Source: Escherichia phage Es2. Taken from it: a DNA stretch of 64,000 nt. Position 1 is the first letter of the stretch. Each line of letters opens with the position of its first letter. A program made the position numbers and the translations under genes. This document shows, piece by piece, positions 1-64,000 of the stretch. The notes below the pieces were generated by a model that was not told the DNA's origin, ran no database searches, and was given only the letters and a program-made list of their open reading frames with translations. The stretch lies in sequence record OR515477.1. One strand, written 5' to 3'.

Positions 1-719
1 CCATCATAGTCCTTAGCAACCAGACCACGACGAGACAGCATAGATTTAACACCGCGCTCAGATTTACCAGTTTTCTCAGCGATCTCAGCAACAGTCATGT
101 TAACCAGATCCAGACCTTCTAACAGATCTTCACGAGTTTTAGCACTTGAAGTTTCCTGTACCGGCATAGCAGCGATACGACCTTCACGAAGCAGGCTCAG
201 AGCTTTACCACGGATCTGTTTGATATTACGACCGAAGTGAGCAGCGATAGCTTCAATAGTAGCACCAGCAACAACCTGATTAACAAAATCAGTTTCTTCA
301 TCCGGAGTGAAGGAACGAACAGCGGCAGCTTTTTCAGTTGGTTTAACAGAAGCGGTCATTTCCAGACTCAGGATCTTACCCTGTACCTGTTTAGCACCGA
401 ACTGACCACCAGCTACAGCAGCAGCGATCTCAGCATAGGTATACTGACCAGCATGAGCGTTCAGGAAATCAACCAGTTCAGCTTCCTGCTCAGGAGTCCA
501 CGGGGATTTCTGTACTTCGTTAGCTTTCTGTACTTCAAAACCTTCTTTACGCAGTTTAGAGCCAACGGAGCGAGCAGTAACATCTTTGCCAGTTTCAGCA
601 GCCAGTTCAGCAGCGATAGCAGCTACTTGTTCTTGAGAGATTACAGCAACACCCAGAGCAGTGGCTTTTGCTTTCAGAGACTCGGTTACACCTTCTACGT
701 TCCAGTTCAGTTTAGACAT
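1..719 (-). CDS. hypothetical protein, partial (C-terminus beyond window edge); three internal repeats, strong codon bias
   Basis: Minus frame open from ATG (plus-strand cat at 717-719) to position 1; translation MSKLNWNVEGVTESLKAKATALGVAV... with three similar segments (AEIAAAV / IEAIAAHFGRNIKQIRGKALSL / VAEIAEKTGKSERGVKSMLSRRGL); the + ORF 237-746 is its Ser-rich antisense. Confidence 0.55.
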   Translation of the reverse strand, partial: MSKLNWNVEGVTESLKAKATALGVAVISQEQVAAIAAELAAETGKDVTARSVGSKLRKEGFEVQKANEVQKSPWTPEQEAELVDFLNAHAGQYTYAEIAAAVAGGQFGAKQVQGKILSLEMTASVKPTEKAAAVRSFTPDEETDFVNQVVAGATIEAIAAHFGRNIKQIRGKALSLLREGRIAAMPVQETSSAKTREDLLEGLDLVNMTVAEIAEKTGKSERGVKSMLSRRGLVAKDYD

Positions 720-1494
720 TATTATTTTTCTCCAATAGTTCTTTAATCGACAGGATTTCTATCCCATTCGTTTCGGCTTTCTTATAAGATGAGGAAGAAC
801 GCTTTGATTCATCCTCACAGATTAGGTATTTGACGTCTTTAGTAACGGATTTCTTAACCGTATACCCTAGACTTTCTAAATAGTTTGTTGCATCCGTTCT
901 ATTTGCAAAATCTTGCAAAGATCCGGTAATACATACCGCGATTCCATTTGGTTGGGCTACTAGACCATCAGTGATGATAACCTCAGCTTTAGCACCCTTA
1001 ATACCATTTGAGAATTTCCACGGTAATTCAATAACATCCTTGCCTTGTGGGGAATTTAGCCAGGCTTTATAGTTTTCTCCAGCTTTGCCGTCAGCCTTCA
1101 CATCACGGAAGCTAGTGCAATTTTGGGATAATTTCTTTGCTGCAACCTCTCCAATTAGGGGGATTCCTAAAGAACCGAGAACTGAACCAAAGTCAATGTC
1201 TCCGCGAACTTTAGTATTTAATTCGCTAATTAACTTAGCGGCAACCTTGCTACCCACGGCTCTAACCAAATCTTCTTCGGTTAGGTAAAATAGTTCTGAA
1301 ATCTTCGTCAGCCCCAGCTTCTCAATAGTTTTTGGGCCAAAACCCTTTAACTTCATTTTTGAACAGAAGTTCTCAATTAACTTACTTGATTGCGCTGGAC
1401 AGTTGGACTTATTCCGACAGAATAATTGTCCGTTGACAAGATCTAGCTTAGAACCACAAGAGGGACATTGTGTTGGAATTTCGATTTTCATCAA
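712..1494 (-). CDS. lig: NAD-dependent DNA ligase, C-terminal module (Zn-finger, HhH, BRCT-like)
   Basis: CPSCGSKL..C..C zinc-finger-like N-terminus, GFGPKTIEKL helix-hairpin-helix, C-terminal BRCT-like region; adjacent to the adenylation module. Confidence 0.75.
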   Translation of the reverse strand: MMKIEIPTQCPSCGSKLDLVNGQLFCRNKSNCPAQSSKLIENFCSKMKLKGFGPKTIEKLGLTKISELFYLTEEDLVRAVGSKVAAKLISELNTKVRGDIDFGSVLGSLGIPLIGEVAAKKLSQNCTSFRDVKADGKAGENYKAWLNSPQGKDVIELPWKFSNGIKGAKAEVIITDGLVAQPNGIAVCITGSLQDFANRTDATNYLESLGYTVKKSVTKDVKYLICEDESKRSSSSYKKAETNGIEILSIKELLEKNNNV

Positions 1495-1521
1495 ATTTCT
1501 TCCTTATCAATTTATATAAAT

Positions 1522-1550
1522 ATTATAGCAAGTATTTAAGCATTTAGCAA
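1522..1550 (-). promoter_or_regulatory. early-type sigma70 promoter (minus strand)
   Basis: Reverse complement reads TTGCTA, 17 bp, TATAAT, then TTTATATAAATTGATAAGG. Confidence 0.6.
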
Positions 1551-1693
1551 CTACAATTTTAATTAACTTTGCTTACCCTCGCCATAACTTTCTATCCCTC
1601 AACTGAATGATAATAGTATATACCTAAGCGGCGAAAATGTCAATAACCACTTTATAATTCCGATATGGTAGATGGGTAGCAAAGGGTTATGTA

Positions 1694-2665
1694 TTAATCG
1701 TATACTCGCTCTACTATGCACGGTATTACACCACCAGCACGAATCACTCGAATCTGGCAACCGATCTCTAGATCAAGAGAGTTAATATAATCAACGTTAT
1801 TAAGAGTCGCTTTAACAATTGTAGCGTCATCAATAATTACCGGTTCGAAATATCCAACAGGAGTTACTTTACCAGAAGCCCCTACCTGCCACTCAACTTT
1901 GAGAAGAGTTGTAATTTCGCCTTCTTCATCTTGTTTAATTGCATAAGCACCGCGAGGATGTTTATTCGTCCAACCTTCTCGGAAGAATTTGTTGTTGTCA
2001 TTAATACGAACAACTTTACCGTCCGTAGGAATCCATTTAAAGAAGGAACGCACATTAACAACTGTTAAGAAGTTCTCATTCTCCAGCCAGAGCATATCTT
2101 TTAAATATGCTTCTGTAACACCTACAGATTCAGCAGAACACTGGATACCATATGCAACGAAGATTAAACCACCCTCCCCGATACGTTGTACGAAATCATC
2201 GCTATCTTTGAGGTTAATAGCACCAGAGGCAAAGTTACGTTTATTTTCTACTTCTTTTGTAATTAGAACTTCGCCAGTGATTTGAGTAGGTACTTTTTGA
2301 GAAATCTTTTTAGGAATGTTCAGCAATCTTACGTTGCTTGTGACATCATTTCCCAGAATACCATTACCACGAGTTAATGCTTGAACAAACTCACCGTTAA
2401 TATATAGCAGAGAAATTGCACAACCATCTAACTTATCAGTTTCTACCTGACCTAACGGGTTAAATGGGGGTTTATCTCCACGATTATAATAAACTTTCTG
2501 TAAAGAATACATACGATACAGATGTGGAATATCACCCTTAGGCCCGATCTCTTCTTCTAGTGGGAAGCGTTTTACTAAGCAATCATATTCTTCATCAGAG
2601 ATTAAAGACATGCCTTGATAGTATGCTTCTTGACAGCGTTTAATAAATTCTTTTACATTAGTCAT
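1694..2665 (-). CDS. lig: NAD-dependent DNA ligase, N-terminal adenylation/OB module
   Basis: KLDG adenylation motif (ETDKLDGCAISLLY), LigA-like domain order; promoter-like sequence in the 199 bp gap to the C-terminal module. Confidence 0.75.
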   Translation of the reverse strand: MTNVKEFIKRCQEAYYQGMSLISDEEYDCLVKRFPLEEEIGPKGDIPHLYRMYSLQKVYYNRGDKPPFNPLGQVETDKLDGCAISLLYINGEFVQALTRGNGILGNDVTSNVRLLNIPKKISQKVPTQITGEVLITKEVENKRNFASGAINLKDSDDFVQRIGEGGLIFVAYGIQCSAESVGVTEAYLKDMLWLENENFLTVVNVRSFFKWIPTDGKVVRINDNNKFFREGWTNKHPRGAYAIKQDEEGEITTLLKVEWQVGASGKVTPVGYFEPVIIDDATIVKATLNNVDYINSLDLEIGCQIRVIRAGGVIPCIVERVYD

Positions 2666-2697
2666 TTATTTGTATCTCTCATTAATTTATATAAATA

Positions 2698-2725
2698 TTA
2701 TATAACAGAACTGAGTTGAAAGCAA
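2698..2725 (-). promoter_or_regulatory. early-type sigma70 promoter (minus strand)
   Basis: Reverse complement TTGCTT, 16 bp, TATAAT; drives the ligase N-terminal module. Confidence 0.6.
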
Positions 2726-2752
2726 ATACATTTATAAAGAAAAAGCCAAGAA

Positions 2753-3061
2753 CTAGGCATTCTTGGCTTTGAGTTCTTCAGCTCGTTTCTGTACTTCATG
2801 TAAAACCTCAGATTCGCTAAGAATCTGTGTAAACGCATAGAAAAGCTGTGATGTTGTTTCTAGAGTGTAAGGAAAAGAGAAGCCAGATTTCGTTGGAAAC
2901 CATTCATCATTAATATCAAGAAGCCAGTAACGAATACCCATGTATAGATTCCCACGAAATTCAGATACTGTTAATCTTACTTGTTCCCCCTCCTTCTCCC
3001 AAAGTATGATGGACTGGTCATCAACGTGTCCTTCATAGTTTTGATTTACCTGTTCGCTCAT
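2753..3061 (-). CDS. hypothetical protein
   Basis: Six-frame ORF, 102 aa, preceded by early-type promoter on minus strand. Confidence 0.5.
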   Translation of the reverse strand: MSEQVNQNYEGHVDDQSIILWEKEGEQVRLTVSEFRGNLYMGIRYWLLDINDEWFPTKSGFSFPYTLETTSQLFYAFTQILSESEVLHEVQKRAEELKAKNA

Positions 3062-3080
3062 TTACATATCCCAAATACAC

Positions 3081-3101
3081 AAAAAGCCCCATATAGGGGC
3101 T
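3081..3101 (-). terminator. rho-independent terminator (minus strand)
   Basis: Reverse complement AGCCCCTATATGGGGCT followed by TTTTT. Confidence 0.55.
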
Positions 3102-3111
3102 AATTGGTTTC

Positions 3112-3408
3112 TTATCGGCCTACTGGAGAAGCACGATCTAACTCTGATTGGAGGCTAGTCACACGACGGACTTTCTCGACAGGAATAAAACGGAAGCTAT
3201 CATTAGTACGAGAGAAGACAAGGATCTCATCATCTTTCGCTTTACGAATACGTTCACGTTTAATACGCTCAGCTAGATATTTATCCTGGGCTGGATCAAA
3301 TTCCATAGTACCCTGAAGGTACGTGGTTCCTTTCTGACGAAGTTTCTCGTAATGAAGATAAAACTCACCAAATTTTTCACATTGTGCAATAATTTCAGCT
3401 TTGGTCAT
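3112..3408 (-). CDS. hypothetical protein
   Basis: Six-frame ORF, 98 aa; followed by minus-strand hairpin terminator. Confidence 0.5.
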   Translation of the reverse strand: MTKAEIIAQCEKFGEFYLHYEKLRQKGTTYLQGTMEFDPAQDKYLAERIKRERIRKAKDDEILVFSRTNDSFRFIPVEKVRRVTSLQSELDRASPVGR

Positions 3409-3444
3409 AACTGTGTTCCTTTTGTTGGTGGATTTATCTAAAAA

Positions 3445-3855
3445 TTACTTAGTGATAGCTCGGATTGCTTCTGCCAGATGAGCAGCCGCTTTACCGGTCA
3501 GTTTGTCGATAATTGCATCATCCAGAAAATCTGGTGCTAGGCCAGCATCAGAGAATGCTGAACGAAGGTCGGCATGAGCTTGGGCTTTAGAAGTACGAGA
3601 GCCACCAGAAGCTTTTTCTCCAGTAGATGCGCTAGATTTAGAAGTAGAACCAGCAGCTTTCTTGATGTACAAACCTGCTTTAGTCAGCTTCATACGAAAA
3701 CCGTTCGGGGTTACACCATTTTCCTGGGCAATTTCGCTAACAATTTCCATGCTAACACCCGGACGTTCATCCTCTGGGAATTGCTCCATACGAGCAACAT
3801 ATTCGGAAGACATTTTTTCGAACAGTTCATCAGTCCACTGAGTTGGAGTAGTCAT
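3445..3855 (-). CDS. hypothetical protein
   Basis: Six-frame ORF, 136 aa, promoter upstream at 3913-3941. Confidence 0.5.
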   Translation of the reverse strand: MTTPTQWTDELFEKMSSEYVARMEQFPEDERPGVSMEIVSEIAQENGVTPNGFRMKLTKAGLYIKKAAGSTSKSSASTGEKASGGSRTSKAQAHADLRSAFSDAGLAPDFLDDAIIDKLTGKAAAHLAEAIRAITK

Positions 3856-3912
3856 ATTTTATATTTCCTTAATTAAGAATTAAACAGAATAGTTCTTTCA
3901 AACTATGAGAAT

Positions 3913-3941
3913 ATTATATCAAGAATTGTAGGATTAAGCAA
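3913..3941 (-). promoter_or_regulatory. early-type sigma70 promoter (minus strand)
   Basis: Reverse complement TTGCTT, 17 bp, TATAAT. Confidence 0.55.
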
Positions 3942-3961
3942 TTGAAATTTTTCGGTAATTG

Positions 3962-4222
3962 CTACACATCTAGCTCAACAATCCCCCAATCATCCGCTAG
4001 AGCTTCGTCTAGGGTTAATTCAACCTCTTCATCACTAGGCAGCAGCGTAGTATCTGGAGGCATCCACACGTATTGACGTACAGTATTGCTGTCTACGTCA
4101 AATTTCAATAGTACAGTATATTCTTTATTATTTTCCCAGCTATCCCGCTGGAGATATTTTACGTCTCCAGCTTTAAGTAAATCAGTTAGTTTACTCACGG
4201 CGTTTTCCTTTTTCTTTATCAA
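3962..4222 (-). CDS. hypothetical acidic protein
   Basis: Six-frame ORF, 86 aa. Confidence 0.45.
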   Translation of the reverse strand: MIKKKENAVSKLTDLLKAGDVKYLQRDSWENNKEYTVLLKFDVDSNTVRQYVWMPPDTTLLPSDEEVELTLDEALADDWGIVELDV

Positions 4223-4895
4223 GTTTCAGGGCAGCCTTAACAGCTTCGTTAATCAACGTAATAACTTCTTCACGAGTCCACTTGTACCCCAGTGATTTTA
4301 CGTCAACTCCTAACTTTTCCAGGTGTTTAACAGAAGCCAGCTCATAATTCATATAATGAACGTTCTGTTGTTTGCCTTCCGATAGAAGCCATACGCGGTA
4401 ACAACCAACAGGGTTATCCATTGCTTTTTTGATTTCACCGATACACTGGTATCCAGGAACCCAGACAAGTTCTCCAACCTCAAATTCTTCTGCTACAGCA
4501 TCATCAGGAATAATTGGTGGATTCAATGGATCTACAATATCATTCAAACGAAGCAGAGCGCCATAGCGCTCCAGAACAGATTTAACCATTGCTACAGAGC
4601 GATAATTACGATCAGCAATCTCCTCAAAGGAATCACCAGATAGATACTGTTCAATAACGTTGGCTAACTCGATGCCTTCAATGAGTGTGCCACGTTTCTT
4701 TTTCTTCATTTCGGCAACTTGAATCTGGCGGTCTTGCCATTCCTCAATCATCCTTTCCATAGTTGGATTGGATGATACGCCGAGCATTTCACATGCTGCT
4801 TTCTTAGTACCACCGTTCTCCAGGTGCTCTATAACCTTTTTAAAGACTTCATCTGGGATTTCATGAATGTGTTTCTTTCTGCGAGAACCAGCCAT
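4191..4895 (-). CDS. putative HTH DNA-binding protein
   Basis: 234 aa; N-terminal HTH-like segment (GGTKKAACEMLGVSSNPTMERMIEEW); sits directly downstream of a PN25-like promoter. Confidence 0.5.
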   Translation of the reverse strand: MAGSRRKKHIHEIPDEVFKKVIEHLENGGTKKAACEMLGVSSNPTMERMIEEWQDRQIQVAEMKKKKRGTLIEGIELANVIEQYLSGDSFEEIADRNYRSVAMVKSVLERYGALLRLNDIVDPLNPPIIPDDAVAEEFEVGELVWVPGYQCIGEIKKAMDNPVGCYRVWLLSEGKQQNVHYMNYELASVKHLEKLGVDVKSLGYKWTREEVITLINEAVKAALKLDKEKGKRRE

Positions 4896-4926
4896 ATTTA
4901 AACTCCTCTCTCAAATTTATGAATCT

Positions 4927-4955
4927 ATTATACAGAAATTTTTTGCACTATGCAA
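4927..4955 (-). promoter_or_regulatory. PN25-like strong early promoter (minus strand)
   Basis: Reverse complement AAAAATTTATTTGCAT...TTTCTGTATAATAGATTCATAAATTTGAGAGAGGAGTTT; the -10 and downstream segment match the classic T5 N25 promoter as recalled. Confidence 0.7.
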
Positions 4956-4963
4956 ATAAATTT

Positions 4964-5206
4964 TTACGATTCCTTGAGCAAAGAAGCAAGTTCAGCATAG
5001 ACTTTATCTAACTCAAAGCCTACGCGAAGAGACACGTTAGTTTTCCGTTGTTTAAGTAACCACTCGGATATGTTAGGGATGCCAGCTAGTCTATGCGGTA
5101 CCACCCTACATAGCTTTTCCGAAGTGTCGTAAACAGGAACTTTACGTTCTTTTACTGGAAACTTCCTTGTTTCCCATTTTTTATTCTTCACTGTCATTTC
5201 TAGCAC
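4964..5206 (-). CDS. hypothetical protein
   Basis: Six-frame ORF, 80 aa. Confidence 0.4.
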   Translation of the reverse strand: MLEMTVKNKKWETRKFPVKERKVPVYDTSEKLCRVVPHRLAGIPNISEWLLKQRKTNVSLRVGFELDKVYAELASLLKES

Positions 5207-7970
5207 CTAGCTCTGCCATTGCTTCATCATGCATATGTTTTTCCTCGTCAGTCATGAATTTATAAGGAATTGGCATACACTCGATTTTACAATAAGTTCT
5301 GTACCAGTCTACGATATTTTCAGTGTTCATATCTTTGCCAATACCCATCATACCAAGATACATTCTGGCATATTTTGGGTTAGCACTCTGACCTGTTTTA
5401 AGGAAGAAATCTTTCTTCTTACCTTTCAGAGCTTCTATGAATGGTTTGATAGTGACATTTGAACACTTCTTAATATCTTCCCAGAACATCTCATGCATCT
5501 TATGGAAGAACGCAGCTCGATCATTAGGTTTATCCTTGATATATTGTTCAACATGCTCAACTGTTACATCTTTAATAGACTCAAGATGATAATAGCGAAC
5601 AAGAAGTAGTTTAGCTTCATACGCATCTGCATGGCGTGGAGCACAATAGTCCGGAGTTGAGTGCAGAATAGCTTTGATTCGCTCTTCTGTATACTCTTTT
5701 CCTGCACCTTCGATAGTTCCCCAGCTTTCACTGAAAATATCAATAGTTGCTCCCTGATCAAGCAAGTAATAGCGTAAAGTACTAGTGTAGTTCCTAGATT
5801 CCAGCTCCCTACGACGTGCGTATAATTGCTGTGCTAACTCCAGCCAACCTTCATCAATGTTATATTGTTCAGAACCTGCTGAGAATCCACTCGTAGATTT
5901 ATCAATAAAATAATAAATGTTCTGAGCGCCACGGTCGCGCCTGATTGCTTGGAAACGCATGTTTGGCGCTTGATTACTGGTTCTAGTAATAACGAATACG
6001 TTATCAAAATAGTTAAAGTCAACGCCACTCGTTACGGATGGACTACATAATAAGCAATCAATTTGTTGATCAATTAGCTCATTAGTTGTGTAATCCAGAA
6101 TACGTCTAATATCTACATCAGACGTAGAATTTGAGTGAATTTCCTTAACTAACGCACCCGTATTACGACGCAGTGCCATACCCTTCTCATTCAGCTCATC
6201 AGGGCCACAGTCAGATACTAGAATAGACTTCTCCCCCATCTCTAGTGATGTTTGGAGTGCAACCCAAATACTAGATTCATCAGGAAACTCATAAGCATGG
6301 GCTTTTGACAGCATCTTACGGTGATGATTATAAAATGCGACCGGTTTATCAAACTCAATTAAAGAACCATATGCTTCAATTGTTTCTGCACTAATGTCCC
6401 CATCAGATAATATAATGATTTTTGCAGTTGCAAGAATATCCCGAAGAACCTGAATACATTCACGACGTTGCTTAACAACCGGGGCGAATAACAGGTCATT
6501 CATTACAGCATCACATTCATCGATAAAGATTGCATCTATTTGACCAATAAAACTCTTGAATTTATGCAAAGAGTGAATAGTTGTGGACATACGGTCAATA
6601 GCACCACGCTTAAAATTAAGCATATCTACAGACTTATCGTATTGTCCTGCACTAAATTTCTTAGCATTTGAGGATACCAGTGCTCGAGTATTGGTAATTG
6701 CTAAGAAATTACCTTTAATAACTCCCGAATCTAACCAACGCACAACCGCCGTAGTTTTACCTGTACCTAGACTTGCTTTTACAAAAGTCATATAGCCTTC
6801 TGGTGGTACAGTATTTAATTTCAAGAAGTTATCAGTCTCTAAAGAGTTAGTTTCTAGCTTTTTAAGTGGAATACCTTTTAAAACATCAGGTATATCACGT
6901 TTAGAATTATTAACAAACGCTTTCAGAGCCTGTTTTCTACCATTATTAAAGTAATCTTGAATATTACGACTATTATCTTTAGTTGCAATATATTCTGATA
7001 AGGCTGGGCGGATTTCTTTTTCTAGCCATGCAAAGTCAACACCATCCTCTAAAGCTCTGTGATAGAGTTTAGGTATGATACGTAGATACACTCCATCCTC
7101 AGCTTCTTCTAGTTCGCTGATAGTTTCCTCTACTTTATCAGAGGCAGCTTTTTTACCCTTAATTTGGTCGAGTAAAGAGTAGAACTCTTCTTTAAACTCA
7201 CCTCTAGTTGTTTCATAGTCAACCAGATTATTGGGTAAATTTACTTTAGAACCCTTAACAAATACCAGACGTGAAGCACCCTCCGCTTTAAACGGATCTA
7301 CTATACCATCAGTAAATAAAGGATCTGCAAAATAATGGAGCTGTACGGAAGAGTAATAAGCTAAGTCGGCAATATCAAAGCCATACTTTTGTCTACTACT
7401 TTCGTTGATAGATGTAAATAAGAATTTGATTTGACCCTGAGTTACTTTAACATTAGATTCTAGTATTAAGTGCATTCGGATACCTGGTTTTAGCCCAGCC
7501 GAAGACGATGCGTGAGCGATAAACCCTGCATCAAGAGGAAACATATCCTCACTAATACTATTTAACATTCTAATAATATGTCGAGCCATGCCAACAAGAT
7601 CAAACTTGTTACAACCACCTGTATCTACAATACCATCCACGTCCATTGCAATTATATGACTTGGATTAGATACATTAAAGTTGCCCTTCTTACGTCGCAC
7701 ATTATTTTTAGGTGCAAGACATCGACCTCGTACCGCAACGATATGAGGGTCAGACGTTAAACGTCTCATAAGAGGAAGCATTTCTACTAGGGTTTGAGGA
7801 TCAACTTCATCAATTACATCAAACTTGAAGGGCATTGAAGCTGGTTTACCTTCAGGATGCTTTGAGGAAAATCTTTTAGCAAAAAGATAGTCTTCTGCTT
7901 TAACTTCTCGCCAAATGCCTGTGGCTAAATCGCGATGAAATCCTGCATGACCTTGTAGGATTGAGAACAC
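5181..7970 (-). CDS. SF2-like helicase/ATPase (Walker A GTGKTT, DECD box)
   Basis: Walker A LGTGKTT and Walker B-like IFIDECDAV; track ORF begins at a TTG (8048) but a GTG about 7 nt after an AGGAG at ~7970 is the better start (position +/-1). Confidence 0.6.
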   Translation of the reverse strand: MFSILQGHAGFHRDLATGIWREVKAEDYLFAKRFSSKHPEGKPASMPFKFDVIDEVDPQTLVEMLPLMRRLTSDPHIVAVRGRCLAPKNNVRRKKGNFNVSNPSHIIAMDVDGIVDTGGCNKFDLVGMARHIIRMLNSISEDMFPLDAGFIAHASSSAGLKPGIRMHLILESNVKVTQGQIKFLFTSINESSRQKYGFDIADLAYYSSVQLHYFADPLFTDGIVDPFKAEGASRLVFVKGSKVNLPNNLVDYETTRGEFKEEFYSLLDQIKGKKAASDKVEETISELEEAEDGVYLRIIPKLYHRALEDGVDFAWLEKEIRPALSEYIATKDNSRNIQDYFNNGRKQALKAFVNNSKRDIPDVLKGIPLKKLETNSLETDNFLKLNTVPPEGYMTFVKASLGTGKTTAVVRWLDSGVIKGNFLAITNTRALVSSNAKKFSAGQYDKSVDMLNFKRGAIDRMSTTIHSLHKFKSFIGQIDAIFIDECDAVMNDLLFAPVVKQRRECIQVLRDILATAKIIILSDGDISAETIEAYGSLIEFDKPVAFYNHHRKMLSKAHAYEFPDESSIWVALQTSLEMGEKSILVSDCGPDELNEKGMALRRNTGALVKEIHSNSTSDVDIRRILDYTTNELIDQQIDCLLCSPSVTSGVDFNYFDNVFVITRTSNQAPNMRFQAIRRDRGAQNIYYFIDKSTSGFSAGSEQYNIDEGWLELAQQLYARRRELESRNYTSTLRYYLLDQGATIDIFSESWGTIEGAGKEYTEERIKAILHSTPDYCAPRHADAYEAKLLLVRYYHLESIKDVTVEHVEQYIKDKPNDRAAFFHKMHEMFWEDIKKCSNVTIKPFIEALKGKKKDFFLKTGQSANPKYARMYLGMMGIGKDMNTENIVDWYRTYCKIECMPIPYKFMTDEEKHMHDEAMAELGARNDSEE

Positions 7971-8469
7971 AACAATACTCCTGTGTTGGAAATAAAATAA
8001 GTTTTCTTTAGGACTATTCAGAAAGAATAGAACAACTGTTACTGTCAATTTCTCAACAAATTAATCGCAAATACTGAAGGGGGGTGGCAACTTCCCCTTT
8101 CACGCTACACTGCCGCTTCACTATACCGCACAAATCCTTGAGGATGGCCGCTAAGCCAGATTTGCTCACCTAATGCTTCATGTACTAGCTCATACTAGGT
8201 GCAGTATACCTTACGTCATCACTTCTCAGAGTTTTTCACTCTTCCCGTCTCACTTCACAACCACCTCACACTAGGTTGCTTCGAGGCCTTACCAGGGTTC
8301 CTACGGGATGTAGATCGCTAAGTATTCTATTAACTATTTGTTTAAAAACTAACACGTAACAGTTAAAACAACCCTTAATGGGGCAGCCTAACTGTTCCGT
8401 ATCGCGGATTGTAAACAAGAAAAATTAGTAAAATCAATTTTTACTAATGTCTCTCAATTCAATATAAAT

Positions 8470-8498
8470 ATTATATCAAGATTTTGGGCATCCTGCAA
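8470..8498 (-). promoter_or_regulatory. early-type sigma70 promoter (minus strand) upstream of helicase leader
   Basis: Reverse complement TTGCAG, 17 bp, TATAAT, then TTTATATTGAATTGAGAG. Confidence 0.55.
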
Positions 8499-8589
8499 GT
8501 AAAATTTTCCAGATGGTGCTATCATTGGTCTTGGGTACGGATAAAACCGAGCCAAAATGACTCGGTAATCGGGGTTCAGCTAATAAAAA

Positions 8590-8982
8590 TCATTCATCAT
8601 TTAATCCCGGAACATAGATCCCAACACGGCTTAATTGTTCTTTAGCTTCTGCGAGAATATCTGGAGTGTACTCCCAAATATCATCTTCCACCCGTAAAAG
8701 ATGGGGTGAACAACCATCATCCGGCACACGACATATGGCCAGACCACGTGGATGGAACAAAGAGAAATTTAGGGCAACAATCAAGCCCATAGCAGACAAT
8801 TCATTCCAATCCAATTCCCGTTCCCCGGCATATCCAGACAGGAAAACACCAATGCAGGGGTCATCTATTTGCTGCTCCGGAAAAGTGAAGGAGGCTTGTC
8901 TTACCCCCAACCAACGTTGTAGTAGCTTCTCCGCACGTCTCACCAAACTAGGGTCAATCTGACGCCAATATACTTGTTCCAT
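8590..8982 (-). CDS. hypothetical protein, paralog of 8992-9420
   Basis: Shares PCIG, W.EL..MGL..ALN..LF.P and G..VPGL blocks with the adjacent ORF. Confidence 0.55.
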   Translation of the reverse strand: MEQVYWRQIDPSLVRRAEKLLQRWLGVRQASFTFPEQQIDDPCIGVFLSGYAGERELDWNELSAMGLIVALNFSLFHPRGLAICRVPDDGCSPHLLRVEDDIWEYTPDILAEAKEQLSRVGIYVPGLNDE

Positions 8983-8991
8983 TCTGCCTCC

Positions 8992-9420
8992 TTAAGCAGT
9001 TAAACCTGGGATCATATACCCGAAACGTCGAAGTTTCTGAATCCCCTCATTTACTTCTTCCGGTGAGTAAGACCAACCATAACGTTCATTAACCTGAAAA
9101 CCAGGAGATTCACTAGTCTTATAGTTAACAACGAGGCGATGCTTAGCAGGCATAAACAGCTTATAGTTTAACGCAAAAACTAAGCCCATTTCATCTAGCT
9201 CTTTCCAGCCCACAATCTCTTCAAGACCATCCTCTACCTGCACAATTAAACCAATACATGGGGCCTCATCAATATCATCTTTAAAAGCAAAGGAGATTTC
9301 GTTATTCTCACACCATATTTTCAAAAAGTTAATAGCCTCATTATACAGGCTAGCCGGGAGAGTACGCCAAAAGTTAACCAAAATTGGGTTAGCTTCTTTA
9401 GAGAATACATTATTGAACAT
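8992..9420 (-). CDS. hypothetical protein, paralog of 8590-8982
   Basis: Tandem paralog; same conserved blocks. Confidence 0.55.
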   Translation of the reverse strand: MFNNVFSKEANPILVNFWRTLPASLYNEAINFLKIWCENNEISFAFKDDIDEAPCIGLIVQVEDGLEEIVGWKELDEMGLVFALNYKLFMPAKHRLVVNYKTSESPGFQVNERYGWSYSPEEVNEGIQKLRRFGYMIPGLTA

Positions 9421-9422
9421 AC

Positions 9423-9929
9423 TTACACCTTAAATTGTTGTAAGGATTTACACATTTCAAGATCTGGGCTAAATTCTAGCATATAGCTAACAGCTTTTAA
9501 ATCTTGAAGATTTACCCCAGTCCTACCATTGACTATAACCGTTGGATACTGGTACATCATAGCACCAGCATCATCCAGCACACACCAATGTTTGAGCTTA
9601 TGCTTTTCAACGAAGCGAAGAACAGAATTACCCCTAGATAATCCACCCCCGGTAAAATCCGTTGTACCAAGAAAACGATCGATAAGACCTAATCCGGTCA
9701 TAATCTGAACGTTCTCCATCTCATTTCTGACAGAGAACCAAGATGATACCCCAACAATCATTATTGAAGAGGGACGAATAAAATCCTGAAAAGCCTTGAG
9801 AAGTGGCTTAAAAACCCAATCACTTCCGAAGAAGATCTTTTCATCATCCGGCGCATGGTGGTGCGAGATGCTCGAATTGAGCACCCCATCAATATCTAGA
9901 AAAATAACTGGAGTATTACTTATTTCCAT
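9423..9929 (-). CDS. HAD-superfamily phosphatase-like protein
   Basis: N-terminal FLDIDGVLN (DxDG[TV] HAD motif I). Confidence 0.55.
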   Translation of the reverse strand: MEISNTPVIFLDIDGVLNSSISHHHAPDDEKIFFGSDWVFKPLLKAFQDFIRPSSIMIVGVSSWFSVRNEMENVQIMTGLGLIDRFLGTTDFTGGGLSRGNSVLRFVEKHKLKHWCVLDDAGAMMYQYPTVIVNGRTGVNLQDLKAVSYMLEFSPDLEMCKSLQQFKV

Positions 9930-10098
9930 TTTTGTTCCTTTCTAAGAACGTATCATACTCAACCGTATCAACATATATGACACCATAGTCATCGGATTTA
10001 TAGTCCATTTCCCACAGCTCACAGCGATAACACCAACTACCATCCGCCCATACAAATATATCATCGGGATGTGTATATACAGATTTAACTATAGACAT
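9916..10098 (-). CDS. hypothetical protein
   Basis: 60 aa ORF overlapping neighbours by a few nt (coupled). Confidence 0.4.
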   Translation of the reverse strand: MSIVKSVYTHPDDIFVWADGSWCYRCELWEMDYKSDDYGVIYVDTVEYDTFLERNKNGNK

Positions 10099-10913
10099 AT
10101 TTGTTTCCCTGGCATATAAGGTCTACCCTCTAAATGAGCTTCCACACGAGCAATAAAATCAGGATCACTGAAAGCATCTACCGCACCTTTACTCCAGTAA
10201 GGGATACCACGTTCTTCCAACTGGTACATCTCACTACGAGTCATACCTTGATAGCCGGGCTCCGCTGCTAGAGCACTATCATAGTAGTTAACAACCATAA
10301 GTTTCGCAGCAGTCAAATTAAGAACAGGAAATAATTCCCAGTAGAAGTTAATTACTTGGTTAGAACAACCAACTACAATAATCATATCTTGACTGGTAAT
10401 ACTGTCAAAAACATTATACATTTCTGTGTATGCAGGAGCATGCTCTCCAAAGAAGATTACATTAGGTTTAACCCATTTATAATCATCTGGATCAATAGAA
10501 TTGTATCCTACGTCAATAATCCGTTTATTGCTACTATTATAGCTATCAGCTACAATAATCTCTTTTAAATATCCGTGAATGTGCAGAATGTCACTATGTG
10601 GAACGCCAGCACGTTCAATAAGGTCATCAACGTTAGTAGTCAAGTTTACTACTTGACCTGGATATTGTTTATACCATTCACCAATACGCAAATGCGCAAG
10701 ATTGGGTTCAACAGTTTTTAGCTCTTCACGACGTTTATTGTAAAATGCGTGAGTTTTATGATAAAAGTTACCACGAAAGGCATGAATATTACATACCTCT
10801 TCTAGATCATAATCATCCCACAATGCCTTACCGCTAGCAGTATCCGTACGGAAGGCTCGTACACCACTTTCAACGCTCAAACCTGCACCACTAATAATAA
10901 TTAATCTACGCAT
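10089..10913 (-). CDS. Sir2-family (sirtuin-like) NAD-dependent protein
   Basis: ISGAGLSVESGVRAFR (GAGIS..SGIP.FR-like), TNVDDLIERAG (TQNID.LH..AG-like) and HIHG motifs. Confidence 0.7.
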   Translation of the reverse strand: MRRLIIISGAGLSVESGVRAFRTDTASGKALWDDYDLEEVCNIHAFRGNFYHKTHAFYNKRREELKTVEPNLAHLRIGEWYKQYPGQVVNLTTNVDDLIERAGVPHSDILHIHGYLKEIIVADSYNSSNKRIIDVGYNSIDPDDYKWVKPNVIFFGEHAPAYTEMYNVFDSITSQDMIIVVGCSNQVINFYWELFPVLNLTAAKLMVVNYYDSALAAEPGYQGMTRSEMYQLEERGIPYWSKGAVDAFSDPDFIARVEAHLEGRPYMPGKQICL

Positions 10914-11127
10914 TTTTCACCTGTTCTCTGAAGTTTTGCCCAATACTGTCTAACAGCTCAGCTAACTCTTTATTGCCTTTCTCCATTAAGGTATTAGCAA
11001 TAACTTCTAGCATAGTAGCGCAGGATTCAACACCATCCTTATAGCCAGTTTCCCAGTGCTGCATTAATGCGTTTTCCAAAGCGGTGTTTAAATCATTATC
11101 GGGTAGCATCGGCTTCGAGAATGCCAT
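10906..11127 (-). CDS. hypothetical protein
   Basis: Six-frame ORF, 73 aa. Confidence 0.4.
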   Translation of the reverse strand: MAFSKPMLPDNDLNTALENALMQHWETGYKDGVESCATMLEVIANTLMEKGNKELAELLDSIGQNFREQVKNA

Positions 11128-11320
11128 AAAGTTTCTCCTCTAGTTCCATGATACGATTTTCATAAGAGGCACGCAACTTTTCAATTGCCAGCGCACGCAC
11201 TGTAACTTCATTAGAATTAATAGCTAATTGGGCCAGGTCTTCTGTTTCCATACGTCCGTTGTAAATTAAGCGATATTTAAGATGTTTCACATTCTTAGTC
11301 ATTATTAAACTCCACTGCAA
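11096..11320 (-). CDS. hypothetical protein
   Basis: Six-frame ORF, 74 aa. Confidence 0.4.
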   Translation of the reverse strand: MQWSLIMTKNVKHLKYRLIYNGRMETEDLAQLAINSNEVTVRALAIEKLRASYENRIMELEEKLYGILEADATR

Positions 11321-11675
11321 CTGTTTCTAGGTCTTCATCAGAAAAATTAGAGTATACATCTTTAAGGTATTGTTTAATGTCTTCAGTAATATCTTCGTAT
11401 CCCTCAGGACTACGTTGGTATACTTTTAGTACTCTATTATAAACAAATTCAATATCATACTTTATTTCACCCTCATCCTCGTCAAACAAGCAATCTGAGT
11501 TATACGGTGATACATCTAGATTTGTTTCTACCCAATCACCAATAATTGATGAATATCCAATACCCTCTAGATGGGAGTAATCTCCAGTAGATGCAAAAAT
11601 AGCTTCTCTAAGATCGTCTACGCCAAGATGGAAACCACCACATGTAGACTCAACTATATATGGTTTTAGATTCAT
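11295..11675 (-). CDS. hypothetical acidic protein
   Basis: 126 aa ORF downstream of promoter 11706-11734. Confidence 0.5.
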   Translation of the reverse strand: MNLKPYIVESTCGGFHLGVDDLREAIFASTGDYSHLEGIGYSSIIGDWVETNLDVSPYNSDCLFDEDEGEIKYDIEFVYNRVLKVYQRSPEGYEDITEDIKQYLKDVYSNFSDEDLETVAVEFNND

Positions 11676-11705
11676 AATTCATACCTCTCTCAAATTTATA
11701 AATCT

Positions 11706-11734
11706 ATTATATATAAATTTTTGGCTGAAAGCAA
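11706..11734 (-). promoter_or_regulatory. early-type sigma70 promoter (minus strand)
   Basis: Reverse complement TTGCTT, 17 bp, TATAAT, then ATTTATAAATTTGAGAGAGG. Confidence 0.6.
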
Positions 11735-11770
11735 ATAAAATAAAAGCCAGGTCGACTAGCAACCCGGCTG
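11733..11770 (-). terminator. rho-independent terminator after nrdD (minus strand)
   Basis: Reverse complement AGCCGGGTTGCTAGTCGACCTGGCT followed by TTTATTTTATTT. Confidence 0.6.
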
Positions 11771-11776
11771 ATTAGC

Positions 11777-13651
11777 TTATTTAGCTCGAATATCCTGATG
11801 TTTCACTCTGCCCATAACCTCGTGCTGTTTGCCAGGGTTAAATGGACGAGCACCTGGATTTCCAAGATACCCACAAACTCGACGAGTTACTTCAAGAGTT
11901 TCGGGGTCATGATTACCACAGATAGGGCACTTAAATCCATCTTCGGATGCTACTGTTTCACCTAAGAATCCACATTTACCACAAGAATCCACTGGAGTAT
12001 TAATACCGAAGTAATGAACTTTACTAGCAGCATAATTAATAACCCATTCCAGTGCATCTGGGAATCGTTTCATATCTGGTAGTTCTACATAGGAAATGCA
12101 CCCACCAGAAGCAATCGGAGTAAAATTAGATTCATAATCAAATTTCACATTGGGAGCAACTTTGCGTTCTACATCAAGGTGGTGCGAGTTAGTGTAGTAA
12201 CCTTTACTAAGAATATCTTCATGCTCCGGGAAATATTCACGATCTAAACGGCAGAAACGATCACATAAGGATTCAGATGGTGTAGCATACAGGCTATAAC
12301 CTAACTTAGTTTCTTCCTTCTTCTGATCGACTCTATCCCGCATGTACTGCAATACACGCTGAACAAACTTGATGCAGGTATCGGACATTGTGTCTACATC
12401 TTTGCCAAACATGAACTGTAGCATTTCATGGCAACCAATATACCCTAGAGATACAGAAGCACGGTTATAGAAATGATCGAATACATATTCATCAGGCTCC
12501 AAGCGTAACCCAAAGGCTCCTGACATATAGAGGATGGGTGCAGCTTTAGCTTGGATGTATTTTAAGCGATCAACTCTCCACTCCAATGCTTTTAGCGCTG
12601 TATCCACACGTAGCTCAAGCAAATCAAAGAATAGATCAATATTTCCTTCAGCTTCGATAGCAATTCTAGGCAAGTTTACAGAAACAACACCTAAGTTATT
12701 ACGACCGGCAGTTTCACCATCTTCTGCAGCAGCTAGGAATGAACGACAGCCCATAGAAACTTTGTAGTCTCCAGTAACTTCTACAACCTTGTCATAGCTG
12801 ATATAATCTGGATACATACGTTCAGACGTACATTTCATAGCTAACTTCTTGATGTCATAATTAACATCCCCTGGTTTCATGTTAACGCCATCACGGAGTA
12901 CAAATACCAGTTTAGGGAAGATAGCTGTACGCTTATTGATACCTAAACCATCCATGCGTACTTTCAGTATTGCTTTCTGTACTAGACGTGCTTCCCAAGA
13001 AGTTCCTAGACCAAAACCAAAGGTAATAAATGGACTCTGACCATTAGAGTTGAACATGGTATTGATTTCATATTCTAAACCCTGACAAGCGTCATAGACT
13101 TCTTTTTCAGTCATCTCCGTAGCCATTACGGATGCTTTAGCTTCATCCTTAGTCCAACGTTTTGCAAACGCATGATTTTTGTCATAGGATTTACGAACAT
13201 AAGGGGCTAATACTTCATCAAGGCGATCTACAGAAGTACCACCATACTGATGGGAGCTAACCTGAGTGATAATCTGAGCAGTAATAGCCGCCGCAGTAGT
13301 GATAGAGTTTGGAGTGCTAATTTCAGCATTACCAACCTTCATACCATTCTTCAACATATCTTCCAGAGCTACCAGGCAACAGTTAGTCATGCCTAATGCA
13401 GCATAATCAGCATCATGGAAATGAATATCCCCAATCATATGAGCATTTCGAATCTGAATTGGCATTTCTTCTAGAATCAGATACTTACTCAATTCACCTG
13501 CAAGCATATCCCTTTGTGTAGGGAAACGTTCTGAGGGTTTATTGGCATTATTAAACAGCAGCTCTTCATCTGCTGACCCTTCGATAATCTCTTTGCAGTT
13601 TCTAATTAACGCCTGCATTTCTTTATACTTTAGTTCTTCATTGCGATTCAT
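11777..13651 (-). CDS. nrdD: anaerobic ribonucleoside-triphosphate reductase (class III RNR)
   Basis: C-terminal glycyl-radical motif TRRVCGYLG, Cys-rich CGKCGF..CPICG zinc site, 624 aa. Confidence 0.8.
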   Translation of the reverse strand: MNRNEELKYKEMQALIRNCKEIIEGSADEELLFNNANKPSERFPTQRDMLAGELSKYLILEEMPIQIRNAHMIGDIHFHDADYAALGMTNCCLVALEDMLKNGMKVGNAEISTPNSITTAAAITAQIITQVSSHQYGGTSVDRLDEVLAPYVRKSYDKNHAFAKRWTKDEAKASVMATEMTEKEVYDACQGLEYEINTMFNSNGQSPFITFGFGLGTSWEARLVQKAILKVRMDGLGINKRTAIFPKLVFVLRDGVNMKPGDVNYDIKKLAMKCTSERMYPDYISYDKVVEVTGDYKVSMGCRSFLAAAEDGETAGRNNLGVVSVNLPRIAIEAEGNIDLFFDLLELRVDTALKALEWRVDRLKYIQAKAAPILYMSGAFGLRLEPDEYVFDHFYNRASVSLGYIGCHEMLQFMFGKDVDTMSDTCIKFVQRVLQYMRDRVDQKKEETKLGYSLYATPSESLCDRFCRLDREYFPEHEDILSKGYYTNSHHLDVERKVAPNVKFDYESNFTPIASGGCISYVELPDMKRFPDALEWVINYAASKVHYFGINTPVDSCGKCGFLGETVASEDGFKCPICGNHDPETLEVTRRVCGYLGNPGARPFNPGKQHEVMGRVKHQDIRAK

Positions 13652-13680
13652 TATACTCTCCTTCTCTAACTAAGACTACT

Positions 13681-13709
13681 ATTATAACTCATTCGAGGGC
13701 GGATGTCAA
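13681..13709 (-). promoter_or_regulatory. sigma70 promoter for nrdD (minus strand)
   Basis: Reverse complement TTGACA, 17 bp, TATAAT. Confidence 0.55.
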
Positions 13710-13760
13710 CAATATTTTACTATAAAGTTCTGTAACATGATCTGAGTCAAAAAATTTTAT

Positions 13761-13789
13761 TTGCCAATCTCTATTAAAAATTGTATAAT
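13761..13789 (+). promoter_or_regulatory. sigma70-like promoter (TTGCCA, 17 bp, TATAAT)
   Basis: Part of the divergent control region; followed by CACGCACTCGTGCACGC partial dyad. Confidence 0.5.
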
Positions 13790-13901
13790 CACGCACTCGT
13801 GCACGCAATATAAAATGATTATCTAGTATCACACATCTCACGTTAAAAGCAAGCAAATTTTTTATTTAAATGCAATATCATAGGCTTATTTAAAATTGTA
13901 G

Positions 13902-13930
13902 TTGCTTTTTACTGTATATATTGGTATAAT
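13902..13930 (+). promoter_or_regulatory. early-type sigma70 promoter for phoH operon
   Basis: TTGCTT, 17 bp (TG-extended), TATAAT. Confidence 0.6.
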
Positions 13931-14003
13931 ATATTTGTAAGTTGATAAACAAGATCTTTTTGTTGATCCTCTGTTAGCGAAATACACTATAGGAGTGTTA
14001 TTT

Positions 14004-14756
14004 ATGGGAAAAGCACGTCAAAAAAGAGAGAACCGCAATGGTTCAAGAAAGCGTGGCAACAAGTATGAGAATAACGTAATTCAGGCTGATTTTTCTAATG
14101 ATTACGCTAACCCAGTTGCTAAATCCCTAGTAGGTAAAAACCGCGAGCAAAAATCATATATCAATATGATCAAGAACAACACAGTGACTGTGGGTATCGG
14201 TGAGCCAGGTACTGGTAAAACCTTTATTCCGTCCGTTCTTGCAGCTCAGGAACTCGTAGACATTCACTCAGATATTGAGCAAGTGATTCTCGTCCGTCCT
14301 AATGAACCTCTAGGTAAGTCTCTTGGTATGCTTCCTGGTGATCTAGCGGAAAAGCTAGAGCCTTGGTTGGAGCCAATAGCTGATGGTATGAAATGGGCCA
14401 TCGGCGATCATGCATATAAAGGATATGTCGAACGTCAGAAAATTAAATTTTTGGCTATCGAACATGCTCGTGGCAGAACTTTCAACAACTCCTATGTAAT
14501 TGTCGATGAAGCTCAGAATATTTCCGTTGAGGCAATGATTTGTCTCCTAACTCGTGTAGGACAAGACTGCCGTTTAATTATCTGCGGAGATATAGCTCAG
14601 AAAGACATTAAAGGTGATTCAGGTCTAGCACTCCTTATGGAAGTCTATGAGAAATACGAAAATGCCCCCTTCTCAATGATCGAATTGATTGATAACGTTC
14701 GTTCTGTTGAGTCTAAAGCATTCTATGACATTTTTAAAGACATGGGGAAGGTGTAA
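14004..14756 (+). CDS. phoH: PhoH-like ATPase
   Basis: Walker A GEPGTGKTF, Walker B-like VIVDEAQN; ATG 14004 with AGGAG upstream. Confidence 0.75.
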   Translation: MGKARQKRENRNGSRKRGNKYENNVIQADFSNDYANPVAKSLVGKNREQKSYINMIKNNTVTVGIGEPGTGKTFIPSVLAAQELVDIHSDIEQVILVRPNEPLGKSLGMLPGDLAEKLEPWLEPIADGMKWAIGDHAYKGYVERQKIKFLAIEHARGRTFNNSYVIVDEAQNISVEAMICLLTRVGQDCRLIICGDIAQKDIKGDSGLALLMEVYEKYENAPFSMIELIDNVRSVESKAFYDIFKDMGKV

Positions 14757-14757
14757 T

Positions 14758-14979
14758 ATGGGAAACGTCGTTCATCTGAGCCGTAAAACTAAAATACATC
14801 GTACTTCACTGAGTGCTGCTAATATGATTACACGTAAGGAAGGGGAAGAAAGTCCTAAGACAACCCTAGCATGGAAAATTGTAACCTCAAATCCAAATAA
14901 ACCATTCAATTATAACGAGCTGAGCACCTCCATAGATATTCTATTAAAAGAAGTAGCTAGAGCTAAAGTAATTGAATAA
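14758..14979 (+). CDS. hypothetical protein
   Basis: ATG immediately after phoH stop; 73 aa. Confidence 0.45.
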   Translation: MGNVVHLSRKTKIHRTSLSAANMITRKEGEESPKTTLAWKIVTSNPNKPFNYNELSTSIDILLKEVARAKVIE

Positions 14980-15121
14980 GCTAAAAAGCTAGACTGACAA
15001 CACAGAAGGCCTGGGTATGAAAATACTCGGGCCTTTTCTATCAGAAAATTTTATTTGCCTAATGACCGATAATAAAGTAGAATATTTCCTAAATCCTGAT
15101 AACTATAAAAAGGAAAACCAA

Positions 15122-17452
15122 ATGAGCCATCGTATTGAAAAAGTAATTAAACGTGACGGTACTGTAGAAGACTTTGCTCCTGGAAAAATCAATGGTTGGG
15201 CAGAGTATGGTTGCAAAACAGTTGATGTAAGTTGGTCAGCCATTACTATGGCTGCTCAAAAAACTCTACCTAAAGGGGTTGTAGATTCCGATACTCTGAT
15301 GGACGCATTAATTAAGGCTGCTGAAAGTCTTATCAAAGATAACCCAGCATATGATGTGCCGGCAAAGGAATTACGTCTTGCGCAAATGCGTAAACGTCTT
15401 TATGACTCTTTCGAACCGCCTTCTCTGCGCTTCTTCCACGACCATATGGTTAGCGTAGGTGCATGGGAAGATATGAGTGCATGGATTACCGATGAGCAAT
15501 TTGAAGCTCTGAATCAGGTTATCGACCATGATCGTGACCGTCTTTTTACTAGTGGTGGGCTGAAGCAGTTCTTTGATAAATATTCCCGTCGTAACATAGC
15601 CACTGGTGAAATTTACGAAACCCCGCAGTTTGCCTACATGGGTATGGCAATGGCGATGCTATCTCAACCTAACTGGACAATTCTAGATGCAATCGATCTC
15701 TACAATGCAATGTCGCTCCACAAAATCAACGTTCCTACGCCGCCACTGGTTGGTCTGCGCTCTAGTGACCGTGGATTTGCTAGTTGCTGCCTCGTGGATT
15801 CCACTGACACGTTGGATTCAATCGACACCGCCGAGCACATCGTCTTCAAGATGGTCGCAGCCAGAGCGGGAATCGGGTATCATCTTGAAAGCCGATCAAT
15901 TGCTGATCCGGTGCGAAATGGGGCATTCCCGCATTCCGGAAAACTGCCATATTATCGACACATTGACCGCTCAGTAAAGGCCAATACTCAGCAAACTCGT
16001 GGTGGTTCTGCTACAGTGTCTTATCCATACTTCGACCCTGAAATCATTCAGTTGATGCAGGTTAAGCAACAACGTGCTACAGACGAGAATAAAATCGACA
16101 AGATGGATTATTCTCTGAATTTCAATAATCTTTTGTTAAAACGTTATCTTAAAAACGAAGATATTACGCTAATGTCATACTTCTATGCTCCAGAAGTTCA
16201 TGAAGCGTTTTATAGTGATGACGAGGCTAAATTTGAAGAAATCTACGTGGCAGCGGAGAAACGTGTGGCATCTCTTACAAAGATCGACCACGAAGGAAAA
16301 ACAGTTCCAGCAGCTCCTAAAGTCTCTGCAAAAGAAATCCTAGATACTTGGCTACGTATCCGAATGGAAACAGGACGTATGTATGCTCATCACATCGGGG
16401 AATCTAATCGTCACGGTAACTTCCTTGATCCGATCCGTATGACAAACCTTTGTGTTGAAATTACTCAGCCTACACGCCCGTTCCATCATATTACAGAGCT
16501 GTACAAGACAAAAGAGCAGCTTGATCAAATGAAGCCGGAGGATATTGGTGAAGTATCCCTGTGTAACTTAGGTGGTGTTGTACTTGGACGCATGGAATCT
16601 CTGGCTGAGTGGGAAAAAACTTGCTATATTCTTCTGAAATTCGTTGATACCATCATTGAAATTCAGGATTATCCGTTCCCAACTATGGAATATACGGCTA
16701 AGAAACGTCGTAACGTTGGTATTGGTCTGATGAACGCAGCGGGTGCAATGGCAGCGGAAGGTTTGGCTTACGAAGGTATTGAAGCTCGTAACTGGATCCA
16801 CCGTGAGGCTGAAAAACTATCTTACTTCCTGCATAAAGCCTCTGTACGCCTGGCTAAGGAACAGGGTGCATGTGAGTGGTTTGATCGTACTAAACCATCT
16901 AAAGGAATTCTAGTAATCGATACGTACAAGAAAACTGTTGATGAACTGGTATCCGTAGGTCTAGAAATGGATTGGGAGTCTCTGCGTGCAGATATTCTGA
17001 AATACGGTATGCGTAACTCTGTTCTGACTGCTCAGATGCCAGGAGAAAGTTCTTCTGTTCTGTTAGGTGTTACTAACTCTATTGAACCGCCTCGTAAGAT
17101 TGTATCTATCAAAGGTAGTGCAGTGAATAAAGTAATTGCAATTGCCCCGGGTGCAACCGATTGGGAAACGTTAATGAGCTATAAACTGGCTTATGATGTA
17201 GATCGTATCGAGTGGATCAAATGGGTAGCAACTATGCAGAAATTCTTCAGTCAGTCTATCAGTACGAATATGTACTATGACTACACCAAGTTTGAGAATG
17301 AAATCATTCCTGGCCCAGTAGTAGTTCGTGATTTCATGACTGCTGTTAAGTATGGGTGGAAAACTTGGTATTATGCTAACTTCAACACTGCAAATGGTGG
17401 AGGTGCAGGAGAAGAAGCAGCAGGTTGTGCATCCGGTGGTTGTACTATTTAA
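15122..17452 (+). CDS. nrdA: ribonucleoside-diphosphate reductase alpha subunit (class Ia)
   Basis: N-terminal ATP-cone-like region, active-site TNLCVEI, C-terminal CASGGC tail; start at MSHRIEK with RBS. Confidence 0.8.
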   Translation: MSHRIEKVIKRDGTVEDFAPGKINGWAEYGCKTVDVSWSAITMAAQKTLPKGVVDSDTLMDALIKAAESLIKDNPAYDVPAKELRLAQMRKRLYDSFEPPSLRFFHDHMVSVGAWEDMSAWITDEQFEALNQVIDHDRDRLFTSGGLKQFFDKYSRRNIATGEIYETPQFAYMGMAMAMLSQPNWTILDAIDLYNAMSLHKINVPTPPLVGLRSSDRGFASCCLVDSTDTLDSIDTAEHIVFKMVAARAGIGYHLESRSIADPVRNGAFPHSGKLPYYRHIDRSVKANTQQTRGGSATVSYPYFDPEIIQLMQVKQQRATDENKIDKMDYSLNFNNLLLKRYLKNEDITLMSYFYAPEVHEAFYSDDEAKFEEIYVAAEKRVASLTKIDHEGKTVPAAPKVSAKEILDTWLRIRMETGRMYAHHIGESNRHGNFLDPIRMTNLCVEITQPTRPFHHITELYKTKEQLDQMKPEDIGEVSLCNLGGVVLGRMESLAEWEKTCYILLKFVDTIIEIQDYPFPTMEYTAKKRRNVGIGLMNAAGAMAAEGLAYEGIEARNWIHREAEKLSYFLHKASVRLAKEQGACEWFDRTKPSKGILVIDTYKKTVDELVSVGLEMDWESLRADILKYGMRNSVLTAQMPGESSSVLLGVTNSIEPPRKIVSIKGSAVNKVIAIAPGATDWETLMSYKLAYDVDRIEWIKWVATMQKFFSQSISTNMYYDYTKFENEIIPGPVVVRDFMTAVKYGWKTWYYANFNTANGGGAGEEAAGCASGGCTI

Positions 17453-17459
17453 TAAAAAT

Positions 17460-17487
17460 AAGGAGATCTTCGGGTCTCCTTTTTCTT
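17460..17487 (+). terminator. rho-independent terminator after nrdA
   Basis: AGGAGATC-TTCG-GGTCTCCT followed by TTTTCTTT. Confidence 0.65.
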
Positions 17488-17553
17488 TGAAATTTTACTT
17501 GCTAATCGCTACCAGATTTGCTATAATATCTCCATTAGTTAAGGAGATTAGTT

Positions 17554-18078
17554 TTGATAACACAAGATGAATTAAAAAGGGTTCTGGAATATAATCCAGA
17601 TGAAGGAACATTTACTTGGTTAGATAATCAAGAAGTACATAATAAAGTAAGAGGGCTACCTGCCGGTTGCTTAAAACCGCACTCAGTAGATCCTAACCGA
17701 AAAGATTTAGTAATACAAATCAACGGTAAGAAGTATCCTGCACAAAATATTGCTTTCCTGTATATGACAGGAAATTTACCCAAAATTATGGTTGATCATG
17801 TAGATGGAGATCCACTAAATTATAGGTGGAATAATCTAAGGGAAGCAGACTGGCAGTTAAATAGTCAAAATAGAAAAACCAGCAAAAACAATATATTGGG
17901 TACTAAGAATATTAGGAAGAAAGGGTCTGGGTTCCAAGTTAGAAAATCCATTAACGGAAAAGAATATGTGAAAACTCTTCCTACGCTAGAAGAAGCGATA
18001 GAATATCGAGATTCTTTAATCCTCTCTATAACCAAAGACCCAACACTACTTAGAAACACAGATAAACAGGAGAACTAA
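17554..18078 (+). CDS. HNH homing endonuclease-like protein
   Basis: DHVDGDPLNYRWNNLREA HNH motif; TTG start 7 nt after AAGGAGA; inserted between nrdA and nrdB. Confidence 0.6.
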   Translation: MITQDELKRVLEYNPDEGTFTWLDNQEVHNKVRGLPAGCLKPHSVDPNRKDLVIQINGKKYPAQNIAFLYMTGNLPKIMVDHVDGDPLNYRWNNLREADWQLNSQNRKTSKNNILGTKNIRKKGSGFQVRKSINGKEYVKTLPTLEEAIEYRDSLILSITKDPTLLRNTDKQEN

Positions 18079-19223
18079 TGACAACTTTACTTAACTTAAA
18101 CTGGGACCATACCAATAAAGATCTATTTCTTGGTGATTCTCTTGGTATTGCAGATTATGTACGAGTAGCCCATCCAGAGCTAGAAAGGCTGGCGTTATTA
18201 GCTCGCTCTCAATTTTGGACTGAAACTGAAATCAGTCTGGAAGCAGATAAGAAACAATGGCCTAATCTCCCACGTGAAATTCAGGAAATTACACTCCTGA
18301 ACTTAGCATGGCAAACCCAAACCGACTCCTTTATCAGTCGTGCCCCTGAAGCAGCTATTATGCCGCTTGTAAGTCGTCCAGAATTGGAAGGTATGCTCAA
18401 GCAGTGGAGCTACTTCGAAGATCTGCATAGTCGTGCTTATAGTAATATTATTCGTAATGTGCTGACTGATCCAGCAGAATTTATTGATTCTGTAACCAAA
18501 AACCAGGAAGCATTCGCACGTATCGCTGATTCTGTTGAACTATTCGATGAACTGTACCAGTTAGGTCAGTATTTCATCGCAGTACGCGATCATCGTGGCG
18601 ACAATACATACCCAGAAACTGAGTTCCCTGAAGTTAAACGTGAAACTCAGTCTAAACTATTAGACGCTTACTTTGCGATCTATGGTCTGGAAGCAATGCA
18701 GTTTTACGCATCCTTTGCATGTACCTTTGCATTAGCAGAGAACGATATTCTGCAAGGTATTGCTAAAAATCTGCAATTAATCGCTAAAGATGAAGCTCTG
18801 CACACTCAGATGTCCAAAGCAATCATCCAGATTATGTTTCAGCAATTTGACAAAGATCTGGTAGATGAAGCAGTGGCTAAAGCACCAGCACAGCTCCTGA
18901 AAACTCTGAAAACTGAAATTGAATGGGGTCATTTCATTTTCAAAGGTCGTAGTCTGATTGGCTTGAATGCAGAACTTCTAGAAGAATATCTGTACTTTGT
19001 GGGGCGTAATGCATTTATGCACATTGGTGTAGAATGGCCTAGTCATTTACCAGTAATCACCAAAAACCCTATTCCGTGGATCATGAACTGGTTGGATACC
19101 ACTTCTTTACAGCCTGCTCCACAAGAAATCCAGATTGGTGCAGCTTACCGTGTAGGTCAGGTAACTGAGACCTCTACTGATACTCTGAAAGATTTGGGCA
19201 ATGAATTTGGAGATTTCCTATGA
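18078..19223 (+). CDS. nrdB: ribonucleoside-diphosphate reductase beta subunit
   Basis: Di-iron ligand pattern (EDLHSRAY, DEALHTQM), size 381 aa, follows nrdA. Confidence 0.75.
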   Translation: MTTLLNLNWDHTNKDLFLGDSLGIADYVRVAHPELERLALLARSQFWTETEISLEADKKQWPNLPREIQEITLLNLAWQTQTDSFISRAPEAAIMPLVSRPELEGMLKQWSYFEDLHSRAYSNIIRNVLTDPAEFIDSVTKNQEAFARIADSVELFDELYQLGQYFIAVRDHRGDNTYPETEFPEVKRETQSKLLDAYFAIYGLEAMQFYASFACTFALAENDILQGIAKNLQLIAKDEALHTQMSKAIIQIMFQQFDKDLVDEAVAKAPAQLLKTLKTEIEWGHFIFKGRSLIGLNAELLEEYLYFVGRNAFMHIGVEWPSHLPVITKNPIPWIMNWLDTTSLQPAPQEIQIGAAYRVGQVTETSTDTLKDLGNEFGDFL

Positions 19224-19753
19224 TTACAGCAATGTATGCAGTTGGGCCGAATGGGGAGTTCGGCCTCCGAGGTAAGCTACCATGGGGTTCTTTCAAAGAA
19301 GAATTGAATGCTTTTTATTCCCAACTGGATGTATTGAATCCCGATAACATCATTATTGGTGCGGGTACTTATTTAGCTCTTCCACACGCCGTTAGGGAAC
19401 GTATGATTGGAGCTTCTGACCTATTTATTCGTGCTGATCGTCCACTACCAGACGATATTACACATGATATTTACACTCCAATTTCTAAGATTGGGGATAC
19501 ATTACCTACATTCTTAAAAGATCAACAGACAGTGGTGTTAGGTGGTGCAACATTACTGTACGAAATGTATATTCATGGACATATTGAAAGTGCTTTTGTA
19601 TCCACGATCTTTAGTACTCAAAAACTAGAGGCAGATGTACATCTGGATAATACGATTCTAGATTACAACTATGAATCTACTCGTTTAGTTTACGCAACTG
19701 GCGCAAACAGTGATAACAGCCTGCGATTTGTACAGGAATTGGTTACTTATTAA
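19220..19753 (+). CDS. frd: dihydrofolate reductase
   Basis: [24 protein letters not shown]-terminal DHFR signature; ATGA overlap with nrdB. Confidence 0.7.
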
Positions 19754-20607
19754 TGGATCAGTATATCGAAGTTGGAAAACGTATTCTATCAGAAGGTCAG
19801 TGGGTAACGAATCCTAGAACAGGGGTTCGTTGCCTCACCATTATTGACGCAGATTTTACTTTTAACGTAGGTGCAGGTGAATTTCCACTTATTACTACCC
19901 GTAAGGCGTTTGCAAAACAAGCAATAATGGAAATGATTGGGTATCTACGTGGGTATGATTCAGCAGCACAATTCCGCGCTATTGGTGTTAACACATGGAA
20001 TGCTAATGCAAATGAAAATTTAGCTTGGCTAGACAATCCATACCGTAAAGGTGAGGATGATATGGGACGAGTCTATGGTGTTCAAGGACGTCAGTGGACT
20101 AATTCCGATGGTCTTATGTTTGACCAGCTAGCCAAGATTTACCATAACCTGAAGAAGGGCATTGATGATCGTGGGGAAATTCTAACGTTCTGGAATCCGG
20201 GGGAGTTCTCAAAGGGTTGCTTACGTCCATGTATGCACACTCATCAGTTCTCTATTTTGGGAGATACATTATACCTGAACTCTTTCCAGAGATCTAATGA
20301 CTTCCTGCTAGGCCAAGTATTTAACATGGTTCAGTGCTATACGCTTCTAGCATTAATGGCACAGATTACAGGCCTTAAACCAGGAATTGCACGCCAGAAG
20401 ATTATCAATCTTCATATCTATGAGGATCAGTATAATGTTTTGATGGAGCATAAGCAATTCGATCGTGAACCTTTTGCACCTCCTACTCTAGAAATCAATC
20501 CAAATATCCGAACTCTGGAGGATGTATTGACCTGGGTAAATAAGGATGATTTTACTGTTCGTGGTTATGAACACCATCCTGCTATTGCATACCCCTTTAC
20601 GGTATAA
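19753..20607 (+). CDS. thyA: thymidylate synthase
   Basis: Active-site region [11 protein letters not shown] and conserved DFLLGQVFN-like block; 284 aa. Confidence 0.8.
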
Positions 20608-20610
20608 TAT

Positions 20611-20964
20611 ATGCTTACAATATTATTATTTGTTATATTCTTCCTGAAACATTTTATGGCTGATTATCCCCTCCAAACTCCATACATGTTAAGAAAGACT
20701 CACAAAATAGGATGGAAACTTCCATTACTAACCCATTCTCTAGCACATGCTGGGCTAACCTTTATAATTCTTACTATGTTCACATCACTAGGGATGGCTA
20801 TAACTTTAGCTATAATGGAATTAATCCTACACTTTATCATAGATTACTGGAAAGCACAACGCTGTAAATACGATATAAGTGATTCCAAGTTTTGGATAGC
20901 TTTAGGATTTGATCAGTTACTTCATTACTTAACCTACGCTCTCATAATCTTGATTATAATTTAG
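20611..20964 (+). CDS. small integral membrane protein
   Basis: 117 aa, multiple hydrophobic segments; hairpin terminator follows. Confidence 0.5.
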   Translation: MLTILLFVIFFLKHFMADYPLQTPYMLRKTHKIGWKLPLLTHSLAHAGLTFIILTMFTSLGMAITLAIMELILHFIIDYWKAQRCKYDISDSKFWIALGFDQLLHYLTYALIILIII

Positions 20965-20968
20965 CTCA

Positions 20969-20995
20969 AATAGCCCTTCGGGGCTATTATATTTA
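20969..20995 (+). terminator. rho-independent terminator
   Basis: TAGCCC-TTCG-GGGCTA followed by TTATATTT. Confidence 0.6.
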
Positions 20996-21003
20996 AATTT
21001 CAT

Positions 21004-21032
21004 TTGCTTATTTAGTGAAATTTAAATATAAT
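21004..21032 (+). promoter_or_regulatory. early-type sigma70 promoter
   Basis: TTGCTT, 17 bp, TATAAT, then TTTTATAAATTGG. Confidence 0.6.
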
Positions 21033-21058
21033 ATATTTTATAAATTGGAGGTACACAT

Positions 21059-21322
21059 ATGGGACTCTTTAGAAAGAAAATTTATCTAACAGAAAGGCAA
21101 GAACACAAACTTCTTACTCTATCAGAATACTATCATTTACCTTATGACTACTTTGTAGATAGAGCAATAGAGGAATTCTTGGATAGGGAATTAGAGGCTA
21201 TAAAACCTAAGCCTCCTGAGCCGTCTTTAGCATCAAATGGTCCACAAAGAGAGTACCCAAGAGTTCCACCAATGCCTCCTACTCCGCCAAAAACTAGAGT
21301 TGTAACAGAAGGTGAAAAATAA
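21059..21322 (+). CDS. hypothetical protein
   Basis: 87 aa ORF after promoter 21004-21032, GGAGG RBS. Confidence 0.5.
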   Translation: MGLFRKKIYLTERQEHKLLTLSEYYHLPYDYFVDRAIEEFLDRELEAIKPKPPEPSLASNGPQREYPRVPPMPPTPPKTRVVTEGEK

Positions 21323-21798
21323 TGTCGGTTTTCCACATTTACACAGATGGTGCTTGTAAGTCTAATCCAGGTCCAGGTGCTTGGGGTTTTATTGTCTATG
21401 ATGATAACGACGATCGTTTAGGTTCTAAATCTGGTTATAATCCTAAAACTACAAATAATGAGATGGAACTCACAGCTATCGTAGAAGCCCTACGTTGGTC
21501 TGTTAAAAAAGATAATAGACCAATTGCTATATATACTGACTCTGCTTATTGCAAAAATGGTATGGAAAGTTGGATGTTTTCTTGGCAAAGGAAAGGTTGG
21601 AAGAAAGCAGATGGTGAAGTCCCTCTTAATCTAGAACTTTGGCAGGAAGCATTTAAATTAACACAGCAGTATATCAACTTTCATAATACTAACCCTACCT
21701 TTATTAAGGTTAAAGGACATTCTGGTATCAGTGGTAATGAAGCTGCAGATGCATTGTGTAACACAGTTATTACTGAAGCTGAAATGGCTGAGATGTGA
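21322..21798 (+). CDS. rnhA: ribonuclease H
   Basis: YTDGACKSNPGPGAWG and TNNEMEL RNase HI motifs. Confidence 0.8.
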   Translation: MSVFHIYTDGACKSNPGPGAWGFIVYDDNDDRLGSKSGYNPKTTNNEMELTAIVEALRWSVKKDNRPIAIYTDSAYCKNGMESWMFSWQRKGWKKADGEVPLNLELWQEAFKLTQQYINFHNTNPTFIKVKGHSGISGNEAADALCNTVITEAEMAEM

Positions 21799-21818
21799 TA
21801 AATAAATTAAAAATTTTC

Positions 21819-21847
21819 TTGCTTAAAGCCCTCTAATTTAGTATAAT
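21819..21847 (+). promoter_or_regulatory. early-type sigma70 promoter
   Basis: TTGCTT, 17 bp, TATAAT. Confidence 0.6.
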
Positions 21848-21874
21848 ATTCGTATTGAAAGTGAGGAGGGCTTT

Positions 21875-22153
21875 ATGCGAATTTATAACTCAAATTCACT
21901 AGGATTTAAACCATTGAGAAAACGTGCACAATCACCTCGTCAAATAAGAAAGGCTAATATTGGTGAGCCAGAAACACGTCTTCCACCCCCTCCAGAACAA
22001 CGTTTAGTTTATCTGGACGAAGAATTAGCTGAACGCGAAAGAAAAGCTCAAGAAGAGATTGAGCGTAAGAAAATGTGTACTGCTCCGGCGTATAATAAAG
22101 GAGCGTATCAATATGTCTCAGATGCTGAACAAGCTAAGATGGTTGGTAGATAA
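21875..22153 (+). CDS. hypothetical protein
   Basis: 92 aa ORF with GAGGAGGG RBS after promoter 21819-21847. Confidence 0.5.
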   Translation: MRIYNSNSLGFKPLRKRAQSPRQIRKANIGEPETRLPPPPEQRLVYLDEELAERERKAQEEIERKKMCTAPAYNKGAYQYVSDAEQAKMVGR

Positions 22154-22169
22154 TTTTTAAAAAATTCAT

Positions 22170-22198
22170 TTGCTAAACGTTTCAAATTCTCGTATAAT
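22170..22198 (+). promoter_or_regulatory. early-type sigma70 promoter
   Basis: AAAAATTCATTTGCTA, 17 bp, TATAAT, then TTCATAAATTGAT. Confidence 0.65.
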
Positions 22199-22236
22199 AT
22201 ATTTCATAAATTGATAAACAAAAAGGAAAATAAATA

Positions 22237-22752
22237 ATGGCTAAGCAGAAAAACGCAAAAACTCAAGCAGCTCCGGCAGTTAAAACTTTCCCGCAGACCG
22301 AGGCTAATCGCAAAGCTCGTCTGGAACGTCACCTGCGTAAGCATCCTACCGATGCTCAGGCTGCGCAAGCACTGAATAATCCGGCTCCGATTCGTAAGAA
22401 GCCTAAAGCTAAAAATGCCGCCCGTAAATCCTACAAAATGGTTATGTATGTAGAAAATTACGGCCACAAATCTGTCCCAGTTTCCCTGAGCTTCAACGCT
22501 GGGGCTGAATTGTTCCCTCGTAATGGTATGTCTATGAAAGACTATGAGAAGGCAGTTAACCAGAAGCGTAAACCAACAGCAGATGTATTGCGTGATACTC
22601 GTGGACAGTTTGGTTCTGTTAAGCCAAATATCTTTGGCGTAGAGTATAGTAAAGATAATGTTCGTGCTCTGTGTTACGGTGTAGGCATTAAGTTCACGGG
22701 TGATTCTGCTCGTAAATCTGCTAAACCAGCGCGCAAGCGTAAAGCGAAGTAA
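22237..22752 (+). CDS. hypothetical basic protein (possible nucleic-acid binding)
   Basis: 171 aa, Lys/Arg-rich, host-like codon bias; terminator 22762-22784 follows. Confidence 0.5.
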   Translation: MAKQKNAKTQAAPAVKTFPQTEANRKARLERHLRKHPTDAQAAQALNNPAPIRKKPKAKNAARKSYKMVMYVENYGHKSVPVSLSFNAGAELFPRNGMSMKDYEKAVNQKRKPTADVLRDTRGQFGSVKPNIFGVEYSKDNVRALCYGVGIKFTGDSARKSAKPARKRKAK

Positions 22753-22761
22753 TAGATAAAT

Positions 22762-22784
22762 AGGGGCGAAAGCCCCTCTTATTT
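22762..22784 (+). terminator. rho-independent terminator
   Basis: AGGGGC-GAAA-GCCCCT followed by CTTATTT. Confidence 0.65.
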
Positions 22785-22793
22785 GGAGAAACT

Positions 22794-23030
22794 ATGCGTA
22801 ATTTTGTAGCAAAGAATGACTTTAATCGTGCTAGCACTCATAAGTCCGCTAGAGATTATACACGACTTTCTAGTCATGAGGTAATGGATACCTGTTATGA
22901 AGAGCTGGAAGGTAGCTGGAATGAGTGGCCCGACTTCTCTATGGAAGAGAACTGGGATGTCAGTGAGGATATGCTTCCTGGTTTTAAAGACCCCAAGAAG
23001 TGGGAGTCTATTAAAGAGACAGCTCTTTAA
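22794..23030 (+). CDS. hypothetical acidic protein
   Basis: 78 aa ORF. Confidence 0.45.
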   Translation: MRNFVAKNDFNRASTHKSARDYTRLSSHEVMDTCYEELEGSWNEWPDFSMEENWDVSEDMLPGFKDPKKWESIKETAL

Positions 23031-23058
23031 TAGTTTTCTACACAATAAAGGATAAGTT

Positions 23059-23760
23059 ATGAAAGTAAAACCATTTGGTATGCTAGATATTGAATCTCTG
23101 GGAACTCCAGGAGATTGTGGTACTACTCATATCGCAATGCCTTCTTTCGCTTTTGTGGCTATGCATGGAATTGATAAAGACCCTGATCTAATATTTGTTA
23201 CTTTGGATGTGCAGGATCAGCTTAATTCTGGTGCCAAAGTTACAGCATCTACTCTAGCATTCTGGATGGATCAAGCTAAACATAGCCCGTCTGCTATCCA
23301 CATTATGGAAGCCATGAAGGAACGTAATCCAAAACTGATTGTCTTCCAAAATGGTAAACATCATTGCACTAATAAATTAGGCTCAAACTATGCTGCCTTC
23401 TCTATGGCTCAAAATATTATGGAGTTGGCTCTAGGTGAAAATGCTTTGTATTATGGCAACGGTCCAGAGTTTGATATGACTATCTACTCTGCAAACACGT
23501 TCCATGCTGGAACCAATGAAGAGGTAGTTCCGTGGAAATTCTGGAATTTGGGTAATGTTCGATCTCTTCGTAACCTCTGGATGCAAGCTGGATACAGTTA
23601 TAAAGCTCTAGAGACCGAAGGTATTAGCTGGGCAATAGCTAAAATGGAGAAGATGGACACCATTCGTTATGGGATCTATCCGGTTAAGCACGACCCTGCA
23701 TTTGATGCCTTAGTTGAAAGCTATTGTGTTGCAGCTATGATCGAAAAAATGAAAATTTGA
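23059..23760 (+). CDS. putative DEDDh-type 3'-5' exonuclease-like protein
   Basis: N-terminal MLDIESLG (D-x-E) and C-terminal KHDPAFDA (H-x-A-x-x-DA) resemble DnaQ/RNase T exonuclease motifs. Confidence 0.4.
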   Translation: MKVKPFGMLDIESLGTPGDCGTTHIAMPSFAFVAMHGIDKDPDLIFVTLDVQDQLNSGAKVTASTLAFWMDQAKHSPSAIHIMEAMKERNPKLIVFQNGKHHCTNKLGSNYAAFSMAQNIMELALGENALYYGNGPEFDMTIYSANTFHAGTNEEVVPWKFWNLGNVRSLRNLWMQAGYSYKALETEGISWAIAKMEKMDTIRYGIYPVKHDPAFDALVESYCVAAMIEKMKI

Positions 23761-23761
23761 T

Positions 23762-23790
23762 TTGCTTCCGGCTCCAAAATTCTGTATAAT
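23762..23790 (+). promoter_or_regulatory. early-type sigma70 promoter
   Basis: TTGCTT, 17 bp, TGTATAAT. Confidence 0.6.
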
Positions 23791-23830
23791 ATATTCATAA
23801 ATTTGAGAAAACAATAAAAGGAAAACAAAT

Positions 23831-24013
23831 ATGCCAGTATCTAAAAATGTTCGTAAAAATGGTAAGAAAGCTACTCGTAATCTGGGTATCCGTCGTATGG
23901 CTGAACGTCAATCAGGTATCCAGAAAATCTTTGATCTGCTAAATCGTGCTAATCCTAAAATTGATAACAGTAATGATACTGTTCTGCGCACTCTGCTGGC
24001 AATTGGTCTGTAA
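23831..24013 (+). CDS. hypothetical basic protein
   Basis: 60 aa ORF after promoter 23762-23790. Confidence 0.45.
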   Translation: MPVSKNVRKNGKKATRNLGIRRMAERQSGIQKIFDLLNRANPKIDNSNDTVLRTLLAIGL

Positions 24014-24066
24014 TAGGCCAACTTTAAACAAATTCAAATCTCAAACTTCATATAAGGAAGCAAATA

Positions 24067-24705
24067 ATGACTACTCGTATTTCTAAAACTCGCGCTCTGG
24101 CAACTATCAAATCTCTGGAAGCTAAAATCCGTAAAGCTACTGAACAACATCTTCTGATTGCTGTTGGTGAAGGTAAGGATAAAAACCAGGTTGTAGTTGG
24201 CGCTGCAATCGAAGTAGCTGATCTGTCTACTCGTATTAAGACTGATTTCCAATCTCTGCTGGATATGATGTCTCGGCGTGATCGTATTAAATCTGCTCTG
24301 ATTAAGAGCAATGCAGAAACAATCGTTGAGATCGGTTCTCGTAAGATGACTGTTGCGGAAGCAATTGAAGCTAAGCGTTCTATGGAACTTAAAGCTCAAC
24401 TGCTGGCTAACATGCGTAAGCAGTTCCATGCCGCTACGGTTAAGTTTAATACGCAGAAAGCACAGTTTGATGCTAAATACGAGCGTTTGCAGGACAGCAT
24501 GGCTACCCGCGATAAGAAAACTTCCGAAGATGAAGTTAAAATGCAGCTCAACCTGCTGGAACTCAAGAATACTCCATTCTTGATTGATCCGCTGGAACTG
24601 GAGAAGCTGATTAAGCAGCATGACGAGGAATACCAGGACTTTGCAACAAATGTTGACTTTGTTCTGTCCGAGTCTAACGCCTCTACCTTTATTGAAGTAG
24701 AGTAA
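24067..24705 (+). CDS. hypothetical protein
   Basis: 212 aa ORF, strong codon bias, coiled-coil-like. Confidence 0.55.
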   Translation: MTTRISKTRALATIKSLEAKIRKATEQHLLIAVGEGKDKNQVVVGAAIEVADLSTRIKTDFQSLLDMMSRRDRIKSALIKSNAETIVEIGSRKMTVAEAIEAKRSMELKAQLLANMRKQFHAATVKFNTQKAQFDAKYERLQDSMATRDKKTSEDEVKMQLNLLELKNTPFLIDPLELEKLIKQHDEEYQDFATNVDFVLSESNASTFIEVE

Positions 24706-25088
24706 TAATTTAAAAGCTAGTAAATCGGTAGACGAAAGCCCAAGCATCTTACCTCGCAGCAGCGGTTGAAATACGAGGTTAAATAAGACCGCTGACCATA
24801 CTATAAAGTATAATCTATTGGAGATTATGTTTATTACACCAGCCTTTTAAGCTGACACGTAAGAACAAAGCGTCGTTGATATTACCGACACAACTTCAAA
24901 GATCAACATTTAAGTATGAAAGCTGAAAAGTTCAAAGAACTCAAACTTCTAAACTTCTAAAGCTAAAAGATGCAAAGTATTCGTTGATGATTCAAACCCT
25001 AGATCAAAGGTACATGGCTCATAAGATATGGCCTGTGGCGCCTCTAGGCTGTTTATCGGTTTACTAGTTTCACAATTTAAAAATGTAT

Positions 25089-25117
25089 TTGCTAATCTAC
25101 TAAATTATATGTATAAT
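25089..25117 (+). promoter_or_regulatory. early-type sigma70 promoter
   Basis: TTGCTA, 17 bp, TGTATAAT. Confidence 0.6.
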
Positions 25118-25147
25118 ATATTTTTAAATTGATGAAACGAGGCTATT

Positions 25148-25465
25148 ATGACTTTTCATATTTTGATTGATGATGTGCGTAATCTTCACGGAATGGACAT
25201 TATCATTCGAACCCCAGAAGCCGCTGTAGAGTTTCTGAATAAAACTGATACCACAGGCCATTTCGTTTATATGGATAATGACTTGGCTGTAGATGGTATG
25301 GAAGGTTATCAAATTCTTCGTTTACTCTTAGAATTTGGGCAGAGACCAAAGAAAGTGGTACTAGTAACCTCGAACCCAGTAGCTAAGCAAAATATGCGTA
25401 ATGATTTGCTTGACTTAGGGTATAAAGAAAATCCCAATCGTGTTGAATATGATTGGCAGGAGTAA
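25148..25465 (+). CDS. hypothetical protein
   Basis: 105 aa ORF after promoter 25089-25117. Confidence 0.5.
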   Translation: MTFHILIDDVRNLHGMDIIIRTPEAAVEFLNKTDTTGHFVYMDNDLAVDGMEGYQILRLLLEFGQRPKKVVLVTSNPVAKQNMRNDLLDLGYKENPNRVEYDWQE

Positions 25466-25470
25466 AAAGA

Positions 25471-25920
25471 ATGAAGGCAGCTTTGCTTTTAGTAGCTGCC
25501 CTTACCTTCAGCTTTAGTAGTCAGGCATCGCACGATGCAAAAGAAATAGATTGCATTGCTAAAAATATCTATTTCGAAAGTCGTGGTGAGGGCATAAAGG
25601 GAATGACGGCGATTGCACATGTTACTAAAAACCGTGTAAACTCCGGTAAATTCCCAGATTCCTACTGTAAAGTAGTATATCAGTCTAACCAGTTCTCTTG
25701 GGTATCTAAGAGACCAAAAGTTGATAAAACTGATGAGGCTTGGCAAACCGCTAAGAATTTAGCTAGAGTGATATACTACGTTGATTTACCACAAGATCCT
25801 ACACATGGAGCATTATACTTCCATAGTGGTAAAGATAAACCTTACTGGACAAAGAAATTTAAGAAAACAACTAAGATTAAGGGGCATACATTCTATAAAC
25901 CTGTTGTCACTAAAACTTAA
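25471..25920 (+). CDS. secreted SleB-like cell-wall hydrolase
   Basis: Signal peptide MKAALLLVAALTFSFSSQA then CIAKNIYFESRGE...AHVTKNRV...YCKVVYQSNQFSW (cell-wall hydrolase family signature). Confidence 0.6.
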   Translation: MKAALLLVAALTFSFSSQASHDAKEIDCIAKNIYFESRGEGIKGMTAIAHVTKNRVNSGKFPDSYCKVVYQSNQFSWVSKRPKVDKTDEAWQTAKNLARVIYYVDLPQDPTHGALYFHSGKDKPYWTKKFKKTTKIKGHTFYKPVVTKT

Positions 25921-25928
25921 AAATTTAC

Positions 25929-25957
25929 TTGCTTAAATACTTAAATTTCTGTATAAT
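25929..25957 (+). promoter_or_regulatory. early-type sigma70 promoter
   Basis: TTGCTT, 17 bp, TGTATAAT. Confidence 0.6.
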
Positions 25958-25988
25958 ACTTCCATAAATTAATGAGAGGAAGCGAAAT

Positions 25989-26159
25989 ATGAAATCAGTT
26001 GTAATTATTGGTGTTAACACTCGCGGTATTCGTACTACGAAAACTGTTAAAACTTCTAACGTTGCTGAAATCACTACGAACCCTAAAAAGTTTGATTTCG
26101 CCAAAGTCTCAGCAGTTATGACAGAGCAATCTTTTAACCAAGCATTGGGGATGAAATAA
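25989..26159 (+). CDS. hypothetical small protein
   Basis: 56 aa ORF (MKSVVIIGVNTRGIR...) with AGGAAG RBS after promoter 25929-25957; below track cutoff. Confidence 0.4.
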   Translation: MKSVVIIGVNTRGIRTTKTVKTSNVAEITTNPKKFDFAKVSAVMTEQSFNQALGMK

Positions 26160-26593
26160 TGGGTACGAATATGATTCGTGTGCTGCGAGAATTAATTGAA
26201 AAAGCTCGCAAACACGGTGATACTGTGTCAGTCAAGCACCTTAGTACGATTTTAGGTGACTTACAACGAATTGATAAAGATTGCGTATCTAGACTAGAGT
26301 TTACTAACTGGATTAAATCACAGTTCAAAGCAATTGAGAATACAATGACTTCTGCTGCAAAAGCAAATATCGAGTATACTCCAGATGCTGAATATCTCGA
26401 CTTGTTAGCAGGTCTAGAGTATGAATATGCTCTAGAGCAGTTAACTGAAGTTCAGATTCGTGAGTATTTTGCAGAACTGGTTAAATTAAACCCAGGTATT
26501 ACCAAAGCTCTATTAATGAAAACTATTAAGGCAGAATTTCCTGGACGTTATGACGGTAAAACAACTGCTTTGATTGCTAGTGAATTTTTCTAA
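26159..26593 (+). CDS. hypothetical protein
   Basis: 144 aa ORF, ATGA coupling. Confidence 0.5.
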   Translation: MGTNMIRVLRELIEKARKHGDTVSVKHLSTILGDLQRIDKDCVSRLEFTNWIKSQFKAIENTMTSAAKANIEYTPDAEYLDLLAGLEYEYALEQLTEVQIREYFAELVKLNPGITKALLMKTIKAEFPGRYDGKTTALIASEFF

Positions 26594-26601
26594 AAATTCA
26601 T

Positions 26602-26630
26602 TTGCTAAATGCTTATAAATTCTGTATAAT
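26602..26630 (+). promoter_or_regulatory. early-type sigma70 promoter heading the tRNA/ncRNA cluster
   Basis: AAAAATTCATTTGCTA, 17 bp, TGTATAAT. Confidence 0.6.
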
Positions 26631-26853
26631 ATATTCATAAATTAGGGAACAGCGAGCCGATTACGCTGAGTGCAGAATCCCAACCGGAGCGCATTGAATA
26701 GAGTCGGTGGGTTAGTTGTAAAACTAGTACACAGGGGGCGGCAATCCCGGTTAGTGGCTAGAACGTGTAAAATGAGGCGTCTGAAACCTCTCCCTTAAAC
26801 TCTTCTCTAATTTATAAATAGTGGGGTGTGGAAATCACTTATGTAGTAACACT

Positions 26854-26925
26854 GCCGTCCTAGTATAATTGGTATTATCAAGCCGTAACTGGTGGAAGAT
26901 GTAGGTTCGAATCCTACGGTCGGTA
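26854..26925 (+). tRNA. tRNA-like (isotype undetermined)
   Basis: T-arm GTAGG-TTCGAAT-CCTAC and acceptor GCCGTCC/GGTCGGT, but no clean anticodon arm. Confidence 0.35.
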
Positions 26926-27427
26926 AGAACTGGATAACTGATGCTTTTAACGTAAAAGCTTCCGAGGTTAGTTGCGCACTGCCTAAACCACGCGGTAGTT
27001 GGTTCCAGACTAACCAACCAGTCTGCTGAATAGTTTTATTACGATTTAACTATGTCCAGGCTAAAGAAGAACTTTAGAAAGTATTCTAGGATAGTGAAGT
27101 TCTTTCTCCATATCGGAGTAGTTTTTCAAGCTATCCATAAAGTGGGAAATGCTGGCATGAGAGATGCCACTAATGGTGCACAATAGCACAGGTAATTCGC
27201 GATAACTCCTGTTGAGTAGCAGCAAAAGGCGGGAAGTCATGACCCCAAGCCTAACCGAGTCCTCAATATACCGCAGGACATAACCACTAAGTCACCCTGA
27301 CTTAAACTGGAAAATAATAGACGTTACTGTATTTTGTCTTGAAATACTTAATGAGTGAGACTTATGACTCTCCCGGTATCGTCTGTATTTTTAAGAGTTT
27401 TTACGAGAGTTCTTAAAAATACTTAAA

Positions 27428-27499
27428 CGGGGTGTAGTCTAAGGGAGAGGCAGGAGTCTTCTAAATTCCTTTATGCAGGTTCGAATCCTGTCACCTCGG
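27428..27499 (+). tRNA. tRNA-Arg (anticodon TCT)
   Basis: Acceptor CGGGGTG/CACCTCG, anticodon loop CTTCTAA, T-arm GCAGG-TTCGAAT-CCTGT, CCA encoded. Confidence 0.7.
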
Positions 27500-27536
27500 C
27501 CAATTTTATTAACTGTAGCTAAAACAAAGGAAATAT

Positions 27537-28484
27537 ATGTTTAATACTAAAAATATGAAAGAACTGACTTCTGAGCAAAAAGTAATTCGCACTATTAAAC
27601 GTTGGGGTATTGGTGCTGTAGTTGGTTTAGCAGGTTTAGTTCTAGCTCTTAACTCCTATACCGTTGTTCAAGACGGTACTGTTAAGACCCAGACTTTCTT
27701 GGGTAAAGTTGATCCTAACCCTGTATTGCCGGGCTTTCATATTGTAAATCCTTTTGCTTCTTTTGATACTTTTAGTACTAAAGATATTGCTCTGAAATTA
27801 GATAAACTTCAGGTTCCTAGTCAGGATAAGTTTAAATCCACTGTTGACCTGACTGTTATGTTGCAGTTTGATGGTTCTAAAGCACCGATTAACCGTATTA
27901 ATGCAGGTACTCAGGATCAAGCATTAGACAAATATGTAACTGAAAAATTACTGTCTACTATTCGTGAGTTTGGTAAGTCTGTACCTAAAGCACAAGATTT
28001 ATTTGATGCTAAAATTCAGGCTCAATTGCAAACTGCAATTCAACAGGAAGTTGAAGAGTATGCACGCCCATATGGTTACACAGTTAAGCAGGTGTTTCTT
28101 CAGGATATTACTTTGCCACCGGTAATCATGGAACAGGTACAGAATACCAAAGTTCGTGAAGAACAGGTTAATGCTGCTAAAGCTGAATTAGCTCGTGTTG
28201 AACAGGAAGCACAGCAAAAAGTTAAACAAGCAGAAGCAGATCGTGAAGCTCGCAACAACCAAGCTATTGCTAACGAACGTGACGCAGATGCTAAGCTGTA
28301 TGCAGCTAAGAAAGAAGCTGAAGCTAACGCCGCATTGCAACGTACCATTACTCCTGAGATGATTCACTGGAAGCAACTGGAAGTTGAAATGATTCGTGCT
28401 CAGAAGTATCAGGGTGGTGTACCGCAGACTGTGGTTGGCACTGGCTATGATGGCCAAATGATTATGGATATGCGTAATAAATAA
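27537..28484 (+). CDS. SPFH/band-7 (prohibitin/HflKC-like) membrane protein
   Basis: N-terminal TM (WGIGAVVGLAGLVLAL), SPFH-like core, Ala/Gln/Glu-rich coiled-coil C-terminus. Confidence 0.6.
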   Translation: MFNTKNMKELTSEQKVIRTIKRWGIGAVVGLAGLVLALNSYTVVQDGTVKTQTFLGKVDPNPVLPGFHIVNPFASFDTFSTKDIALKLDKLQVPSQDKFKSTVDLTVMLQFDGSKAPINRINAGTQDQALDKYVTEKLLSTIREFGKSVPKAQDLFDAKIQAQLQTAIQQEVEEYARPYGYTVKQVFLQDITLPPVIMEQVQNTKVREEQVNAAKAELARVEQEAQQKVKQAEADREARNNQAIANERDADAKLYAAKKEAEANAALQRTITPEMIHWKQLEVEMIRAQKYQGGVPQTVVGTGYDGQMIMDMRNK

Positions 28485-28509
28485 TACCCGCATGTAACAT
28501 CTGAAGTAA

Positions 28510-28545
28510 GCCCTGCGTTTCCTGGAGAGCGCAGGGCTTTTCTAT
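28510..28545 (+). terminator. rho-independent terminator
   Basis: GCCCTGCG...CGCAGGGC hairpin followed by TTTTC. Confidence 0.6.
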
Positions 28546-28580
28546 ATAATGTATTTGTAAATCTAACTAGGAGATCAAAT

Positions 28581-29099
28581 ATGAATGTTGATGAGCTAAC
28601 ACAGCACCTCTTATCTAGAGGATTTGATACAGATAAATATCATTGCTGGTTAAGTCCAGCAGGGTGGCTAACAGTCCCGTTGTATGATTTCTCTGGGATG
28701 TTGAGGGGCTATCAAACTTATAATCCTTCTGCTCCAAAAGGTCATGGTAAGTGTCCCTTTGAAGCTAAATATTTTACCTATTCTACTACCCAGTGTGTAT
28801 GGGGATTAGAAACTCTCAATGGAGATGAAAAAGTAGTATTGGTCGCTGAATCTGTATTTAAGGCAGTTGCGTTACATAATGCTGGTTATCCAGCCCTAGC
28901 AATGTTGGGTTCTTCTCCAGGAAAAGCGTTATTAAAGCAACTGAAATTATTACCTTTTAAATTGGTAGCTGTCGGGGATAACGATCCTGCGGGTGAAAAA
29001 TTTGCTAGAAAATTAAACGGCTTTGTTTCTCCTGTAGATGTGGATGAGATGTCTACCGAAAACTTGAAAAATTTTCTTGCTATGAAGCTAAATTTCTAA
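28581..29099 (+). CDS. hypothetical protein
   Basis: 172 aa ORF with AGGAG RBS. Confidence 0.5.
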   Translation: MNVDELTQHLLSRGFDTDKYHCWLSPAGWLTVPLYDFSGMLRGYQTYNPSAPKGHGKCPFEAKYFTYSTTQCVWGLETLNGDEKVVLVAESVFKAVALHNAGYPALAMLGSSPGKALLKQLKLLPFKLVAVGDNDPAGEKFARKLNGFVSPVDVDEMSTENLKNFLAMKLNF

Positions 29100-29120
29100 T
29101 ATAATATATCTTATAAATTC

Positions 29121-29206
29121 GGAAGAATAGCATAATGGTATTGCAGCAGATTGCTAATCTGTCGGTTTGAAATATAGCCTTGTGGGTTCGATTCCCACTT
29201 CTTCCG
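29121..29206 (+). tRNA. tRNA-Ser (anticodon GCT)
   Basis: Acceptor GGAAGAA/TTCTTCC, anticodon loop TTGCTAA, long variable arm, T-arm GTGGG-TTCGATT-CCCAC, CCA encoded. Confidence 0.75.
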
Positions 29207-29215
29207 CCAGATTTT

Positions 29216-29290
29216 GGTTCTCAAGCTCATATGGTATGAGCACCCGGCTCATAACCGGAAGGTACGTAGGTTCGAATCCTCGGGGAGCCA
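29216..29290 (+). tRNA. tRNA-Met/Ile2 (anticodon CAT)
   Basis: Acceptor GGTTCTC/GGGAGCC, anticodon loop CTCATAA, TTCGAAT T-loop (T-stem imperfect), CCA encoded. Confidence 0.6.
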
Positions 29291-29312
29291 CCAACTTATT
29301 TAGGAGCTACAA

Positions 29313-29501
29313 GTGGAACTATACATAGTTTATGTTGTGTTTATTCAAGATAGAGAATATCCGGATGAGTATAAACAAGGGTATAGGTTAGCCAGGGCTA
29401 CCTCTGAAGCACAAGCTATGGATAAAGTAGCTGAGTATATGATTATGGTAGAAAATGTACACTATATCGACTCACTTGAAGCCTCAAAAGTAATTGAATA
29501 A
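29313..29501 (+). CDS. hypothetical protein
   Basis: 62 aa ORF. Confidence 0.4.
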   Translation: MELYIVYVVFIQDREYPDEYKQGYRLARATSEAQAMDKVAEYMIMVENVHYIDSLEASKVIE

Positions 29502-29510
29502 GGAGACTGT

Positions 29511-29696
29511 ATGTCCAAGTTTCAAGAACTCAAGCAAGAGCTAGAAGAATGTGCCTGCCCTGAGTGTAGGGGAATTGGTGAAAGTTCTGATGCAGAAGCA
29601 GGAGATACTTTTTGCAATATCTGGGTTTGCCCAAATTGCAATGGTACAGGTATTAATCCTAACTGTGGTATTTCTCTAGATATTGAAAGGGGATAA
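29511..29696 (+). CDS. small zinc-ribbon protein
   Basis: CACPECRG...CPNCNG paired CxxC motifs, AAGGAG RBS. Confidence 0.5.
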   Translation: MSKFQELKQELEECACPECRGIGESSDAEAGDTFCNIWVCPNCNGTGINPNCGISLDIERG

Positions 29697-29797
29697 TATC
29701 TGTGAAACTAAAAGATTATTATATTGGTTGGTTTGTGGGACTAGTAGTAGGATTTTCACTAGGCTATAATATGTATCAACTAATAAACTGATTACAC

Positions 29798-29871
29798 GGG
29801 GGTGTAATCGAATTGGCATAGGTACTGGACTTAAAATTCAGGTTTTGTGGGTTCGAATCCCACCACCCCTA
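29798..29871 (+). tRNA. tRNA with anticodon TAA (Leu-decoding; class I architecture)
   Basis: Acceptor GGGGGTG/CACCCCT, anticodon loop CTTAAAA, short variable arm, T-arm GTGGG-TTCGAAT-CCCAC, CCA encoded. Confidence 0.55.
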
Positions 29872-30049
29872 CCAAATTAAGGAAATAAGATGTATAGACA
29901 TCCACCTCCGCCAACACGTCGTTCTAGAGAAGTTATCCTCATGGAATTGACTAAAAACTTCAAGGCAACTCTTGAAGATAGAGATTTAGGCACGGATGAA
30001 GACATTGATTTTATTTGTAGACTATTAAAGATGAAATTGGAGAAACAAC

Positions 30050-30256
30050 ATGGCTAATCCTGAAATTACCGCACAACGTTTCATGCTTAAAGGCATGATT
30101 GCTGAAGCAGGTATGACTCAAGAGGTTGCAGACTTTCATAAGCAATTTCTTGATATTATAACTCTAGCTAAGGAGACTGGAGAAAAAGAGCACGCAGCAG
30201 CAATTATGGCTATATCTCTTATTAGTCTAGACTTGGCTGAAGAATCTGGAGTTTAG
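30050..30256 (+). CDS. hypothetical protein
   Basis: 68 aa ORF. Confidence 0.45.
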   Translation: MANPEITAQRFMLKGMIAEAGMTQEVADFHKQFLDIITLAKETGEKEHAAAIMAISLISLDLAEESGV

Positions 30257-30285
30257 CTCCTCCAAACAGAATTTTTAAAAATGTA

Positions 30286-30315
30286 CTTGCCTTTTGCTTT
30301 AAATTTCTGATATAA
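30286..30315 (+). promoter_or_regulatory. early-type sigma70 promoter
   Basis: TTGCCT, 18 bp, TATAAT. Confidence 0.5.
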
Positions 30316-30346
30316 TAGTTATATAAATTAATGAAGGAGTTAACAA

Positions 30347-30622
30347 ATGCAAAATCGTGTTATAGCAACTGGTATTGAAAGTGCAATCTGTAAATCCTGG
30401 GAAGGCTGGGAAGGTGAGATTGAATGGCTTTATTTCTACGATGTAGAACTTCTGCCGGAAGTTAAAGCTAAATGTGTTGAAGCTGGCATGGCTCCAGATG
30501 CAAAAGCTGATATTGATATTTCAATGTCTGAACTTAAAGGCCGTGTAATTACTGTTAGTGATGAGGGCGAAGAAGTTTTCGAACTTCCGTTCTCCTTAAC
30601 TGTCACTCCTAAGTTCGACTAA
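30347..30622 (+). CDS. hypothetical acidic protein
   Basis: 91 aa ORF, AAGGAG RBS after promoter 30286-30315. Confidence 0.5.
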   Translation: MQNRVIATGIESAICKSWEGWEGEIEWLYFYDVELLPEVKAKCVEAGMAPDAKADIDISMSELKGRVITVSDEGEEVFELPFSLTVTPKFD

Positions 30623-30658
30623 CTAATACAGCACTGAGCAAGTTCTTTAAAATTTGAC

Positions 30659-30687
30659 TTGCTCAGTGCCTTAAAACTTGGTATAAT
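30659..30687 (+). promoter_or_regulatory. early-type sigma70 promoter overlapping a 12 bp-stem hairpin
   Basis: TTGCTC, 17 bp, TGGTATAAT; -35 lies inside the inverted repeat GCACTGAGCAAG...CTTGCTCAGTGC (30631-30669). Confidence 0.55.
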
Positions 30688-30705
30688 AGTTATCTAATTT
30701 GGAAA

Positions 30706-30812
30706 CATATTTGAATGAGAAGTAACTAAGCGAGTTGCTTTGAGGGGTAAAGTCAGGATAGCCTGAAATATTCCACCTTGAGTTTAACCGACTTACTTTT
30801 CATTCAAATATG
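30706..30812 (+). ncRNA. long hairpin element (20 bp stem enclosing 67 nt) at start of tRNA-Tyr transcript
   Basis: CATATTTGAATGAGAAGTAA (30706-30725) pairs with TTACTTTTCATTCAAATATG (30793-30812); lies between promoter -10 (30682-30687) and tRNA-Tyr. Confidence 0.4.
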
Positions 30813-30890
30813 GGGGGGTTGGCTCAGAGGCGACGGCGCCTGGCTGTAGACCGGGTATACCACGCGGAGGTTCGAGTCCTCCATCCCCCA
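30813..30890 (+). tRNA. tRNA-Tyr (anticodon GTA)
   Basis: Acceptor GGGGGGT/ATCCCCC, anticodon loop CTGTAGA, extended variable region, T-arm GGAGG-TTCGAGT-CCTCC, CCA encoded. Confidence 0.6.
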
Positions 30891-30911
30891 CCAAATTACT
30901 AAGGAAATAAT

Positions 30912-31457
30912 ATGCACAATAAGTTAATAAATGAACTTCAAAAAAGACAAATAATAACAAAAACTAAGGAGTTTGATATAACTCCGGATTTAATAGTTGA
31001 ATGTTCGAAAGTTTACTTAGAGTTAAGTAACACAAAGGCTAAGAAAGTCTCTTTAGGAGATCTTAGATATAATGTTAAACTATTGTGCCTATCCTTAATT
31101 AAATTTAAGCAAGAAAATAAACTTCTCATAAAAGAAGGTTTCATATATTTTATAGCAAATAAGGCGTGGCCCAATTATTTTAAGATTGGTATGTCAGCTA
31201 ACCCAAAGAAACGTCTGGCTAACTATCAAACATATAGTCCTTTTAGGGATTATACAATGCTACACTGGTCTTTCTGGTTTGACAGAAAGGAAGGTGAAAA
31301 ATTTGTACATAGTCTCTACCAAGACAGAGATCATGAATGGGTTAGGCTGCCACAAAGAAAACTAAATAAAATATTTGAGCAAATAAATAAACTTTCTGGC
31401 CTAGAACACTTGGTACAGAAAGTTAATAGAGAAATAGTTAATGCACCTATCGTCTAA
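30912..31457 (+). CDS. GIY-YIG-like (T5orf172-type) domain protein
   Basis: FIYFIANKAWPNYFKIGMSANPKKRLANYQTYSP resembles the GIY-YIG/T5orf172 fold; 3' end overlaps tRNA-Glu. Confidence 0.5.
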   Translation: MHNKLINELQKRQIITKTKEFDITPDLIVECSKVYLELSNTKAKKVSLGDLRYNVKLLCLSLIKFKQENKLLIKEGFIYFIANKAWPNYFKIGMSANPKKRLANYQTYSPFRDYTMLHWSFWFDRKEGEKFVHSLYQDRDHEWVRLPQRKLNKIFEQINKLSGLEHLVQKVNREIVNAPIV

Positions 31458-31514
31458 TGGTTAGGACATCAGGATTTCAATCTGAGAATCGGAGTTCAAT
31501 TCTCCGTGGGTGTA
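31443..31514 (+). tRNA. tRNA-Glu (anticodon TTC)
   Basis: Acceptor GCACCTA/TGGGTGT, anticodon loop ATTTCAA, T-arm CGGAG-TTCAATT-CTCCG, CCA encoded. Confidence 0.7.
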
Positions 31515-31523
31515 CCAAATTCT

Positions 31524-31599
31524 GCATTCCTAGAGTGTTACTGGACAGCATGTCGGTCTCCAAAACCGTACGGTCTAGGTTCGAGTCCTAGTAGGTTTG
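31524..31599 (+). tRNA. tRNA-like, possible tRNA-Trp (anticodon CCA)
   Basis: Good T-arm CTAGG-TTCGAGT-CCTAG and anticodon loop CTCCAAA, but acceptor stem pairing is poor; ends approximate. Confidence 0.35.
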
Positions 31600-31608
31600 C
31601 CAAAATTT

Positions 31609-31680
31609 GCACCTTTAGCTGAGATGGATTAGCGCTTGCCTGAAGAGCTTGAGAGGTTCGTTCGATTCGAACAGGGTGCA
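31609..31680 (+). tRNA. tRNA, possible tRNA-Phe (anticodon GAA)
   Basis: Acceptor GCACCTT/AGGGTGC, T-arm GTTCG-TTCGATT-CGAAC, CCA encoded; anticodon stem weak (loop CTGAAGA). Confidence 0.5.
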
Positions 31681-31685
31681 CCAAT

Positions 31686-31973
31686 TTGAGGGAGCTGCTG
31701 ATGCATCCTGAAAACTTCTTTATTTACTGCGCTGATAAGTCGCTGAAACGTAGAATTAACAAAGTCTATCATTATAGTGCTAGTCAACAGCCTTATGTAT
31801 ACGCTTTTGACGGTGATCACATTCCACTAGAACAATTATCTTGTGATTACATGATATTGAAGAACTTTGATGAGACGAAGATCTCGAGCGTTCATAATCG
31901 ACAGAATCCATTGACGTGGAAATATAAGAAGAAAAAGAAAGGCATCAAATTCTTAAAAAATGTAGTTGCTTAG
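31686..31973 (+). CDS. hypothetical protein
   Basis: 95 aa ORF; a promoter overlaps its 3' end. Confidence 0.45.
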   Translation: MRELLMHPENFFIYCADKSLKRRINKVYHYSASQQPYVYAFDGDHIPLEQLSCDYMILKNFDETKISSVHNRQNPLTWKYKKKKKGIKFLKNVVA

Positions 31974-31994
31974 TTTCCAAAAGTTCTGTATAAT
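31966..31994 (+). promoter_or_regulatory. early-type sigma70 promoter
   Basis: TTGCTT, 17 bp, TGTATAAT. Confidence 0.6.
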
Positions 31995-32005
31995 AATTAC
32001 ATAAA

Positions 32006-32248
32006 TTGAACTGGAGAAGCAACATGACAGAACAAGAATTGAATGAACGTAAGCTGGTAATGCTTCGCTTACTAAATATTTTCTCTGGTATGGACGGTGG
32101 AATTGACTTTGTTCATCTACGTTCTTTCGTAGAAGAAGCTGAAGGCGAATCTATCACTAAAATCCTTAAACACATGGGATTACTTTTAGATGCTGCTAAT
32201 GTGGCTACTGAATATAAAATAGAAGATCTACCGGAGCGTGTTAAATGA
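32006..32248 (+). CDS. hypothetical protein
   Basis: 80 aa ORF after promoter 31966-31994. Confidence 0.5.
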   Translation: MNWRSNMTEQELNERKLVMLRLLNIFSGMDGGIDFVHLRSFVEEAEGESITKILKHMGLLLDAANVATEYKIEDLPERVK

Positions 32249-32436
32249 AACGATTAGTTAGATTTAAGTGTTGTGGTTCCGAGCACATTTTCACACATCT
32301 TCGTGAATTTAAAATGTGTGATTGTGGTAAATCAGGCTATGACTCAGGAGATGGGTTCTACACCCGTACTCTAGGGAACTTCAATGATCTAGAATTTGAA
32401 GATCTCGAAAAACAAGATAAACCGACCGTTGGCTGA
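32245..32436 (+). CDS. small Cys-rich protein
   Basis: 63 aa, CCGSEH...CDCG motif; 3' end overlaps tRNA-Cys. Confidence 0.45.
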   Translation: MKRLVRFKCCGSEHIFTHLREFKMCDCGKSGYDSGDGFYTRTLGNFNDLEFEDLEKQDKPTVG

Positions 32437-32495
32437 ATGGCTTAGGCGAAGGATTGCAAATCCTTTTTATGTGAGTTCAAATCTCATGCGGTCGT
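32423..32495 (+). tRNA. tRNA-Cys (anticodon GCA)
   Basis: Acceptor CGACCGT/GCGGTCG, anticodon stem-loop AAGGA-TTGCAAA-TCCTT, T-arm GTGAG-TTCAAAT-CTCAT, CCA encoded. Confidence 0.7.
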
Positions 32496-32501
32496 CCAAT
32501 T

Positions 32502-32640
32502 TGCTGAAAGAATTGTTAAATCAATTCAGGCACGCGTAGGAACACTGTCTCCGTAATTGAAAGATGAGGCACGGTTTGGAGAGGTATGCCGCTACACGCT
32601 ACGGTGCTAACTCCGTCTAGGTGAAAATCCTAGTCAGCAA
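32502..32640 (+). ncRNA. long tRNA-like element (~139 nt)
   Basis: 7 bp acceptor-like pairing TTGCTGA/TCAGCAA, D-arm-like hairpin GAATTG-TTAAAT-CAATTC, T-arm-like CTAGG-TGAAAAT-CCTAG; no ORF. Confidence 0.35.
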
Positions 32641-32650
32641 TATAAATTTA

Positions 32651-32730
32651 GGGTCGTTAGCCAAGCGGTTTGGCGGTGGACTGTTAATCCATGTCGAAAG
32701 ACAACGTAGGTTCGAATCCTACACGGCCCG
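32651..32730 (+). tRNA. tRNA-Asn (anticodon GTT)
   Basis: Acceptor GGGTCGT/ACGGCCC, anticodon loop CTGTTAA, extended variable region, T-arm GTAGG-TTCGAAT-CCTAC, CCA encoded. Confidence 0.65.
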
Positions 32731-32835
32731 CCAAATTCTGTGTAGAGTTAAGTAAACCGGTAGCCAACCAGCTATCATTGCTGATATCGAATTCAGCCAC
32801 AGATACCATTTTCATTAATAACTGAGGAAACAAGC

Positions 32836-33021
32836 ATGTCCAAGAATGTAATTGCACAGCTAGAAGTTCATCGTGATAACACAGCTAATAACATTAAGTG
32901 CCGACAAAAAGATATTGAAGCTCGAAAGGCTGATCTTTTAATGAGTATTCGAGAGCTTAATGTACGGAAAGAGTTTCTTAAAGAACTTAATGCAGCTATT
33001 GAAAAACTCAAAGTTGAGTAA
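32836..33021 (+). CDS. hypothetical protein
   Basis: 61 aa ORF, coiled-coil-like. Confidence 0.4.
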   Translation: MSKNVIAQLEVHRDNTANNIKCRQKDIEARKADLLMSIRELNVRKEFLKELNAAIEKLKVE

Positions 33022-33030
33022 ATAAATTAT

Positions 33031-33104
33031 GCGACCGGGGCTGGCTTGGTAATGGTACTCCCCTGTCACGGGAGGGAATGTGGGTTCAAATCCCATCGGT
33101 CGCG
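33031..33104 (+). tRNA. tRNA-Asp (anticodon GTC)
   Basis: Acceptor GCGACCG/CGGTCGC, anticodon stem-loop CTCCC-CTGTCAC-GGGAG, T-arm GTGGG-TTCAAAT-CCCAT, CCA encoded. Confidence 0.75.
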
Positions 33105-33132
33105 CCAAATTAATTTAGTATGAGAATATACT

Positions 33133-33480
33133 ATGCGTAATGCTAAAGAAGAGTTGTTACTTGCCTTAAAAAATACTAATTCTGAAGTTAAATGTATTAA
33201 AATAGAATTCGGGTATTATGGGGATAAAAAAGTTTGGGTATTACCTTTAGGTTATACAGAAAAAGATATTGAGGATTTTCTTAATAATCTAGACTTTAAG
33301 TACGATTCTGGGTATGGTGGGCAATTACTTTATGGTAATGTATGGTTTGCCGACGGAACTTGGCTAGAACGTGGGGAATACGATGGTGCTGAGTGGTGGG
33401 AGTACAAAGCTACCCCGGAAATTCCAGAGGAATGCCGAACAATTAATGGTGAAGTAGATAATACTTTACTATTAAACTAA
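33133..33480 (+). CDS. hypothetical protein
   Basis: 115 aa ORF. Confidence 0.5.
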   Translation: MRNAKEELLLALKNTNSEVKCIKIEFGYYGDKKVWVLPLGYTEKDIEDFLNNLDFKYDSGYGGQLLYGNVWFADGTWLERGEYDGAEWWEYKATPEIPEECRTINGEVDNTLLLN

Positions 33481-33602
33481 AAGAATTTCAGTGCAGAACA
33501 CGGAGCTAGCAATTCGGAAGTGCTGACTCATGATAAGCTGCCTATGTACTTGCTAAGCGGTCGTGTCCAAGACTCGGACTCTTGCACTGAAAACAATCAA
33601 AC

Positions 33603-33723
33603 ATTCTAGCGTGGTTGATGGGGAAACCAGCTTGGCTAGGGCAGAAGCTCGTTCGATTCGAGTGAAAGAATGGTTCTCGTAAGTCCGCACAAGTGATAGC
33701 AGGTTCGAGTCCTGTCTAGAATG
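33603..33723 (+). ncRNA. long tRNA-like element (~121 nt)
   Basis: Perfect 7 bp acceptor pairing ATTCTAG/CTAGAAT, T-arm GCAGG-TTCGAGT-CCTGT, internal second T-arm-like GCTCG-TTCGATT-CGAGT; too long for a canonical tRNA. Confidence 0.4.
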
Positions 33724-33731
33724 ACACTATA

Positions 33732-33859
33732 AAGTTTACTTATTATGTAGGTTCCGATAGATCGGCGGGTCTATTCTGGCATTTAAGAGAAGTCTCGCAA
33801 ACTTCTTTGTCAGCCGTGGGGTTGGTAGCCTCCAGGTGGCCTACACAATAAGTAAATTT
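33732..33859 (+). ncRNA. long hairpin element (20 bp stem enclosing ~88 nt)
   Basis: AAGTTTACTTATTATGTAGG (33732-33751) pairs with CCTACACAATAAGTAAATTT (33840-33859); sub-hairpins inside; no ORF. Confidence 0.4.
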
Positions 33860-33872
33860 ATTAAAAATTCAT

Positions 33873-33901
33873 TTGCTATTTTTCTTAATTATCTGTATAA
33901 T
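33873..33901 (+). promoter_or_regulatory. early-type sigma70 promoter
   Basis: AAAAATTCATTTGCTA, 17 bp, TGTATAAT. Confidence 0.6.
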
Positions 33902-33933
33902 ATATTTTATAAAGTGAAGAGAAGGAAAGCAAA

Positions 33934-34092
33934 ATGAAACACAAGATAGCCCAAGTTTTTATGGCATTATGGTGTATGCCAATAGCTATAACAGCATTTA
34001 ATCTAGATACTTTTACTATAGAAGAAAAATGTATCGGATTAGTTAGCGGCTTTAGTATGCTTGGCTTATCTTTGTTGTGGTTGAAGAAATAA
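33934..34092 (+). CDS. small hydrophobic protein
   Basis: 52 aa ORF MKHKIAQVFMALWCMPIAITAF... after promoter 33873-33901; below track cutoff. Confidence 0.4.
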   Translation: MKHKIAQVFMALWCMPIAITAFNLDTFTIEEKCIGLVSGFSMLGLSLLWLKK

Positions 34093-34096
34093 TATT

Positions 34097-34171
34097 CTCC
34101 GTGTAGCTCAGTTTGGCCAGAGCGTTTCGTTTGGGGCGATAGGGTCGGGGGTTCAAATCCTCCCACGGAGA
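34097..34171 (+). tRNA. tRNA-Pro (anticodon TGG)
   Basis: Acceptor CTCCGTG/CACGGAG, D-arm GCTC..GAGC, anticodon loop TTTGGGG, T-arm GGGGG-TTCAAAT-CCTCC, CCA encoded. Confidence 0.7.
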
Positions 34172-34180
34172 CCAAACAAT

Positions 34181-34255
34181 TGCGGGTTAGATCTCTGGTA
34201 GAGATCGCTAGTCTCATAAGCTAGAAAGAGGTAGGTTCGATTCCTGCACCCGCTT
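34181..34255 (+). tRNA. tRNA-Met/Ile2 (anticodon CAT)
   Basis: Acceptor TGCGGGT/ACCCGCT (1-72 mismatch), anticodon stem-loop CTAGT-CTCATAA-GCTAG, T-arm GTAGG-TTCGATT-CCTGC, CCA encoded. Confidence 0.65.
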
Positions 34256-34278
34256 CCATTTTAATAGAGGATTTCGAA

Positions 34279-34446
34279 ATGAAAGTATTTCGATTAGTAG
34301 TAAGTGACAAACGGTTAGGTAAGAATACATCAAAATCCCTACTCGCTCATTACGGTAAAAATTGGGATGAAGTAATGGCAGAGTTTAGTACTAATCACCC
34401 TTACTTGAAAGTTCACTCTATTAAAGAAGTATATAATGGTTACTAA
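34279..34446 (+). CDS. hypothetical small protein
   Basis: 55 aa ORF with GAGGA RBS between tRNAs; below track cutoff. Confidence 0.4.
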   Translation: MKVFRLVVSDKRLGKNTSKSLLAHYGKNWDEVMAEFSTNHPYLKVHSIKEVYNGY

Positions 34447-34447
34447 T

Positions 34448-34523
34448 AGATCGCTAGCTCAATAGGTTTAGTAGCATCCGACTTTTAATCGGAAGGTTCT
34501 GGGTTCGAGTCCCAGGCGATCTA
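34448..34523 (+). tRNA. tRNA-Lys (anticodon TTT)
   Basis: Acceptor AGATCGC/GCGATCT, anticodon stem-loop TCCGA-CTTTTAA-TCGGA, T-arm CTGGG-TTCGAGT-CCCAG, CCA encoded. Confidence 0.75.
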
Positions 34524-34530
34524 CCAAATT

Positions 34531-34601
34531 GCTCGGTTAGTTTAATGGGAGAACCCCGTCTTTACACGGCGGTTGAGATAGTTCAATTCTATCACCGAGT
34601 A
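34531..34601 (+). tRNA. tRNA-Val (anticodon TAC)
   Basis: Acceptor GCTCGGT/ACCGAGT, anticodon loop TTTACAC, T-arm GATAG-TTCAATT-CTATC, CCA encoded. Confidence 0.7.
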
Positions 34602-34623
34602 CCAATTAACTCAAAATAAGGAA

Positions 34624-34983
34624 TTGCAAATGCAATTATCAAGCAAGATTCAAGGTTATTTCGGTCATGTAACAATGGAGTTCGCTATCTCTAAAGGTTG
34701 GGACTTCGAACAAGATTTAGCTGAGTTCTACAAAGATATTGATCTGAACGTACCGTACATGGGACTTTCTACTGGTCAGGAGATCACAGAAGCCGATGTA
34801 TTCAAGGCAAGTCAAGGTGAGGTAACACCTAGTTTTGCCGAGTTCTGGTTAGGCATTACGTTAAAAGAAGATGCACCAGATAGTGGTGTACTAATGTCTA
34901 GTATGCACTCTGGAAGTTCCGATTACCTTTTCATTAGCGATGTTAAGGAAATACAAGAAGTCTGCAAAAATGTACTTGCTTGA
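34624..34983 (+). CDS. hypothetical protein
   Basis: 119 aa ORF with AAGGA RBS. Confidence 0.5.
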   Translation: MQMQLSSKIQGYFGHVTMEFAISKGWDFEQDLAEFYKDIDLNVPYMGLSTGQEITEADVFKASQGEVTPSFAEFWLGITLKEDAPDSGVLMSSMHSGSSDYLFISDVKEIQEVCKNVLA

Positions 34984-35004
34984 TGCTTAATTTCTTGTTA
35001 TAAT
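34976..35004 (+). promoter_or_regulatory. early-type sigma70 promoter
   Basis: TTGCTT, 17 bp, TATAAT; followed by hairpin GATGAGGA-GAAA-TCCTCATC. Confidence 0.55.
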
Positions 35005-35242
35005 ATTTATATAAATTGATGAGGAGAAATCCTCATCATAGTTCACTAAGGTATTAGCTCGACCTAGGACTGGCTGCCAAAAAGCACGATCCCTACGATT
35101 CGGGAAAAGTTCTAGATTGGTCCACTAGATTCAGCGGCAACTGAATAGTGTATTGGGTTTGCGAGATGACGTAGTTCCTTCCGCTCTAAGCGAAGGTGCT
35201 GTAGTTACGCCGAGCTAATAGCCTTAGTAAACTAAAGAATTT

Positions 35243-35318
35243 GGGGAATGGGTCTGCATGGAGTGGACACCTCGCTTGCACCGAGGACATCAGAACGGTT
35301 CGATTCCGTTATTCTCCA
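35243..35318 (+). tRNA. tRNA-Ala (anticodon TGC)
   Basis: Acceptor GGGGAAT/ATTCTCC, anticodon stem-loop CCTCG-CTTGCAC-CGAGG, T-arm AACGG-TTCGATT-CCGTT, CCA encoded. Confidence 0.7.
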
Positions 35319-35326
35319 CCAAATAC

Positions 35327-35400
35327 GCGTGATTGATGGAATGGGCATACATACCGTCCTTAGAAGTCGGGTTTTGAGGGTTCGAATCCCTTGTCACGCA
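35327..35400 (+). tRNA. tRNA with anticodon TAG (Leu-decoding; class I architecture)
   Basis: Acceptor GCGTGAT/GTCACGC, anticodon loop CTTAGAA, short variable arm, T-arm GAGGG-TTCGAAT-CCCTT, CCA encoded. Confidence 0.55.
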
Positions 35401-35515
35401 CCAAATTTGATGGTCAGAGTAAATTAAACCTACTATCTCGGTTGAGCTGTTTTAATGGGTTCGAATCCCAGCGGGGCGTAACTGCCTGGTGTGATAGAGG
35501 CATCATCTTATTATT

Positions 35516-35603
35516 GGAAGAGCAAATCGAATTGGCGACGAAAACCGCTTGGAAAGTGGCTGACTGGTAAAACGGCTTGAGAGTTCAAATCTCTCCTCTT
35601 CCG
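35516..35603 (+). tRNA. tRNA-Ser (anticodon GGA)
   Basis: Acceptor GGAAGAG/CTCTTCC, anticodon loop TTGGAAA, 18 nt variable arm, T-arm GAGAG-TTCAAAT-CTCTC, CCA encoded. Confidence 0.7.
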
Positions 35604-35618
35604 CCAAACAATTTATAT

Positions 35619-35710
35619 GGTAGGTCAATCCAATGGCTGGCGCTGGACTCCGACTTGAAATCGGTTGATCGTAGTGATACGGTGTAAGGGTTCGATCCCC
35701 TTACCTACCT
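35619..35710 (+). tRNA. tRNA-Ser (anticodon TGA)
   Basis: Acceptor GGTAGGT/ACCTACC, anticodon loop CTTGAAA, 20 nt variable arm, T-arm AAGGG-TTCGATC-CCCTT, CCA encoded. Confidence 0.7.
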
Positions 35711-35716
35711 CCAAAT

Positions 35717-35850
35717 CTTGAAGTATGCCGGAATCGGTAGACGGGGCTGCCTAAAAGGTTTATAGGGAACATCCACTCCCTGCAACATACCTCATAAAGC
35801 GGCTGAGATAAATGGTCTATCTCGTGAAGGTTCAAGTCCTTCTGCTTCTT
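35717..35850 (+). ncRNA. long tRNA-like element (~134 nt)
   Basis: Acceptor-like pairing TGAAGTA/TGCTTCT (6 of 7), T-arm GAAGG-TTCAAGT-CCTTC, internal D-arm-like hairpins; no CCA, no ORF. Confidence 0.35.
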
Positions 35851-35964
35851 GATACATCTATGGCTCAAAGTGTAACGGTGCTATTTGATGCTCTTGGTAA
35901 GACTTCCCCGACATGCGTTCGGGAGTAAGCTGCTAAGACTAGAGTAGAAGAGTTTCTGAGAGCC

Positions 35965-36084
35965 GCCACAATTGAAAATTCGTACTCGTCTTGAGCTGCG
36001 CGCAATAGGAGATAACTTGATTAGTATTCTAGAACATGCTAATTGAGGAAGGTTTCGCTAACCCTGCGAGTTTTCAATTGTGGC
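35965..36084 (+). ncRNA. long hairpin element (18 bp stem enclosing ~85 nt) abutting tRNA-His
   Basis: GCCACAATTGAAAATTCG (35965-35982) pairs with CGAGTTTTCAATTGTGGC (36067-36084); the 3' arm overlaps the tRNA-His acceptor. Confidence 0.4.
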
Positions 36085-36153
36085 TATATCATAATTGGTT
36101 AATGATCCTGATTGTGAATCAGGCCTATGTGGATTCGAATTCCACTAGCCACC
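36080..36153 (+). tRNA. tRNA-His (anticodon GTG)
   Basis: Acceptor GTGGCTA/TAGCCAC, D-arm TCAT..ATGA, anticodon stem-loop CCTGA-TTGTGAA-TCAGG, T-arm GTGGA-TTCGAAT-TCCAC, CCA encoded. Confidence 0.7.
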
Positions 36154-36180
36154 CCAAATTAACTTAAATAGGAAATAAAT

Positions 36181-36387
36181 ATGGCTGATTTCTGCAAACA
36201 ATGCTCCATTGATATGTGGGGTAAAGATACTGGTGATCTTTCTGGTTTGATTACAGAAGCTGAAGTTAAAGAAGGCTACGGTGCTGCTGTGATCTGCGAA
36301 GGATGCGGAGTTATTCGAGTAGATCATGAAGGCAAACGTTTAGAAGATCCAAAAAGTATTAAGAAGAAGGTTAGCCAAGTAGGTTAA
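36181..36387 (+). CDS. small zinc-ribbon protein
   Basis: CKQCS...CEGCG motifs, 68 aa; 3' end overlaps tRNA-Gln. Confidence 0.5.
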   Translation: MADFCKQCSIDMWGKDTGDLSGLITEAEVKEGYGAAVICEGCGVIRVDHEGKRLEDPKSIKKKVSQVG

Positions 36388-36437
36388 GGCTGGGGTCTCT
36401 GAAATCCTGATCAGTGGTTCGAATCCACTACCTTCTG
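36365..36437 (+). tRNA. tRNA-Gln (anticodon CTG)
   Basis: Acceptor AGAAGGT/ACCTTCT, anticodon loop CTCTGAA, T-arm AGTGG-TTCGAAT-CCACT, CCA encoded. Confidence 0.6.
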
Positions 36438-36446
36438 CCAAACAAT

Positions 36447-36521
36447 TGGGGATTAGCTTAGCTTGGCCTAAAGCTTCGGCCTTTGAAGTCGAGATCATTG
36501 GTTCAAATCCAATATCCCCTG
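36447..36521 (+). tRNA. tRNA-Gln (anticodon TTG)
   Basis: Acceptor TGGGGAT/ATCCCCT, D-arm GCTT..AAGC, anticodon stem-loop TCGGC-CTTTGAA-GTCGA, T-arm ATTGG-TTCAAAT-CCAAT, CCA encoded. Confidence 0.65.
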
Positions 36522-36534
36522 CCAGCTAAATTAA

Positions 36535-36607
36535 TGCGTGATTAGTTCAGTGGCTAGAATAACTGGCTTCCAACCAGTAGACACGAGTTCGACTCTCGTA
36601 TCCCGCA
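36535..36607 (+). tRNA. tRNA-Gly (anticodon TCC)
   Basis: Acceptor GCGTGAT/ATCCCGC, anticodon stem-loop ACTGG-CTTCCAA-CCAGT, T-arm ACGAG-TTCGACT-CTCGT, CCA encoded. Confidence 0.7.
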
Positions 36608-36624
36608 CCAAATAAGGAAACGTT

Positions 36625-36846
36625 ATGCACGTTTTTGAGTTTCGTAATAAAAATACTGATAAGCGAGTTATCATTATTGGAGAAACATACCGAGCATATG
36701 AACAAACTGACGGCTCTGTTATCTTGAATGATGAGAAAGGAGGTTTTAGCTTTTATCCAGAAGAACCTTATGAAGAGTTTCGTACTAAGTTTCTTTTACC
36801 AGACTGGCTAGCAGTAGCCGAGCAACGAGAATCCGAAGATGGCTGA
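36625..36846 (+). CDS. hypothetical protein
   Basis: 73 aa ORF, AAGGAAAC RBS. Confidence 0.5.
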   Translation: MHVFEFRNKNTDKRVIIIGETYRAYEQTDGSVILNDEKGGFSFYPEEPYEEFRTKFLLPDWLAVAEQRESEDG

Positions 36847-37001
36847 TAACCTAAAATTAAGGGTCGACAAACAAAAGAAATACATTGAGGTTGAATTAGG
36901 CGAAGAACGATTAAAGCTAACTTTCGAGTTTCTTCAGCAGTTGGCTATGACAGTTATGACTGATAAGTCTCCTGTTATTGAAAAAGAAATCCCGTTGAAA
37001 T
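36840..37001 (+). CDS. hypothetical small protein
   Basis: About 53 aa ORF (MADNLKLRVDKQKKYIEV...) overlapping the previous stop; coordinates +/-2. Confidence 0.35.
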
Positions 37002-37012
37002 AACGGGATCAT

Positions 37013-37085
37013 CGCTCCTAAAGCATTGCTGGCGATGCAGTTGCCTTGTAAGCATCTGAACCGGGTTCGATTCCTGGTGGGAGCA
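37013..37085 (+). tRNA. tRNA-Thr (anticodon TGT)
   Basis: Acceptor GCTCCTA/TGGGAGC, D-arm GCAT..ATGC, anticodon loop CTTGTAA, T-arm CCGGG-TTCGATT-CCTGG, CCA encoded. Confidence 0.65.
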
Positions 37086-37103
37086 CCAAATTTAAAAATT
37101 CAT

Positions 37104-37132
37104 TTGCTTTCTCTCTTATTTATTGTTATAAT
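37104..37132 (+). promoter_or_regulatory. early-type sigma70 promoter
   Basis: AAAAATTCATTTGCTT, 17 bp, TATAAT. Confidence 0.6.
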
Positions 37133-37162
37133 ATTCATATAAATTAATGAGAGGGAAGCCAA

Positions 37163-37456
37163 ATGAAACGTTATCTTTCTGTTGTGTTCCAAACTGGTGG
37201 TCAACGCTATACTTACGAATTTCCTGGCTCTTGGAAGATCAAAGAAGGTGATCAAGTAGTAGTGTTAACACCGCGTGAGGGTTTTAAGGTAGTAACGGTT
37301 AAGCAAGTATTTCCAAAAGAGCGTGAACCAGCTAAAGGCATTCGCTATAAGATGATTCATGGTGTAGTTCGTCAAGTACCACGAGCGGAAGTCGAAATCA
37401 AAGTAGATAAAGATGGTAAACTTAAATATACCTCTTGCTTAGACGAGTTGCTATAA
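37163..37456 (+). CDS. hypothetical protein
   Basis: 97 aa ORF after promoter 37104-37132. Confidence 0.5.
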   Translation: MKRYLSVVFQTGGQRYTYEFPGSWKIKEGDQVVVLTPREGFKVVTVKQVFPKEREPAKGIRYKMIHGVVRQVPRAEVEIKVDKDGKLKYTSCLDELL

Positions 37457-37662
37457 TGAGGATTACTTTTACAGAAAAGATCATGAGTAATGGTGTTATG
37501 ATCATTACCGCATGGGATGGTAATCAGTGGTGTAGTGTTTCAGGTATTAAGCCTGAAGAACAAACACTAGATAATATCTCAAAGATTAAGCGAAGAATGA
37601 CAGAACGTGCACGACTTCCAGGTGCACCTAGAAATGGCAAACGTTCTGCTGCAAAATGTTAA
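37456..37662 (+). CDS. hypothetical protein
   Basis: 68 aa ORF starting at overlapping TAATG. Confidence 0.45.
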   Translation: MRITFTEKIMSNGVMIITAWDGNQWCSVSGIKPEEQTLDNISKIKRRMTERARLPGAPRNGKRSAAKC

Positions 37663-37663
37663 T

Positions 37664-37737
37664 GCTTCGGTAGCTTAGCGATCTAAAGCACTCGGCTGAT
37701 AACCGAGAGATCGGGGGTTTAAATCCCTCCCGGAGTA
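37664..37737 (+). tRNA. tRNA-Ile (anticodon GAT)
   Basis: Acceptor GCTTCGG/CCGGAGT, D-arm GCTT..AAGC, anticodon stem-loop CTCGG-CTGATAA-CCGAG, unusual T-loop TTTAAAT, CCA encoded. Confidence 0.7.
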
Positions 37738-37836
37738 CCAAATTTAGGAATTAAGACTATGCGTCCAGGAAAGTTTAAAAAAGCTAATTGGTCTAAAGAG
37801 TATAAAGAATACTTACTTAGTCTAGTAAAACATAAT

Positions 37837-37909
37837 AGTTAGTTGGCAGAGTGGTTATGCACCTCCTTCATACGGAGCGACTACAGTGGTTCAAATCCAC
37901 TACTAACTA
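37837..37909 (+). tRNA. tRNA-Met/Ile2 (anticodon CAT)
   Basis: Acceptor AGTTAGT/ACTAACT, anticodon loop TTCATAC, T-arm AGTGG-TTCAAAT-CCACT, CCA encoded. Confidence 0.65.
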
Positions 37910-37949
37910 CCATTAAAAGAGCTAGAGATAGCTAACTTTAGGAGCAGCT

Positions 37950-38144
37950 ATGTTAACAATTAAAATAATGTCAGCCAAGAATGGGGAACAGATTCATACA
38001 GGCAAAAGTGTAAGCTTTAATCCTAGAAATAAAAGACTGGCTATAGTTGGAGTAGACCAAGCCATCTTTTTAAAAGAAGATGAAGTAGCATATGTCATGA
38101 ACCAAACTGGTAAGACAGTTTCCGTATACTATGGAAAAGTATAA
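37950..38144 (+). CDS. hypothetical protein
   Basis: 64 aa ORF, AGGAG RBS. Confidence 0.45.
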   Translation: MLTIKIMSAKNGEQIHTGKSVSFNPRNKRLAIVGVDQAIFLKEDEVAYVMNQTGKTVSVYYGKV

Positions 38145-38186
38145 AGAATAAATAGCTGAGCCAAATTCTAACATCGGGGAGATCTA

Positions 38187-38555
38187 ATGAAAGCATATCA
38201 AAACCTTAAATCTGGCGTAATTAATATTGTTCATAATAATCAGATCATTCAGCTATATTCCGATAATGGTGAACTTAAACAGAAAGTTCTAGTTGAAGAT
38301 CTAGAAGGTATCACACCTCACTTTGACCCTGAGGCCTTTCGCATTGTAGATGTGGAAGTGGTTCCTCAAATCGAAGGTGGTCAGCACCTAAATGTCAATG
38401 TATTAAGCCGTGATCAGCTTTTGGATGCGCAGAAACATCCTGAAAAATACCCTCAATTAACTATCCGTGTTTCAGGGTACGCTGTTCGATTTAATGCACT
38501 GACTCGTGAACAACAGAACGACGTTATTAGTCGTACATTTACTCAGGCGATGTAA
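38187..38555 (+). CDS. grcA: autonomous glycyl-radical cofactor-like protein (GrcA/YfiD-like)
   Basis: C-terminal [11 protein letters not shown]...[37 protein letters not shown] closely matches the GrcA/PFL glycyl-radical domain as recalled from memory (RVSGY motif). Confidence 0.7.
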
Positions 38556-38636
38556 TGGGGTTTGGGTACGATTTCTCCCAGCTACGCAAGGTAGTCGAGC
38601 AAACTCCGTTTATCTCCCAAGTTTTAGGAGAAATGT

Positions 38637-38951
38637 GTGGATCGAGCATTAAGACGTCATCACAGGCAACGTGTAAAGAACAACCGCAAGAAGTACTGGA
38701 CAGTCTTTCCACATGAAGAAAGCCCTAAGCGGTTAGGTATTATCACTACTACTCCTTGCATCTGTTCTTGTTGGATGTGTGGGAACCCTCGCAAGTACTA
38801 TAAGAATAGTAAAGCAGGCATGAAAACCTCGGAGATCAGGAAAATGGAAGCGATGATTATGGGCATCTCAAATGATGAATTTGATGGCTTTGTAGGATTC
38901 GGAGAAGGAATCAGCTCAGGCTGTTTAGAAGATGAACGCCCCGACCTGTAA
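38637..38951 (+). CDS. hypothetical Cys-rich basic protein
   Basis: 104 aa ORF, CICSCWMC motif; start codon uncertain. Confidence 0.4.
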   Translation: MDRALRRHHRQRVKNNRKKYWTVFPHEESPKRLGIITTTPCICSCWMCGNPRKYYKNSKAGMKTSEIRKMEAMIMGISNDEFDGFVGFGEGISSGCLEDERPDL

Positions 38952-38962
38952 TTAATAACAAA

Positions 38963-38997
38963 CCCCAGCTATTGAATAAGTAGTCTGGGGTTTTTCT
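38963..38997 (+). terminator. rho-independent terminator
   Basis: CCCCAG...CTGGGG hairpin followed by TTTTTCT. Confidence 0.6.
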
Positions 38998-39072
38998 GTA
39001 TAAAGGTACATAATATATGTATAATAAAATTCATCCACATTAGGTTAATTTAAAAGACTTAATGGAGGTAAT

Positions 39073-39420
39073 ATGAGCCGTACTTATCGTAGACAATCTG
39101 GTGATCAGTGGTGGAAGTCTAAAGAACAATTCTCTCAAGAATATTCTTTCCTCAAAGAAAATGGCTACTGGATTCGTGTTATTTATGCCAAATCCTGGGA
39201 CGACATCAAAAAAGAAATGAAGGAAGCAACCATTCGTAATGAGAAAAAGGATGGTTATAACTGGAATTCCATTAGTAAGAATGTTAAGTGGCATTCTAAT
39301 AAAATGGTTCGTCAAGGGAATCGTCAAGAACTCCACCGCGTGATGAAAGATCCAGAAAATTACGACTATAATCGCGACCATGACATGCGTAAGCGTGGAT
39401 TATGGTGGTGCTATGACTAA
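39073..39420 (+). CDS. hypothetical protein
   Basis: 115 aa, Trp/Lys-rich, GGAGG RBS. Confidence 0.5.
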   Translation: MSRTYRRQSGDQWWKSKEQFSQEYSFLKENGYWIRVIYAKSWDDIKKEMKEATIRNEKKDGYNWNSISKNVKWHSNKMVRQGNRQELHRVMKDPENYDYNRDHDMRKRGLWWCYD

Positions 39421-39437
39421 ATTCTGAAATAATTCAT

Positions 39438-39466
39438 TTGCTAAACCTCTCTTTTCTTGCTATAAT
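39438..39466 (+). promoter_or_regulatory. early-type sigma70 promoter
   Basis: TTGCTA, 17 bp, TATAAT. Confidence 0.6.
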
Positions 39467-39496
39467 ATATTTATAAATTGATAAGAGAGGTTTGAA

Positions 39497-39778
39497 ATGA
39501 AAAATCGCCTAGACTGTGCCATTCATGTTCTTGAACATGATGTTACGGGAACCTGTATGTCTTACCACGAAGCAGGTCGTTTAATTAAAGAACGCGTGGC
39601 AGATGTGTGCGGATTGAAGATTACTGCTGAGGAAGCTGATGATCTTTTAGGTCAAGCACTGGAGAAAACCGAAATGTTCCTCTGCGATTCTTGTTCTTGG
39701 TGGTGTGAAGCTCACGAACGTTCTTTCAACGATTATGATGTATGTCGTGATTGTAGTGGGGAGGATAAAGATGAATAA
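39497..39778 (+). CDS. hypothetical Cys-rich protein
   Basis: 93 aa ORF after promoter 39438-39466; CDSCSWWC...CRDC motifs. Confidence 0.5.
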   Translation: MKNRLDCAIHVLEHDVTGTCMSYHEAGRLIKERVADVCGLKITAEEADDLLGQALEKTEMFLCDSCSWWCEAHERSFNDYDVCRDCSGEDKDE

Positions 39779-40067
39779 GTTTATTATTGCACTGATGATC
39801 TCCGCAGTTAGTTTCGGTTCTCTGGCGTCTACCAAAGTTTCTATGAAAAATGGTAATGTTAAAGTCCAACAGAACGGTATTATTACTGAGTATGGTAAAG
39901 TTCGTGATGTTAAAGAACGTAATGGTAAGGTAGAAATCTATACTAATAAAAACTTCTCTACTCCAGCCGTTACTATTAGCAAACGCGGTGAAATAACCAC
40001 TCAACGTACTAATAGCTCCAGTTCTTTTACTTGTCGTTATGATTGCGACTTTGAAGGGGAAGAGTAA
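39771..40067 (+). CDS. secreted small protein (signal peptide)
   Basis: MNKFIIALMISAVSFGSLAS signal-like N-terminus; ATGAATAA overlap with upstream stop. Confidence 0.5.
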   Translation: MNKFIIALMISAVSFGSLASTKVSMKNGNVKVQQNGIITEYGKVRDVKERNGKVEIYTNKNFSTPAVTISKRGEITTQRTNSSSSFTCRYDCDFEGEE

Positions 40068-40068
40068 C

Positions 40069-40377
40069 ATGGAAAAGAACGTGAAAAAACTAAACATCAA
40101 CAGCACAGTGCAGATTCCAGCAACTAAGGATGTTTTAACATTCCTACGGAGTGAAAACGCTCAGTTTTGGCATGATCATGTTGTAAAGAACGGTAGTACT
40201 CCAGATGTAGTTTACTTTGCTAAAAAACGTATCGAAGAATATAAAGATCCAGAGATTAAAGATGGGATGATAACTATGCAATTGTGGGTAGCCATGAATA
40301 CGTTTGGACCTACTATGAGTCTAGGAGTTACTCCACTGTTTACTAATATTCTAATTAATGAAAAGGATCTGAAATGA
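40069..40377 (+). CDS. hypothetical protein
   Basis: 102 aa ORF starting MEKNVKKLN with GAAGGGGAAGAG RBS. Confidence 0.5.
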   Translation: MEKNVKKLNINSTVQIPATKDVLTFLRSENAQFWHDHVVKNGSTPDVVYFAKKRIEEYKDPEIKDGMITMQLWVAMNTFGPTMSLGVTPLFTNILINEKDLK

Positions 40378-40658
40378 TTATCTCTCCATTTGCTCTTTGG
40401 TTCGTCATCGGATCTATAGTAGCTATTTACAGCTTGGTTGATGATCTGTATATTTCTAAGAATAAAGATGTAATATTATACATTATACATAAAACTCGAC
40501 CGTTAGATCTGCCTCCTCTTGATGATAAAACATTACTGAGATGTGCTAGATCTATGATATTTATTGTGGATATTCTTCTAGGCCCAACATCTGTGTTTTT
40601 CTTTTATAGAAAGACTCGTAATATGAAAAAATTTAAAGCTGAAATGCAGAATACCTAA
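40374..40658 (+). CDS. small membrane protein
   Basis: 94 aa with two hydrophobic segments; ATGA coupling. Confidence 0.5.
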   Translation: MIISPFALWFVIGSIVAIYSLVDDLYISKNKDVILYIIHKTRPLDLPPLDDKTLLRCARSMIFIVDILLGPTSVFFFYRKTRNMKKFKAEMQNT

Positions 40659-40768
40659 AGAACTCGCGTAGGACCGAGTTGCGTCACCTGCAACTGTTAC
40701 GGATAAGGGAGTCGTGCCCCTTAGTGCGGTAAGTGGTGAGGTGGCTGCTAGCCCTAACTGGAGATAAT

Positions 40769-41113
40769 ATGACTATATTACTAATTCTTGTTACAACTTG
40801 GTTTTTAATCGGTGCTGGATATGCGATAGCTATTATTAGACATTTGGATGAACATTCTGCTGAATGGTTTGTTAAGTATCTACGTATTGATGGTCAAGAA
40901 CAGAAGTTTAAAGACGAAAAGCAGAAAAAAGCAGTAAATAATATGACAGCCAAAGAATGCTTGTTCTACATGCGTATTGTAGGGTTCTTTGGACTATTAG
41001 TTGCTGGCCCAATTGGTTCTACCATTGCCCCATATAAAGAAACAGTTGCTGACATCAAATTGTGGAGAAATGCAGGGGTACTGCACAAAGCTAGAAAAAC
41101 TAATATTACATAA
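40769..41113 (+). CDS. membrane protein
   Basis: Start MTILLILVTTWFLIGAGYAIAII with GGAGA RBS; hydrophobic segments; terminator follows. Confidence 0.5.
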   Translation: MTILLILVTTWFLIGAGYAIAIIRHLDEHSAEWFVKYLRIDGQEQKFKDEKQKKAVNNMTAKECLFYMRIVGFFGLLVAGPIGSTIAPYKETVADIKLWRNAGVLHKARKTNIT

Positions 41114-41158
41114 GATTGACACTAAGTCAGCTTACTAGCAAAAGCAAATAATGACAAA

Positions 41159-41193
41159 GCCCAGCCTGCACTTTTGCGACTGGGCTATTTTTA
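41159..41193 (+). terminator. rho-independent terminator
   Basis: GCCCAG...CTGGGC hairpin followed by TATTTTTAT. Confidence 0.6.
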
Positions 41194-41207
41194 TAATAAA
41201 ATTTTAG

Positions 41208-41236
41208 TTGCTTAGATGCCCAAACTTTTGTATAAT
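41208..41236 (+). promoter_or_regulatory. early-type sigma70 promoter
   Basis: TTGCTT, 17 bp, TGTATAAT. Confidence 0.6.
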
Positions 41237-41267
41237 ATGTTTATAGATTGAGGCAAGAGGATTAAAT

Positions 41268-41966
41268 ATGAGGATTATTTCTAAGTTCGCCGATGTGTAT
41301 GATTTGCAGAACAGTTTGTTTGACCCAGATCGTGTGTGGGAACGTAAAACTGAGGAGTTACTGGTTAAAGTAACCGATGATGCAGAAAAGAACATTGTGC
41401 ATACTCGCCAGGTATTTCGTGATGGTTCGCTATCTTTCCGTGGTGATTTCGAATACTTTGTAAACCCACTATTTGTTGCAGGTGAAGTTTACTGGTTACA
41501 CGAGCTGTACTGCTGGCATCCAGCATTTAGCTTCAAAACGTTCAACCTCGACACTATGTTCGATAAAATGGAAGAGATGGGATTGCATGCTCGCTCTTAC
41601 TTAATGGATAAGAGTCGCGGAGATGTTCGTGAAACAATGCGTGATTTGCTCGCTGAAGCAAAACCTAAAGCAGAACGTATCTTATCCGAACTGCGTGTAC
41701 CGATTGCATATGTGAAAGGTATTAAGAAGAACGATAACGATGATGTTCGTAACTTCGTGATTCAGACTAACATTCGTTTCCATCAGTCAGGTATTCCGTG
41801 GCAGGAAATTGAAAGTAACTTATACCGTTTACACCAAGTTCTCGAACAGTATATCTTCGGTGTACTAGGAACTGGTGAGCCTGATATGATTAAAGTATCA
41901 GATAAAGACAGGTTAGCAGCGCATGGATTTGATACAAAAACTTCTTTCAGGAATATGGCAAGGTAA
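41268..41966 (+). CDS. hypothetical protein
   Basis: 232 aa ORF after promoter 41208-41236. Confidence 0.55.
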   Translation: MRIISKFADVYDLQNSLFDPDRVWERKTEELLVKVTDDAEKNIVHTRQVFRDGSLSFRGDFEYFVNPLFVAGEVYWLHELYCWHPAFSFKTFNLDTMFDKMEEMGLHARSYLMDKSRGDVRETMRDLLAEAKPKAERILSELRVPIAYVKGIKKNDNDDVRNFVIQTNIRFHQSGIPWQEIESNLYRLHQVLEQYIFGVLGTGEPDMIKVSDKDRLAAHGFDTKTSFRNMAR

Positions 41967-42372
41967 GTGGTATATCCTGGGAGCAGGTCTAGCGATAGGC
42001 ATCGGGTTCGGTGCTTATCACTTAGTAGATAAAGTGGAGACTTTAGCGGGAGATCTTGCGGTAGCTACTAAAAAGATCTCTTCTCTAGAAACTTCCCTTA
42101 ATAAGGTGAAAGCTGAGAGCGAACTTCGGGAGACTCGAATGAACCAGTATTTCACAATGAATAATATTTCGCAAGCAGATCTAGACAAAAAGATTAAGCA
42201 GCTAGATAAAGCTCTTAGTCGTCAAGATATTATAGCTGCAAAGCCTGGATTGGTAACATTAATAGCTAAAAAGCAGAGTAGAGAGTTCGAGGAAAGATTA
42301 GCATGTTTAACTGGAAACTTGGAATACTGCTCGCAGCCGCAATCACAATCACAGGCTGTGCAGAAGAAATAA
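41923..42372 (+). CDS. putative i-spanin-like protein (TM plus coiled coil)
   Basis: N-terminal TM (WYILGAGLAIGIGFGAYHLV) followed by coiled-coil; downstream lipoprotein gene starts inside its 3' end. Confidence 0.45.
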   Translation: MDLIQKLLSGIWQGKWYILGAGLAIGIGFGAYHLVDKVETLAGDLAVATKKISSLETSLNKVKAESELRETRMNQYFTMNNISQADLDKKIKQLDKALSRQDIIAAKPGLVTLIAKKQSREFEERLACLTGNLEYCSQPQSQSQAVQKK

Positions 42373-42656
42373 AACCAGAGCCTTCTCATGAGTTAAAGCA
42401 AGCTCATGTAGACTGGCCTAAAGGACTTCAACCTTGTAGCTTTGACTTTAAGTTTGAAAAGAAATTAGCTACAAATGGGGAAGATGGCGTAGTAGTTGTT
42501 GTACCATATAAAGATTGGAATGCAAAAGCAAAATGTGAGGAAGCAGTTTACTCTTACATTTCACGACTGACTGGTATGGTTTGCTTCTATCGCCAAGATT
42601 TACAAGAAAAACGTTGCTTAGTTTACTATCCACCAATTAACAATAGGAAAGATTAA
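42303..42656 (+). CDS. putative o-spanin-like lipoprotein
   Basis: Lipoprotein signal MFNWKLGILLAAAITITGC (lipobox ITGC); overlaps the upstream gene in another frame (Rz/Rz1-like arrangement). Confidence 0.45.
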   Translation: MFNWKLGILLAAAITITGCAEEIKPEPSHELKQAHVDWPKGLQPCSFDFKFEKKLATNGEDGVVVVVPYKDWNAKAKCEEAVYSYISRLTGMVCFYRQDLQEKRCLVYYPPINNRKD

Positions 42657-43408
42657 TGTCAGTATTAGTCGGTTTACATGGTGAAGCTGGTTCGGGAAAA
42701 GATACCGTTGCAAAATTAATTATCGATTGGTGTAATGACACGTATCCAACGTGTTTATCCCGTCGTTATAGTTTTGCTAAGCCCGTTTATGAACTTGCAT
42801 CCGTAATCCTCGGTGTAACTCCAGAGTTTCTAGGAGAGCGCAGAGGAAAAGAGATTGCTCAATGGTTTACGGTCACACAATCTCAATTGGAGCGAGCTAG
42901 AGATGTGTGGTTTAAATACGGTATCGATAAGTTTGAAGACTTCTCGTACGTTTGGCCTATTTTTGAGGAAAAATATCTTAATCCTCAACAACTTATCTCA
43001 GAGAATAAAGAAGACGGACTTTATAGTTTATTTATTTCTCCGAGAAAAATGTTACAGCTCGTAGGGACAGAGCTAGGAAGGCAGCTGGTGCATGAACGCA
43101 TTTGGCTCATAATTCTGGAGCAATCCATCGCTAAAGACGACCCAGACGTCGCCGTAATAACAGATGTTAGATTCCCCAATGAAGGAGAGCTACTCAGAGA
43201 AACAAACCATTTAGATATGGATTCTTTGATAGTAAATGTAGTACCCGCTGAGCAGAAGTTTACTATTAAATCAGATCATCCATCTGAAAGTGGTATTCCT
43301 GCAAAATATATTACTCACGAATTAGTTAATAAATTCGATGGTATCAATAACCTTAAACTAGAAGTTTATAACTTCTGTGACTTAGAGCTAGAACCACTAG
43401 TTGGATAA
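42656..43408 (+). CDS. deoxynucleoside monophosphate kinase-like P-loop kinase
   Basis: Walker A LHGEAGSGKDT resembles phage dNMP kinases. Confidence 0.55.
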   Translation: MSVLVGLHGEAGSGKDTVAKLIIDWCNDTYPTCLSRRYSFAKPVYELASVILGVTPEFLGERRGKEIAQWFTVTQSQLERARDVWFKYGIDKFEDFSYVWPIFEEKYLNPQQLISENKEDGLYSLFISPRKMLQLVGTELGRQLVHERIWLIILEQSIAKDDPDVAVITDVRFPNEGELLRETNHLDMDSLIVNVVPAEQKFTIKSDHPSESGIPAKYITHELVNKFDGINNLKLEVYNFCDLELEPLVG

Positions 43409-43420
43409 TCAAGGATCGCT

Positions 43421-44020
43421 ATGACTAATAAAAAAGAAGAAAAGACTAACCTGTTTCACTCCATTCGCCAATCTAACGAGTATACCTTTTTCTTTGATGA
43501 AGAATTAGGCCCACCAGATGAATACCGTGATTTATCAATGGTACTTATGCAGGCAAATGAGGACGACGAAATTAATCTGATGATTAATGGTCCGGGTGGT
43601 TATGTTGATACTGCTGCACAGTTATCTAACTTAATTGCTAATTGCCGTGGAACAGTTATAGGGCATCTGATTGGTCCTAGTGCTTCTGCTTACTGCACAA
43701 TTTTCCTATCCTGTCATGGGTGGGTAGTACATCCACATGCTACGCTAATGGGGCACACGTTCTCTGGCGGATTCTGTGAGAAGGGTCAAGAAATTAAGAA
43801 AGCCTATGAATCTTACAACAAGTTCGTAGAAGATATGATGCTAGATGTCTACTATCCGTTCTTCTCAATAGACGAAATCGACGAGATGGTAAAAGACAAC
43901 AAAAATATCTATCTAGATAGCAAAGAAATCCATAAGCGTATTGAAATCTTGGCAAAATATCGATCTGAGCAATATAATAAAGCCCAGTTACCTCAATTAG
44001 AGGAGCACAGTGAAGAGTAA
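43421..44020 (+). CDS. ClpP-like serine peptidase
   Basis: INGPGGYVDTAAQL (ClpP INSPGG-like), GPSASAY serine region, downstream His residues. Confidence 0.55.
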   Translation: MTNKKEEKTNLFHSIRQSNEYTFFFDEELGPPDEYRDLSMVLMQANEDDEINLMINGPGGYVDTAAQLSNLIANCRGTVIGHLIGPSASAYCTIFLSCHGWVVHPHATLMGHTFSGGFCEKGQEIKKAYESYNKFVEDMMLDVYYPFFSIDEIDEMVKDNKNIYLDSKEIHKRIEILAKYRSEQYNKAQLPQLEEHSEE

Positions 44021-44029
44021 GTAGTTTTA

Positions 44030-44060
44030 AGCCAGGGTTTAACGACCCTGGCTTTTCTTT
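44030..44060 (+). terminator. rho-independent terminator
   Basis: GCCAGGG...CCCTGGC hairpin followed by TTTTCTTTT. Confidence 0.65.
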
Positions 44061-44176
44061 TATCTAAAATTCTTCTTGACAACGACAAAATTTTATGCTC
44101 CAGAAGTGATCTTTAAAAACACATTGTAATTTTCCTCCAAAATTAGTATAATGGTACTGGTTAGAGGAGGTTACAA

Positions 44177-44833
44177 TTGGAAAAGTTCTTACAATTATTA
44201 ACGGTACTGCTCCAAGAAGCGAAAGATCCAGCATCGCTTCTTAAACGTCTGCTAACTATCTTAGTTGCTGTCATTATTTTCTTATTTGTTAGTAATACTA
44301 GCGAGGTGATGTCATTCTTAAAGACTTTCTCCACGTCTGCGGTTCTACAGGATGTTCAAACTCAAAGGATAGATAACTTTCCTAATGTAGCTAGAGAAAA
44401 AAGCATGGTACTCTTTTCTCAAACGGGTGCGGATGCTGTTTTTGTCGTCAAGTATAAACCCGATGCCATTAATGATTATTCTAACATTATTGCATGGGAA
44501 AGCAATGCGCAATTAGATAGGGCTGACTTGGCCGATAAAGCGGTAAATAAAACGTCTGAGCTATATAGACGTCACTTGGAAGGCTTTAACTACGCATCGG
44601 ATTTAAGTGTAAAAGTAAATAAATACATGGGGTTAGATATACCTGCGTTTAAGAACGTTACTTTTAATTACATATACACTTGTCCATATTTCAATCTAAA
44701 CAATATCTATGCTGGATATATTGGTATTGCTTGGAAAGATAATCCTGTAGATGCAGCCGATTCTGAGAAATTTAACGAGTATTTAACAAAGCTCTGTTCC
44801 CCACAACAGAGATCTTTAGGTAGATCAATATGA
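44177..44833 (+). CDS. putative holin
   Basis: 218 aa with N-terminal TM (LTILVAVIIFLFV), directly upstream of and overlapping the endolysin gene. Confidence 0.6.
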   Translation: MEKFLQLLTVLLQEAKDPASLLKRLLTILVAVIIFLFVSNTSEVMSFLKTFSTSAVLQDVQTQRIDNFPNVAREKSMVLFSQTGADAVFVVKYKPDAINDYSNIIAWESNAQLDRADLADKAVNKTSELYRRHLEGFNYASDLSVKVNKYMGLDIPAFKNVTFNYIYTCPYFNLNNIYAGYIGIAWKDNPVDAADSEKFNEYLTKLCSPQQRSLGRSI

Positions 44834-45243
44834 GTTTTAAATTTGGTAAAAATAGTGAAAAACAATTAGCTACCGTTAAGCCAGAGCTACAAAAAGTAGC
44901 TCGTAGAGCTTTAGAATTATCTCCATATGATTTCACGATCGTACAGGGTATTCGTACAGTAGCACAAAGTGCCCAGAATATTGCTAATGGTACTTCATTT
45001 TTAAAAGATCCTAGTAAAAGCAAGCATATTACTGGGGATGCCCTTGATTTTGCTCCATATATTAATGGCAAAATTGATTGGAATGATTTAGAAGCATTTT
45101 GGGCAGTTAAAAAGGCTTTTGAACAAGCAGGTAAAGAACTAGGCATTAAACTTCGTTTTGGTGCTGATTGGAATGCTTCGGGAGACTATCACGATGAAAT
45201 AAAACGTGGTACCTATGATGGCGGTCATGTCGAACTAGTTTAA
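44830..45243 (+). CDS. lys: endolysin, L-alanyl-D-glutamate peptidase type
   Basis: 137 aa; H..D...H metal-site pattern (KHITGDALD ... DGGHVELV); matches the T5 endolysin as recalled from memory. Confidence 0.75.
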   Translation: MSFKFGKNSEKQLATVKPELQKVARRALELSPYDFTIVQGIRTVAQSAQNIANGTSFLKDPSKSKHITGDALDFAPYINGKIDWNDLEAFWAVKKAFEQAGKELGIKLRFGADWNASGDYHDEIKRGTYDGGHVELV

Positions 45244-45252
45244 TTGATAACT

Positions 45253-45278
45253 GAGGCGGGAATATTCCCGCCTTTTTA
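45253..45278 (+). terminator. rho-independent terminator
   Basis: GGCGGG-AATATT-CCCGCC hairpin followed by TTTTT. Confidence 0.7.
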
Positions 45279-45320
45279 GGCAAAGGGGGCTTTAATAATT
45301 TTTGAAGATAGGAGAAAGCC

Positions 45321-45737
45321 ATGTTTGCAGAACTATTCACTATGATGCTGCTAGGTATCTGGAAAATAAGTCTAGTAGTATTCGTTTTAATGATAGTTTT
45401 TACTATCCTTGCATTAACTACCCGAAATAGCTTACTAATAAAGGTTATTCACGGACTAGAGTATATAATTATGGGTTCATTCGGCGTTTGTAAATGCAAT
45501 TGCCATAGAGATACGAAATATTGTTGGTTATGGATGGAACTAGAGAATCCTATATCCATAGCTTTGGCTGTTTCATTCGGCATGATTCTTATGGCCCTTA
45601 CTCTAGCATTAATTCCTTTGATGTTAGCTGGGGGAGTTACAGCGTATTTCACCCTTTTCTCCCCGATACTTATGTACTCAATTTACCCAATAACTATGTA
45701 TCTAGTTAGGAAAAGATTTATACATGCAGTAGATTAA
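45321..45737 (+). CDS. integral membrane protein
   Basis: 138 aa with 3-4 hydrophobic segments. Confidence 0.5.
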   Translation: MFAELFTMMLLGIWKISLVVFVLMIVFTILALTTRNSLLIKVIHGLEYIIMGSFGVCKCNCHRDTKYCWLWMELENPISIALAVSFGMILMALTLALIPLMLAGGVTAYFTLFSPILMYSIYPITMYLVRKRFIHAVD

Positions 45738-45750
45738 GATAAAAAAGTAG

Positions 45751-45779
45751 TTGACTTTTAGCCCTAGTTATTATATAAT
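45751..45779 (+). promoter_or_regulatory. sigma70 promoter
   Basis: TTGACT, 17 bp, TATAAT. Confidence 0.6.
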
Positions 45780-45812
45780 ATATACATAAATTAGTTAAGA
45801 GAGGTATATATT

Positions 45813-46244
45813 ATGTCTGATCGTTTCTATACTCAAATGGCGGAACATTTTCGTATACCACATTACGAGCTAAACATTGCACTCCGTGATCATGACTCTC
45901 CTGAGTACAAAAAGCTCGAAAAGAAAGCGGAAAAATCTATTGATACAAAGGTAGGTGCATCTATGTCTAAGGGCAAAAAGTTAACTCGTCTTGATCTTAA
46001 TAAAATTTTAACTGAACTTTTGGGTACTGATATTGAAGGTGCTAAATTACCGCTTCTTGTACTAGAGACTATGATTAAAAAGGTCAAAAATAAAGAGTAT
46101 AAAAAGGTAGAAGTCCCAGAAGGCAGATTAAAGGCTCCTTATCAGGAAGCATTAACCGAGTGTTTGGGTGTAAATCTTGATCTGAGCACCGCAACCGTAA
46201 AAACTATGAAAAACTTCTTAGAGGCCATTAATAACTATGAGTAA
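45813..46244 (+). CDS. hypothetical protein
   Basis: 143 aa ORF after promoter 45751-45779, GAGAGG RBS. Confidence 0.5.
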   Translation: MSDRFYTQMAEHFRIPHYELNIALRDHDSPEYKKLEKKAEKSIDTKVGASMSKGKKLTRLDLNKILTELLGTDIEGAKLPLLVLETMIKKVKNKEYKKVEVPEGRLKAPYQEALTECLGVNLDLSTATVKTMKNFLEAINNYE

Positions 46245-46527
46245 ATTAGTATATCTATTGAAAGGTTCTACTTGCAACCCTTGCAAAATGTTTGAGCCAG
46301 TATTTGATAAAGTAGTCAATGAATATAATTTGGAAGTCCATAAAGAGACTGATAATACAGAATTAATGCAGAAATTTGGCGTACGCCAAGTTCCTGTAGT
46401 AGTTCTGGCAGATCGCTTACCTAATGGTCGAGTAGAAGCTAATCATATTTTGATTGGACGTCAGCTTCGTAAAGAAACTATGCACGAAGCTATTAAAAAT
46501 TTCCTGGATGATAATCCAGAGGATTAA
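46237..46527 (+). CDS. thioredoxin-fold protein (CxxC)
   Basis: N-terminal STCNPCKMFEP CxxC motif, 96 aa. Confidence 0.5.
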   Translation: MSKLVYLLKGSTCNPCKMFEPVFDKVVNEYNLEVHKETDNTELMQKFGVRQVPVVVLADRLPNGRVEANHILIGRQLRKETMHEAIKNFLDDNPED

Positions 46528-46533
46528 TAAACC

Positions 46534-46566
46534 AAGCCTGATCTTAGCGGATCAGGCTTTTATTTT
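46534..46566 (+). terminator. rho-independent terminator
   Basis: AAGCCTGAT...ATCAGGCTT hairpin followed by TTTATTTT. Confidence 0.7.
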
Positions 46567-46568
46567 AC

Positions 46569-46597
46569 TTGCTTTCAGCTAAAAATTTTGGTATAAT
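46569..46597 (+). promoter_or_regulatory. early-type sigma70 promoter
   Basis: TTGCTT, 17 bp, TGGTATAAT. Confidence 0.6.
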
Positions 46598-46624
46598 ACT
46601 TATATAAATTGATTGGAGGATTAA

Positions 46625-46870
46625 ATGTTAGCGGAACAAGCAAAACGTTTAGCTAGGATAAATAGAGCTGCTCTTCTCAAGAGCAGAAAGAAGCCGTATA
46701 GATACGTTAAAAGACGGATTCTAGCTTCTGTAGAGGCTGGGGGTTCTTTTATACAATTTAATCGTGATGAAATTAGTTATGAAGCTATAAAAGCCCTCTA
46801 TAAAGATGGTTATACTCTAAAACTATCAAATAATTATGGTACAACTATTTTAAATGTTATTTGGGAATAA
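46625..46870 (+). CDS. hypothetical protein
   Basis: 81 aa ORF after promoter 46569-46597. Confidence 0.5.
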   Translation: MLAEQAKRLARINRAALLKSRKKPYRYVKRRILASVEAGGSFIQFNRDEISYEAIKALYKDGYTLKLSNNYGTTILNVIWE

Positions 46871-46872
46871 TT

Positions 46873-47736
46873 ATGAAAAAAGAATTTAATGTACATAAAA
46901 CACTAGTAGTACCTGATGATGTTAACTTATTCTTTGTTGGTGATATTCATGGATGCAACGATTTACTAGAAGATGCACTACAATTAGCTGGATATAACGG
47001 CAAGAAAGATTGCGTTGTATGCGTGGGAGATTTAATTGATCGAGGCACGCAGAACCTACAAGTTTTAGCTAAATTCCTGTATAATCCACGCTTTATCAGT
47101 GTCCGTGGTAATCATGACCAATTTATGATTGTGGGAGATTGGGCTAACTGGATGTATAACGGTGGTATGTGGGCTATGAATGAACTAGATGCAGATACCA
47201 TTAAAAATATTGCCGAAGACATGGCTGAAAAAATGCCAGTATTCCTAACTGTTAAACATCGCGGCAAGAAGTATGGTGTTGTTCATGGTGGTGTACCTTT
47301 TACATACAAAGAATGTGGTAATGAAGTAGAAACCCCAGTATGGGATAATCTTATTGCACAAGTAGAAGCAGCTAAGGAAGACCCACACGACCATCCTGGA
47401 TACCATGTTGAGCCATACTTATGGGATCGAGATGTAATCCAAGAAATAGGTTTTCACTTAGCTAAAAATGGTGAAGAACACTCATATTTCCAGCGTTATG
47501 CAGGGTTTAAAGAGAAATACATGGTAGAAGTACCTCCAGTTAATGGGGTAGACTTTGTATTTCATGGACATACCGGAGTACCTTACCCGATTTTATACCA
47601 GAACCGTGTTTATCTTGATACTGGCGGTGTTTTCAACGGGCAGTTGACGGTTGCGCAAGTTAATGATGAAACTGGGAAAATCACAACATTTACCACGCTT
47701 CGAGAAGATAGCTGTGGTGTACAGAGGATTCTTTAA
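46873..47736 (+). CDS. Ser/Thr protein phosphatase (calcineurin-like metallophosphoesterase)
   Basis: GDIHGC, GDLIDRG and RGNHD motifs. Confidence 0.75.
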   Translation: MKKEFNVHKTLVVPDDVNLFFVGDIHGCNDLLEDALQLAGYNGKKDCVVCVGDLIDRGTQNLQVLAKFLYNPRFISVRGNHDQFMIVGDWANWMYNGGMWAMNELDADTIKNIAEDMAEKMPVFLTVKHRGKKYGVVHGGVPFTYKECGNEVETPVWDNLIAQVEAAKEDPHDHPGYHVEPYLWDRDVIQEIGFHLAKNGEEHSYFQRYAGFKEKYMVEVPPVNGVDFVFHGHTGVPYPILYQNRVYLDTGGVFNGQLTVAQVNDETGKITTFTTLREDSCGVQRIL

Positions 47737-48023
47737 TGAATGATAGAATGAAAGAAGTACAAGAAGAATTACGAGCAATGCGTATTGATGCCCTTCGTTG
47801 GAGAGCATTAGTTAATGCTTTCGTCAAAGGAGATACCGGAGTAATATATTCTGGAATAGCAGTCAATTTTTGTTTTAATTCTCCTGCTGAAATAGAGATA
47901 GAAACAAGGCTTACTACCTACCTTAATGAGGTAGACCTTAAGGAAGGAGAGACTCCCGGGGAGTTTAAAACTAGAGTATTAACTACCTGGGTTGATAATT
48001 TAATACAAAAAAGGAGTAAGTGA
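47736..48023 (+). CDS. hypothetical protein
   Basis: 95 aa ORF, ATGA coupling. Confidence 0.45.
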   Translation: MNDRMKEVQEELRAMRIDALRWRALVNAFVKGDTGVIYSGIAVNFCFNSPAEIEIETRLTTYLNEVDLKEGETPGEFKTRVLTTWVDNLIQKRSK

Positions 48024-48613
48024 TGAAGGTTAAATTCTGGTCAGACTTGCACTTAGACCACCCTGGAGCACTACGTTTCCGTCCGTGGTTTAAGAACATG
48101 AAAGAGCACGATGAGTATATTCTAGATACTTTATCCAAGCATATTGGTAAACGAACAAAACTTATTTTGCTAGGAGATATTGCAGTAGGTCGTGAAGGTC
48201 TGGCCAAATTAAAGTCGGTTATCCACAATGTCCCTAATCAACTCATTATGGGTAATCATGATGCGGAGCGTCAAGGACTGAGTATTAGGGACTTAGCGGA
48301 AGTTTATGACGATATTCAAGCTCTAGGCAAACAGACTGGAGGTGGCAAAAAGTTTTGGCTATCTCACTGCCCTTTGCACCCTAATGAACTTCGTGGCAAA
48401 CTAAATATTCACGGACATGTACATACTACTTCTTTACGTGATCCACGTTATATTAATGTCTCATTTGAAATGAGTAGAACTCCAATTCCACTAGAGGATA
48501 TTGTGTCTGGTAAGTTTACTAGTTACGATAGAGTGGTTAATTGTACTACCGGCGAGGTATTACAAATAGGAGAAGACGTAGCTGCTGTATTGCGTGGCGA
48601 TATAAATGTCTAA
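48020..48613 (+). CDS. calcineurin-like metallophosphoesterase (second copy)
   Basis: LGDIAVGREG, GNHD and HGHVH motifs. Confidence 0.6.
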   Translation: MMKVKFWSDLHLDHPGALRFRPWFKNMKEHDEYILDTLSKHIGKRTKLILLGDIAVGREGLAKLKSVIHNVPNQLIMGNHDAERQGLSIRDLAEVYDDIQALGKQTGGGKKFWLSHCPLHPNELRGKLNIHGHVHTTSLRDPRYINVSFEMSRTPIPLEDIVSGKFTSYDRVVNCTTGEVLQIGEDVAAVLRGDINV

Positions 48614-48721
48614 GTATATAGCTAGGGCTATTATTAAACGAATTATACAAGTGATAGCAATACTTATAGTTATTTGTATTGCCATTGGCACAGGACTAGG
48701 CATTTTAATTAAAAGTTTTAT

Positions 48722-48750
48722 TTGCTAAAATGCCTAAATTTCTGTATAAT
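48722..48750 (+). promoter_or_regulatory. early-type sigma70 promoter
   Basis: TTGCTA, 17 bp, TGTATAAT. Confidence 0.6.
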
Positions 48751-48780
48751 TACTTTATAAATTGATGAGAAGGAATAAAA

Positions 48781-49212
48781 ATGAACAAAGTCGATAAAGC
48801 CTTAGTTTTCGCAGCAGCAGATAAGTTTGAACAAGTCAAGGCAACTTTCCGAACCTTGTTCCAGTCTTACGTTCAAGATAAGTCTAATCCTATTTCTGAA
48901 CGCTTAATGGTTTGGGAATGTCATGCTTGCAATGCCCTGCTAATTGCGGATTATCGTAGTGATATAGATAAAGATCTCTGTGAAATCCTCATCCCTGAGG
49001 AAGCAGAACGTTATCAGCTAATCTCTTTTCAAGATTTGGCAGAGCACATAATCCCTGATGATCTTTGGGATAAATACTATGGTGATCCTGAAGATGAGGG
49101 GATGACTCCAGAAGCATGTATTGAGTTAATCTGTAAGGATCATCCTGAAATTGCAGAAAAATTTGAAAAAGTTTTTGCTTCTGAGTTCTCTGGTGTTGTT
49201 AACGATTGGTAA
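48781..49212 (+). CDS. hypothetical protein
   Basis: 143 aa ORF after promoter 48722-48750. Confidence 0.5.
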   Translation: MNKVDKALVFAAADKFEQVKATFRTLFQSYVQDKSNPISERLMVWECHACNALLIADYRSDIDKDLCEILIPEEAERYQLISFQDLAEHIIPDDLWDKYYGDPEDEGMTPEACIELICKDHPEIAEKFEKVFASEFSGVVNDW

Positions 49213-49229
49213 GTAATTAAAAAATTCAG

Positions 49230-49258
49230 TTGCTTTAAGCCTTAAAATTCTGTATAAT
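49230..49258 (+). promoter_or_regulatory. early-type sigma70 promoter
   Basis: TTGCTT, 17 bp, TGTATAAT. Confidence 0.6.
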
Positions 49259-49290
49259 AAGTTCATAAATTAATGAGAGAGGAAATTCTA

Positions 49291-49542
49291 ATGGAAAACA
49301 TGACTAAAAATGAAATGGCTAACGTTCTGGCAATTCTCCTCGACATGCAGGGTTTTGAGGGTCAGCTCATGAAGATGTCTATTCCGGCAATGAAAAAGAT
49401 GTATGATTCTCTGAATAAGAATGCTATGGCATTCAACCTTGCAAAACAGGAAGCACGTTTTGCTAAAGAGCATCAAGCGACTGCCGAACGTCGTGCAGCA
49501 TCTTTTGAGCGTGAAGTTAAGCAACTGAAAGGTAAGAAATAA
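49291..49542 (+). CDS. hypothetical protein
   Basis: ATG 49291 with GAGAGG RBS after promoter 49230-49258. Confidence 0.5.
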   Translation: MENMTKNEMANVLAILLDMQGFEGQLMKMSIPAMKKMYDSLNKNAMAFNLAKQEARFAKEHQATAERRAASFEREVKQLKGKK

Positions 49543-49564
49543 GGACTAAGGGAGTATATAATTA

Positions 49565-49846
49565 ATGTTGATTGAAATTCTTATTGGGTTACTAGTTCTT
49601 ACTACCCTAGTAGCGATTGGCGGAGTTATTGGGATTGTGAATGCACGAAAAAGCATGGAAAATATGCTTATTACTAATGATGGACTACACCACCGTTTGC
49701 TAGAGCAAGAGCAGGATATTGAATTAGCACAAAGACGCTCGGATATTCTTAAGGAAAAATTAAATAATATAGAAGCAATAGTTGGGAATAATAAATTACC
49801 TGCTAAAGTAATGCGTACACAGATAATCACGGAGATTAAAAAATGA
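49565..49846 (+). CDS. membrane-anchored protein
   Basis: N-terminal TM (ILIGLLVLTTLVAIGGVIGIV), 93 aa. Confidence 0.5.
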   Translation: MLIEILIGLLVLTTLVAIGGVIGIVNARKSMENMLITNDGLHHRLLEQEQDIELAQRRSDILKEKLNNIEAIVGNNKLPAKVMRTQIITEIKK

Positions 49847-50088
49847 TGATGTTTATTCTAGCGTTTTATCTAATTGTGGTTGGTGTACTGGTTACTAAGT
49901 ATCACACATGGACACCAAAGAATGTAGGTAAGGTAGCACTGTTTGTTATCCCAGTTCCACTTATTATCTTTTCTATGTTACTGGTGATGTTAATTGGTAA
50001 AGTAACAAAAACTGATATTAAACGTATTGCTGATGAATTGCAACAGTCTTGTGATATGGTAGAGGATATTATTAAAGATGAAGCTTAA
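49843..50088 (+). CDS. small membrane protein
   Basis: 81 aa, two hydrophobic segments. Confidence 0.5.
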   Translation: MMMFILAFYLIVVGVLVTKYHTWTPKNVGKVALFVIPVPLIIFSMLLVMLIGKVTKTDIKRIADELQQSCDMVEDIIKDEA

Positions 50089-50404
50089 TTTTAATGAATT
50101 AAATACCTTACATGAGATATTACAGTTTGTGAATAATAATATTAGTATTCCAGATGATACTCTAGAAGTTCTCATGTTAATCGAGAAAAAGGTAGGAATT
50201 GAAATTGAGGATTCTTGGAAACCACTTTCTGTATTAACACCACTTAATATAAAAGTGATAGTTAAAAATATTGATACTGGTGAAGAGTGTGAAATGATTC
50301 GTAAAGAACTAGCTGATAGTTATTCACCAAAGTCTGTAGTAATGTACCATGATGATACTCCTAAGGTTCTACAGACAGCTAATTACGTATGGCGTCTACC
50401 ATGA
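50078..50404 (+). CDS. hypothetical protein
   Basis: 108 aa ORF. Confidence 0.5.
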   Translation: MKLNFNELNTLHEILQFVNNNISIPDDTLEVLMLIEKKVGIEIEDSWKPLSVLTPLNIKVIVKNIDTGEECEMIRKELADSYSPKSVVMYHDDTPKVLQTANYVWRLP

Positions 50405-50503
50405 TTGATCTAGTACCAGTTACTGCGGGGCTAATAGCATTGCTAGTATTAGCAGTATTCATTATTGTGGAGCAGGCCAAAGTAATAAGGAGACTTAAAA
50501 ACA

Positions 50504-50704
50504 ATGATAAAACGTCTTGTTTATCAGGCACCAAAGATTGTAACTGAGTATTTTGTATTACTGCCTCAGATTGTATTTCTAACAGCATTATTTAATATAC
50601 TTTTTCGACATCTAGGAATAACGGAAAATATCTTCTACACTTCTGAACTACTTCCCTTTATGTACGAAGGCATCATCGTGGCAATTAACGGAGTTCGTAA
50701 ATGA
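50504..50704 (+). CDS. hypothetical protein
   Basis: 66 aa ORF. Confidence 0.4.
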   Translation: MIKRLVYQAPKIVTEYFVLLPQIVFLTALFNILFRHLGITENIFYTSELLPFMYEGIIVAINGVRK

Positions 50705-51162
50705 CAGCACTACAACAACTACAGAATTACTGGTTTGATAACCAATTTAACGATCTCTTTATCCAGTTGTTTGTCGAAACGAACGGACGCTTCAACTACC
50801 GATTCTTTAATAAGTTTCACGAAACAAAATTCTCCCATACAGAAATTAACGCAGCAATTCAGGACTTAACAGGTTCTAAGGTAATTCAGTATCGTGAAGT
50901 AGACTTTACACCAGATTGTTTTGGATTTGAATTGTTTAAGAAAGCGTATAAATTTGGCAAGTTTGAGGATGCTCGTCAATGGGTTCATGATTTCTGGTAT
51001 AATACCGATATTGTTCCTAGTCGTGTGCTGATTCTTAACTGGATTGCTAAACAACACCCACCTAAAGCTCAATCGTCCTTCTTACCAACTGACACAGGAA
51101 ACCTTTACCATGACAGAAAAGAAAAATCCATTGCTGGAGCAGATGAAGGAATGGGAGAGTAA
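50701..51162 (+). CDS. hypothetical protein
   Basis: 153 aa ORF, ATGA coupling. Confidence 0.5.
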   Translation: MTALQQLQNYWFDNQFNDLFIQLFVETNGRFNYRFFNKFHETKFSHTEINAAIQDLTGSKVIQYREVDFTPDCFGFELFKKAYKFGKFEDARQWVHDFWYNTDIVPSRVLILNWIAKQHPPKAQSSFLPTDTGNLYHDRKEKSIAGADEGMGE

Positions 51163-51481
51163 TATTGAAACTGGTCTAGTAGACGGAGAAGATATTGTTA
51201 ACTCTATGCTAGAAGTAACAGTGGATAATATTAACCCTATTTTGGCCGGGGAAACCTCAGATCTTATAGGACTTTCTAGTACATTCGATTCTTTGGCTAA
51301 ATTAGCCTTAGATAACGAAGAGATAACCAAAGAAGATCTCGCTACAGCTATGAATATGGCTATTAACGCCTATATTGGTAAACGTACTGATGAACTCGAT
51401 AAACAAATCAAAAAGCGTGATACAACGTTAGATCTTATGGAAATGGCCACTATGTTAAGAAGTGGTAAACAACTTCATTAA
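51110..51481 (+). CDS. hypothetical protein
   Basis: Start MTEKKNPLLEQ (ACAGGAAACC upstream); terminator follows. Confidence 0.45.
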   Translation: MTEKKNPLLEQMKEWESNIETGLVDGEDIVNSMLEVTVDNINPILAGETSDLIGLSSTFDSLAKLALDNEEITKEDLATAMNMAINAYIGKRTDELDKQIKKRDTTLDLMEMATMLRSGKQLH

Positions 51482-51487
51482 TTTTAG

Positions 51488-51518
51488 GGGCCAGGACTTA
51501 ATTGTTCTGGCCTTTTGT
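51488..51518 (+). terminator. rho-independent terminator
   Basis: GGCCAGG...CTGGCC hairpin followed by TTTTGTG. Confidence 0.6.
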
Positions 51519-51535
51519 GTTTCAAGGAACTCCAA

Positions 51536-51739
51536 ATGCAAGTATACGTCCTTACTAGAGACATAAATGAGTATAATCAGGATGGTGAGTATTTTGTAAA
51601 AGTGTTCGCTGAAAAGCCAAGTAAACAACAACTATTAGACGCTGGAGTACCAGAAGACCAGGCTAAGTATATACTACAAGATAAAGAATTTACTGGAGAT
51701 GCTTACGAATGCTTCCATCTTAGTTGTGAGAATATCTAA
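51536..51739 (+). CDS. hypothetical protein
   Basis: 67 aa ORF. Confidence 0.45.
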   Translation: MQVYVLTRDINEYNQDGEYFVKVFAEKPSKQQLLDAGVPEDQAKYILQDKEFTGDAYECFHLSCENI

Positions 51740-51740
51740 T

Positions 51741-52187
51741 ATGAGAGAAAAAGTAAATGAATTATTAATCGAGGAAGCGAACAACTTCCCAATAAATAGG
51801 TTTATCAAATCGGATGGATCTATTAATAGAACTAAGATTAAGCAGTTACACCCCGACTTTCAACAAGAAGCGCTAAATCTTATATTTGTCAAGAAAGCTG
51901 TTGCAGCTCATGGGGTTTTCTTCGGGTATGAGCGTGTAAATTATAAGACAATGCAACAGCAGGTTGAGATATATTGTCCAGACCACAAGGGTTATTACTG
52001 GCAAACTGCTAGATCTCATTTAGAAGGGCATGGTTGTCGACTGTGCGCACACAAGGTTGTGCAGCGTATCACGGATTATGGAACTTATACCGTACCAGCA
52101 TGTTATCATAAATTTGTAATTGACGATAACCATATAGTTTGGTATAATAAGTTTTCAAAGTTAAGAATGGAGATAAATAGTGAGTAG
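51741..52187 (+). CDS. hypothetical Cys/His-containing protein
   Basis: 148 aa; CPDHKGYYW...HGCRLCAHK motif. Confidence 0.45.
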   Translation: MREKVNELLIEEANNFPINRFIKSDGSINRTKIKQLHPDFQQEALNLIFVKKAVAAHGVFFGYERVNYKTMQQQVEIYCPDHKGYYWQTARSHLEGHGCRLCAHKVVQRITDYGTYTVPACYHKFVIDDNHIVWYNKFSKLRMEINSE

Positions 52188-52470
52188 CTACATTGTATGG
52201 TCAAATCCATTAGCAGCACTTAGTAATAAATTATTTAAAACAGAATGGGGTAAAAACGAAATAGACTTAGGTAGTCGCCCAATACCAAATAAGCACCCAT
52301 TAGTACCCGAGCTATATAGGGTAGTTATAAATGGCACAGAGTATTTGGTCGATAAATTTGACAGAAAACGTTTACTAGAGGGTATCTACGATAATTCTAT
52401 ATCAATAAATGAATTAGTGGAACATGCCCAAATATATGATAAAAGCTGGATGTTAATATGGAAATCATAG
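52180..52470 (+). CDS. hypothetical protein
   Basis: 96 aa ORF. Confidence 0.45.
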   Translation: MSSYIVWSNPLAALSNKLFKTEWGKNEIDLGSRPIPNKHPLVPELYRVVINGTEYLVDKFDRKRLLEGIYDNSISINELVEHAQIYDKSWMLIWKS

Positions 52471-52691
52471 CAATTATTTTAGTAGTTATGTTATTCATCG
52501 TAGTACTTGTATCTTTTGCTATTATGAGCAGAGCTAGAGAACTAGCAGAAGATCTAACAAAATTACGTGGTGAAGTGGCCGCCCTTAAACTACAGCGTGA
52601 GGCTTTAAAGTTGTTTGTAGTTCAGGGTAGCGTAGCTCATACACCAGAAGACTTCATCATATACCTCAAACGCTATATGGGGATTAAATAA
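52458..52691 (+). CDS. small membrane protein
   Basis: 77 aa with N-terminal TM. Confidence 0.45.
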   Translation: MEIIAIILVVMLFIVVLVSFAIMSRARELAEDLTKLRGEVAALKLQREALKLFVVQGSVAHTPEDFIIYLKRYMGIK

Positions 52692-52876
52692 TGGAAACAC
52701 TTTTTCTTTTAATGCTCGTAGGTTCGTTAGTAGTTATATTAGCACTCCTATTAATCTGTAATATTCTTAATAATAAGAATTTAGGACTAAAGTGTGAGAA
52801 CCAAATCCTTAATCGTGAACTTGAGCAATATAACCTAGCAGCCCATAAACTATTAGACAAACTGGAGAATAAATAA
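52691..52876 (+). CDS. small membrane protein
   Basis: 61 aa with N-terminal TM. Confidence 0.45.
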   Translation: METLFLLMLVGSLVVILALLLICNILNNKNLGLKCENQILNRELEQYNLAAHKLLDKLENK

Positions 52877-53475
52877 TGTTCACACAACAACCTATTCAAG
52901 TAGTACCAGACCATGAACTGAACACATGGGATTATAGCTTTAAAGATTTAACTGCTACTGTACAATTCAAATCTATGAAGCTAACATTTGCACACACTGA
53001 CCTTAGAGCATGTAAAGATCTTGAAGGTAAGCTAGAAGATGCTCGTAAGATTTTTGGCAAGGCTCGCATCCCGGCTGATAACCTGATTAATGCACTGATC
53101 GATGCAGGATACAAACTCGTGAAGGCTGAGGTTAACCGTCCTAGTACTCCAGTGACTATTAGAGATCCGTGGCAATCAGGGCCAATCGCAATGCTAAATA
53201 AATCATCGGATTTGCACAATGTTCCATGTGGCGGTACGCTGTCGTCTAATCAATCCTATCGAGTTGGGGAAGATTATGGGCCTTCTATACAGTTGAAACA
53301 TACTCAAGAAGCTCTTGAGTCTGACATGAAAAGCGTAGCACCGGGGAACTCTGGAGTTTCTAGGAATTCTGTCTATACTGTTCATTTAAACAATCCTGGT
53401 AATCATGGAAGTTTAGAGGATGCTATTATGGAGGCGTTGGGAGCTGTCATTAATGAAGATAAGAGAGGTAATTAA
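52876..53475 (+). CDS. hypothetical protein
   Basis: 199 aa ORF. Confidence 0.5.
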   Translation: MFTQQPIQVVPDHELNTWDYSFKDLTATVQFKSMKLTFAHTDLRACKDLEGKLEDARKIFGKARIPADNLINALIDAGYKLVKAEVNRPSTPVTIRDPWQSGPIAMLNKSSDLHNVPCGGTLSSNQSYRVGEDYGPSIQLKHTQEALESDMKSVAPGNSGVSRNSVYTVHLNNPGNHGSLEDAIMEALGAVINEDKRGN

Positions 53476-53822
53476 TGATATTTGGTAAAACAAAAATAGC
53501 CCCTGCTGGGGAAAATTTAATTACTCTTAGCCTCTACTATAAGGATGAAAATGTAGAAATAGAAACATTAGAGTATGTTCTTATAAATACTAATAAGCCT
53601 AAAATAGGAGAGTTACTTGGTATAATCTCTAATATCTCTGATAGGGAAGATATTCCAAGTATAACACCAAAGAATATAGCTCACTTAGCACAACAATTAG
53701 GAATCTTGTGGTATAAAGTAGATCTTCCAGCTAAAGAAAGAACCAAAGGAACCTTTGCAGAGATCGCAAGAAAACCTAAGTCAGAAAAGAAAGAAACAGG
53801 GGAGCAAGCGTCTGATATATGA
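53475..53822 (+). CDS. hypothetical protein
   Basis: 115 aa ORF. Confidence 0.5.
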   Translation: MIFGKTKIAPAGENLITLSLYYKDENVEIETLEYVLINTNKPKIGELLGIISNISDREDIPSITPKNIAHLAQQLGILWYKVDLPAKERTKGTFAEIARKPKSEKKETGEQASDI

Positions 53823-54532
53823 TTAAAGAAGCCGAAAAATTAAAACGTCTCATCCAGCTAGCGCGGGGTGCTACACAAAAGAGTCTTTCCCAGCTAACTA
53901 ATGAAGAAAAATATGCAGTAATGTTTTTAGGAGATCATTATCCTGCTAGGTGGGATAAAGGTAAGATCAAGTATGATCGTGATGCAAAACAAGTTGTTTG
54001 GTCAGGCTCATATGTAGAAGTGAATAAAGCATTAAAGGCTTTAGATCCTGAAGCAAAAGGTTTCTCTTCTAATGCTATTCATATTCTAATTGATGAAGAT
54101 CTCCCAAGATTTAAGGAAGCATCATTTAAAGAAGCATTAGCTAGTGAAGATCTTATTCCTTTTAAACACGGTAAGTATGCACATCTTCCACCACTAGAAA
54201 AAGAGAAACCTACTCTAGTTAAAGATGAAGTTTATCGTGGGATTGGCACAATGCTAGCGAGTTTGACTGTAGCTCTCCATAAAGATCTAGAGTTAACGCC
54301 CCTAGAAAACGCTGTGCATTTCATGTGCCATAAGTACGAGGATACATTTAAAGAGCTATGTAAGTCGCTAGGAATGCCAAGTTACACGATATTAAACTAT
54401 GCTCCTGAATATACTAGAGCAGCTCGTGGAACTATGGATTACGATGATACAGGATCCACTGCTTCCTATTTAGCAACTTATATCTACTTCGCATCCTTAG
54501 GTATCAAACTCAAATCCAAGAAGGAGGAATAA
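53819..54532 (+). CDS. hypothetical protein
   Basis: 237 aa ORF; last gene before the repeat region. Confidence 0.5.
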   Translation: MIKEAEKLKRLIQLARGATQKSLSQLTNEEKYAVMFLGDHYPARWDKGKIKYDRDAKQVVWSGSYVEVNKALKALDPEAKGFSSNAIHILIDEDLPRFKEASFKEALASEDLIPFKHGKYAHLPPLEKEKPTLVKDEVYRGIGTMLASLTVALHKDLELTPLENAVHFMCHKYEDTFKELCKSLGMPSYTILNYAPEYTRAARGTMDYDDTGSTASYLATYIYFASLGIKLKSKKEE

Positions 54533-54547
54533 AAGTTAACAAAAAGT

Positions 54548-54576
54548 TCTTGCATTCTCATACCCAAACATGTTAT
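54548..54576 (+). promoter_or_regulatory. sigma70-like promoter (TTGCAT, 17 bp, TATAAT)
   Basis: ttcTTGCATtctcatacccaaacatgtTATAATaatc. Confidence 0.5.
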
Positions 54577-54582
54577 AATAAT

Positions 54583-54750
54583 CTCATAGATTAACAACTA
54601 CTCTAGTTGATTAACTCTAGGGGCGATGATTATTACACGAATGTCTCGTATAGCTTGCGGCCTAGCAACAGCGGTATGACGGCATGAGTACTCACGTAAT
54701 TAATCACGCGCCCACAGGAGAGACTCTCATGAAATTGGGGGTCTCTTTTT
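54583..54750 (+). ncRNA. candidate small RNA unit (promoter to terminator, no ORF)
   Basis: Bounded by promoter 54548-54576 and hairpin AGAGAC...GTCTCT plus TTTTTCTTT (~54713-54750); internal inverted repeat TTAACAACT...AGTTGATTAA. Confidence 0.35.
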
Positions 54751-55042
54751 CTTTATATTATTTAAATATTTTTAATGGCAATATCTGTGTTCAAGATGAT
54801 ACACCTGTTGCCGCTCATCTGCTAGGATGGCACAACACTTTCTTCTAGACTCCTAAGTTTCTAGGAATAGTTGAGCACTAACTCTAGAGTTTACATTAAA
54901 CTTTAAATCTGTTTCTCTAGTCAACTCAGGCGGTTTTCATATTCCTAGAAACTCTAGCAATAGGCGGTTAATACAGGGCGGTTTTAGGGAGGGCGGTTAT
55001 TTCTAGAAGACATTTTTTGAAAACACATTTCTAGAAATTACT

Positions 55043-55643
55043 GTCGTATTTGCACACTGCATTTCTAGAAATTTATGGTCGGATTTGCACAAACGCCTAA
55101 GTTTTTAGGAACATATAATCTCTTGAAAATGGCAGCATTATTTCGGGCCGAAGGCCCGTGATTGCCTGAGTTTTTAGAGCCACAAGAATTTTCACTTGTC
55201 AAGCTATTTTGCCCCATTTAGCAAATAAAATTTTACTTTATCTCCTCTAATCTCAAATTAACCCAAATCTTCTCAACTCTTCCCCAAAATACCCGCAAAT
55301 CAGGTGCTCCGCACCAAACATGCGCCTCTCCCACAGTTCCCCCAAAATTTCTCTCGCTCTCTCAACTTCTCCCCAAACATACACAATCACACACCCTCCA
55401 ATCGAAGCCACAAAAATCTTGTCGGATTCGCACATCTTAATCCTAGAAAAACCGTGTCGGATTTGCACATACCCCACAGGATTCGAACGCAGTTCGAGAT
55501 TGCTGGAGTTTTTAGGAAAATTCATTGTCGGATTCGCACACTATAAAAATTTTTCGGGTCGGATTTGCACACTACCAAAAATTGTCGGATTCGCACATAC
55601 ACGCCCGCACGTAACACCCGTGGAGCAATGTCGGATTTGCACA
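55043..55643 (+). repeat. eight dispersed copies of a 14 bp motif GTCGGATT(T/C)GCACA
   Basis: Copies at about 55043, 55078, 55421, 55456, 55527, 55558, 55584 and 55630; interspersed TTCTAGAA palindromes and GGCGGTT repeats. Confidence 0.7.
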
Positions 55644-55646
55644 AAA

Positions 55647-55668
55647 GCGCAGGGCAATTGCCCTGCGC
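55647..55668 (+). repeat. perfect palindrome GCGCAGGGC-AATT-GCCCTGCGC
   Basis: 9 bp arms with 4 nt centre; read directly. Confidence 0.8.
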
Positions 55669-55669
55669 T

Positions 55670-55900
55670 AAATGAGAATAAAAATAAGAATCATTCTCAT
55701 TTAGAAAGCGGAATGAGAATGATAATAATTCGCATTTAGAAAGCGAAATGAGAATCAATCTCATTTAAGAACGGAAACGAAAATTATTCAGGAAGTGAAA
55801 CGATTCTCATTTAGAAAGTGGAATGATTCTCATTTAGAAAGTGGAATGCAAATGATAATGATTCGCATTTAAGAATGGAAGTGAGAAACACTGTTATTTA
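55670..55900 (+). repeat. tandem ~28-30 bp direct repeats (CTCATTTAGAAAG[CT]GGAATGA-like), about 6 units
   Basis: Repeated ATTCTCATTTAGAAAGCGGAATGAGAATGA-like units with variants; no ORF. Confidence 0.7.
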
Positions 55901-56010
55901 AGTTATCCACAGACTTATCAACAGCACGATTTGACTTGACAAAATTCTAGCCATTTTGAGGCGTTATCAACAGACTTATCAACAGCTTATCCTACTGTAT
56001 AAATATACAG
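55881..56010 (+). repeat. left composite inverted repeat (IR-A and IR-B) with DnaA-box-like TTATCCACA
   Basis: IR-A 55881-55918 is 37/38 identical to the reverse complement of 59205-59242; IR-B 55971-56010 is 38/40 identical to the reverse complement of 59113-59152. Confidence 0.75.
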
Positions 56011-56207
56011 TATTCCTATGCAGTGAATAATTCTAATATACAGCTAAAACGCTCTCAAACGCATTCTAACGCGTTTAATTTTGGTGGGGATACTAAAACA
56101 CGGGCAAAATTGGAGGAGGCTTAGAAATTAGTTAGCTCGCTAACGATCACACAAGGCGACACGTAACATCCTAACCATTAGCAGGCTAACCATCGCGGGC
56201 GCGGTCA

Positions 56208-56228
56208 AATGAGAATGATTCTCATTTG
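56208..56228 (+). repeat. palindrome AAATGAGAAT-G-ATTCTCATTT
   Basis: 10 bp perfect arms; same half-site as the 55670-55900 repeats. Confidence 0.75.
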
Positions 56229-56378
56229 AGAATTGGGGGCACTTCCTGATAGTTGCGCCCCGTGATTATTACAGTAGTGGGCAACCTTTACGCTTTGCCC
56301 ATTCCCGCCACTCATCTTGATGTCTAGACTTGCGACGGCGTACTAAAAACCATTTATACCAGTGATTAAACCATCGTT

Positions 56379-56582
56379 TCATAAATCCTCCTCCGGTAGT
56401 CGGTGCGTGATTTTTTCCTCCTCTCCGTAGGAATCCACTAAATGCTGATAATAACCATCGTGATCATAAATCACTTTATCATATTCGCCACGCTCGACCG
56501 CTTGTCGGTTTTCCGGCGTATCTGGCACGTAAAAAACATCAACCATTGTACTGATTTTGGTTACAACAATTTTATTGCTCAT
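56379..56582 (-). CDS. hypothetical protein
   Basis: 67 aa; last gene of the inverted-repeat-bounded block; GGAG RBS. Confidence 0.45.
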   Translation of the reverse strand: MSNKIVVTKISTMVDVFYVPDTPENRQAVERGEYDKVIYDHDGYYQHLVDSYGEEEKITHRLPEEDL

Positions 56583-56607
56583 AATAACGCTCCGTTATTA
56601 TATAATC

Positions 56608-56952
56608 TCATTGTGCCACCTTTCGAAACGCTGTTTCAATACTTTCCGCAGTTGACTGAATATACGCGCCTTTCATGATCAGGCGCTCAGTGCATACCTT
56701 ACGGAAGATATTAATAAAATCATCTTCATTTTCTGCAATTAACGCTTCACCCATAACCTGAACGTCACAAGATGCAAAGGTCAAAAATTGAAACGCTAGT
56801 TCACGGGCAACGACCTCATTGATTTTATAATGCGCCTTGCCCTCATAAATATTAATAACGCCCTTATATGTTGGGGAAAGCTGATTTAAATAATTTGCTA
56901 ATAATGCTGGGCGGCAATTAGCAATAAAACGATTGCCTTCATAAATAACCAT
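56608..56952 (-). CDS. hypothetical protein
   Basis: Start MVIYEGNRF after GGGAGG; 114 aa. Confidence 0.5.
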   Translation of the reverse strand: MVIYEGNRFIANCRPALLANYLNQLSPTYKGVINIYEGKAHYKINEVVARELAFQFLTFASCDVQVMGEALIAENEDDFINIFRKVCTERLIMKGAYIQSTAESIETAFRKVAQ

Positions 56953-57079
56953 TTGACAGCCTCCCAATTAGATAGCCAGATAATAACATAAAGATCCCCA
57001 ATGAAAGGGGGTCATTTTTAAATAGGGTGGCGGTAAAACCGCCAGCCATTGCAAGGATGATAACAATAACGCTTTTCAT
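56942..57079 (-). CDS. small hydrophobic peptide
   Basis: 45 aa (MKSVIVIILAMAGGFTATLF...), ATGA coupling to the upstream gene; below track cutoff. Confidence 0.35.
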
Positions 57080-57288
57080 AGTACCCCACGAAACGCAGCG
57101 TAAAAGGTGGCAAAATGTTTAACTGTTTCAGCTATCACGTTGCCGCGCTTGTCAAATTTCTTTTCTGTAACACGAAAGGCATTCTTATTACGTGCTACAT
57201 ATTCAATTTTACAATCTTCCCGCTCGAACGTGTTAACATCCACCAGCTTAAAGCCTTTCGAACGTGCAAGAGAAACATTGCGGATCAT
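57076..57288 (-). CDS. hypothetical protein
   Basis: 70 aa; AGGAGAATAA RBS. Confidence 0.5.
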   Translation of the reverse strand: MIRNVSLARSKGFKLVDVNTFEREDCKIEYVARNKNAFRVTEKKFDKRGNVIAETVKHFATFYAAFRGVL

Positions 57289-57290
57289 TT

Positions 57291-57446
57291 TTATTCTCCT
57301 TTACTAGTCATGCAGCCCAGCAGATAAGAAAATGCAGCGATACCCGCGCCAATAATAACCGCGTGAACACCGAAAGCTATTGCAAAAAGGGATAAAATAG
57401 CGCCCAAGATACCTGCTAGAATAGCTCGAAAAATAACCATTTTCAT
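57291..57446 (-). CDS. small hydrophobic peptide
   Basis: 51 aa (MKMVIFRAILAGILGAILSLFAIAFGVHAVIIGAGIAAF...), GGAGA RBS; below track cutoff. Confidence 0.35.
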   Translation of the reverse strand: MKMVIFRAILAGILGAILSLFAIAFGVHAVIIGAGIAAFSYLLGCMTSKGE

Positions 57447-57486
57447 TCTCCTAGTTTGCGGGGCGAAAGTAACGCCCCGTTATTAC

Positions 57487-57717
57487 TTACATTAAAACAA
57501 TTTTTGCCGCTTGTTTTTTAGTACAGTGTTCCGCTTTCAGGGTATCCAGCAAAAAGCCGGCCGTTTGCTGATCGATTTTATCGGCGTTGTATAGTTCTTG
57601 GATGGTGTTATAAGTTTTAGCAATGCCGAACTCCTGCACCATTTCATGAATGATGGCGCGATTAGATACCCAGCCTTGCGCGGTGAACAGATGACTAGCA
57701 GAAGAATAAGCAACCAT
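57487..57717 (-). CDS. hypothetical protein
   Basis: Start MVAYSSASH after GGAGGT; 76 aa. Confidence 0.5.
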   Translation of the reverse strand: MVAYSSASHLFTAQGWVSNRAIIHEMVQEFGIAKTYNTIQELYNADKIDQQTAGFLLDTLKAEHCTKKQAAKIVLM

Positions 57718-57781
57718 TTTAAACCTCCAAATTTTTGGGAAAATTTTCAACCGTCCTCAAACGGTGTAAAGGCATTATAAC

Positions 57782-57810
57782 AAAAAAGGTCGCCATAAAA
57801 GGCGACCTTT
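57782..57810 (-). terminator. rho-independent terminator (hairpin usable on both strands)
   Basis: AAAGGTCGCC-ATAAAA-GGCGACCTTT with A/T runs on both sides. Confidence 0.65.
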
Positions 57811-57835
57811 ACAAAACTTTACATTAGATTATTTA

Positions 57836-58846
57836 TTACTCGTTTTCGGTGTTAGTGGTAAAAGTAGAAATATCGATACCTTTTACCATTTCATCAATCA
57901 TTTCAGCGATGTTAAAACTTTGCACCATTTCCAACATTGCCGCTTCCATAGCTGCCCCTGCTACCGCTTTCGCTTTCTGGTTGCTTGGGGCATACTGGTC
58001 AACCGCTACGCTCAGCAGGTTGGCAATTACTACTCGACCGATAGGCGTATCAATATAACCTTTAATCATGAACGGTGCTTTTTTAGCCGCTACTTTCGTA
58101 ATTTGAGTCAGTGCAATTTTACCCGCTTCCAGTTTTGCAGCGTTTACAACGGCGGATTTATTAGCGGCAACGATGTTAGCAATCTTGGTCATGGTATTTT
58201 TTCCTTTATTTTCAGTGATTTGAGTATTAACGCTTTGAGTGTTAGAATTTACAGCATGGTTTTCTACGCTGTCAATAATCTGATCTTCATCTTTCCAGAA
58301 AGAAAAACCAGCGCTTTCTATATCCCCATCATAAATATACGGGTATAGCTCCCGTGGTAACAAAAAATTACCGTCGCCATCAAAAGCCATTATACCGGTA
58401 TATTGAGATCCGTCGTTATCCGGCTTATACCATCCAGCGGGTAAATACTTCCAGATAACATCTAAAAATCCCTCAATGCTAGAAAGTCCATTTATCAGAT
58501 CAAGCCCAATAAGCTCAAAACCATTTATATTAAATGATTGACGGCCTGAATTGCTATGATACGCAACAATAGTATTGCCCTGCGCAACAATAAAATCGGT
58601 ATCCGGCCCCGCTCCCCTGCCCGTAAAGATATGGCAATCCCGATTATGTAAAACTAGCGTTGCCCCTTGCTTATATAAGGGTAGAAAACTATCCATATCA
58701 TAGGCGTCATATTCATCAAAAAAGTTTTGATGAATAGTTTCAACCTTGTTAATAAAATGTTTAATGCTGGTTGACTTGCTACCGTCCAGCAGGTTACGCA
58801 ATGCACCTTTTAAGACGGTTGCGTTATCTGGTTTATAAAGCCTCAT
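57836..58846 (-). CDS. hypothetical protein (336 aa)
   Basis: AGGAGG RBS; GC-richer codon usage than the surrounding phage genes; no recognisable motif. Confidence 0.55.
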   Translation of the reverse strand: MRLYKPDNATVLKGALRNLLDGSKSTSIKHFINKVETIHQNFFDEYDAYDMDSFLPLYKQGATLVLHNRDCHIFTGRGAGPDTDFIVAQGNTIVAYHSNSGRQSFNINGFELIGLDLINGLSSIEGFLDVIWKYLPAGWYKPDNDGSQYTGIMAFDGDGNFLLPRELYPYIYDGDIESAGFSFWKDEDQIIDSVENHAVNSNTQSVNTQITENKGKNTMTKIANIVAANKSAVVNAAKLEAGKIALTQITKVAAKKAPFMIKGYIDTPIGRVVIANLLSVAVDQYAPSNQKAKAVAGAAMEAAMLEMVQSFNIAEMIDEMVKGIDISTFTTNTENE

Positions 58847-59112
58847 TTGTTCGGCCTCCTCGTTAATCGGTGAGTGAATGATAAAGGTATTTTCTTTCTA
58901 GGGGCAAATATTATTTTACCTTTTTATTTTCTTTGCCTAACTCCTAGTTTTATGCTAATCGCGCAGCGGTACAGTAAAGAGCAAAACACGGCGAAGCCAC
59001 CAGGGCGACGGGTGAAGGCTTTACTTTAATATTACCCCACTGCATTTAGCTCGTTAGAAAGCGATTTAGGCCGCTTAAAATTGATTGCAGTTGTTAACAC
59101 TACCTTTTTACC

Positions 59113-59242
59113 CTGTATATTTATACAGTAGGATAACCTGTGGATAAGTCTGTGTAAAAGTCCTTATATCGCCGCCTATCATGTCAAGTTATTTTACAAA
59201 ATGTATAAGTCTGTGGATAACTTAAATAATAGTGTTTCTCAC
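59113..59242 (+). repeat. right composite inverted repeat (IR-B' and IR-A') with two TGTGGATAA DnaA-box-like sites
   Basis: Reverse-complement match to 55881-56010. Confidence 0.75.
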
Positions 59243-59410
59243 TAACTAATTTATGCAGTTATTATATCGTAAAATATAGTTAGTTGGCTAATAGGATTTT
59301 AAAGTGATTATGAGTCCGCTAATTAAACCTGAAAAACTCATTAGCTAGTCTGCTAATCATTTTGATATAATATAATAGAGATTAAATTAATAACATAAGG
59401 AAACAATTAG

Positions 59411-59929
59411 ATGCCTAAATATAAACATATAGATTATGACCTTTTTAATAGTTACTTTTATTATGATGAAACATCGTTATCATTTTTACGCTGGCGAGAA
59501 GATCATGCCATCGCTGGTGGTTTAAATGGTAATTATTGGCAAGTTGAATTATTAGATAAAGGACAATTCAAAGTACATAGAATTATTTTTTGTATAATGA
59601 ATGGTGGTATAGATAGCGAGCTAATGATTGATCATATTGATCGTAACCCCCGTAATAATAACATTTGGAATCTTCGCGCGGTTGATAGTTCCCAGAATAA
59701 CTATAATAAGACTCCTAGTGAGTATGAAAACTATAAGCGTGCTAATGGTATCCCTAGAAACATTTACGTTAATAAAATTCGCCCCCGTGATAGTTTCGGG
59801 CGTGATTATTTAACTGCTCAAATTAAGAATCCTATTACTAACAAGCGTGTTAGTAAGTCTGGTTATGATTTACAAGAGTTATTATTATGGCTTGAAGCTA
59901 AAAAAGCTGAATTCGGAATTGTCAATTAA
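59411..59929 (+). CDS. HNH endonuclease
   Basis: DHIDRNPRNNNIWNLRAV HNH motif; AAGGAAAC RBS. Confidence 0.65.
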   Translation: MPKYKHIDYDLFNSYFYYDETSLSFLRWREDHAIAGGLNGNYWQVELLDKGQFKVHRIIFCIMNGGIDSELMIDHIDRNPRNNNIWNLRAVDSSQNNYNKTPSEYENYKRANGIPRNIYVNKIRPRDSFGRDYLTAQIKNPITNKRVSKSGYDLQELLLWLEAKKAEFGIVN

Positions 59930-60875
59930 TTTATTTTATAAATTAACTCGTTTAGTCTTGATTTTTAAAAGTCAAGACCTTTTTCAACTATTTTTCAATT
60001 TTGCGGTTGTTAAATATTTGTTAAACCGAAAATAAGCCGCCTAAAACGCCCCAGAACGCGATGAAAGTTTTAGTCATGCCATTGCATTGCCTACCCTCGT
60101 TTATCGCTACCACGAGCTTTTTAGATTTTGTCAAGTAGGGGAAAGCAAATATAAATGAAAAAATTACTTGCCTATCTGCTATGTTTTGTGGTATTCACGC
60201 GCCCGTTTCTTTTAATTTTAGTGTGCCGCGCCCTAGTCGCCGCACGCCGTCCGGTGAATCGTGTCTTTACGTTTCTTTACAAAAATAAGGTTGCGCCATT
60301 TTCGGGAATCCCCTATTATTTATCACGTAGGGCGGCAATGACGAACTACACGGCGGGAAGTTTACCGCCACGCTCTTTAAAAATTGGGTATATCTTAAAG
60401 CCTATCGGCGGTAAACTTATTCATTATAAGGAATCGACGATATGAAACAAACGCTTTTGATAACTGGTAAACCAGCTAAAAAATTAGATGGTACTACTAA
60501 AAAATTGTTGACAGTAGCGCAAAGATCCATAAGATATAGATTCACGCAGTACAAGAAAGGCCGCCAGCAAGGTTTAGAAATGATCTGGCGAAATATTATG
60601 ATTGACCTGAAAGAAAATCATAAAAAACTGCAAAAAATTGTTTGACACCCTAGCCGATAGGCTTTAAGATGTACCCAGTTCGATGAGAGCGATAACTTGA
60701 TACAATTTGACGGTCGGTGCTTACCATAATGCATCCCGCCCCCTAACTGGGATATAGCGGCCTGAGTGGAGTTCTTTAAATTGATTATAATGGCGAGCGG
60801 ATTGTTACTTATTACCTGCTACTATTTTCTAGTAGGTAATGCGAAACAATCCCCTAAATAACTGGAGTTTATACT

Positions 60876-61127
60876 ATGCAAAACGTTACTAATGCGCCGA
60901 AAATTGGTCAATCCGTTTTTATCCCTTTCGTTACCAAAACGGATGAATTAACCGGAAAAGCCGAACGTATTAAAGGTGCGGCGCTTATGCCGTTCGATAC
61001 AATCGACGCGGTATACGCTGAAAATGAACGCAGTAACAACGGCAAGCCGATTTATAACGTTCGCGTTAAATCCGGCGACGTTGTAAAGGTTGTTCAACGC
61101 AACGAAAAATGGGAAGCTGTACTGTAA
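60876..61127 (+). CDS. hypothetical protein
   Basis: 83 aa ORF with TGGAG RBS. Confidence 0.5.
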   Translation: MQNVTNAPKIGQSVFIPFVTKTDELTGKAERIKGAALMPFDTIDAVYAENERSNNGKPIYNVRVKSGDVVKVVQRNEKWEAVL

Positions 61128-61225
61128 TCTAGTGTTAACTTTATATTCCCCTGAAATATGGGGAATATAACGATTAACATTAGTTAATCATAATCCCTTA
61201 AATTAAACTAATAGGAGTTTATATC

Positions 61226-61633
61226 ATGACTAACGCAAAAACCGCAAAATTCGCATGGAATGAAGAAAACACCCAAAAAGCTGTTACCATGTACCAGCAG
61301 TTAATCAACGAAAACGGTTTAGATTTCGCAAATAGTGACGGGCTGAAAGAGATTGCAAAAGCAGTAGGCGCGGCTTCTCCCGTATCCGTTCGCTCAAAAT
61401 TGACCAGTGCAAAAGCCTACCAGAAAAGCGATAAGCCGCGTAAAGTTGGCGGCGGCAGTTCTGTACGCAAAGCGCATTATGTGCGTGTTATTGCTAAACA
61501 TGCCATTGATTCCGGCATTATCAAAGACGCTGACGATCTGGCATCACTGGAAAGTGCAAAACTTGAAACGCTGGACGCGGTAGCGCAATTGCTAGGCGTT
61601 GCCGATGAAGTGAAACAAGCCGCAGGCGAATAA
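61226..61633 (+). CDS. hypothetical protein
   Basis: 135 aa ORF with AGGAG RBS. Confidence 0.5.
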   Translation: MTNAKTAKFAWNEENTQKAVTMYQQLINENGLDFANSDGLKEIAKAVGAASPVSVRSKLTSAKAYQKSDKPRKVGGGSSVRKAHYVRVIAKHAIDSGIIKDADDLASLESAKLETLDAVAQLLGVADEVKQAAGE

Positions 61634-61722
61634 TAGTTATACATTGCCCTTCCTAGTGGGAGGGCAATAATATAACTGTTTAGCGATAGTTATTTTCTTC
61701 CCTTAAATCAGGAGTTTTAAAA

Positions 61723-61920
61723 ATGATTTTCTTTCCTACTGAATCATTAATTTTAGGCTTGTTTATTATGGCGGCCTCATTATTGTTCGCTTATTTTCAA
61801 AATGATTTAGATTCATATTATTTTAAACGTAAATCTAAGTTAGCAAAGCGTTTAGGTCTGATTTGTTTTATTGCCGCCGTTGCTTGTGGTGTTAGTTCTA
61901 GCCTTATGCCTTTAAATTAA
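61723..61920 (+). CDS. small membrane protein
   Basis: 65 aa, two hydrophobic segments. Confidence 0.45.
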   Translation: MIFFPTESLILGLFIMAASLLFAYFQNDLDSYYFKRKSKLAKRLGLICFIAAVACGVSSSLMPLN

Positions 61921-62016
61921 TGTTGCAAATTATAACGCCTATTATTCAAGGCGTTATATTTGGCAATATTTGCCAATAACAAACGTTTTTTAATCCCTTT
62001 AATGGAGTTTATTACT

Positions 62017-63681
62017 ATGATTATTTCCGCAGAAAAACAAACCGTTATCCTGAAAATGGCCGCTGACTTTAATTTCTATGGTAAACGTCTGCGCGCCACT
62101 AAACTGGAGGTCTGCGACGATATATCAAAAGCGGTCTACGATACAACAAAACACTCGACCGCCATTTGTGATTGGCTGGAAGCAAATAAACCAGTTAAAC
62201 CAAAAGCTGCAAAAGTAGCAAAAGCTATTAAAAACGATGAGCGCCCCGAAGCGGCTGGGATCGTTTCTAGCACGGTTGAACAGTGGGAAGTAAAACAAGG
62301 CAAACGCTTTATTATTACGTCGATTCAGAATAATACTTTCCCGCATAAAAACTTTTTGGCCTCGCTTGAACAGTATGCTAAATACATCGGCGCTGATTTG
62401 CTTGTTTCTAAGTATATTTATAATAAAAACGGCTTCCAAAATGGTGAAGGTGCGGATGGAATCAAATATGATTCCGCGTTCGATAAGTATATTTGCAGCA
62501 AAAACGTGTTTTTAAACAACCGCCGTTTTGCTTTCATGGCTGAAATTAACGTTTTGCCTACCGCAGATTATCCGCTTTCTGGATTCGCTGAAACTGCAAC
62601 GGCGCTTAATCTTGAAGGTCTGGCAATTGGTCACGCTAAAATCACCGCCGAAAGCGTGCCAGCTTTAAAAGGTGAAGTAGTACGCCGCATGTACTCAACC
62701 GGAACGGCAACGCTAAAAAACTACATTCAGCAGAAAGCAGGGCAAAAAGCGGAAGCGCTGCATAACTTCGGTGCGCTGATTGTTGAGTTCGACGAAGACG
62801 GTGAGTTTTTTGTACGCCAGCTTGAAACAATGGACGAAAGCGGGGTGTTTTATGATCTGAATGTTTGCGCTACTCCCGCAGGATGCTATGAAACATCGGG
62901 GCATGTTTTAGGTTTACAATATGGCGACATCCACGCAGAAAAATTAGATGATGATTGTGCCGTTGCGTCATGGGCTGGCGAAAATAGCTTGCTTGATATT
63001 CTTAAACCAAAATATCAGTTTATCCATGACGTTCACGATTTTACATCTCGCAATCATCATAATCGTGCGTCCGGTGTATTCCTAGCGAAACAGTACGCCG
63101 CCGGACGTGATAAAGTTCTGGATGATCTTATCGATACGGGGCGCGTGCTGGAATCAATGGAACGTGATTTTAGTCAAACGATCATTGTTGAATCGAATCA
63201 CGATTTGGCGCTATCCCGTTGGCTGGATGATCGTAATGCTAACATTAAAGACGATCCAGCAAACGCCGAACTATATCACCGCCTGAATGCTGCAATTTAC
63301 GCGGCAATCGGTGAACACGACGAAACGTTTAACGTGTTAGATTATGCGCTGCGCAAGGTTGCAGGTTGCGAGTTTAACGCCATTTTCCTAACAACTGACC
63401 AATCATTTAAAATTGCAGGCATCGAGTGTGGCGTACACGGTCACAACGGCATTAACGGAAGCCGTGGCAATCCTAAACAGTTTAAGAAATTGGGCAAACT
63501 GAACACGGGGCATACGCATACGGCAAGCATTTACGGCGGGGTATACACCGCTGGCGTGGCTGGTAGTCTGGACATGGGTTACAACGTTGGCGCGTCAAGC
63601 TGGACGCAAACGCATTTAATTACCTATGCAAACGGTCAGCGCACTTTGATTGACTTTAAAAACGGTAAATTCTTTGCGTAA
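62017..63681 (+). CDS. A1: A1-like pre-early protein with calcineurin-like phosphoesterase motifs
   Basis: GDIHAE, ESNHD, GHNG and GHTHT metallophosphoesterase motifs; size ~554 aa; gene symbol assigned by analogy to T5 A1 from memory. Confidence 0.5.
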   Translation: MIISAEKQTVILKMAADFNFYGKRLRATKLEVCDDISKAVYDTTKHSTAICDWLEANKPVKPKAAKVAKAIKNDERPEAAGIVSSTVEQWEVKQGKRFIITSIQNNTFPHKNFLASLEQYAKYIGADLLVSKYIYNKNGFQNGEGADGIKYDSAFDKYICSKNVFLNNRRFAFMAEINVLPTADYPLSGFAETATALNLEGLAIGHAKITAESVPALKGEVVRRMYSTGTATLKNYIQQKAGQKAEALHNFGALIVEFDEDGEFFVRQLETMDESGVFYDLNVCATPAGCYETSGHVLGLQYGDIHAEKLDDDCAVASWAGENSLLDILKPKYQFIHDVHDFTSRNHHNRASGVFLAKQYAAGRDKVLDDLIDTGRVLESMERDFSQTIIVESNHDLALSRWLDDRNANIKDDPANAELYHRLNAAIYAAIGEHDETFNVLDYALRKVAGCEFNAIFLTTDQSFKIAGIECGVHGHNGINGSRGNPKQFKKLGKLNTGHTHTASIYGGVYTAGVAGSLDMGYNVGASSWTQTHLITYANGQRTLIDFKNGKFFA

Positions 63682-63735
63682 TTAAATTATTACCCTAGCG
63701 GCTTGAAATACAGCCGCTATTATAGGAGTCAAAAA

Positions 63736-63993
63736 ATGAAAGTTACATTACCCAAAACATTAGACGAAAAAGCGTTTATTTCCCCCGATGAAATGGAATC
63801 CGATAAAGTTTACAGCTTCGGGCCTATCCTAGCCGCCAAAACTAATACTGATGGAATTATTACAGTCGATTATCGTGATAATGATATTGTTCCCTTTGAC
63901 GATGATGACGCTTTTTACGAGTGGTTAAGCGATAATAATTTACCCGTAAGTGGTGAATTAACGCCGTATCAGATGCAAATCATTATCAAATAA
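63736..63993 (+). CDS. hypothetical acidic protein
   Basis: Start MKVTLPKT with AGGAG RBS; 85 aa. Confidence 0.45.
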   Translation: MKVTLPKTLDEKAFISPDEMESDKVYSFGPILAAKTNTDGIITVDYRDNDIVPFDDDDAFYEWLSDNNLPVSGELTPYQMQIIIK

Positions 63994-64000
63994 TTTAAAT

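What the first reader, a model, noticed from the sequence alone, without database searches (positions are those of the whole stretch)
54540..56260. 1.7 kb ORF-poor region packed with iterons, palindromes and tandem repeats
The region contains eight copies of GTCGGATT(T/C)GCACA, five or more TTCTAGAA palindromes, four GGCGGTT repeats, a perfect 22 bp palindrome (55647-55668), about six tandem ~30 bp units (55670-55900) and a 21 bp palindrome (56208-56228), with a CA-rich low-complexity stretch at 55260-55420. This density of protein-binding-like sites suggests an origin, a partition or centromere-like site, or the DNA-injection stop signal described for T5-type phages. Its position about 9-10 kb from the window end is consistent with a boundary inside a terminal repeat.
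Basis: partly seen in the sequence, partly recalled or inferred. Interest (0 to 1): 0.6.

Follow-up and report, generated by a model that had tools for sequence, protein, structure and literature searches.

The report
T5-type injection-stop and terminal-repeat junction
This repeat-dense non-coding stretch is the already described "Repeat Region 3" of T5-like phages, which crosses the inner edge of the long terminal repeat and holds the candidate signal that pauses DNA injection after about 8% of the genome; what I could not find in the literature available to me is that many of its repeats read as binding sites for the host proteins Fur, LexA and DnaA.

Summary
The 1.7 kb between the early genes (ending at 54532) and the pre-early genes (from 56269) is non-coding and full of non-random repeats.

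[quoted passage not shown] The region is homologous to T5 "Repeat Region 3", the accepted location of the injection stop signal (iss).
- The GGCGGTT and TTCTAGAA groups carry no T5 name, but recur at the same place in relatives.
- The terminal-repeat boundary maps inside the region, at 55176|55177.

So the finding is already known. The origin and partition readings are not supported.

Three points go beyond the literature I could read:
- The tandem units are canonical Fur-box palindromes.
- T5 palindrome D matches the LexA consensus at 19 of 20 positions. Both are conserved across four genera.
- The DRD 14-mer forms arrays only in contigs of T5-like genome size.

A conserved promoter, long hairpin and terminator module (54551-54757), absent from T5 itself, looks like an unannotated small RNA.

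The parts
54551..54580 (+). Promoter-like site: TTGCAT (TTGACA in relatives), 17-nt spacer, extended -10 TGtTATAAT.
   Evidence: Read directly from the sequence. The -10 element is invariant in 11 phages.
54589..54757 (+). Candidate small RNA: 5' hairpin, 95-nt long imperfect hairpin (54620-54714), then a terminator hairpin with a T-run (54716-54757). Absent from T5 itself.
   Evidence: Folding z-score -5.65. Three divergent interior variants all fold into one long hairpin, z -3.9 to -6.5. Terminator found. Present in 111 phage records. No Rfam match.
54929..54998 (+). GGCGGTT x4 array, on the unique-sequence side.
   Evidence: Relatives carry 2-5 copies at the same place, with a 15-bp period in T5 and IrmaTschudi.
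55001..55091 (+). TTCTAGAA x3 (ATTTCTAGAAAT x2), interleaved with DRD7 and DRD8 as a 35-bp tandem unit.
55130..55215 (.). Highly conserved block holding the GC hairpin CGGGCCGAAGGCCCG (55144-55158) and the inner boundary of the long terminal repeat at 55176|55177 (TTTTTA|GAGCCACAAG).
   Evidence: [quoted passage not shown] Mean identity is 0.95 for 55150-55199 and 0.85-0.86 either side. The motif TTTTCAYTTGTCAA..TTTTGCCCC is also at the My1 boundary.
55200..55420 (+). C-rich, G-poor stretch containing T5 direct repeats DRA2 and DRA3 (55252-55290).
   Evidence: GC skew -0.65. Mapping to T5.
55421..55643 (+). DRD1-6: six copies of GTCGGATT(T/C)GCACA, all in the same orientation.
   Evidence: Arrays of this 14-mer appear only in contigs of T5-like genome size, about 96-122 kb.
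55646..55669 (.). Perfect 24-bp palindrome, equivalent to T5 palJ. It carries the sequence of the T5 'major nick 1, 7.9%' site (CCCTGCGC, 55647-55654, minus strand).
55677..55869 (.). Array of Fur-box-type 9-1-9 palindromes (AATGAnAATnATTnTCATT), including 6-bp-shifted overlapping pairs. Equivalent to T5 DRC1-4, DRE and palE-I. The calculated T5 shear point (9618) maps to about 55695.
   Evidence: Nine of the 10 window matches fall in 55677-56226, against 1.5 expected for the whole window. Published Fur boxes have the same sequence. Conserved in four genera. Mapping.
55880..56010 (.). IRC'-spacer-IRD' (131 bp) with two DnaA-box pairs, each pair 3 bp apart: 55903-55923 and 55964-55984.
   Evidence: Most conserved columns of the region, 0.94. 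Davison 2020.
55993..56012 (.). T5 palindrome D, TACTGTATAAATATACAGTA, which matches the LexA (SOS box) consensus at 19 of 20 positions.
   Evidence: Consensus taken from the literature. Present in all 11 panel genomes.
56205..56229 (.). 25-bp palindrome containing a Fur-type box with no mismatch (56208-56226), 40-45 nt beyond the last pre-early ORF. This segment is absent from T5.
59113..59243 (.). IRC-spacer-IRD (T5 Repeat Region 2), the inverted partner of 55880-56010. It holds two TTATCCACA boxes and a second CTGT-N8-ACAG box (59111-59130).
61226..61633 (+). A2 gene (DNA-binding protein needed for second-step transfer).
   Evidence: phrog_1725, E 8e-52. K38 annotates it as 'A2 protein'.
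61960..63681 (+). A1 gene (DNA transfer protein).
   Evidence: phrog_1745, E 5e-245.

Best explanation
**What it is (shown).** This is the T5-type 'Repeat Region 3'. It is the untranslated junction between the pre-early (first-step-transfer) genes and the early genes of a Tequintavirus. It straddles the inner edge of the roughly 10-kb direct terminal repeat.

**How it most likely works (established for T5; inferred here by homology).** It acts in cis as the injection stop signal. The left genome end enters first and transfer pauses when about 8% is inside. The pre-early proteins A1 and A2, encoded 5-8 kb further into the repeat, are then made and allow the rest of the DNA to enter.

**Mechanism I think most likely (inferred, probability about 0.35-0.4).** The last ~700 bp to enter (55677-56229) is a platform of operators for abundant host DNA-binding proteins:
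- four DnaA boxes, as Davison proposed
- one consensus LexA box
- five to seven Fur boxes

These proteins load on the entering DNA and, together with the inverted partner 3.1 kb away, hold it at the membrane.

The DRD iterons, the nick site and the C-rich tail lie just beyond the pause point. DRD arrays occur only in contigs of T5-like genome size, so I infer they are read by a phage protein. A2 (for restart) and terminase (for cutting the repeat end) are the candidates.

The conserved block at 55130-55215 marks where the repeat end is made.
For: Identity:
- 457 phage records match by megablast, essentially all T5-like, with Salmonella phage VSe12 best at 91.4%.
- Gene order and annotation in K38, HdH2 and T5 agree.
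- Element-by-element mapping onto the T5 annotation succeeds for the DRD, palJ, DRC/DRE, IRC'/IRD', palD and DRA elements.
- The inverted partner is found 3.1 kb away.
- A1 and A2 are present.

Non-coding.

Boundary at 55176|55177.

Literature placing iss here: Davison 2020, a 2026 T5 preprint and the BF23 paper.

Conservation: the DnaA boxes and palD are the most conserved columns, at 0.94 and 0.93.

Host-factor reading:
- Fur-type boxes are enriched: 9 of the 10 window hits lie in about 550 bp.
- They are identical to published Fur boxes.
- The LexA box matches 19 of 20 positions. Only two such boxes exist in the 64 kb window, and both lie in the IRD/IRD' arms.
- The order DRD, Fur array, DnaA pairs, LexA box is kept in Tequintavirus, Epseptimavirus, Sugarlandvirus and Myunavirus.
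- The T5 shear point (9618) falls inside the Fur array.

DRD arrays only in contigs of T5-like genome size.
Against: No experiment has mapped iss to any particular repeat. The 7.9% shear point is a calculated estimate.

Binding of Fur, LexA or DnaA to this DNA has not been tested. Protein loading on DNA that has already entered does not by itself explain a stop.

The same elements also sit in the right-end copy of the repeat, where no injection stop occurs. They may therefore serve packaging, end processing or transcription instead.

I could not read Heusterspreute 1987 or Davison 2015, so I cannot exclude that the Fur and LexA resemblances were noted before.

The boundary here is mapped by homology, not from reads of this phage. 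Two other records annotate it 28 bp and 207 bp away.
Confidence: 0.9

Rival explanations
1. Terminal-repeat end-processing or packaging site. The conserved block at 55130-55215 and the DRD iterons that bracket it (two outside, six inside) would be the recognition array for terminase or another phage protein that generates the right end of the repeat from concatemers. This can coexist with the iss role.
For: The boundary maps to the same base from T5 and HdH2. Its immediate surroundings (55150-55199) are the best-conserved 50-bp bin, at 0.95, and the motif is shared with My1. DRD copies bracket the boundary in the same way in My1. DRD arrays are found only in contigs of T5-like genome size.
Against: No DRD copy lies near the other cut site, the T5 RTR start. 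The T5 terminase recognition site is not known, and nothing here tests cleavage.
Confidence: 0.3
2. Transcriptional control region. The Fur, LexA and DnaA operators, together with terminators, would gate or insulate transcription between the pre-early operon and the early genes in response to host iron or SOS state, with no role in stopping DNA entry.
For: The sites are canonical repressor operators. A -10-like TAGAAT lies 19 nt upstream of the LexA box on the minus strand. Terminator-like hairpins are present. Similar Fur-box arrays occur in a non-coding region of unrelated Phapecoctavirus phages.
Against: The -35 element of the only candidate promoter is not conserved. No gene lies downstream within the region. 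The T5 annotation places no promoter here.
Confidence: 0.15
3. Iteron-type replication origin: direct repeats plus DnaA boxes plus an AT-rich segment.
For: Eight same-orientation 14-mers, four DnaA-type boxes, and 31-33% GC over 55650-55950.
Against: None of the nine flanking ORFs tested hits a Rep-like family; most have no Pfam or functional PHROG assignment. The AT-rich part is made of Fur-type palindromes. T5 origins were mapped near the genome centre, and replication genes are not expressed while only this DNA is in the cell (Davison 2020).
Confidence: 0.04
4. Partition (centromere-like) site.
For: Only the presence of clustered repeats.
Against: None of the nine neighbouring ORFs tested hits a ParA/ParB-type family. 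The phage is virulent with a linear genome, and the region has a documented different context.
Confidence: 0.01
5. Protein-coding in an unrecognised frame. Some records annotate small 'hypothetical proteins' here.
For: ORFs of 50-139 aa exist. CDSs are annotated in chee24, K38, VSe12, Eps7 and others.
Against: No PHROG or Pfam hit. Frames are broken in relatives despite about 80% mean per-column DNA identity. The only ORF that stays open shows differences of 33, 37 and 43 across the three codon positions, and it has lost its start or gained a stop in 3 of 8 relatives.
Confidence: 0.01

Closest known systems
Bacteriophage T5 Repeat Region 3 / injection stop signal (iss) region (AY587007 9194-10409; Wang 2005 annotation; Davison 2020 bioRxiv 10.1101/866236)
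   Same: Same genomic position and the same order of elements: DRD copies, LTR end, DRA, DRD1-6, palJ with the 7.9% nick sequence, DRC/DRE units, IRC'-spacer-IRD' with DnaA pairs 3 bp apart, palD, and the inverted partner in Repeat Region 2. Identity is 84.7% over 1.3 kb.
   Different: The window has a 250-bp promoter-hairpin-terminator module (54540-54790) and a 160-bp segment with a zero-mismatch Fur-type palindrome (56100-56258); neither is in T5. It has four rather than three GGCGGTT copies, and T5 DRD9 has no counterpart. The closest records are Salmonella phages VSe12, NBSal005 and Kenya-K38, at 89-91%.
Fur operators with overlapping boxes (19-bp Fur box; Xanthomonas consensus AATGAgAATcATTctCATT; E. 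faecalis TGAGAATGATTCTCA)
   Same: The tandem units match the 9-1-9 consensus with 0-3 mismatches. They include 6-bp-shifted overlapping pairs, which from my own knowledge are typical of sites bound by several Fur dimers.
   Different: They sit in a phage non-coding region with no iron gene downstream. Five to seven boxes are packed into 200 bp. No binding data exist.
LexA (SOS) box, consensus TACTGTATATATATACAGTA
   Same: 19 of 20 positions match, with an intact CTGT-N8-ACAG core.
   Different: There is no clearly conserved promoter over it. It is one arm-end of a 131-bp inverted repeat whose partner 3.1 kb away carries a weaker copy.
Iteron plus DnaA-box replication origins of plasmids and phages (e.g. 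P1 oriR, pSC101 and lambda ori; named from my own knowledge)
   Same: Clustered same-orientation direct repeats and DnaA boxes.
   Different: No adjacent initiator gene among the ORFs tested. The DnaA boxes are arranged as inverted pairs. T5 origins lie elsewhere.
Non-coding Fur-box array of Phapecoctavirus phages (phiWec190 LC739539 121.7 kb; Schickermooser)
   Same: The same palindrome, AAATGAGAATnATTCTCATTT, repeated about seven times at 24-58 bp spacing in a roughly 900-bp gene-free region.
   Different: An unrelated myovirus subfamily (Stephanstirmvirinae). There are no DRD copies, DnaA pairs or LexA box next to the array, and its role is unknown.

Membership tests
T5-type Repeat Region 3 / iss region | Lies in a Demerecviridae (T5-like) genome between the pre-early operon and the early genes. 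| tested here: met
   The tRNA cluster typical of T5-like phages is also present.
T5-type Repeat Region 3 / iss region | Untranslated. | tested here: met
   No family hits. ORFs are not conserved.
T5-type Repeat Region 3 / iss region | Sits at the inner end of the long terminal repeat and overruns into unique sequence. | tested here: met
   Shown by homology only. The T5 LTR end and the HdH2 right terminus both map to 55176|55177. Reads of this phage are not available.
T5-type Repeat Region 3 / iss region | 131-bp IRD'-spacer-IRC' with two DnaA-box pairs 3 bp apart and the same spacer length as T5. | tested here: met
   55880-56010. Arm coordinates have lengths identical to T5 9332-9462. Boxes are at 55903/55915 and 55964/55976.
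T5-type Repeat Region 3 / iss region | Inverted partner IRC-spacer-IRD about 3 kb further into the repeat. | tested here: met
   59113-59243. Arms are 77% and 97% complementary with 3.1 kb between them.
T5-type Repeat Region 3 / iss region | DRC/DRE tandem units and at least 8 DRD copies in one orientation. | tested here: met
T5-type Repeat Region 3 / iss region | 7.9% single-strand nick site within palJ. | tested here: inconclusive
   The sequence CCCTGCGC is identical to the annotated T5 nick site. Whether the virion DNA is nicked there cannot be seen from sequence.
T5-type Repeat Region 3 / iss region | A1 and A2 genes in the same terminal repeat. | tested here: met
T5-type Repeat Region 3 / iss region | Actually halts DNA transfer in vivo. 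| not testable with these tools
   Needs a blender-shear or qPCR first-step-transfer assay.
Iteron-type replication origin | Iterons adjacent to a cognate initiator (Rep) gene. | tested here: not met
   None of the nine flanking ORFs tested hits a Rep family; most have no Pfam or functional PHROG assignment.
Iteron-type replication origin | AT-rich unwinding element next to the DnaA boxes. | tested here: inconclusive
   55650-55950 is 31-33% GC, but it consists of Fur-type palindromes.
Iteron-type replication origin | Origin activity. | not testable with these tools
   The literature places T5 origins near the genome centre.
Partition (centromere) site | Adjacent parA/parB-type genes. | tested here: not met
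   None of the neighbouring ORFs tested hits a ParA/ParB family.
Fur operator | Match to the 19-bp 9-1-9 Fur consensus, often as overlapping 6-bp-shifted boxes. | tested here: met
   Nine hits at <=3 mismatches in 55677-56226, one with none. Shifted pairs at 55677/55683, 55712/55718 and 55845/55851. Published Fur boxes are identical.
Fur operator | Fur binding and iron-dependent effect. | not testable with these tools
   Needs EMSA, footprinting or a fur host.
LexA (SOS) box | CTGT-N8-ACAG with a close match to TACTGTATATATATACAGTA. | tested here: met
   19 of 20 positions at 55993-56012. Consensus from the literature.
LexA (SOS) box | Overlaps or lies just downstream of a promoter that it represses. 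| tested here: inconclusive
   A minus-strand TTGAGA-17-TAGAAT site lies 19 nt upstream, but its -35 element is not conserved.

The most novel reading that the evidence does not exclude
The 50-year-old unexplained T5 injection stop would be produced by host global regulators. The last ~700 bp of first-step-transfer DNA is a composite landing pad of canonical Fur boxes (5-7), a consensus LexA box and DnaA-box pairs, conserved across four Demerecviridae genera. Occupancy of these sites, with looping to the inverted partner 3.1 kb away, would arrest transfer. The T5-lineage-restricted DRD iterons just beyond the arrest point would be the handle used by A2/A1 to restart it. Separately, the promoter-hairpin-terminator module at 54551-54757 would be a new phage small RNA.
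Probability: 0.15. Interest if true: 0.7.

Novelty: already known. Interest (0 to 1): 0.3.

Why it matters
As a finding it is ordinary. It re-discovers a region that has been sequenced, annotated and compared across T5-like phages since 1987, and it usefully marks where the terminal repeat ends in this genome.

It matters indirectly because the mechanism of the T5 two-step injection is still unknown. Reading the repeats as Fur, LexA and DnaA operators plus a DRD iteron restricted to T5-size contigs turns 'many repeats and palindromes' into a short list of named proteins. These can be tested with existing host mutants and T5 genome-editing tools.

Tried and rejected
- **Rfam** at E<=1 over 50-60 kb gave only chance-level hits inside the Fur array (SprD, PrrF) and nothing for the hairpin module.
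- **Coding tests** on five internal ORFs were negative: PHROGs, Pfam, frame conservation and codon-position bias.
- **BLAST of the tandem units against 5,426 E. coli genomes** gave no match, so there is no host-derived homologue at that sensitivity.
- **Antisense targets of the candidate RNA** within the window: only 11-13-nt chance matches.
- **A LexA-controlled promoter over palD**: the -10 element is conserved but the -35 is not, so I make no such claim.
- **Literature string searches** for the DRD and palD sequences found no paper. A combined search for T5 terms with 'Fur box', 'LexA box' or 'SOS box' returned no paper holding both kinds of term among the 20 listed.
- **Davison 2015 and Heusterspreute 1987** could not be read.
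- **DTR coordinates annotated in K38 and chee24** differ by 28 bp and 207 bp from the T5/HdH2 position. I treated them as less precise, not as real differences.
- **Metagenomic contigs sharing the exact DnaA-pair 23-mer** turned out to be unrelated DnaA-box clusters, not T5-like loci.
- **RNAalifold on the hairpin module** was uninformative for the interior, because MAFFT cannot align the three variants structurally.
Full report
**1. What the window is**

Megablast of 54540-56260 finds 457 phage records, essentially all T5-like (Tequintavirus and Epseptimavirus hosted by Salmonella and Escherichia). The best is Salmonella phage VSe12, at 91.4% over the full length. A more sensitive search finds 581 records and reaches Klebsiella (Sugarlandvirus) and Pectobacterium (Myunavirus My1) phages.

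Annotated neighbours in Kenya-K38, HdH2 and T5 show the window is the reverse complement of the standard T5 map.
- Early genes run on the + strand up to 54532.
- Then comes the gene-free region.
- Then come the pre-early genes of the left terminal repeat, including A2 (61226-61633) and A1 (61960-63681).
- A cluster of 23 tRNA genes lies at 27-38 kb, as in T5.
- The window ends about 1 kb short of the genome terminus.

Yes.
- The 14-mer GTCGGATT(T/C)GCACA occurs 7 times exactly and once with one mismatch between 55043 and 55643, always on the same strand. Chance expectation for the whole window is 0.02.
- GGCGGTT occurs 4 times within 70 bp.
- TTCTAGAA occurs only 3 times exactly.
- The perfect palindrome is 24 bp (55646-55669), and the second palindrome is 25 bp (56205-56229).
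- The tandem units between 55670 and 55900 are real but have irregular periods of 23, 29 and 35 bp.
- The CA-rich stretch has a GC skew of -0.65.

The region is non-coding.
- The five largest internal ORFs have no PHROG or Pfam family, while the flanking genes hit PHROGs at E 1e-42 to 1e-84.
- Four of them are broken by frameshifts and stops in eight relatives whose DNA averages about 80% per-column identity.
- The fifth (55065-55217, minus strand) stays open in most relatives. Its differences are spread evenly over codon positions (33, 37, 43), and it loses its start or gains a stop in three phages.

The repeats are not assembly artefacts, since hundreds of independent genomes share them.

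**3. What it is**

The GenBank record of T5 (AY587007) annotates this region in detail. A pairwise alignment maps most elements of the window onto a named T5 element:

| Window element | T5 element |
|---|---|
| The eight 14-mers | DRD1-8 |
| 24-bp palindrome | palJ, carrying the exact sequence annotated in T5 as 'major single-stranded nick 1, 7.9%' (CCCTGCGC) |
| Tandem units | DRC1-4 and palE-I (Davison's DRE) |
| 55880-56010 | IRC'-spacer-IRD', with arm and spacer lengths identical to T5 |
| 55993-56012 | palD |
| CA-rich stretch | contains DRA2 and DRA3 |

The GGCGGTT and TTCTAGAA groups have no named T5 counterpart, but they recur at the same place in relatives. The 25-bp palindrome at 56205-56229 lies in a segment that T5 lacks.

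The 131-bp inverted partner (T5 Repeat Region 2) lies at 59113-59243.

Davison's comparison of 25 T5-like phages calls this 'Repeat Region 3'. He states that it lies mostly in the left terminal repeat, overruns into unique DNA, is more conserved than the neighbouring genes, and is the probable location of the injection stop signal, iss. Two later papers use the same description. The finding is therefore a re-discovery of a known feature.

**4. The terminal-repeat boundary**

The annotated end of the T5 left repeat (10139) and the physical right end of the HdH2 record map to the same base of the window. The last unique base is 55176 and the first repeat base is 55177 (TTTTTA|GAGCCACAAG). The K38 and chee24 annotations place the edge 28 bp and 207 bp away, which I attribute to method.

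The immediate surroundings of this point (55150-55199) form the best-conserved 50-bp bin of the whole region, at 0.95. The block includes a GC hairpin at 55144-55158 and a motif, TTTTCAYTTGTCAA..TTTTGCCCC, that is also present just inside the repeat edge of the distant phage My1.

So 54533-55176 is unique sequence and 55177 onwards is terminal repeat. The region straddles the edge and does not lie wholly inside the repeat.

**5. Conservation of the architecture**

A motif scan of eleven genomes from four genera shows the same order everywhere:
1. two or three DRD copies outside the repeat
2. the boundary
3. five or six DRD copies inside
4. the tandem palindromes
5. the DnaA pairs
6. palD

In an alignment of nine Tequintavirus and Epseptimavirus genomes, the DnaA boxes (0.94) and palD (0.93) are the most conserved columns. 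DRD scores 0.88 and non-motif columns 0.79.

**6. What the repeats look like as binding sites**

*(a) DnaA.* There are four boxes in two pairs, each pair 3 bp apart, plus two more in the partner. Six of the seven boxes in the 64 kb window lie in these two modules. Davison has already described this.

*(b) LexA.* palD, TACTGTATAAATATACAGTA, matches the LexA consensus TACTGTATATATATACAGTA at 19 of 20 positions. Only one other box of this type exists in the window, and it is the IRD copy at 59111. It is present in all eleven genomes.

*(c) Fur.* The tandem units are 9-1-9 palindromes, AATGAnAATnATTnTCATT.
- Ten matches at <=3 mismatches exist in the window, and nine of them lie in 55677-56226. 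Several are 6-bp-shifted overlapping pairs. The chance expectation is 1.5.
- The same sequence is the published Fur-box consensus of Xanthomonas (AATGAgAATcATTctCATT).
- It is also the Fur box of a Fur-regulated iron transporter operon in Enterococcus faecalis (TGAGAATGATTCTCA, identical to 56210-56224).
- A closely related sequence is listed among Gram-negative iron boxes.
- The exact palindrome also occurs in at least 120 stretches of viral contig DNA, many from contigs far from T5 genome size.
- It occurs as a seven-copy array in a gene-free region of unrelated Phapecoctavirus phages. This fits a site read by a widespread host protein.

*(d) DRD.* Arrays of this 14-mer are found only in contigs of T5-like genome size, about 96-122 kb. 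All other contigs have single copies. From this I infer a phage-specific binder.

Davison 2020 does not mention Fur or LexA. No listed paper in the searchable library combines those terms with T5. I could not read the 1987 and 2015 papers.

**7. How it most likely works**

Shown or established: T5-like phages inject the left end first. Transfer pauses at about 7.9% of the genome, and A1 and A2 are needed to resume. The receptor is not responsible for the stop, because full ejection occurs into FhuA proteoliposomes. All of this comes from Davison 2020.

Inferred here: in T5 coordinates the order of elements is

| Element | T5 coordinates |
|---|---|
| LexA box | 9330 |
| DnaA pairs | 9357-9440 |
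| Fur array | 9473-9636 |
| Calculated shear point | 9618 |
| Nick site | 9661-9668 |
| DRD1-6 | 9672-9895 |
| Repeat end | 10139 |

All the host-factor sites therefore lie on the DNA that has just entered when transfer pauses. The DRD copies and the nick lie just beyond. This fits a nucleoprotein arrest built by host proteins, extending Davison's DnaA idea, with a phage protein acting on DRD for restart or for end processing. I put this at about 0.35-0.4.

The main non-exclusive rival is that the boundary block plus the bracketing DRD copies serve cutting of the repeat end. No DRD copy lies at the other cut site. A purely transcriptional role for the operators is possible, but no conserved promoter supports it. 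Origin and partition readings fail their defining tests.

**8. The left 250 bp**

The segment 54540-54790 has no counterpart in T5 but is present in 111 T5-like records. It contains:
- a conserved promoter with an extended -10 element
- a small hairpin
- a 95-nt long hairpin whose base is invariant
- a terminator

The interior of the long hairpin exists in three quite different sequence versions. Each folds into the same long hairpin, with z-scores of -3.9, -4.3 and -6.5. The whole RNA folds with z = -5.65.

The 39-codon ORF annotated here in some records is shifted by a 1-nt indel in other variants. No Rfam family matches, and no antisense target is visible in the window. It is a plausible unannotated small RNA gene, or alternatively a DNA-level cruciform.

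**9. Verdict**

The feature is already known, so interest is low to moderate. What keeps it from being trivial is that the stop mechanism is unsolved, and the Fur, LexA and DnaA reading offers direct genetic tests.

Noticed in passing
window 54551-54757 (+): A conserved promoter, a 95-nt long hairpin and a terminator form a module that is absent from T5 but present in 111 T5-like records. Three divergent interior variants keep the same fold, and there is no Rfam match. It is a candidate unannotated small RNA. The 39-aa CDS annotated here in VSe12 and K38 is probably spurious.
   Followed up: partly
L046:1195-1405 (Escherichia phage phiWec190, LC739539 ~121.7 kb) and L047:1178-1285 (Schickermooser): Unrelated Phapecoctavirus myoviruses carry an array of about seven copies of the same Fur-type palindrome, AAATGAGAATnATTCTCATTT, in a roughly 900-bp gene-free region. 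The exact palindrome also occurs in at least 120 stretches of IMG/VR viral contig DNA, some as 2-3 copies 30 bp apart (e.g. L113:1810-1888).
   Followed up: partly
window 54852, 55096, 55165, 55503 (also 53351, 42821): A motif, CCTNAGTTTYTAGRA, is repeated four times in the region. The terminal-repeat boundary (TTTTTA|GAG) falls inside the copy at 55165-55179.
   Followed up: no
window 53205-53218 and 54237-54250: Two further DRD-like 14-mers with one mismatch lie inside early genes on the same strand. This resembles T5 'DRD copy 10', which lies inside ORF019.
   Followed up: no
window 59411-59929 (+): An HNH endonuclease ORF (phrog_99) lies next to the IRC-spacer-IRD module. This is the insertion that Davison reports splitting Repeat Regions 1 and 2 in T5, Shivani and FFH1 only.
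   Followed up: partly
L006:475-540, L025:10937-11080, L028:3570-3700: The exact 23-mer DnaA pair, GTTATCCACAGACTTATCAACAG, also occurs in unrelated metagenomic viral contigs. There it sits within denser clusters of DnaA boxes, without DRD, Fur or LexA motifs.
   Followed up: no
L033:3228-3252, L032:3262-3286, L034:3107-3131: Epseptimaviruses carry an extra overlapping pair of Fur-type boxes (1-2 mismatches) about 500 bp further into the pre-early region. This replaces the single zero-mismatch box seen at window 56208.
   Followed up: no
window 55065-55217 (-): A 50-codon ORF spanning the repeat boundary has no indels in nine phages and stays open in six of eight relatives. It shows no codon-position bias, so its openness reflects DNA-level conservation and not coding.
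   Followed up: yes
window 27428-37912: A cluster of 23 tRNA genes lies on the + strand, typical of T5-like early regions.
   Followed up: no

What the first reader, a model, noticed from the sequence alone, without database searches (positions are those of the whole stretch)
54548..54750. Promoter-to-terminator unit without an ORF: candidate small RNA
A sigma70-like promoter (TTGCAT, 17 bp, TATAAT at 54548-54576) is followed about 140 nt later by a hairpin plus U-run (~54713-54750), with only an internal imperfect inverted repeat and no ORF in between. It lies at the edge of the repeat region.
Basis: seen in the sequence. Interest (0 to 1): 0.5.

Follow-up and report, generated by a model that had tools for sequence, protein, structure and literature searches.

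The report
Unannotated structured small RNA gene, T5-like phage
Between the last leftward early gene and the repeat-rich injection-stop region of this T5-like phage lies a conserved gene, with its own promoter, for a roughly 170-base highly folded RNA that encodes no protein; nobody has annotated it, and its function is unknown.

Summary
The -35 TTGCAT is at 54550-54555, the spacer is 18 nt (not 17), and an extended -10 TGtTATAAT ends at 54579. The terminator hairpin is 54716-54749, followed by a T-run.

The window is a T5-like phage (Demerecviridae), read in reverse of the T5 map. [quoted passage not shown]

The same unit occurs at this position in roughly 430 Tequintavirus and Epseptimavirus records. 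It comes in seven sequence types; T5 itself carries it at AY587007 10565-10799, minus strand. Promoter hexamers and the TG are kept while spacers diverge.

All types fold into a 5' hairpin, one long rod-like hairpin and a 3' hairpin with a U-rich tail. Compensatory changes, 34 G·U pairs against no A·C mismatches, and a better fold on the + strand in all seven types point to a structure selected in the RNA. No ORF is conserved, Rfam has no match, and no record or paper I could search describes it.

Verdict: a real, previously undescribed structured ncRNA gene, a new member of a known kind. Expression and function are untested. A clean terminator exists only in this window's type.

The parts
54530..54549 (+). 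A-rich stretch upstream of the promoter (TAAAAGTTAACAAAAAGTTC). It starts at the stop codon of the upstream ORF and could act as an UP element.
   Evidence: Sequence. Related A-rich sequence (AACGTTAACAAAATCTTC) precedes the -35 in types A-D whatever the upstream gene is. UP-element function is inferred.
54550..54555 (+). -35 hexamer TTGCAT. It matches TTGACA at 3 of 6 positions; relatives have TTGACA or TTGACG here.
54571..54579 (+). Extended -10, TGtTATAAT, after an 18-nt spacer.
   Evidence: TGT plus TATAAT or TATCAT is invariant in 26 promoter variants. The class occurs 13 times in the window against 0.26 expected.
54579..54593 (.). 15-bp palindrome TAATCT-CAT-AGATTA, centred on the predicted transcription start.
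   Evidence: Read. T5 has TAACTC-TAT-GAGTTA in the same place, which is three compensatory arm changes (sequences). It could be an operator, or an RNA hairpin in read-through transcripts. Its function is not tested.
54586..54586 (+). Predicted transcription start: an A, 7 nt after the -10.
   Evidence: Inference from promoter geometry. It has not been mapped.
54587..54619 (+). P1, the 5' hairpin.
   Evidence: MFE structure. On 8 variants, 3 pairs changed on both sides and none on one side only; 0 of 500 shuffles reach the covariation score.
54620..54713 (+). P2, a long unbranched rod-like hairpin. The base is conserved in types A, A2, B and B2. The apical half differs between types.
   Evidence: P2 z-scores run from -3.5 to -8.8 in the seven types. 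The T5-type P2 has 3 compensatory pairs and 99% of cells paired. Within types, variation avoids paired columns.
54716..54758 (+). P3, the intrinsic terminator: stem-loop 54716-54749 and a U-rich run to about 54758. It contains the invariant UGGGGG.
   Evidence: -18.5 kcal/mol, hairpin abutting the U-run. It is canonical only in type A. Other types have a weaker hairpin followed by UUUACUUUU.

Best explanation
This is a single-copy gene for a structured non-coding RNA of T5-like phages. The RNA is about 165-170 nt here and 166-200 nt in relatives.

How I think it works, with each step marked as shown or inferred:
1. Transcription. Host sigma-70 RNA polymerase starts at an extended -10 promoter of the same class as the phage's early promoters. 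The promoter's conservation and class are shown; its activity is inferred.
2. Timing. The unit lies outside the terminal repeat and beyond the injection stop region. It therefore enters the cell only at second-step transfer, where it is among the first DNA to arrive. Its position is shown; its timing is inferred.
3. Folding. The transcript folds into a short 5' hairpin, one long rod-like hairpin and a 3' hairpin with a U-tail. The structure and its selection at RNA level are shown by comparison. That the end hairpins stabilise the RNA and let it accumulate is inferred.
4. Mode of action. The rod's apical sequence is freely exchangeable between close relatives. Its helical shape, the 5' end (AUAGAUUAA), the CUCUAG element at the rod's base and a 3' UGGGGG are kept. 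I therefore infer that the RNA acts through its shape and these few motifs, most likely by binding a phage or host protein as a decoy, sponge or cofactor. Long antisense pairing looks less likely.
5. Second role of the terminator. No terminator lies between the upstream ORF and the promoter. In this window's type, the RNA's terminator therefore also ends the leftward early operon. That keeps transcription out of the injection-stop and terminal-repeat junction. The arrangement is shown; the insulating effect is inferred.
For: Identity and position:
- The window is a T5-like phage.
- The unit maps 0.4-0.6 kb outside the left terminal repeat. It lies beyond Repeat Region 3 as Davison defines it, 9194-10409.

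Promoter:
- 13 sites of the class in the window against 0.26 expected.
- 26 promoter variants keep TTGACA/TTGACG/TTGCAT, TGT and TATAAT/TATCAT. Spacers are 17-18 nt with at least 9 unrelated spacer sequences.

Structure:
- All seven types share the same three-hairpin architecture.
- The whole-RNA z-score for the window is -6.3. P2 z-scores run from -3.5 to -8.8.
- The + strand folds better than the - strand in 7 of 7 types.
- There are 34 G·U pairs and no A·C 1x1 mismatches.
- P1 has 3 pairs changed on both sides and none changed on one side only; 0 of 500 shuffles reach the score.
- The T5-type P2 has 3 compensatory pairs plus 5 wobble-compatible changes; 0 of 500 shuffles reach the score.
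- Within types, variable columns make up 4.8% of unpaired and 1.1% of paired positions in P1+P2 (Fisher p = 0.0007). Six of the 8 variable paired columns keep the pair.

Not coding:
- The mini-ORF MKWGxIYF is shifted out of frame by G-run indels, reduced to AUG-UAA in some variants and absent in type D.
- The MIIT... ORF is 11 to 45 aa long and absent in types C, D and E (sequences).

Independence and spread:
- The upstream gene differs between relatives: a 237-aa ORF, or a T5orf172 homing endonuclease.
- Roughly 430 phage records carry the unit. None of the records I inspected (tables and fetched regions) annotates it as an RNA.
- Rfam has no match for any type.
Against: - No expression data were available, so the RNA has not been seen.
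- In the window the -35 matches only 3 of 6 positions, and the generic promoter scan missed the site.
- A canonical terminator exists only in type A. In the other six types the 3' hairpin is weak or does not abut the U-run. That region is about ten times more variable than P1+P2 and shows no pairing bias. The 3' end of the family, and the insulator role, are therefore uncertain outside this type.
- The compensatory changes are few and largely reflect single lineage splits.
- No protein partner or target is identified, so the 'acts by shape or protein binding' step is inference from a pattern of conservation.
- The discriminator (AATCTC) lacks the ATATT element that Klimuk et al. report for known T5 early promoters (PMC7472727). 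The temporal class is therefore unknown.
Confidence: 0.5

Rival explanations
1. The unit is only the 3' untranslated end and terminator of the leftward early operon. It would act as an insulator that keeps transcription out of the injection-stop and terminal-repeat region. On this view the promoter-like sequence is incidental or minor, and the hairpins merely stabilise the upstream mRNA.
For: - Only 17 nt separate the upstream stop codon (54530-54532) from the -35, with no terminator between them. Operon transcripts must therefore run through the unit and end at the same terminator.
- The convergent pre-early operon has its own terminator on the other side of the repeats. The repeat region is thus bracketed by terminators.
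- HdH2 annotators marked only a terminator here.
Against: - The promoter hexamers and the TG are conserved while spacers diverge, and the site belongs to a highly non-random promoter class.
- The unit persists when the upstream gene is exchanged.
- The part under the strongest structural constraint is P1+P2, not the terminator. The terminator is the most variable part and is weak in six of the seven types. That is the opposite of what an insulator-only model predicts.
Confidence: 0.17
2. The unit acts in cis on the DNA. Transcription from the strong promoter toward the terminal-repeat junction would form a primer or R-loop. The structured 5' part would guide hybrid formation at the invariant G-run and the AT-rich stretch, as in ColE1 RNA II or mitochondrial LSP-CSBII. 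The primer or R-loop would start replication, or duplicate the terminal repeat in concatemers, as proposed for promoters near the T7 ends.
For: - UGGGGG is invariant in all seven types although its pairing partner changes.
- It is followed by a U/A-rich stretch that is AT-rich by inspection.
- Next comes a sequence block at 54790-54850 that is nearly invariant in all types.
- After that come iteron-like repeats: GGCGGTT four times, TGTCGGATTTGCACA, and paired DnaA-type boxes.
- The terminator is weak in most types, so polymerase would often read on.
- The T5 origins have not been defined at sequence level. 'Multiple internal origins' are reported (PMC3632103).
Against: - Davison, citing electron-microscopy work, places the T5 origins near the middle of the genome.
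- In this window's type the terminator is strong (-18.5 kcal/mol), which would stop most transcription before the junction.
- No C-run partner for the G-run is conserved in the template.
- The GC-skew turn at 54-55 kb is explained by convergent gene orientation.
- Nothing here tests hybrid formation.
Confidence: 0.1
3. The hairpins are DNA-level palindromes. They would form a cruciform or protein-binding sites belonging to the repeat-rich injection-stop region, and would not be an RNA structure.
For: - The unit borders the repeat region.
- ACTCTAG occurs at 54600, 54614, 54881 and 54951, and CTAG is about five times enriched over 54580-55120.
- A palindrome centred on +1 co-varies between T5 and the other types, although half of it lies upstream of the predicted start.
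Against: - The predicted helices contain 34 G·U pairs and no A·C mismatches. On DNA or on the other strand these would be 34 mismatches.
- The + strand folds better in 7 of 7 types.
- Several within-type substitutions are U-A to U·G or G·U to G-C, which are neutral only in RNA.
- No repeat family of the region includes the unit.
Confidence: 0.05
4. The unit encodes a very small protein: the 8-aa MKWGxIYF peptide inside P3, the MIIT... ORF inside P2, or the 54-aa ORF 54684-54848.
For: - An SD-like GGAG/GAGG lies 7-8 nt before the AUG of P3 in several types.
- Some GenBank records annotate 'hypothetical protein' over the region.
Against: - G-run length varies from 4 to 7, which shifts the frame.
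- AUG-UAA occurs in most type A2 variants, and type D has no AUG.
- The window's 54-aa ORF ends after 8-11 codons in other types.
- The MIIT ORF is 11, 17, 25 or 45 aa long and absent in types C, D and E (sequences).
- The AUG sits inside the terminator stem.
Confidence: 0.03
5. The RNA is a classical base-pairing regulatory sRNA, Hfq- or ProQ-assisted, that targets host or phage mRNAs.
For: - It has a stand-alone promoter and, in type A, a terminator with a long U-tail.
- Short conserved segments exist that are partly unpaired: the 5' AUAGAUUAA, and the apical UUGCGAC loop shared by types A2 and B, with variants in A and B2.
- The arrangement matches 3'-UTR sRNAs that have their own promoter, such as DapZ or MicL (from general knowledge).
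Against: - About 70% of the nucleotides are paired.
- The apical domain is not conserved between types.
- No complementarity beyond chance 9-11-mers was found in the 64-kb window.
- There was no match in 5,426 E. coli genomes at E <= 10. That search cannot see 7-12-nt seeds.
Confidence: 0.15

Closest known systems
3'-UTR-type sRNAs with their own promoter that share the terminator of the upstream mRNA (for example DapZ and MicL in enterobacteria; from general knowledge)
   Same: The promoter sits directly after the upstream coding sequence. No terminator lies in between. The sRNA and the operon mRNA end at the same intrinsic terminator.
   Different: Those sRNAs carry a conserved single-stranded seed and need Hfq. 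This RNA is almost fully helical and has no identified seed or target. It is encoded by a virulent phage.
Phage phi29 prohead RNA (pRNA, Rfam RF00044; from general knowledge)
   Same: The size is similar (about 170 nt). It is made from an early sigma-70-type promoter and transcribed toward the left end of the genome. Sequence diverges strongly between related phages while the secondary structure is kept.
   Different: There was no Rfam match. The unit lies about 10.7 kb from the physical end, next to the inner border of a 10-kb terminal repeat. I did not examine the packaging genes of T5-like phages, and nothing here links the RNA to packaging. The pRNA's intermolecular loop pairing was not examined.
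Short constitutive promoter-to-terminator transcripts of lambdoid phages: lambda oop RNA (77 nt) and lambda 6S RNA, the 194-nt pR'-tR' transcript (from general knowledge)
   Same: A strong host-polymerase promoter is followed within 80-200 nt by an intrinsic terminator, giving a small abundant phage RNA.
   Different: oop is antisense to cII. The pR'-tR' transcript is the leader of a Q-antiterminated late operon. Here nothing is encoded opposite, and nothing lies downstream in the same orientation for about 5 kb.
ColE1 RNA II replication primer (from general knowledge)
   Same: It is a structured transcript from a strong sigma-70 promoter, with a G-run near the place where it would have to hybridise. 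Here the G-run is followed by AT-rich DNA and repeats.
   Different: RNA II is about 550 nt, and an antisense RNA I controls it. No antisense promoter, RNase H site or mapped origin is known here. In the window's type a strong terminator follows the G-run.
Stable small RNAs of T-phages encoded in tRNA clusters: T4 species 1 and 2 (bands C and D) and T5 RNA 1, 107 nt (from memory of the 1970s-80s literature; not checked here)
   Same: They are small, stable, non-tRNA phage transcripts of unknown function.
   Different: Those map inside the tRNA gene region, which is 26.8-37.9 kb in this window, about 17 kb away from this unit. This unit has its own promoter and terminator.

Membership tests
Sigma-70 promoter with extended -10 (the T5 PN25-like class) | -10 hexamer close to TATAAT, preceded by TGn | tested here: met
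   TGtTATAAT at 54571-54579. It is invariant in 26 variants, apart from TATCAT in the T5 type.
Sigma-70 promoter with extended -10 (the T5 PN25-like class) | -35 hexamer close to TTGACA, 17 ± 1 nt upstream | tested here: inconclusive
   The window has TTGCAT (3 of 6) with an 18-nt spacer. Relatives have TTGACA or TTGACG at 17-18 nt. An extended -10 can compensate for a weak -35 (general knowledge).
Sigma-70 promoter with extended -10 (the T5 PN25-like class) | More frequent than chance, and placed in front of transcription units | tested here: met
   13 sites against 0.26 expected. Nine of the other twelve are followed by a ribosome-binding site and an ATG.
Sigma-70 promoter with extended -10 (the T5 PN25-like class) | Initiates transcription in vivo or in vitro | not testable with these tools
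   No expression data were available. The ATATT discriminator reported for T5 early promoters (PMC7472727) is absent; the sequence here is AATCTC.
Intrinsic (Rho-independent) terminator | Stable G+C-containing hairpin immediately followed by a U-run | tested here: met
   In the window: 14-pair stem at 54716-54749, -18.5 kcal/mol, followed by a U-run. This is not met, or only weakly met, in types A2, B, B2, C and D.
Structured non-coding RNA gene | Secondary structure conserved with compensatory changes, on the transcribed strand | tested here: met
   The number of independent compensatory events is small.
Structured non-coding RNA gene | No conserved open reading frame | tested here: met
   All candidate ORFs are broken, shifted or absent in some types.
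Structured non-coding RNA gene | A discrete transcript is detected | not testable with these tools
   No RNA-seq or Northern data were available. The Bas33 RNA-seq paper reports gene-level values only (PMC13250531).
Any Rfam family, including 6S RNA, phage pRNA, SRP RNA, tmRNA and Y RNA | Match to the family covariance model | tested here: not met
   No hit at gathering thresholds in the window. Nothing relevant at E <= 10 around the unit. Nothing at E <= 1 in eight loci covering the other six sequence types.
Hfq-type base-pairing sRNA | Conserved single-stranded seed with complementary targets | tested here: inconclusive
   About 70% of the RNA is paired. The window holds no complementarity beyond chance. 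E. coli genomes gave no match at E <= 10. Seeds of 7-12 nt cannot be assessed this way.
Hfq-type base-pairing sRNA | Terminator hairpin with a long U-tail as the Hfq-binding module | tested here: met
   Type A: GGGGGUCUCUUUUUCUUU. Binding itself is not testable here.
T5 Repeat Region 3 / injection stop signal | Made of the region's repeat families (DRD, DRA, IRC/IRD, palindromes) and lying at 9194-10409 of T5 | tested here: not met
   No repeat family includes 54550-54758. The T5 copy lies at 10565-10799, outside 9194-10409.
Small protein gene | Reading frame and length conserved among relatives | tested here: not met
   G-run indels, AUG-UAA and a missing AUG.

The most novel reading that the evidence does not exclude
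The RNA, or the act of transcribing it, may work at the DNA junction it sits beside. This is the first promoter to enter the cell at second-step transfer, and it points at the terminal-repeat border. From there it could prime or open the DNA for replication or terminal-repeat duplication, in an RNA II-like or T7 end-promoter-like role. Alternatively it could serve as a structural RNA cofactor of the injection or packaging machinery, in a pRNA-like role. Either reading would tie a new RNA to the unexplained two-step DNA transfer and terminal-repeat biology of T5.
Probability: 0.1. Interest if true: 0.85.

Novelty: new member of a known kind. Interest (0 to 1): 0.5.

Why it matters
T5 is a classical model phage, and its relatives are widely used in work on phage defence and biocontrol. 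The non-coding stretch at the border between first-step and second-step DNA has so far been described only as repeats and DnaA boxes with no tested function (10.1101/866236; PMC10644984).

A conserved and probably abundant structured RNA at the edge of that stretch is a concrete, easily testable new player. It is present in roughly 430 sequenced phages, and in several genomes it has been mis-annotated as tiny hypothetical proteins. It would be among the first second-step sequences available for transcription.

That position makes it a candidate for early events that still lack an explanation. Examples are the shut-off of pre-early expression, the protection of incoming DNA and the handling of the terminal repeat.

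It also gives annotation pipelines and Rfam a new family to add. One caveat for the family is that only one of the seven sequence types has a clean terminator.

Tried and rejected
- Rfam: searched at gathering and at permissive thresholds, on the window and on loci of the other six sequence types. Nothing relevant. ARAGORN finds tRNAs only at 27-38 kb.
- Trans targets: a short-word BLAST of the RNA against the window gave only chance-level 9-13-mers. One curiosity came up: two adjacent 10-mers complementary to 54286-54306 inside the upstream ORF. They are not conserved in relatives. BLAST against 5,426 E. coli genomes found no match.
- Whole-RNA covariation on a sequence alignment of all types failed in the apical half of P2. 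The types cannot be aligned there. I used per-type thermodynamics, within-type substitution patterns and separate alignments of P1 and of the T5-type instead.
- More variants: scans of viral contigs and metagenomes mostly returned the same seven types.
- Distant relatives: loci encoding A1 homologues at 36-47% identity have no comparable long non-coding region. I could not recognise a homologous unit in them. I did not build a covariance model, so absence there is not established.
- GC skew as an origin signal: the turn at 54-55 kb is explained by convergent gene orientation.
- Literature: six searches and seven papers read in part turned up no T5 transcript map or small RNA at this position. 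Bourguignon et al. 1976 on the T5 origins is not held. Older subscription papers (Wang et al. 2005; the Bujard promoter maps; the Ikemura and Ozeki small-RNA gels) could not be checked.
- One scripted dinucleotide shuffle timed out. It was replaced by mononucleotide shuffles and by the tool's own dinucleotide shuffles.
- One alignment used wrong T5 coordinates and was discarded.
Full report
**What the window is**

The 501 bases around the finding match 371 phage records, all T5-like (Demerecviridae; Tequintavirus and Epseptimavirus). The best matches are Salmonella phage VSe12, E. coli phage HdH2 and BF23 at 98.6-99.2% identity, on their minus strand at about 10.1-10.9 kb. The window's + strand is therefore the reverse of the standard T5 map.

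In T5 the left terminal repeat ends at 10139 (AY587007) or 10219 (NC_005859). The injection stop signal is annotated at 9140-10149. The first early gene, T5.018, is leftward at 10936-11820.

The finding therefore sits after the last leftward early ORF (53819-54532). It sits before the repeat-rich non-coding region that straddles the terminal-repeat border. That border corresponds to about 55130-55180 in the window, judged from BF23's 9743-bp repeat and from sequence comparison with T5.

**The observation**

The sequence shows TTGCAT at 54550-54555, an 18-nt spacer, TG at 54571-54572 and TATAAT at 54574-54579.

The -35 matches TTGACA at only 3 of 6 positions. This is why the generic promoter scan did not list the site. 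That scan also found no more promoter-like sites in the 6 kb than shuffles give (18 against 17.9). By itself the hexamer match is therefore weak evidence.

The terminator is clear. It has a 14-pair stem at 54716-54749, a 6-nt loop and then a T-rich run. The hairpin is -18.5 kcal/mol and abuts the U-run.

**Is the promoter real?**

Two results say yes.

First, the specific pattern TTG-N17-TGnTATAAT occurs 11 times in the window, and the N18 version twice. Shuffles give 0.16 and 0.10 respectively. The 54550 site is one of these 13. Nine of the other twelve are followed within about 45 nt by a ribosome-binding site and an ATG. This is therefore the phage's own strong promoter class. From memory, it is the PN25 type.

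Second, I collected the homologous stretch from relatives: annotated phage records, IMG/VR contigs and metagenome contigs. This gave 26 distinct promoter variants.
- The -35 is TTGACA, TTGACG or TTGCAT.
- TGT plus TATAAT (TATCAT in T5) never changes.
- The spacer is 17-18 nt, with at least nine unrelated spacer sequences.

Conserved hexamers with a free spacer are what a working promoter looks like.

One reservation remains. The discriminator AATCTC lacks the ATATT element that Klimuk et al. describe for known T5 early promoters (PMC7472727). The temporal class is therefore open.

**The transcript**

From the predicted start (A at 54586) to the U-run, the RNA folds at -61.3 kcal/mol, with z = -6.3. 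It forms three hairpins:
- P1 at 54587-54619
- P2 at 54620-54713
- P3 at 54716-54749

Relatives fall into seven sequence types:

| Type | Representative |
|---|---|
| A | this window, HdH2, VSe12 |
| A2 | locus L012 (an IMG/VR contig) |
| B | FFH1, OSYSP |
| B2 | LVR16A |
| C | SP01 |
| D | chee24 |
| E | T5 itself |

The types share the promoter, the first 9 nt, a CUCUAG element at the base of P2, an invariant UGGGGG and a U-rich tail. The apical half of P2 cannot be aligned between types. Yet every type gives the same architecture. P2 alone is a single unbranched hairpin with z from -3.5 to -8.8.

**Is the structure selected, and at the RNA level?**

- The + strand folds better than the - strand in all seven types, by 2.5-16.5 kcal/mol.
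- The predicted helices contain 34 G·U pairs and no A·C 1x1 mismatches. On DNA or on the other strand these would be 34 mismatches.
- P1 shows three pairs changed on both sides and none changed on one side only. None of 500 shuffles reaches the covariation score. Slid controls drop to 31-46% pairing.
- I aligned T5-type variants from 11 distinct sequences. In them P2 has three fully compensatory pairs (C-G/U-A, U-A/A-U, G-C/A-U) and five wobble-compatible single changes. 99% of cells are paired, and 0 of 500 shuffles reach the score.
- Within types, variable columns in P1+P2 are 4.8% of unpaired and 1.1% of paired positions (Fisher p = 0.0007). Six of the eight variable paired columns keep the pair.

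The caveat is that the compensatory events are few and mostly trace to single lineage splits.

**The 3' end is the weak point of the family**

After P2, the sequence is about ten times more variable (11-12% of columns). It shows no pairing bias, and its 5' and 3' halves occur in many combinations. Only type A, the window's type, has a strong hairpin that abuts the U-run. In the other types a weaker CUCUCA/UGGGGG hairpin is followed by N4-UUUACUUUU.

The window's unit is therefore a clean promoter-to-terminator cassette. In T5 and many relatives the transcript may be longer or have mixed ends.

**Not coding**

Three candidate ORFs were checked, and all fail on conservation.
- The AUG in P3 opens an 8-aa frame (MKWGxIYF) in several types. 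The G-run varies from 4 to 7, which shifts the frame. Most type A2 variants read AUG-UAA. Type D has no AUG.
- The window's 54-aa ORF (54684-54848) is a type-A accident of that same frame.
- An AUG at the base of P2 gives 11, 17, 25 or 45 aa in four types and is absent in three (sequences).

**Independence from the upstream gene**

In VAH1, DT571/2 and Sepoy, a T5orf172 homing-endonuclease gene lies directly upstream instead of the 237-aa ORF. The unit follows unchanged.

Because no terminator separates the ORF from the promoter in the window, operon transcripts must also run through the unit. The layout is that of a 3'-UTR sRNA with its own promoter.

**Known or not?**

- Rfam has no match for any type.
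- The three T5 records annotate nothing between the last repeat (10409) and ORF018 (10856).
- The T5 copy lies at 10565-10799 on the minus strand.
- HdH2 annotates only a terminator. Some records place small hypothetical CDSs on either strand.
- Davison's analysis ends Repeat Region 3 at 10409 and mentions no promoter, terminator or RNA.
- The BF23 paper.6-10.3 kb a non-coding region whose function has not been studied experimentally.

I found no T5 transcript map in the held library. Older subscription literature could not be read, so prior description cannot be excluded completely.

**Spread**

- Types A, A2, B and B2 are found in about 145 phage records.
- Type E is in 141 records.
- Type C is in 111 records.
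- Type D is in 35 records.

Hosts include Salmonella, Escherichia, Shigella, Citrobacter and Klebsiella. Type does not track host. Contigs encoding distant A1 homologues (36-47% identity) lack a comparable non-coding region.

**How it most likely works**

What is shown:
- a conserved promoter of the phage's strong class
- an RNA structure under selection on the transcribed strand
- no conserved ORF
- a fixed position next to the terminal-repeat junction

What is inferred:
- The RNA is abundant and stable, because it has hairpins at both ends.
- It is made as soon as second-step DNA enters. The unit lies about 1 kb beyond the approximate shear point of the first-step DNA that Davison calculates (coordinate 9618).
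- It acts through shape and a few fixed motifs rather than through long antisense pairing. The rod's sequence is exchangeable, and no complementarity was found.

I therefore favour a protein-binding or decoy type of structured RNA. In type A its terminator also closes the early operon. I put this at about 0.5.

The rivals are set out separately:
- a UTR or insulator only
- a classical base-pairing sRNA
- a cis-acting primer or R-loop at the repeat junction
- a DNA palindrome
- a micro-protein

**Verdict**

It is a new family of a familiar kind, not a new kind of system. Its interest comes from where it sits in a model phage, and from how easily it can be tested.

Noticed in passing
window 54790-54850: A block of about 60 nt (TTCAAGATGATACACCTGTTGCCGCTCATCTGCTAGGATGGCACAACACTTTCTTCTAGAC) is nearly invariant across all seven RNA types, T5 included, although the RNA unit 40-60 nt upstream differs greatly between types. 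It holds two interleaved inverted repeats: AGATGA/TCATCT and TGTTGCC/GGCACAACA. It is unannotated in T5 (AY587007 10469-10526) and lies between the RNA unit and the last DRD repeat. It could be a protein-binding site or a second hairpin-plus-U-rich stop.
   Followed up: partly
window 54579-54593: The palindrome TAATCT-CAT-AGATTA is centred on the predicted +1. T5 has TAACTC-TAT-GAGTTA at the same place, which is three compensatory arm changes. Half of it lies upstream of the predicted start. It therefore looks like an operator, or like a hairpin that forms only in read-through transcripts.
   Followed up: partly
window 54716-54758 and homologous loci: The 3' part of the unit is a hotspot of variation. 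About 11-12% of its columns vary within types, against 1-5% in P1+P2. Its 5' and 3' halves are recombined in many combinations. UGGGGG and UUUACUUUU stay fixed throughout. G-run length varies from 4 to 7.
   Followed up: yes
window 54834-56240: This is the repeat region, T5's Repeat Region 3 and injection stop signal. It contains:
- GGCGGTT four times (54929-54998)
- CATTTCTAGAAATT twice
- seven full copies of the core GGATT(T/C)GCACA of the TGTCGGATT(T/C)GCACA repeat (DRD in T5), at 55081-55643
- 23-28-nt AATGATTCTCATTTAGAAAG repeats (55681-56236)
- a pair of 24-nt repeats carrying TTATCCACA/TTATCAACA DnaA-type boxes (55902-55986)
- the palindrome AGCGCAGGGCAATTGCCCTGCGCT (55646-55669), which matches the T5 major nick site region.
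   Followed up: partly
window 54141-55065: CTAG is locally enriched: 13 sites in 54580-55120, about 24 per kb against 4.4 per kb in the whole window. ACTCTAG occurs at 54600, 54614, 54881 and 54951. The enrichment extends into the upstream ORF, with 8 CTAG sites in 54141-54414.
   Followed up: no
window 54286-54306: Inside the upstream ORF, the hairpin TCTAGAGTTAACGCCCCTAGA is complementary, in two swapped 10-nt halves, to nt 26-40 of the predicted RNA (UUAACUCUAGGGGCG). It is not conserved in relatives with other upstream genes, so it is probably chance or CTAG-motif related.
   Followed up: partly
window, 13 sites: 1550(-), 3941(-), 8498(-), 13902, 17499, 30287, 30659, 34976, 37104, 39438, 46569, 52120, 54550: These form a uniform class of strong promoters: an A-tract, TTGCTT-like -35, a 17-18-nt spacer and TGnTATAAT, often followed by ATAAATTGAT and a ribosome-binding site. 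There are 13 against 0.26 expected. Those at 13902, 30659 and 8498(-) are not followed at once by an obvious ribosome-binding site and could lead other non-coding or tRNA transcripts.
   Followed up: partly
window 3855-3941 (- strand): One of these promoters starts a transcript with the same CTCATAG initial sequence and a 5' hairpin (ATAGTT-TGAAAG-AACTAT). A ribosome-binding site and ATG follow about 55 nt later. 5' hairpins at +1 are therefore not unique to the RNA unit in this phage.
   Followed up: no
loci L020 (VAH1), L024 (DT571/2), L025 (Sepoy), positions 109-493: A 118-aa T5orf172 / putative homing endonuclease gene is inserted directly upstream of the RNA unit's promoter in some relatives. 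Homing and co-conversion could explain the sharp, mosaic boundaries between RNA sequence types.
   Followed up: no
window 26854-37912: A cluster of 23 tRNA genes by ARAGORN, or 24 by Rfam, all on the + strand. This is typical of T5-like phages.
   Followed up: no
window 55000-55600: Strong negative GC skew (-0.39 to -0.40) over the C-rich DRA-type repeats (TCTCAACTCTTCCCCAAA), just inside the terminal-repeat border.
   Followed up: no
locus L002 (T5, NC_005859) 2895-2935, minus strand: T5 has an extra hairpin, TCTCGGTGCACAATACCTGTACCGAGA, between the T5.018 stop codon and the RNA promoter. It is absent in the window. It could be a processing site or a weak stop for the operon.
   Followed up: no
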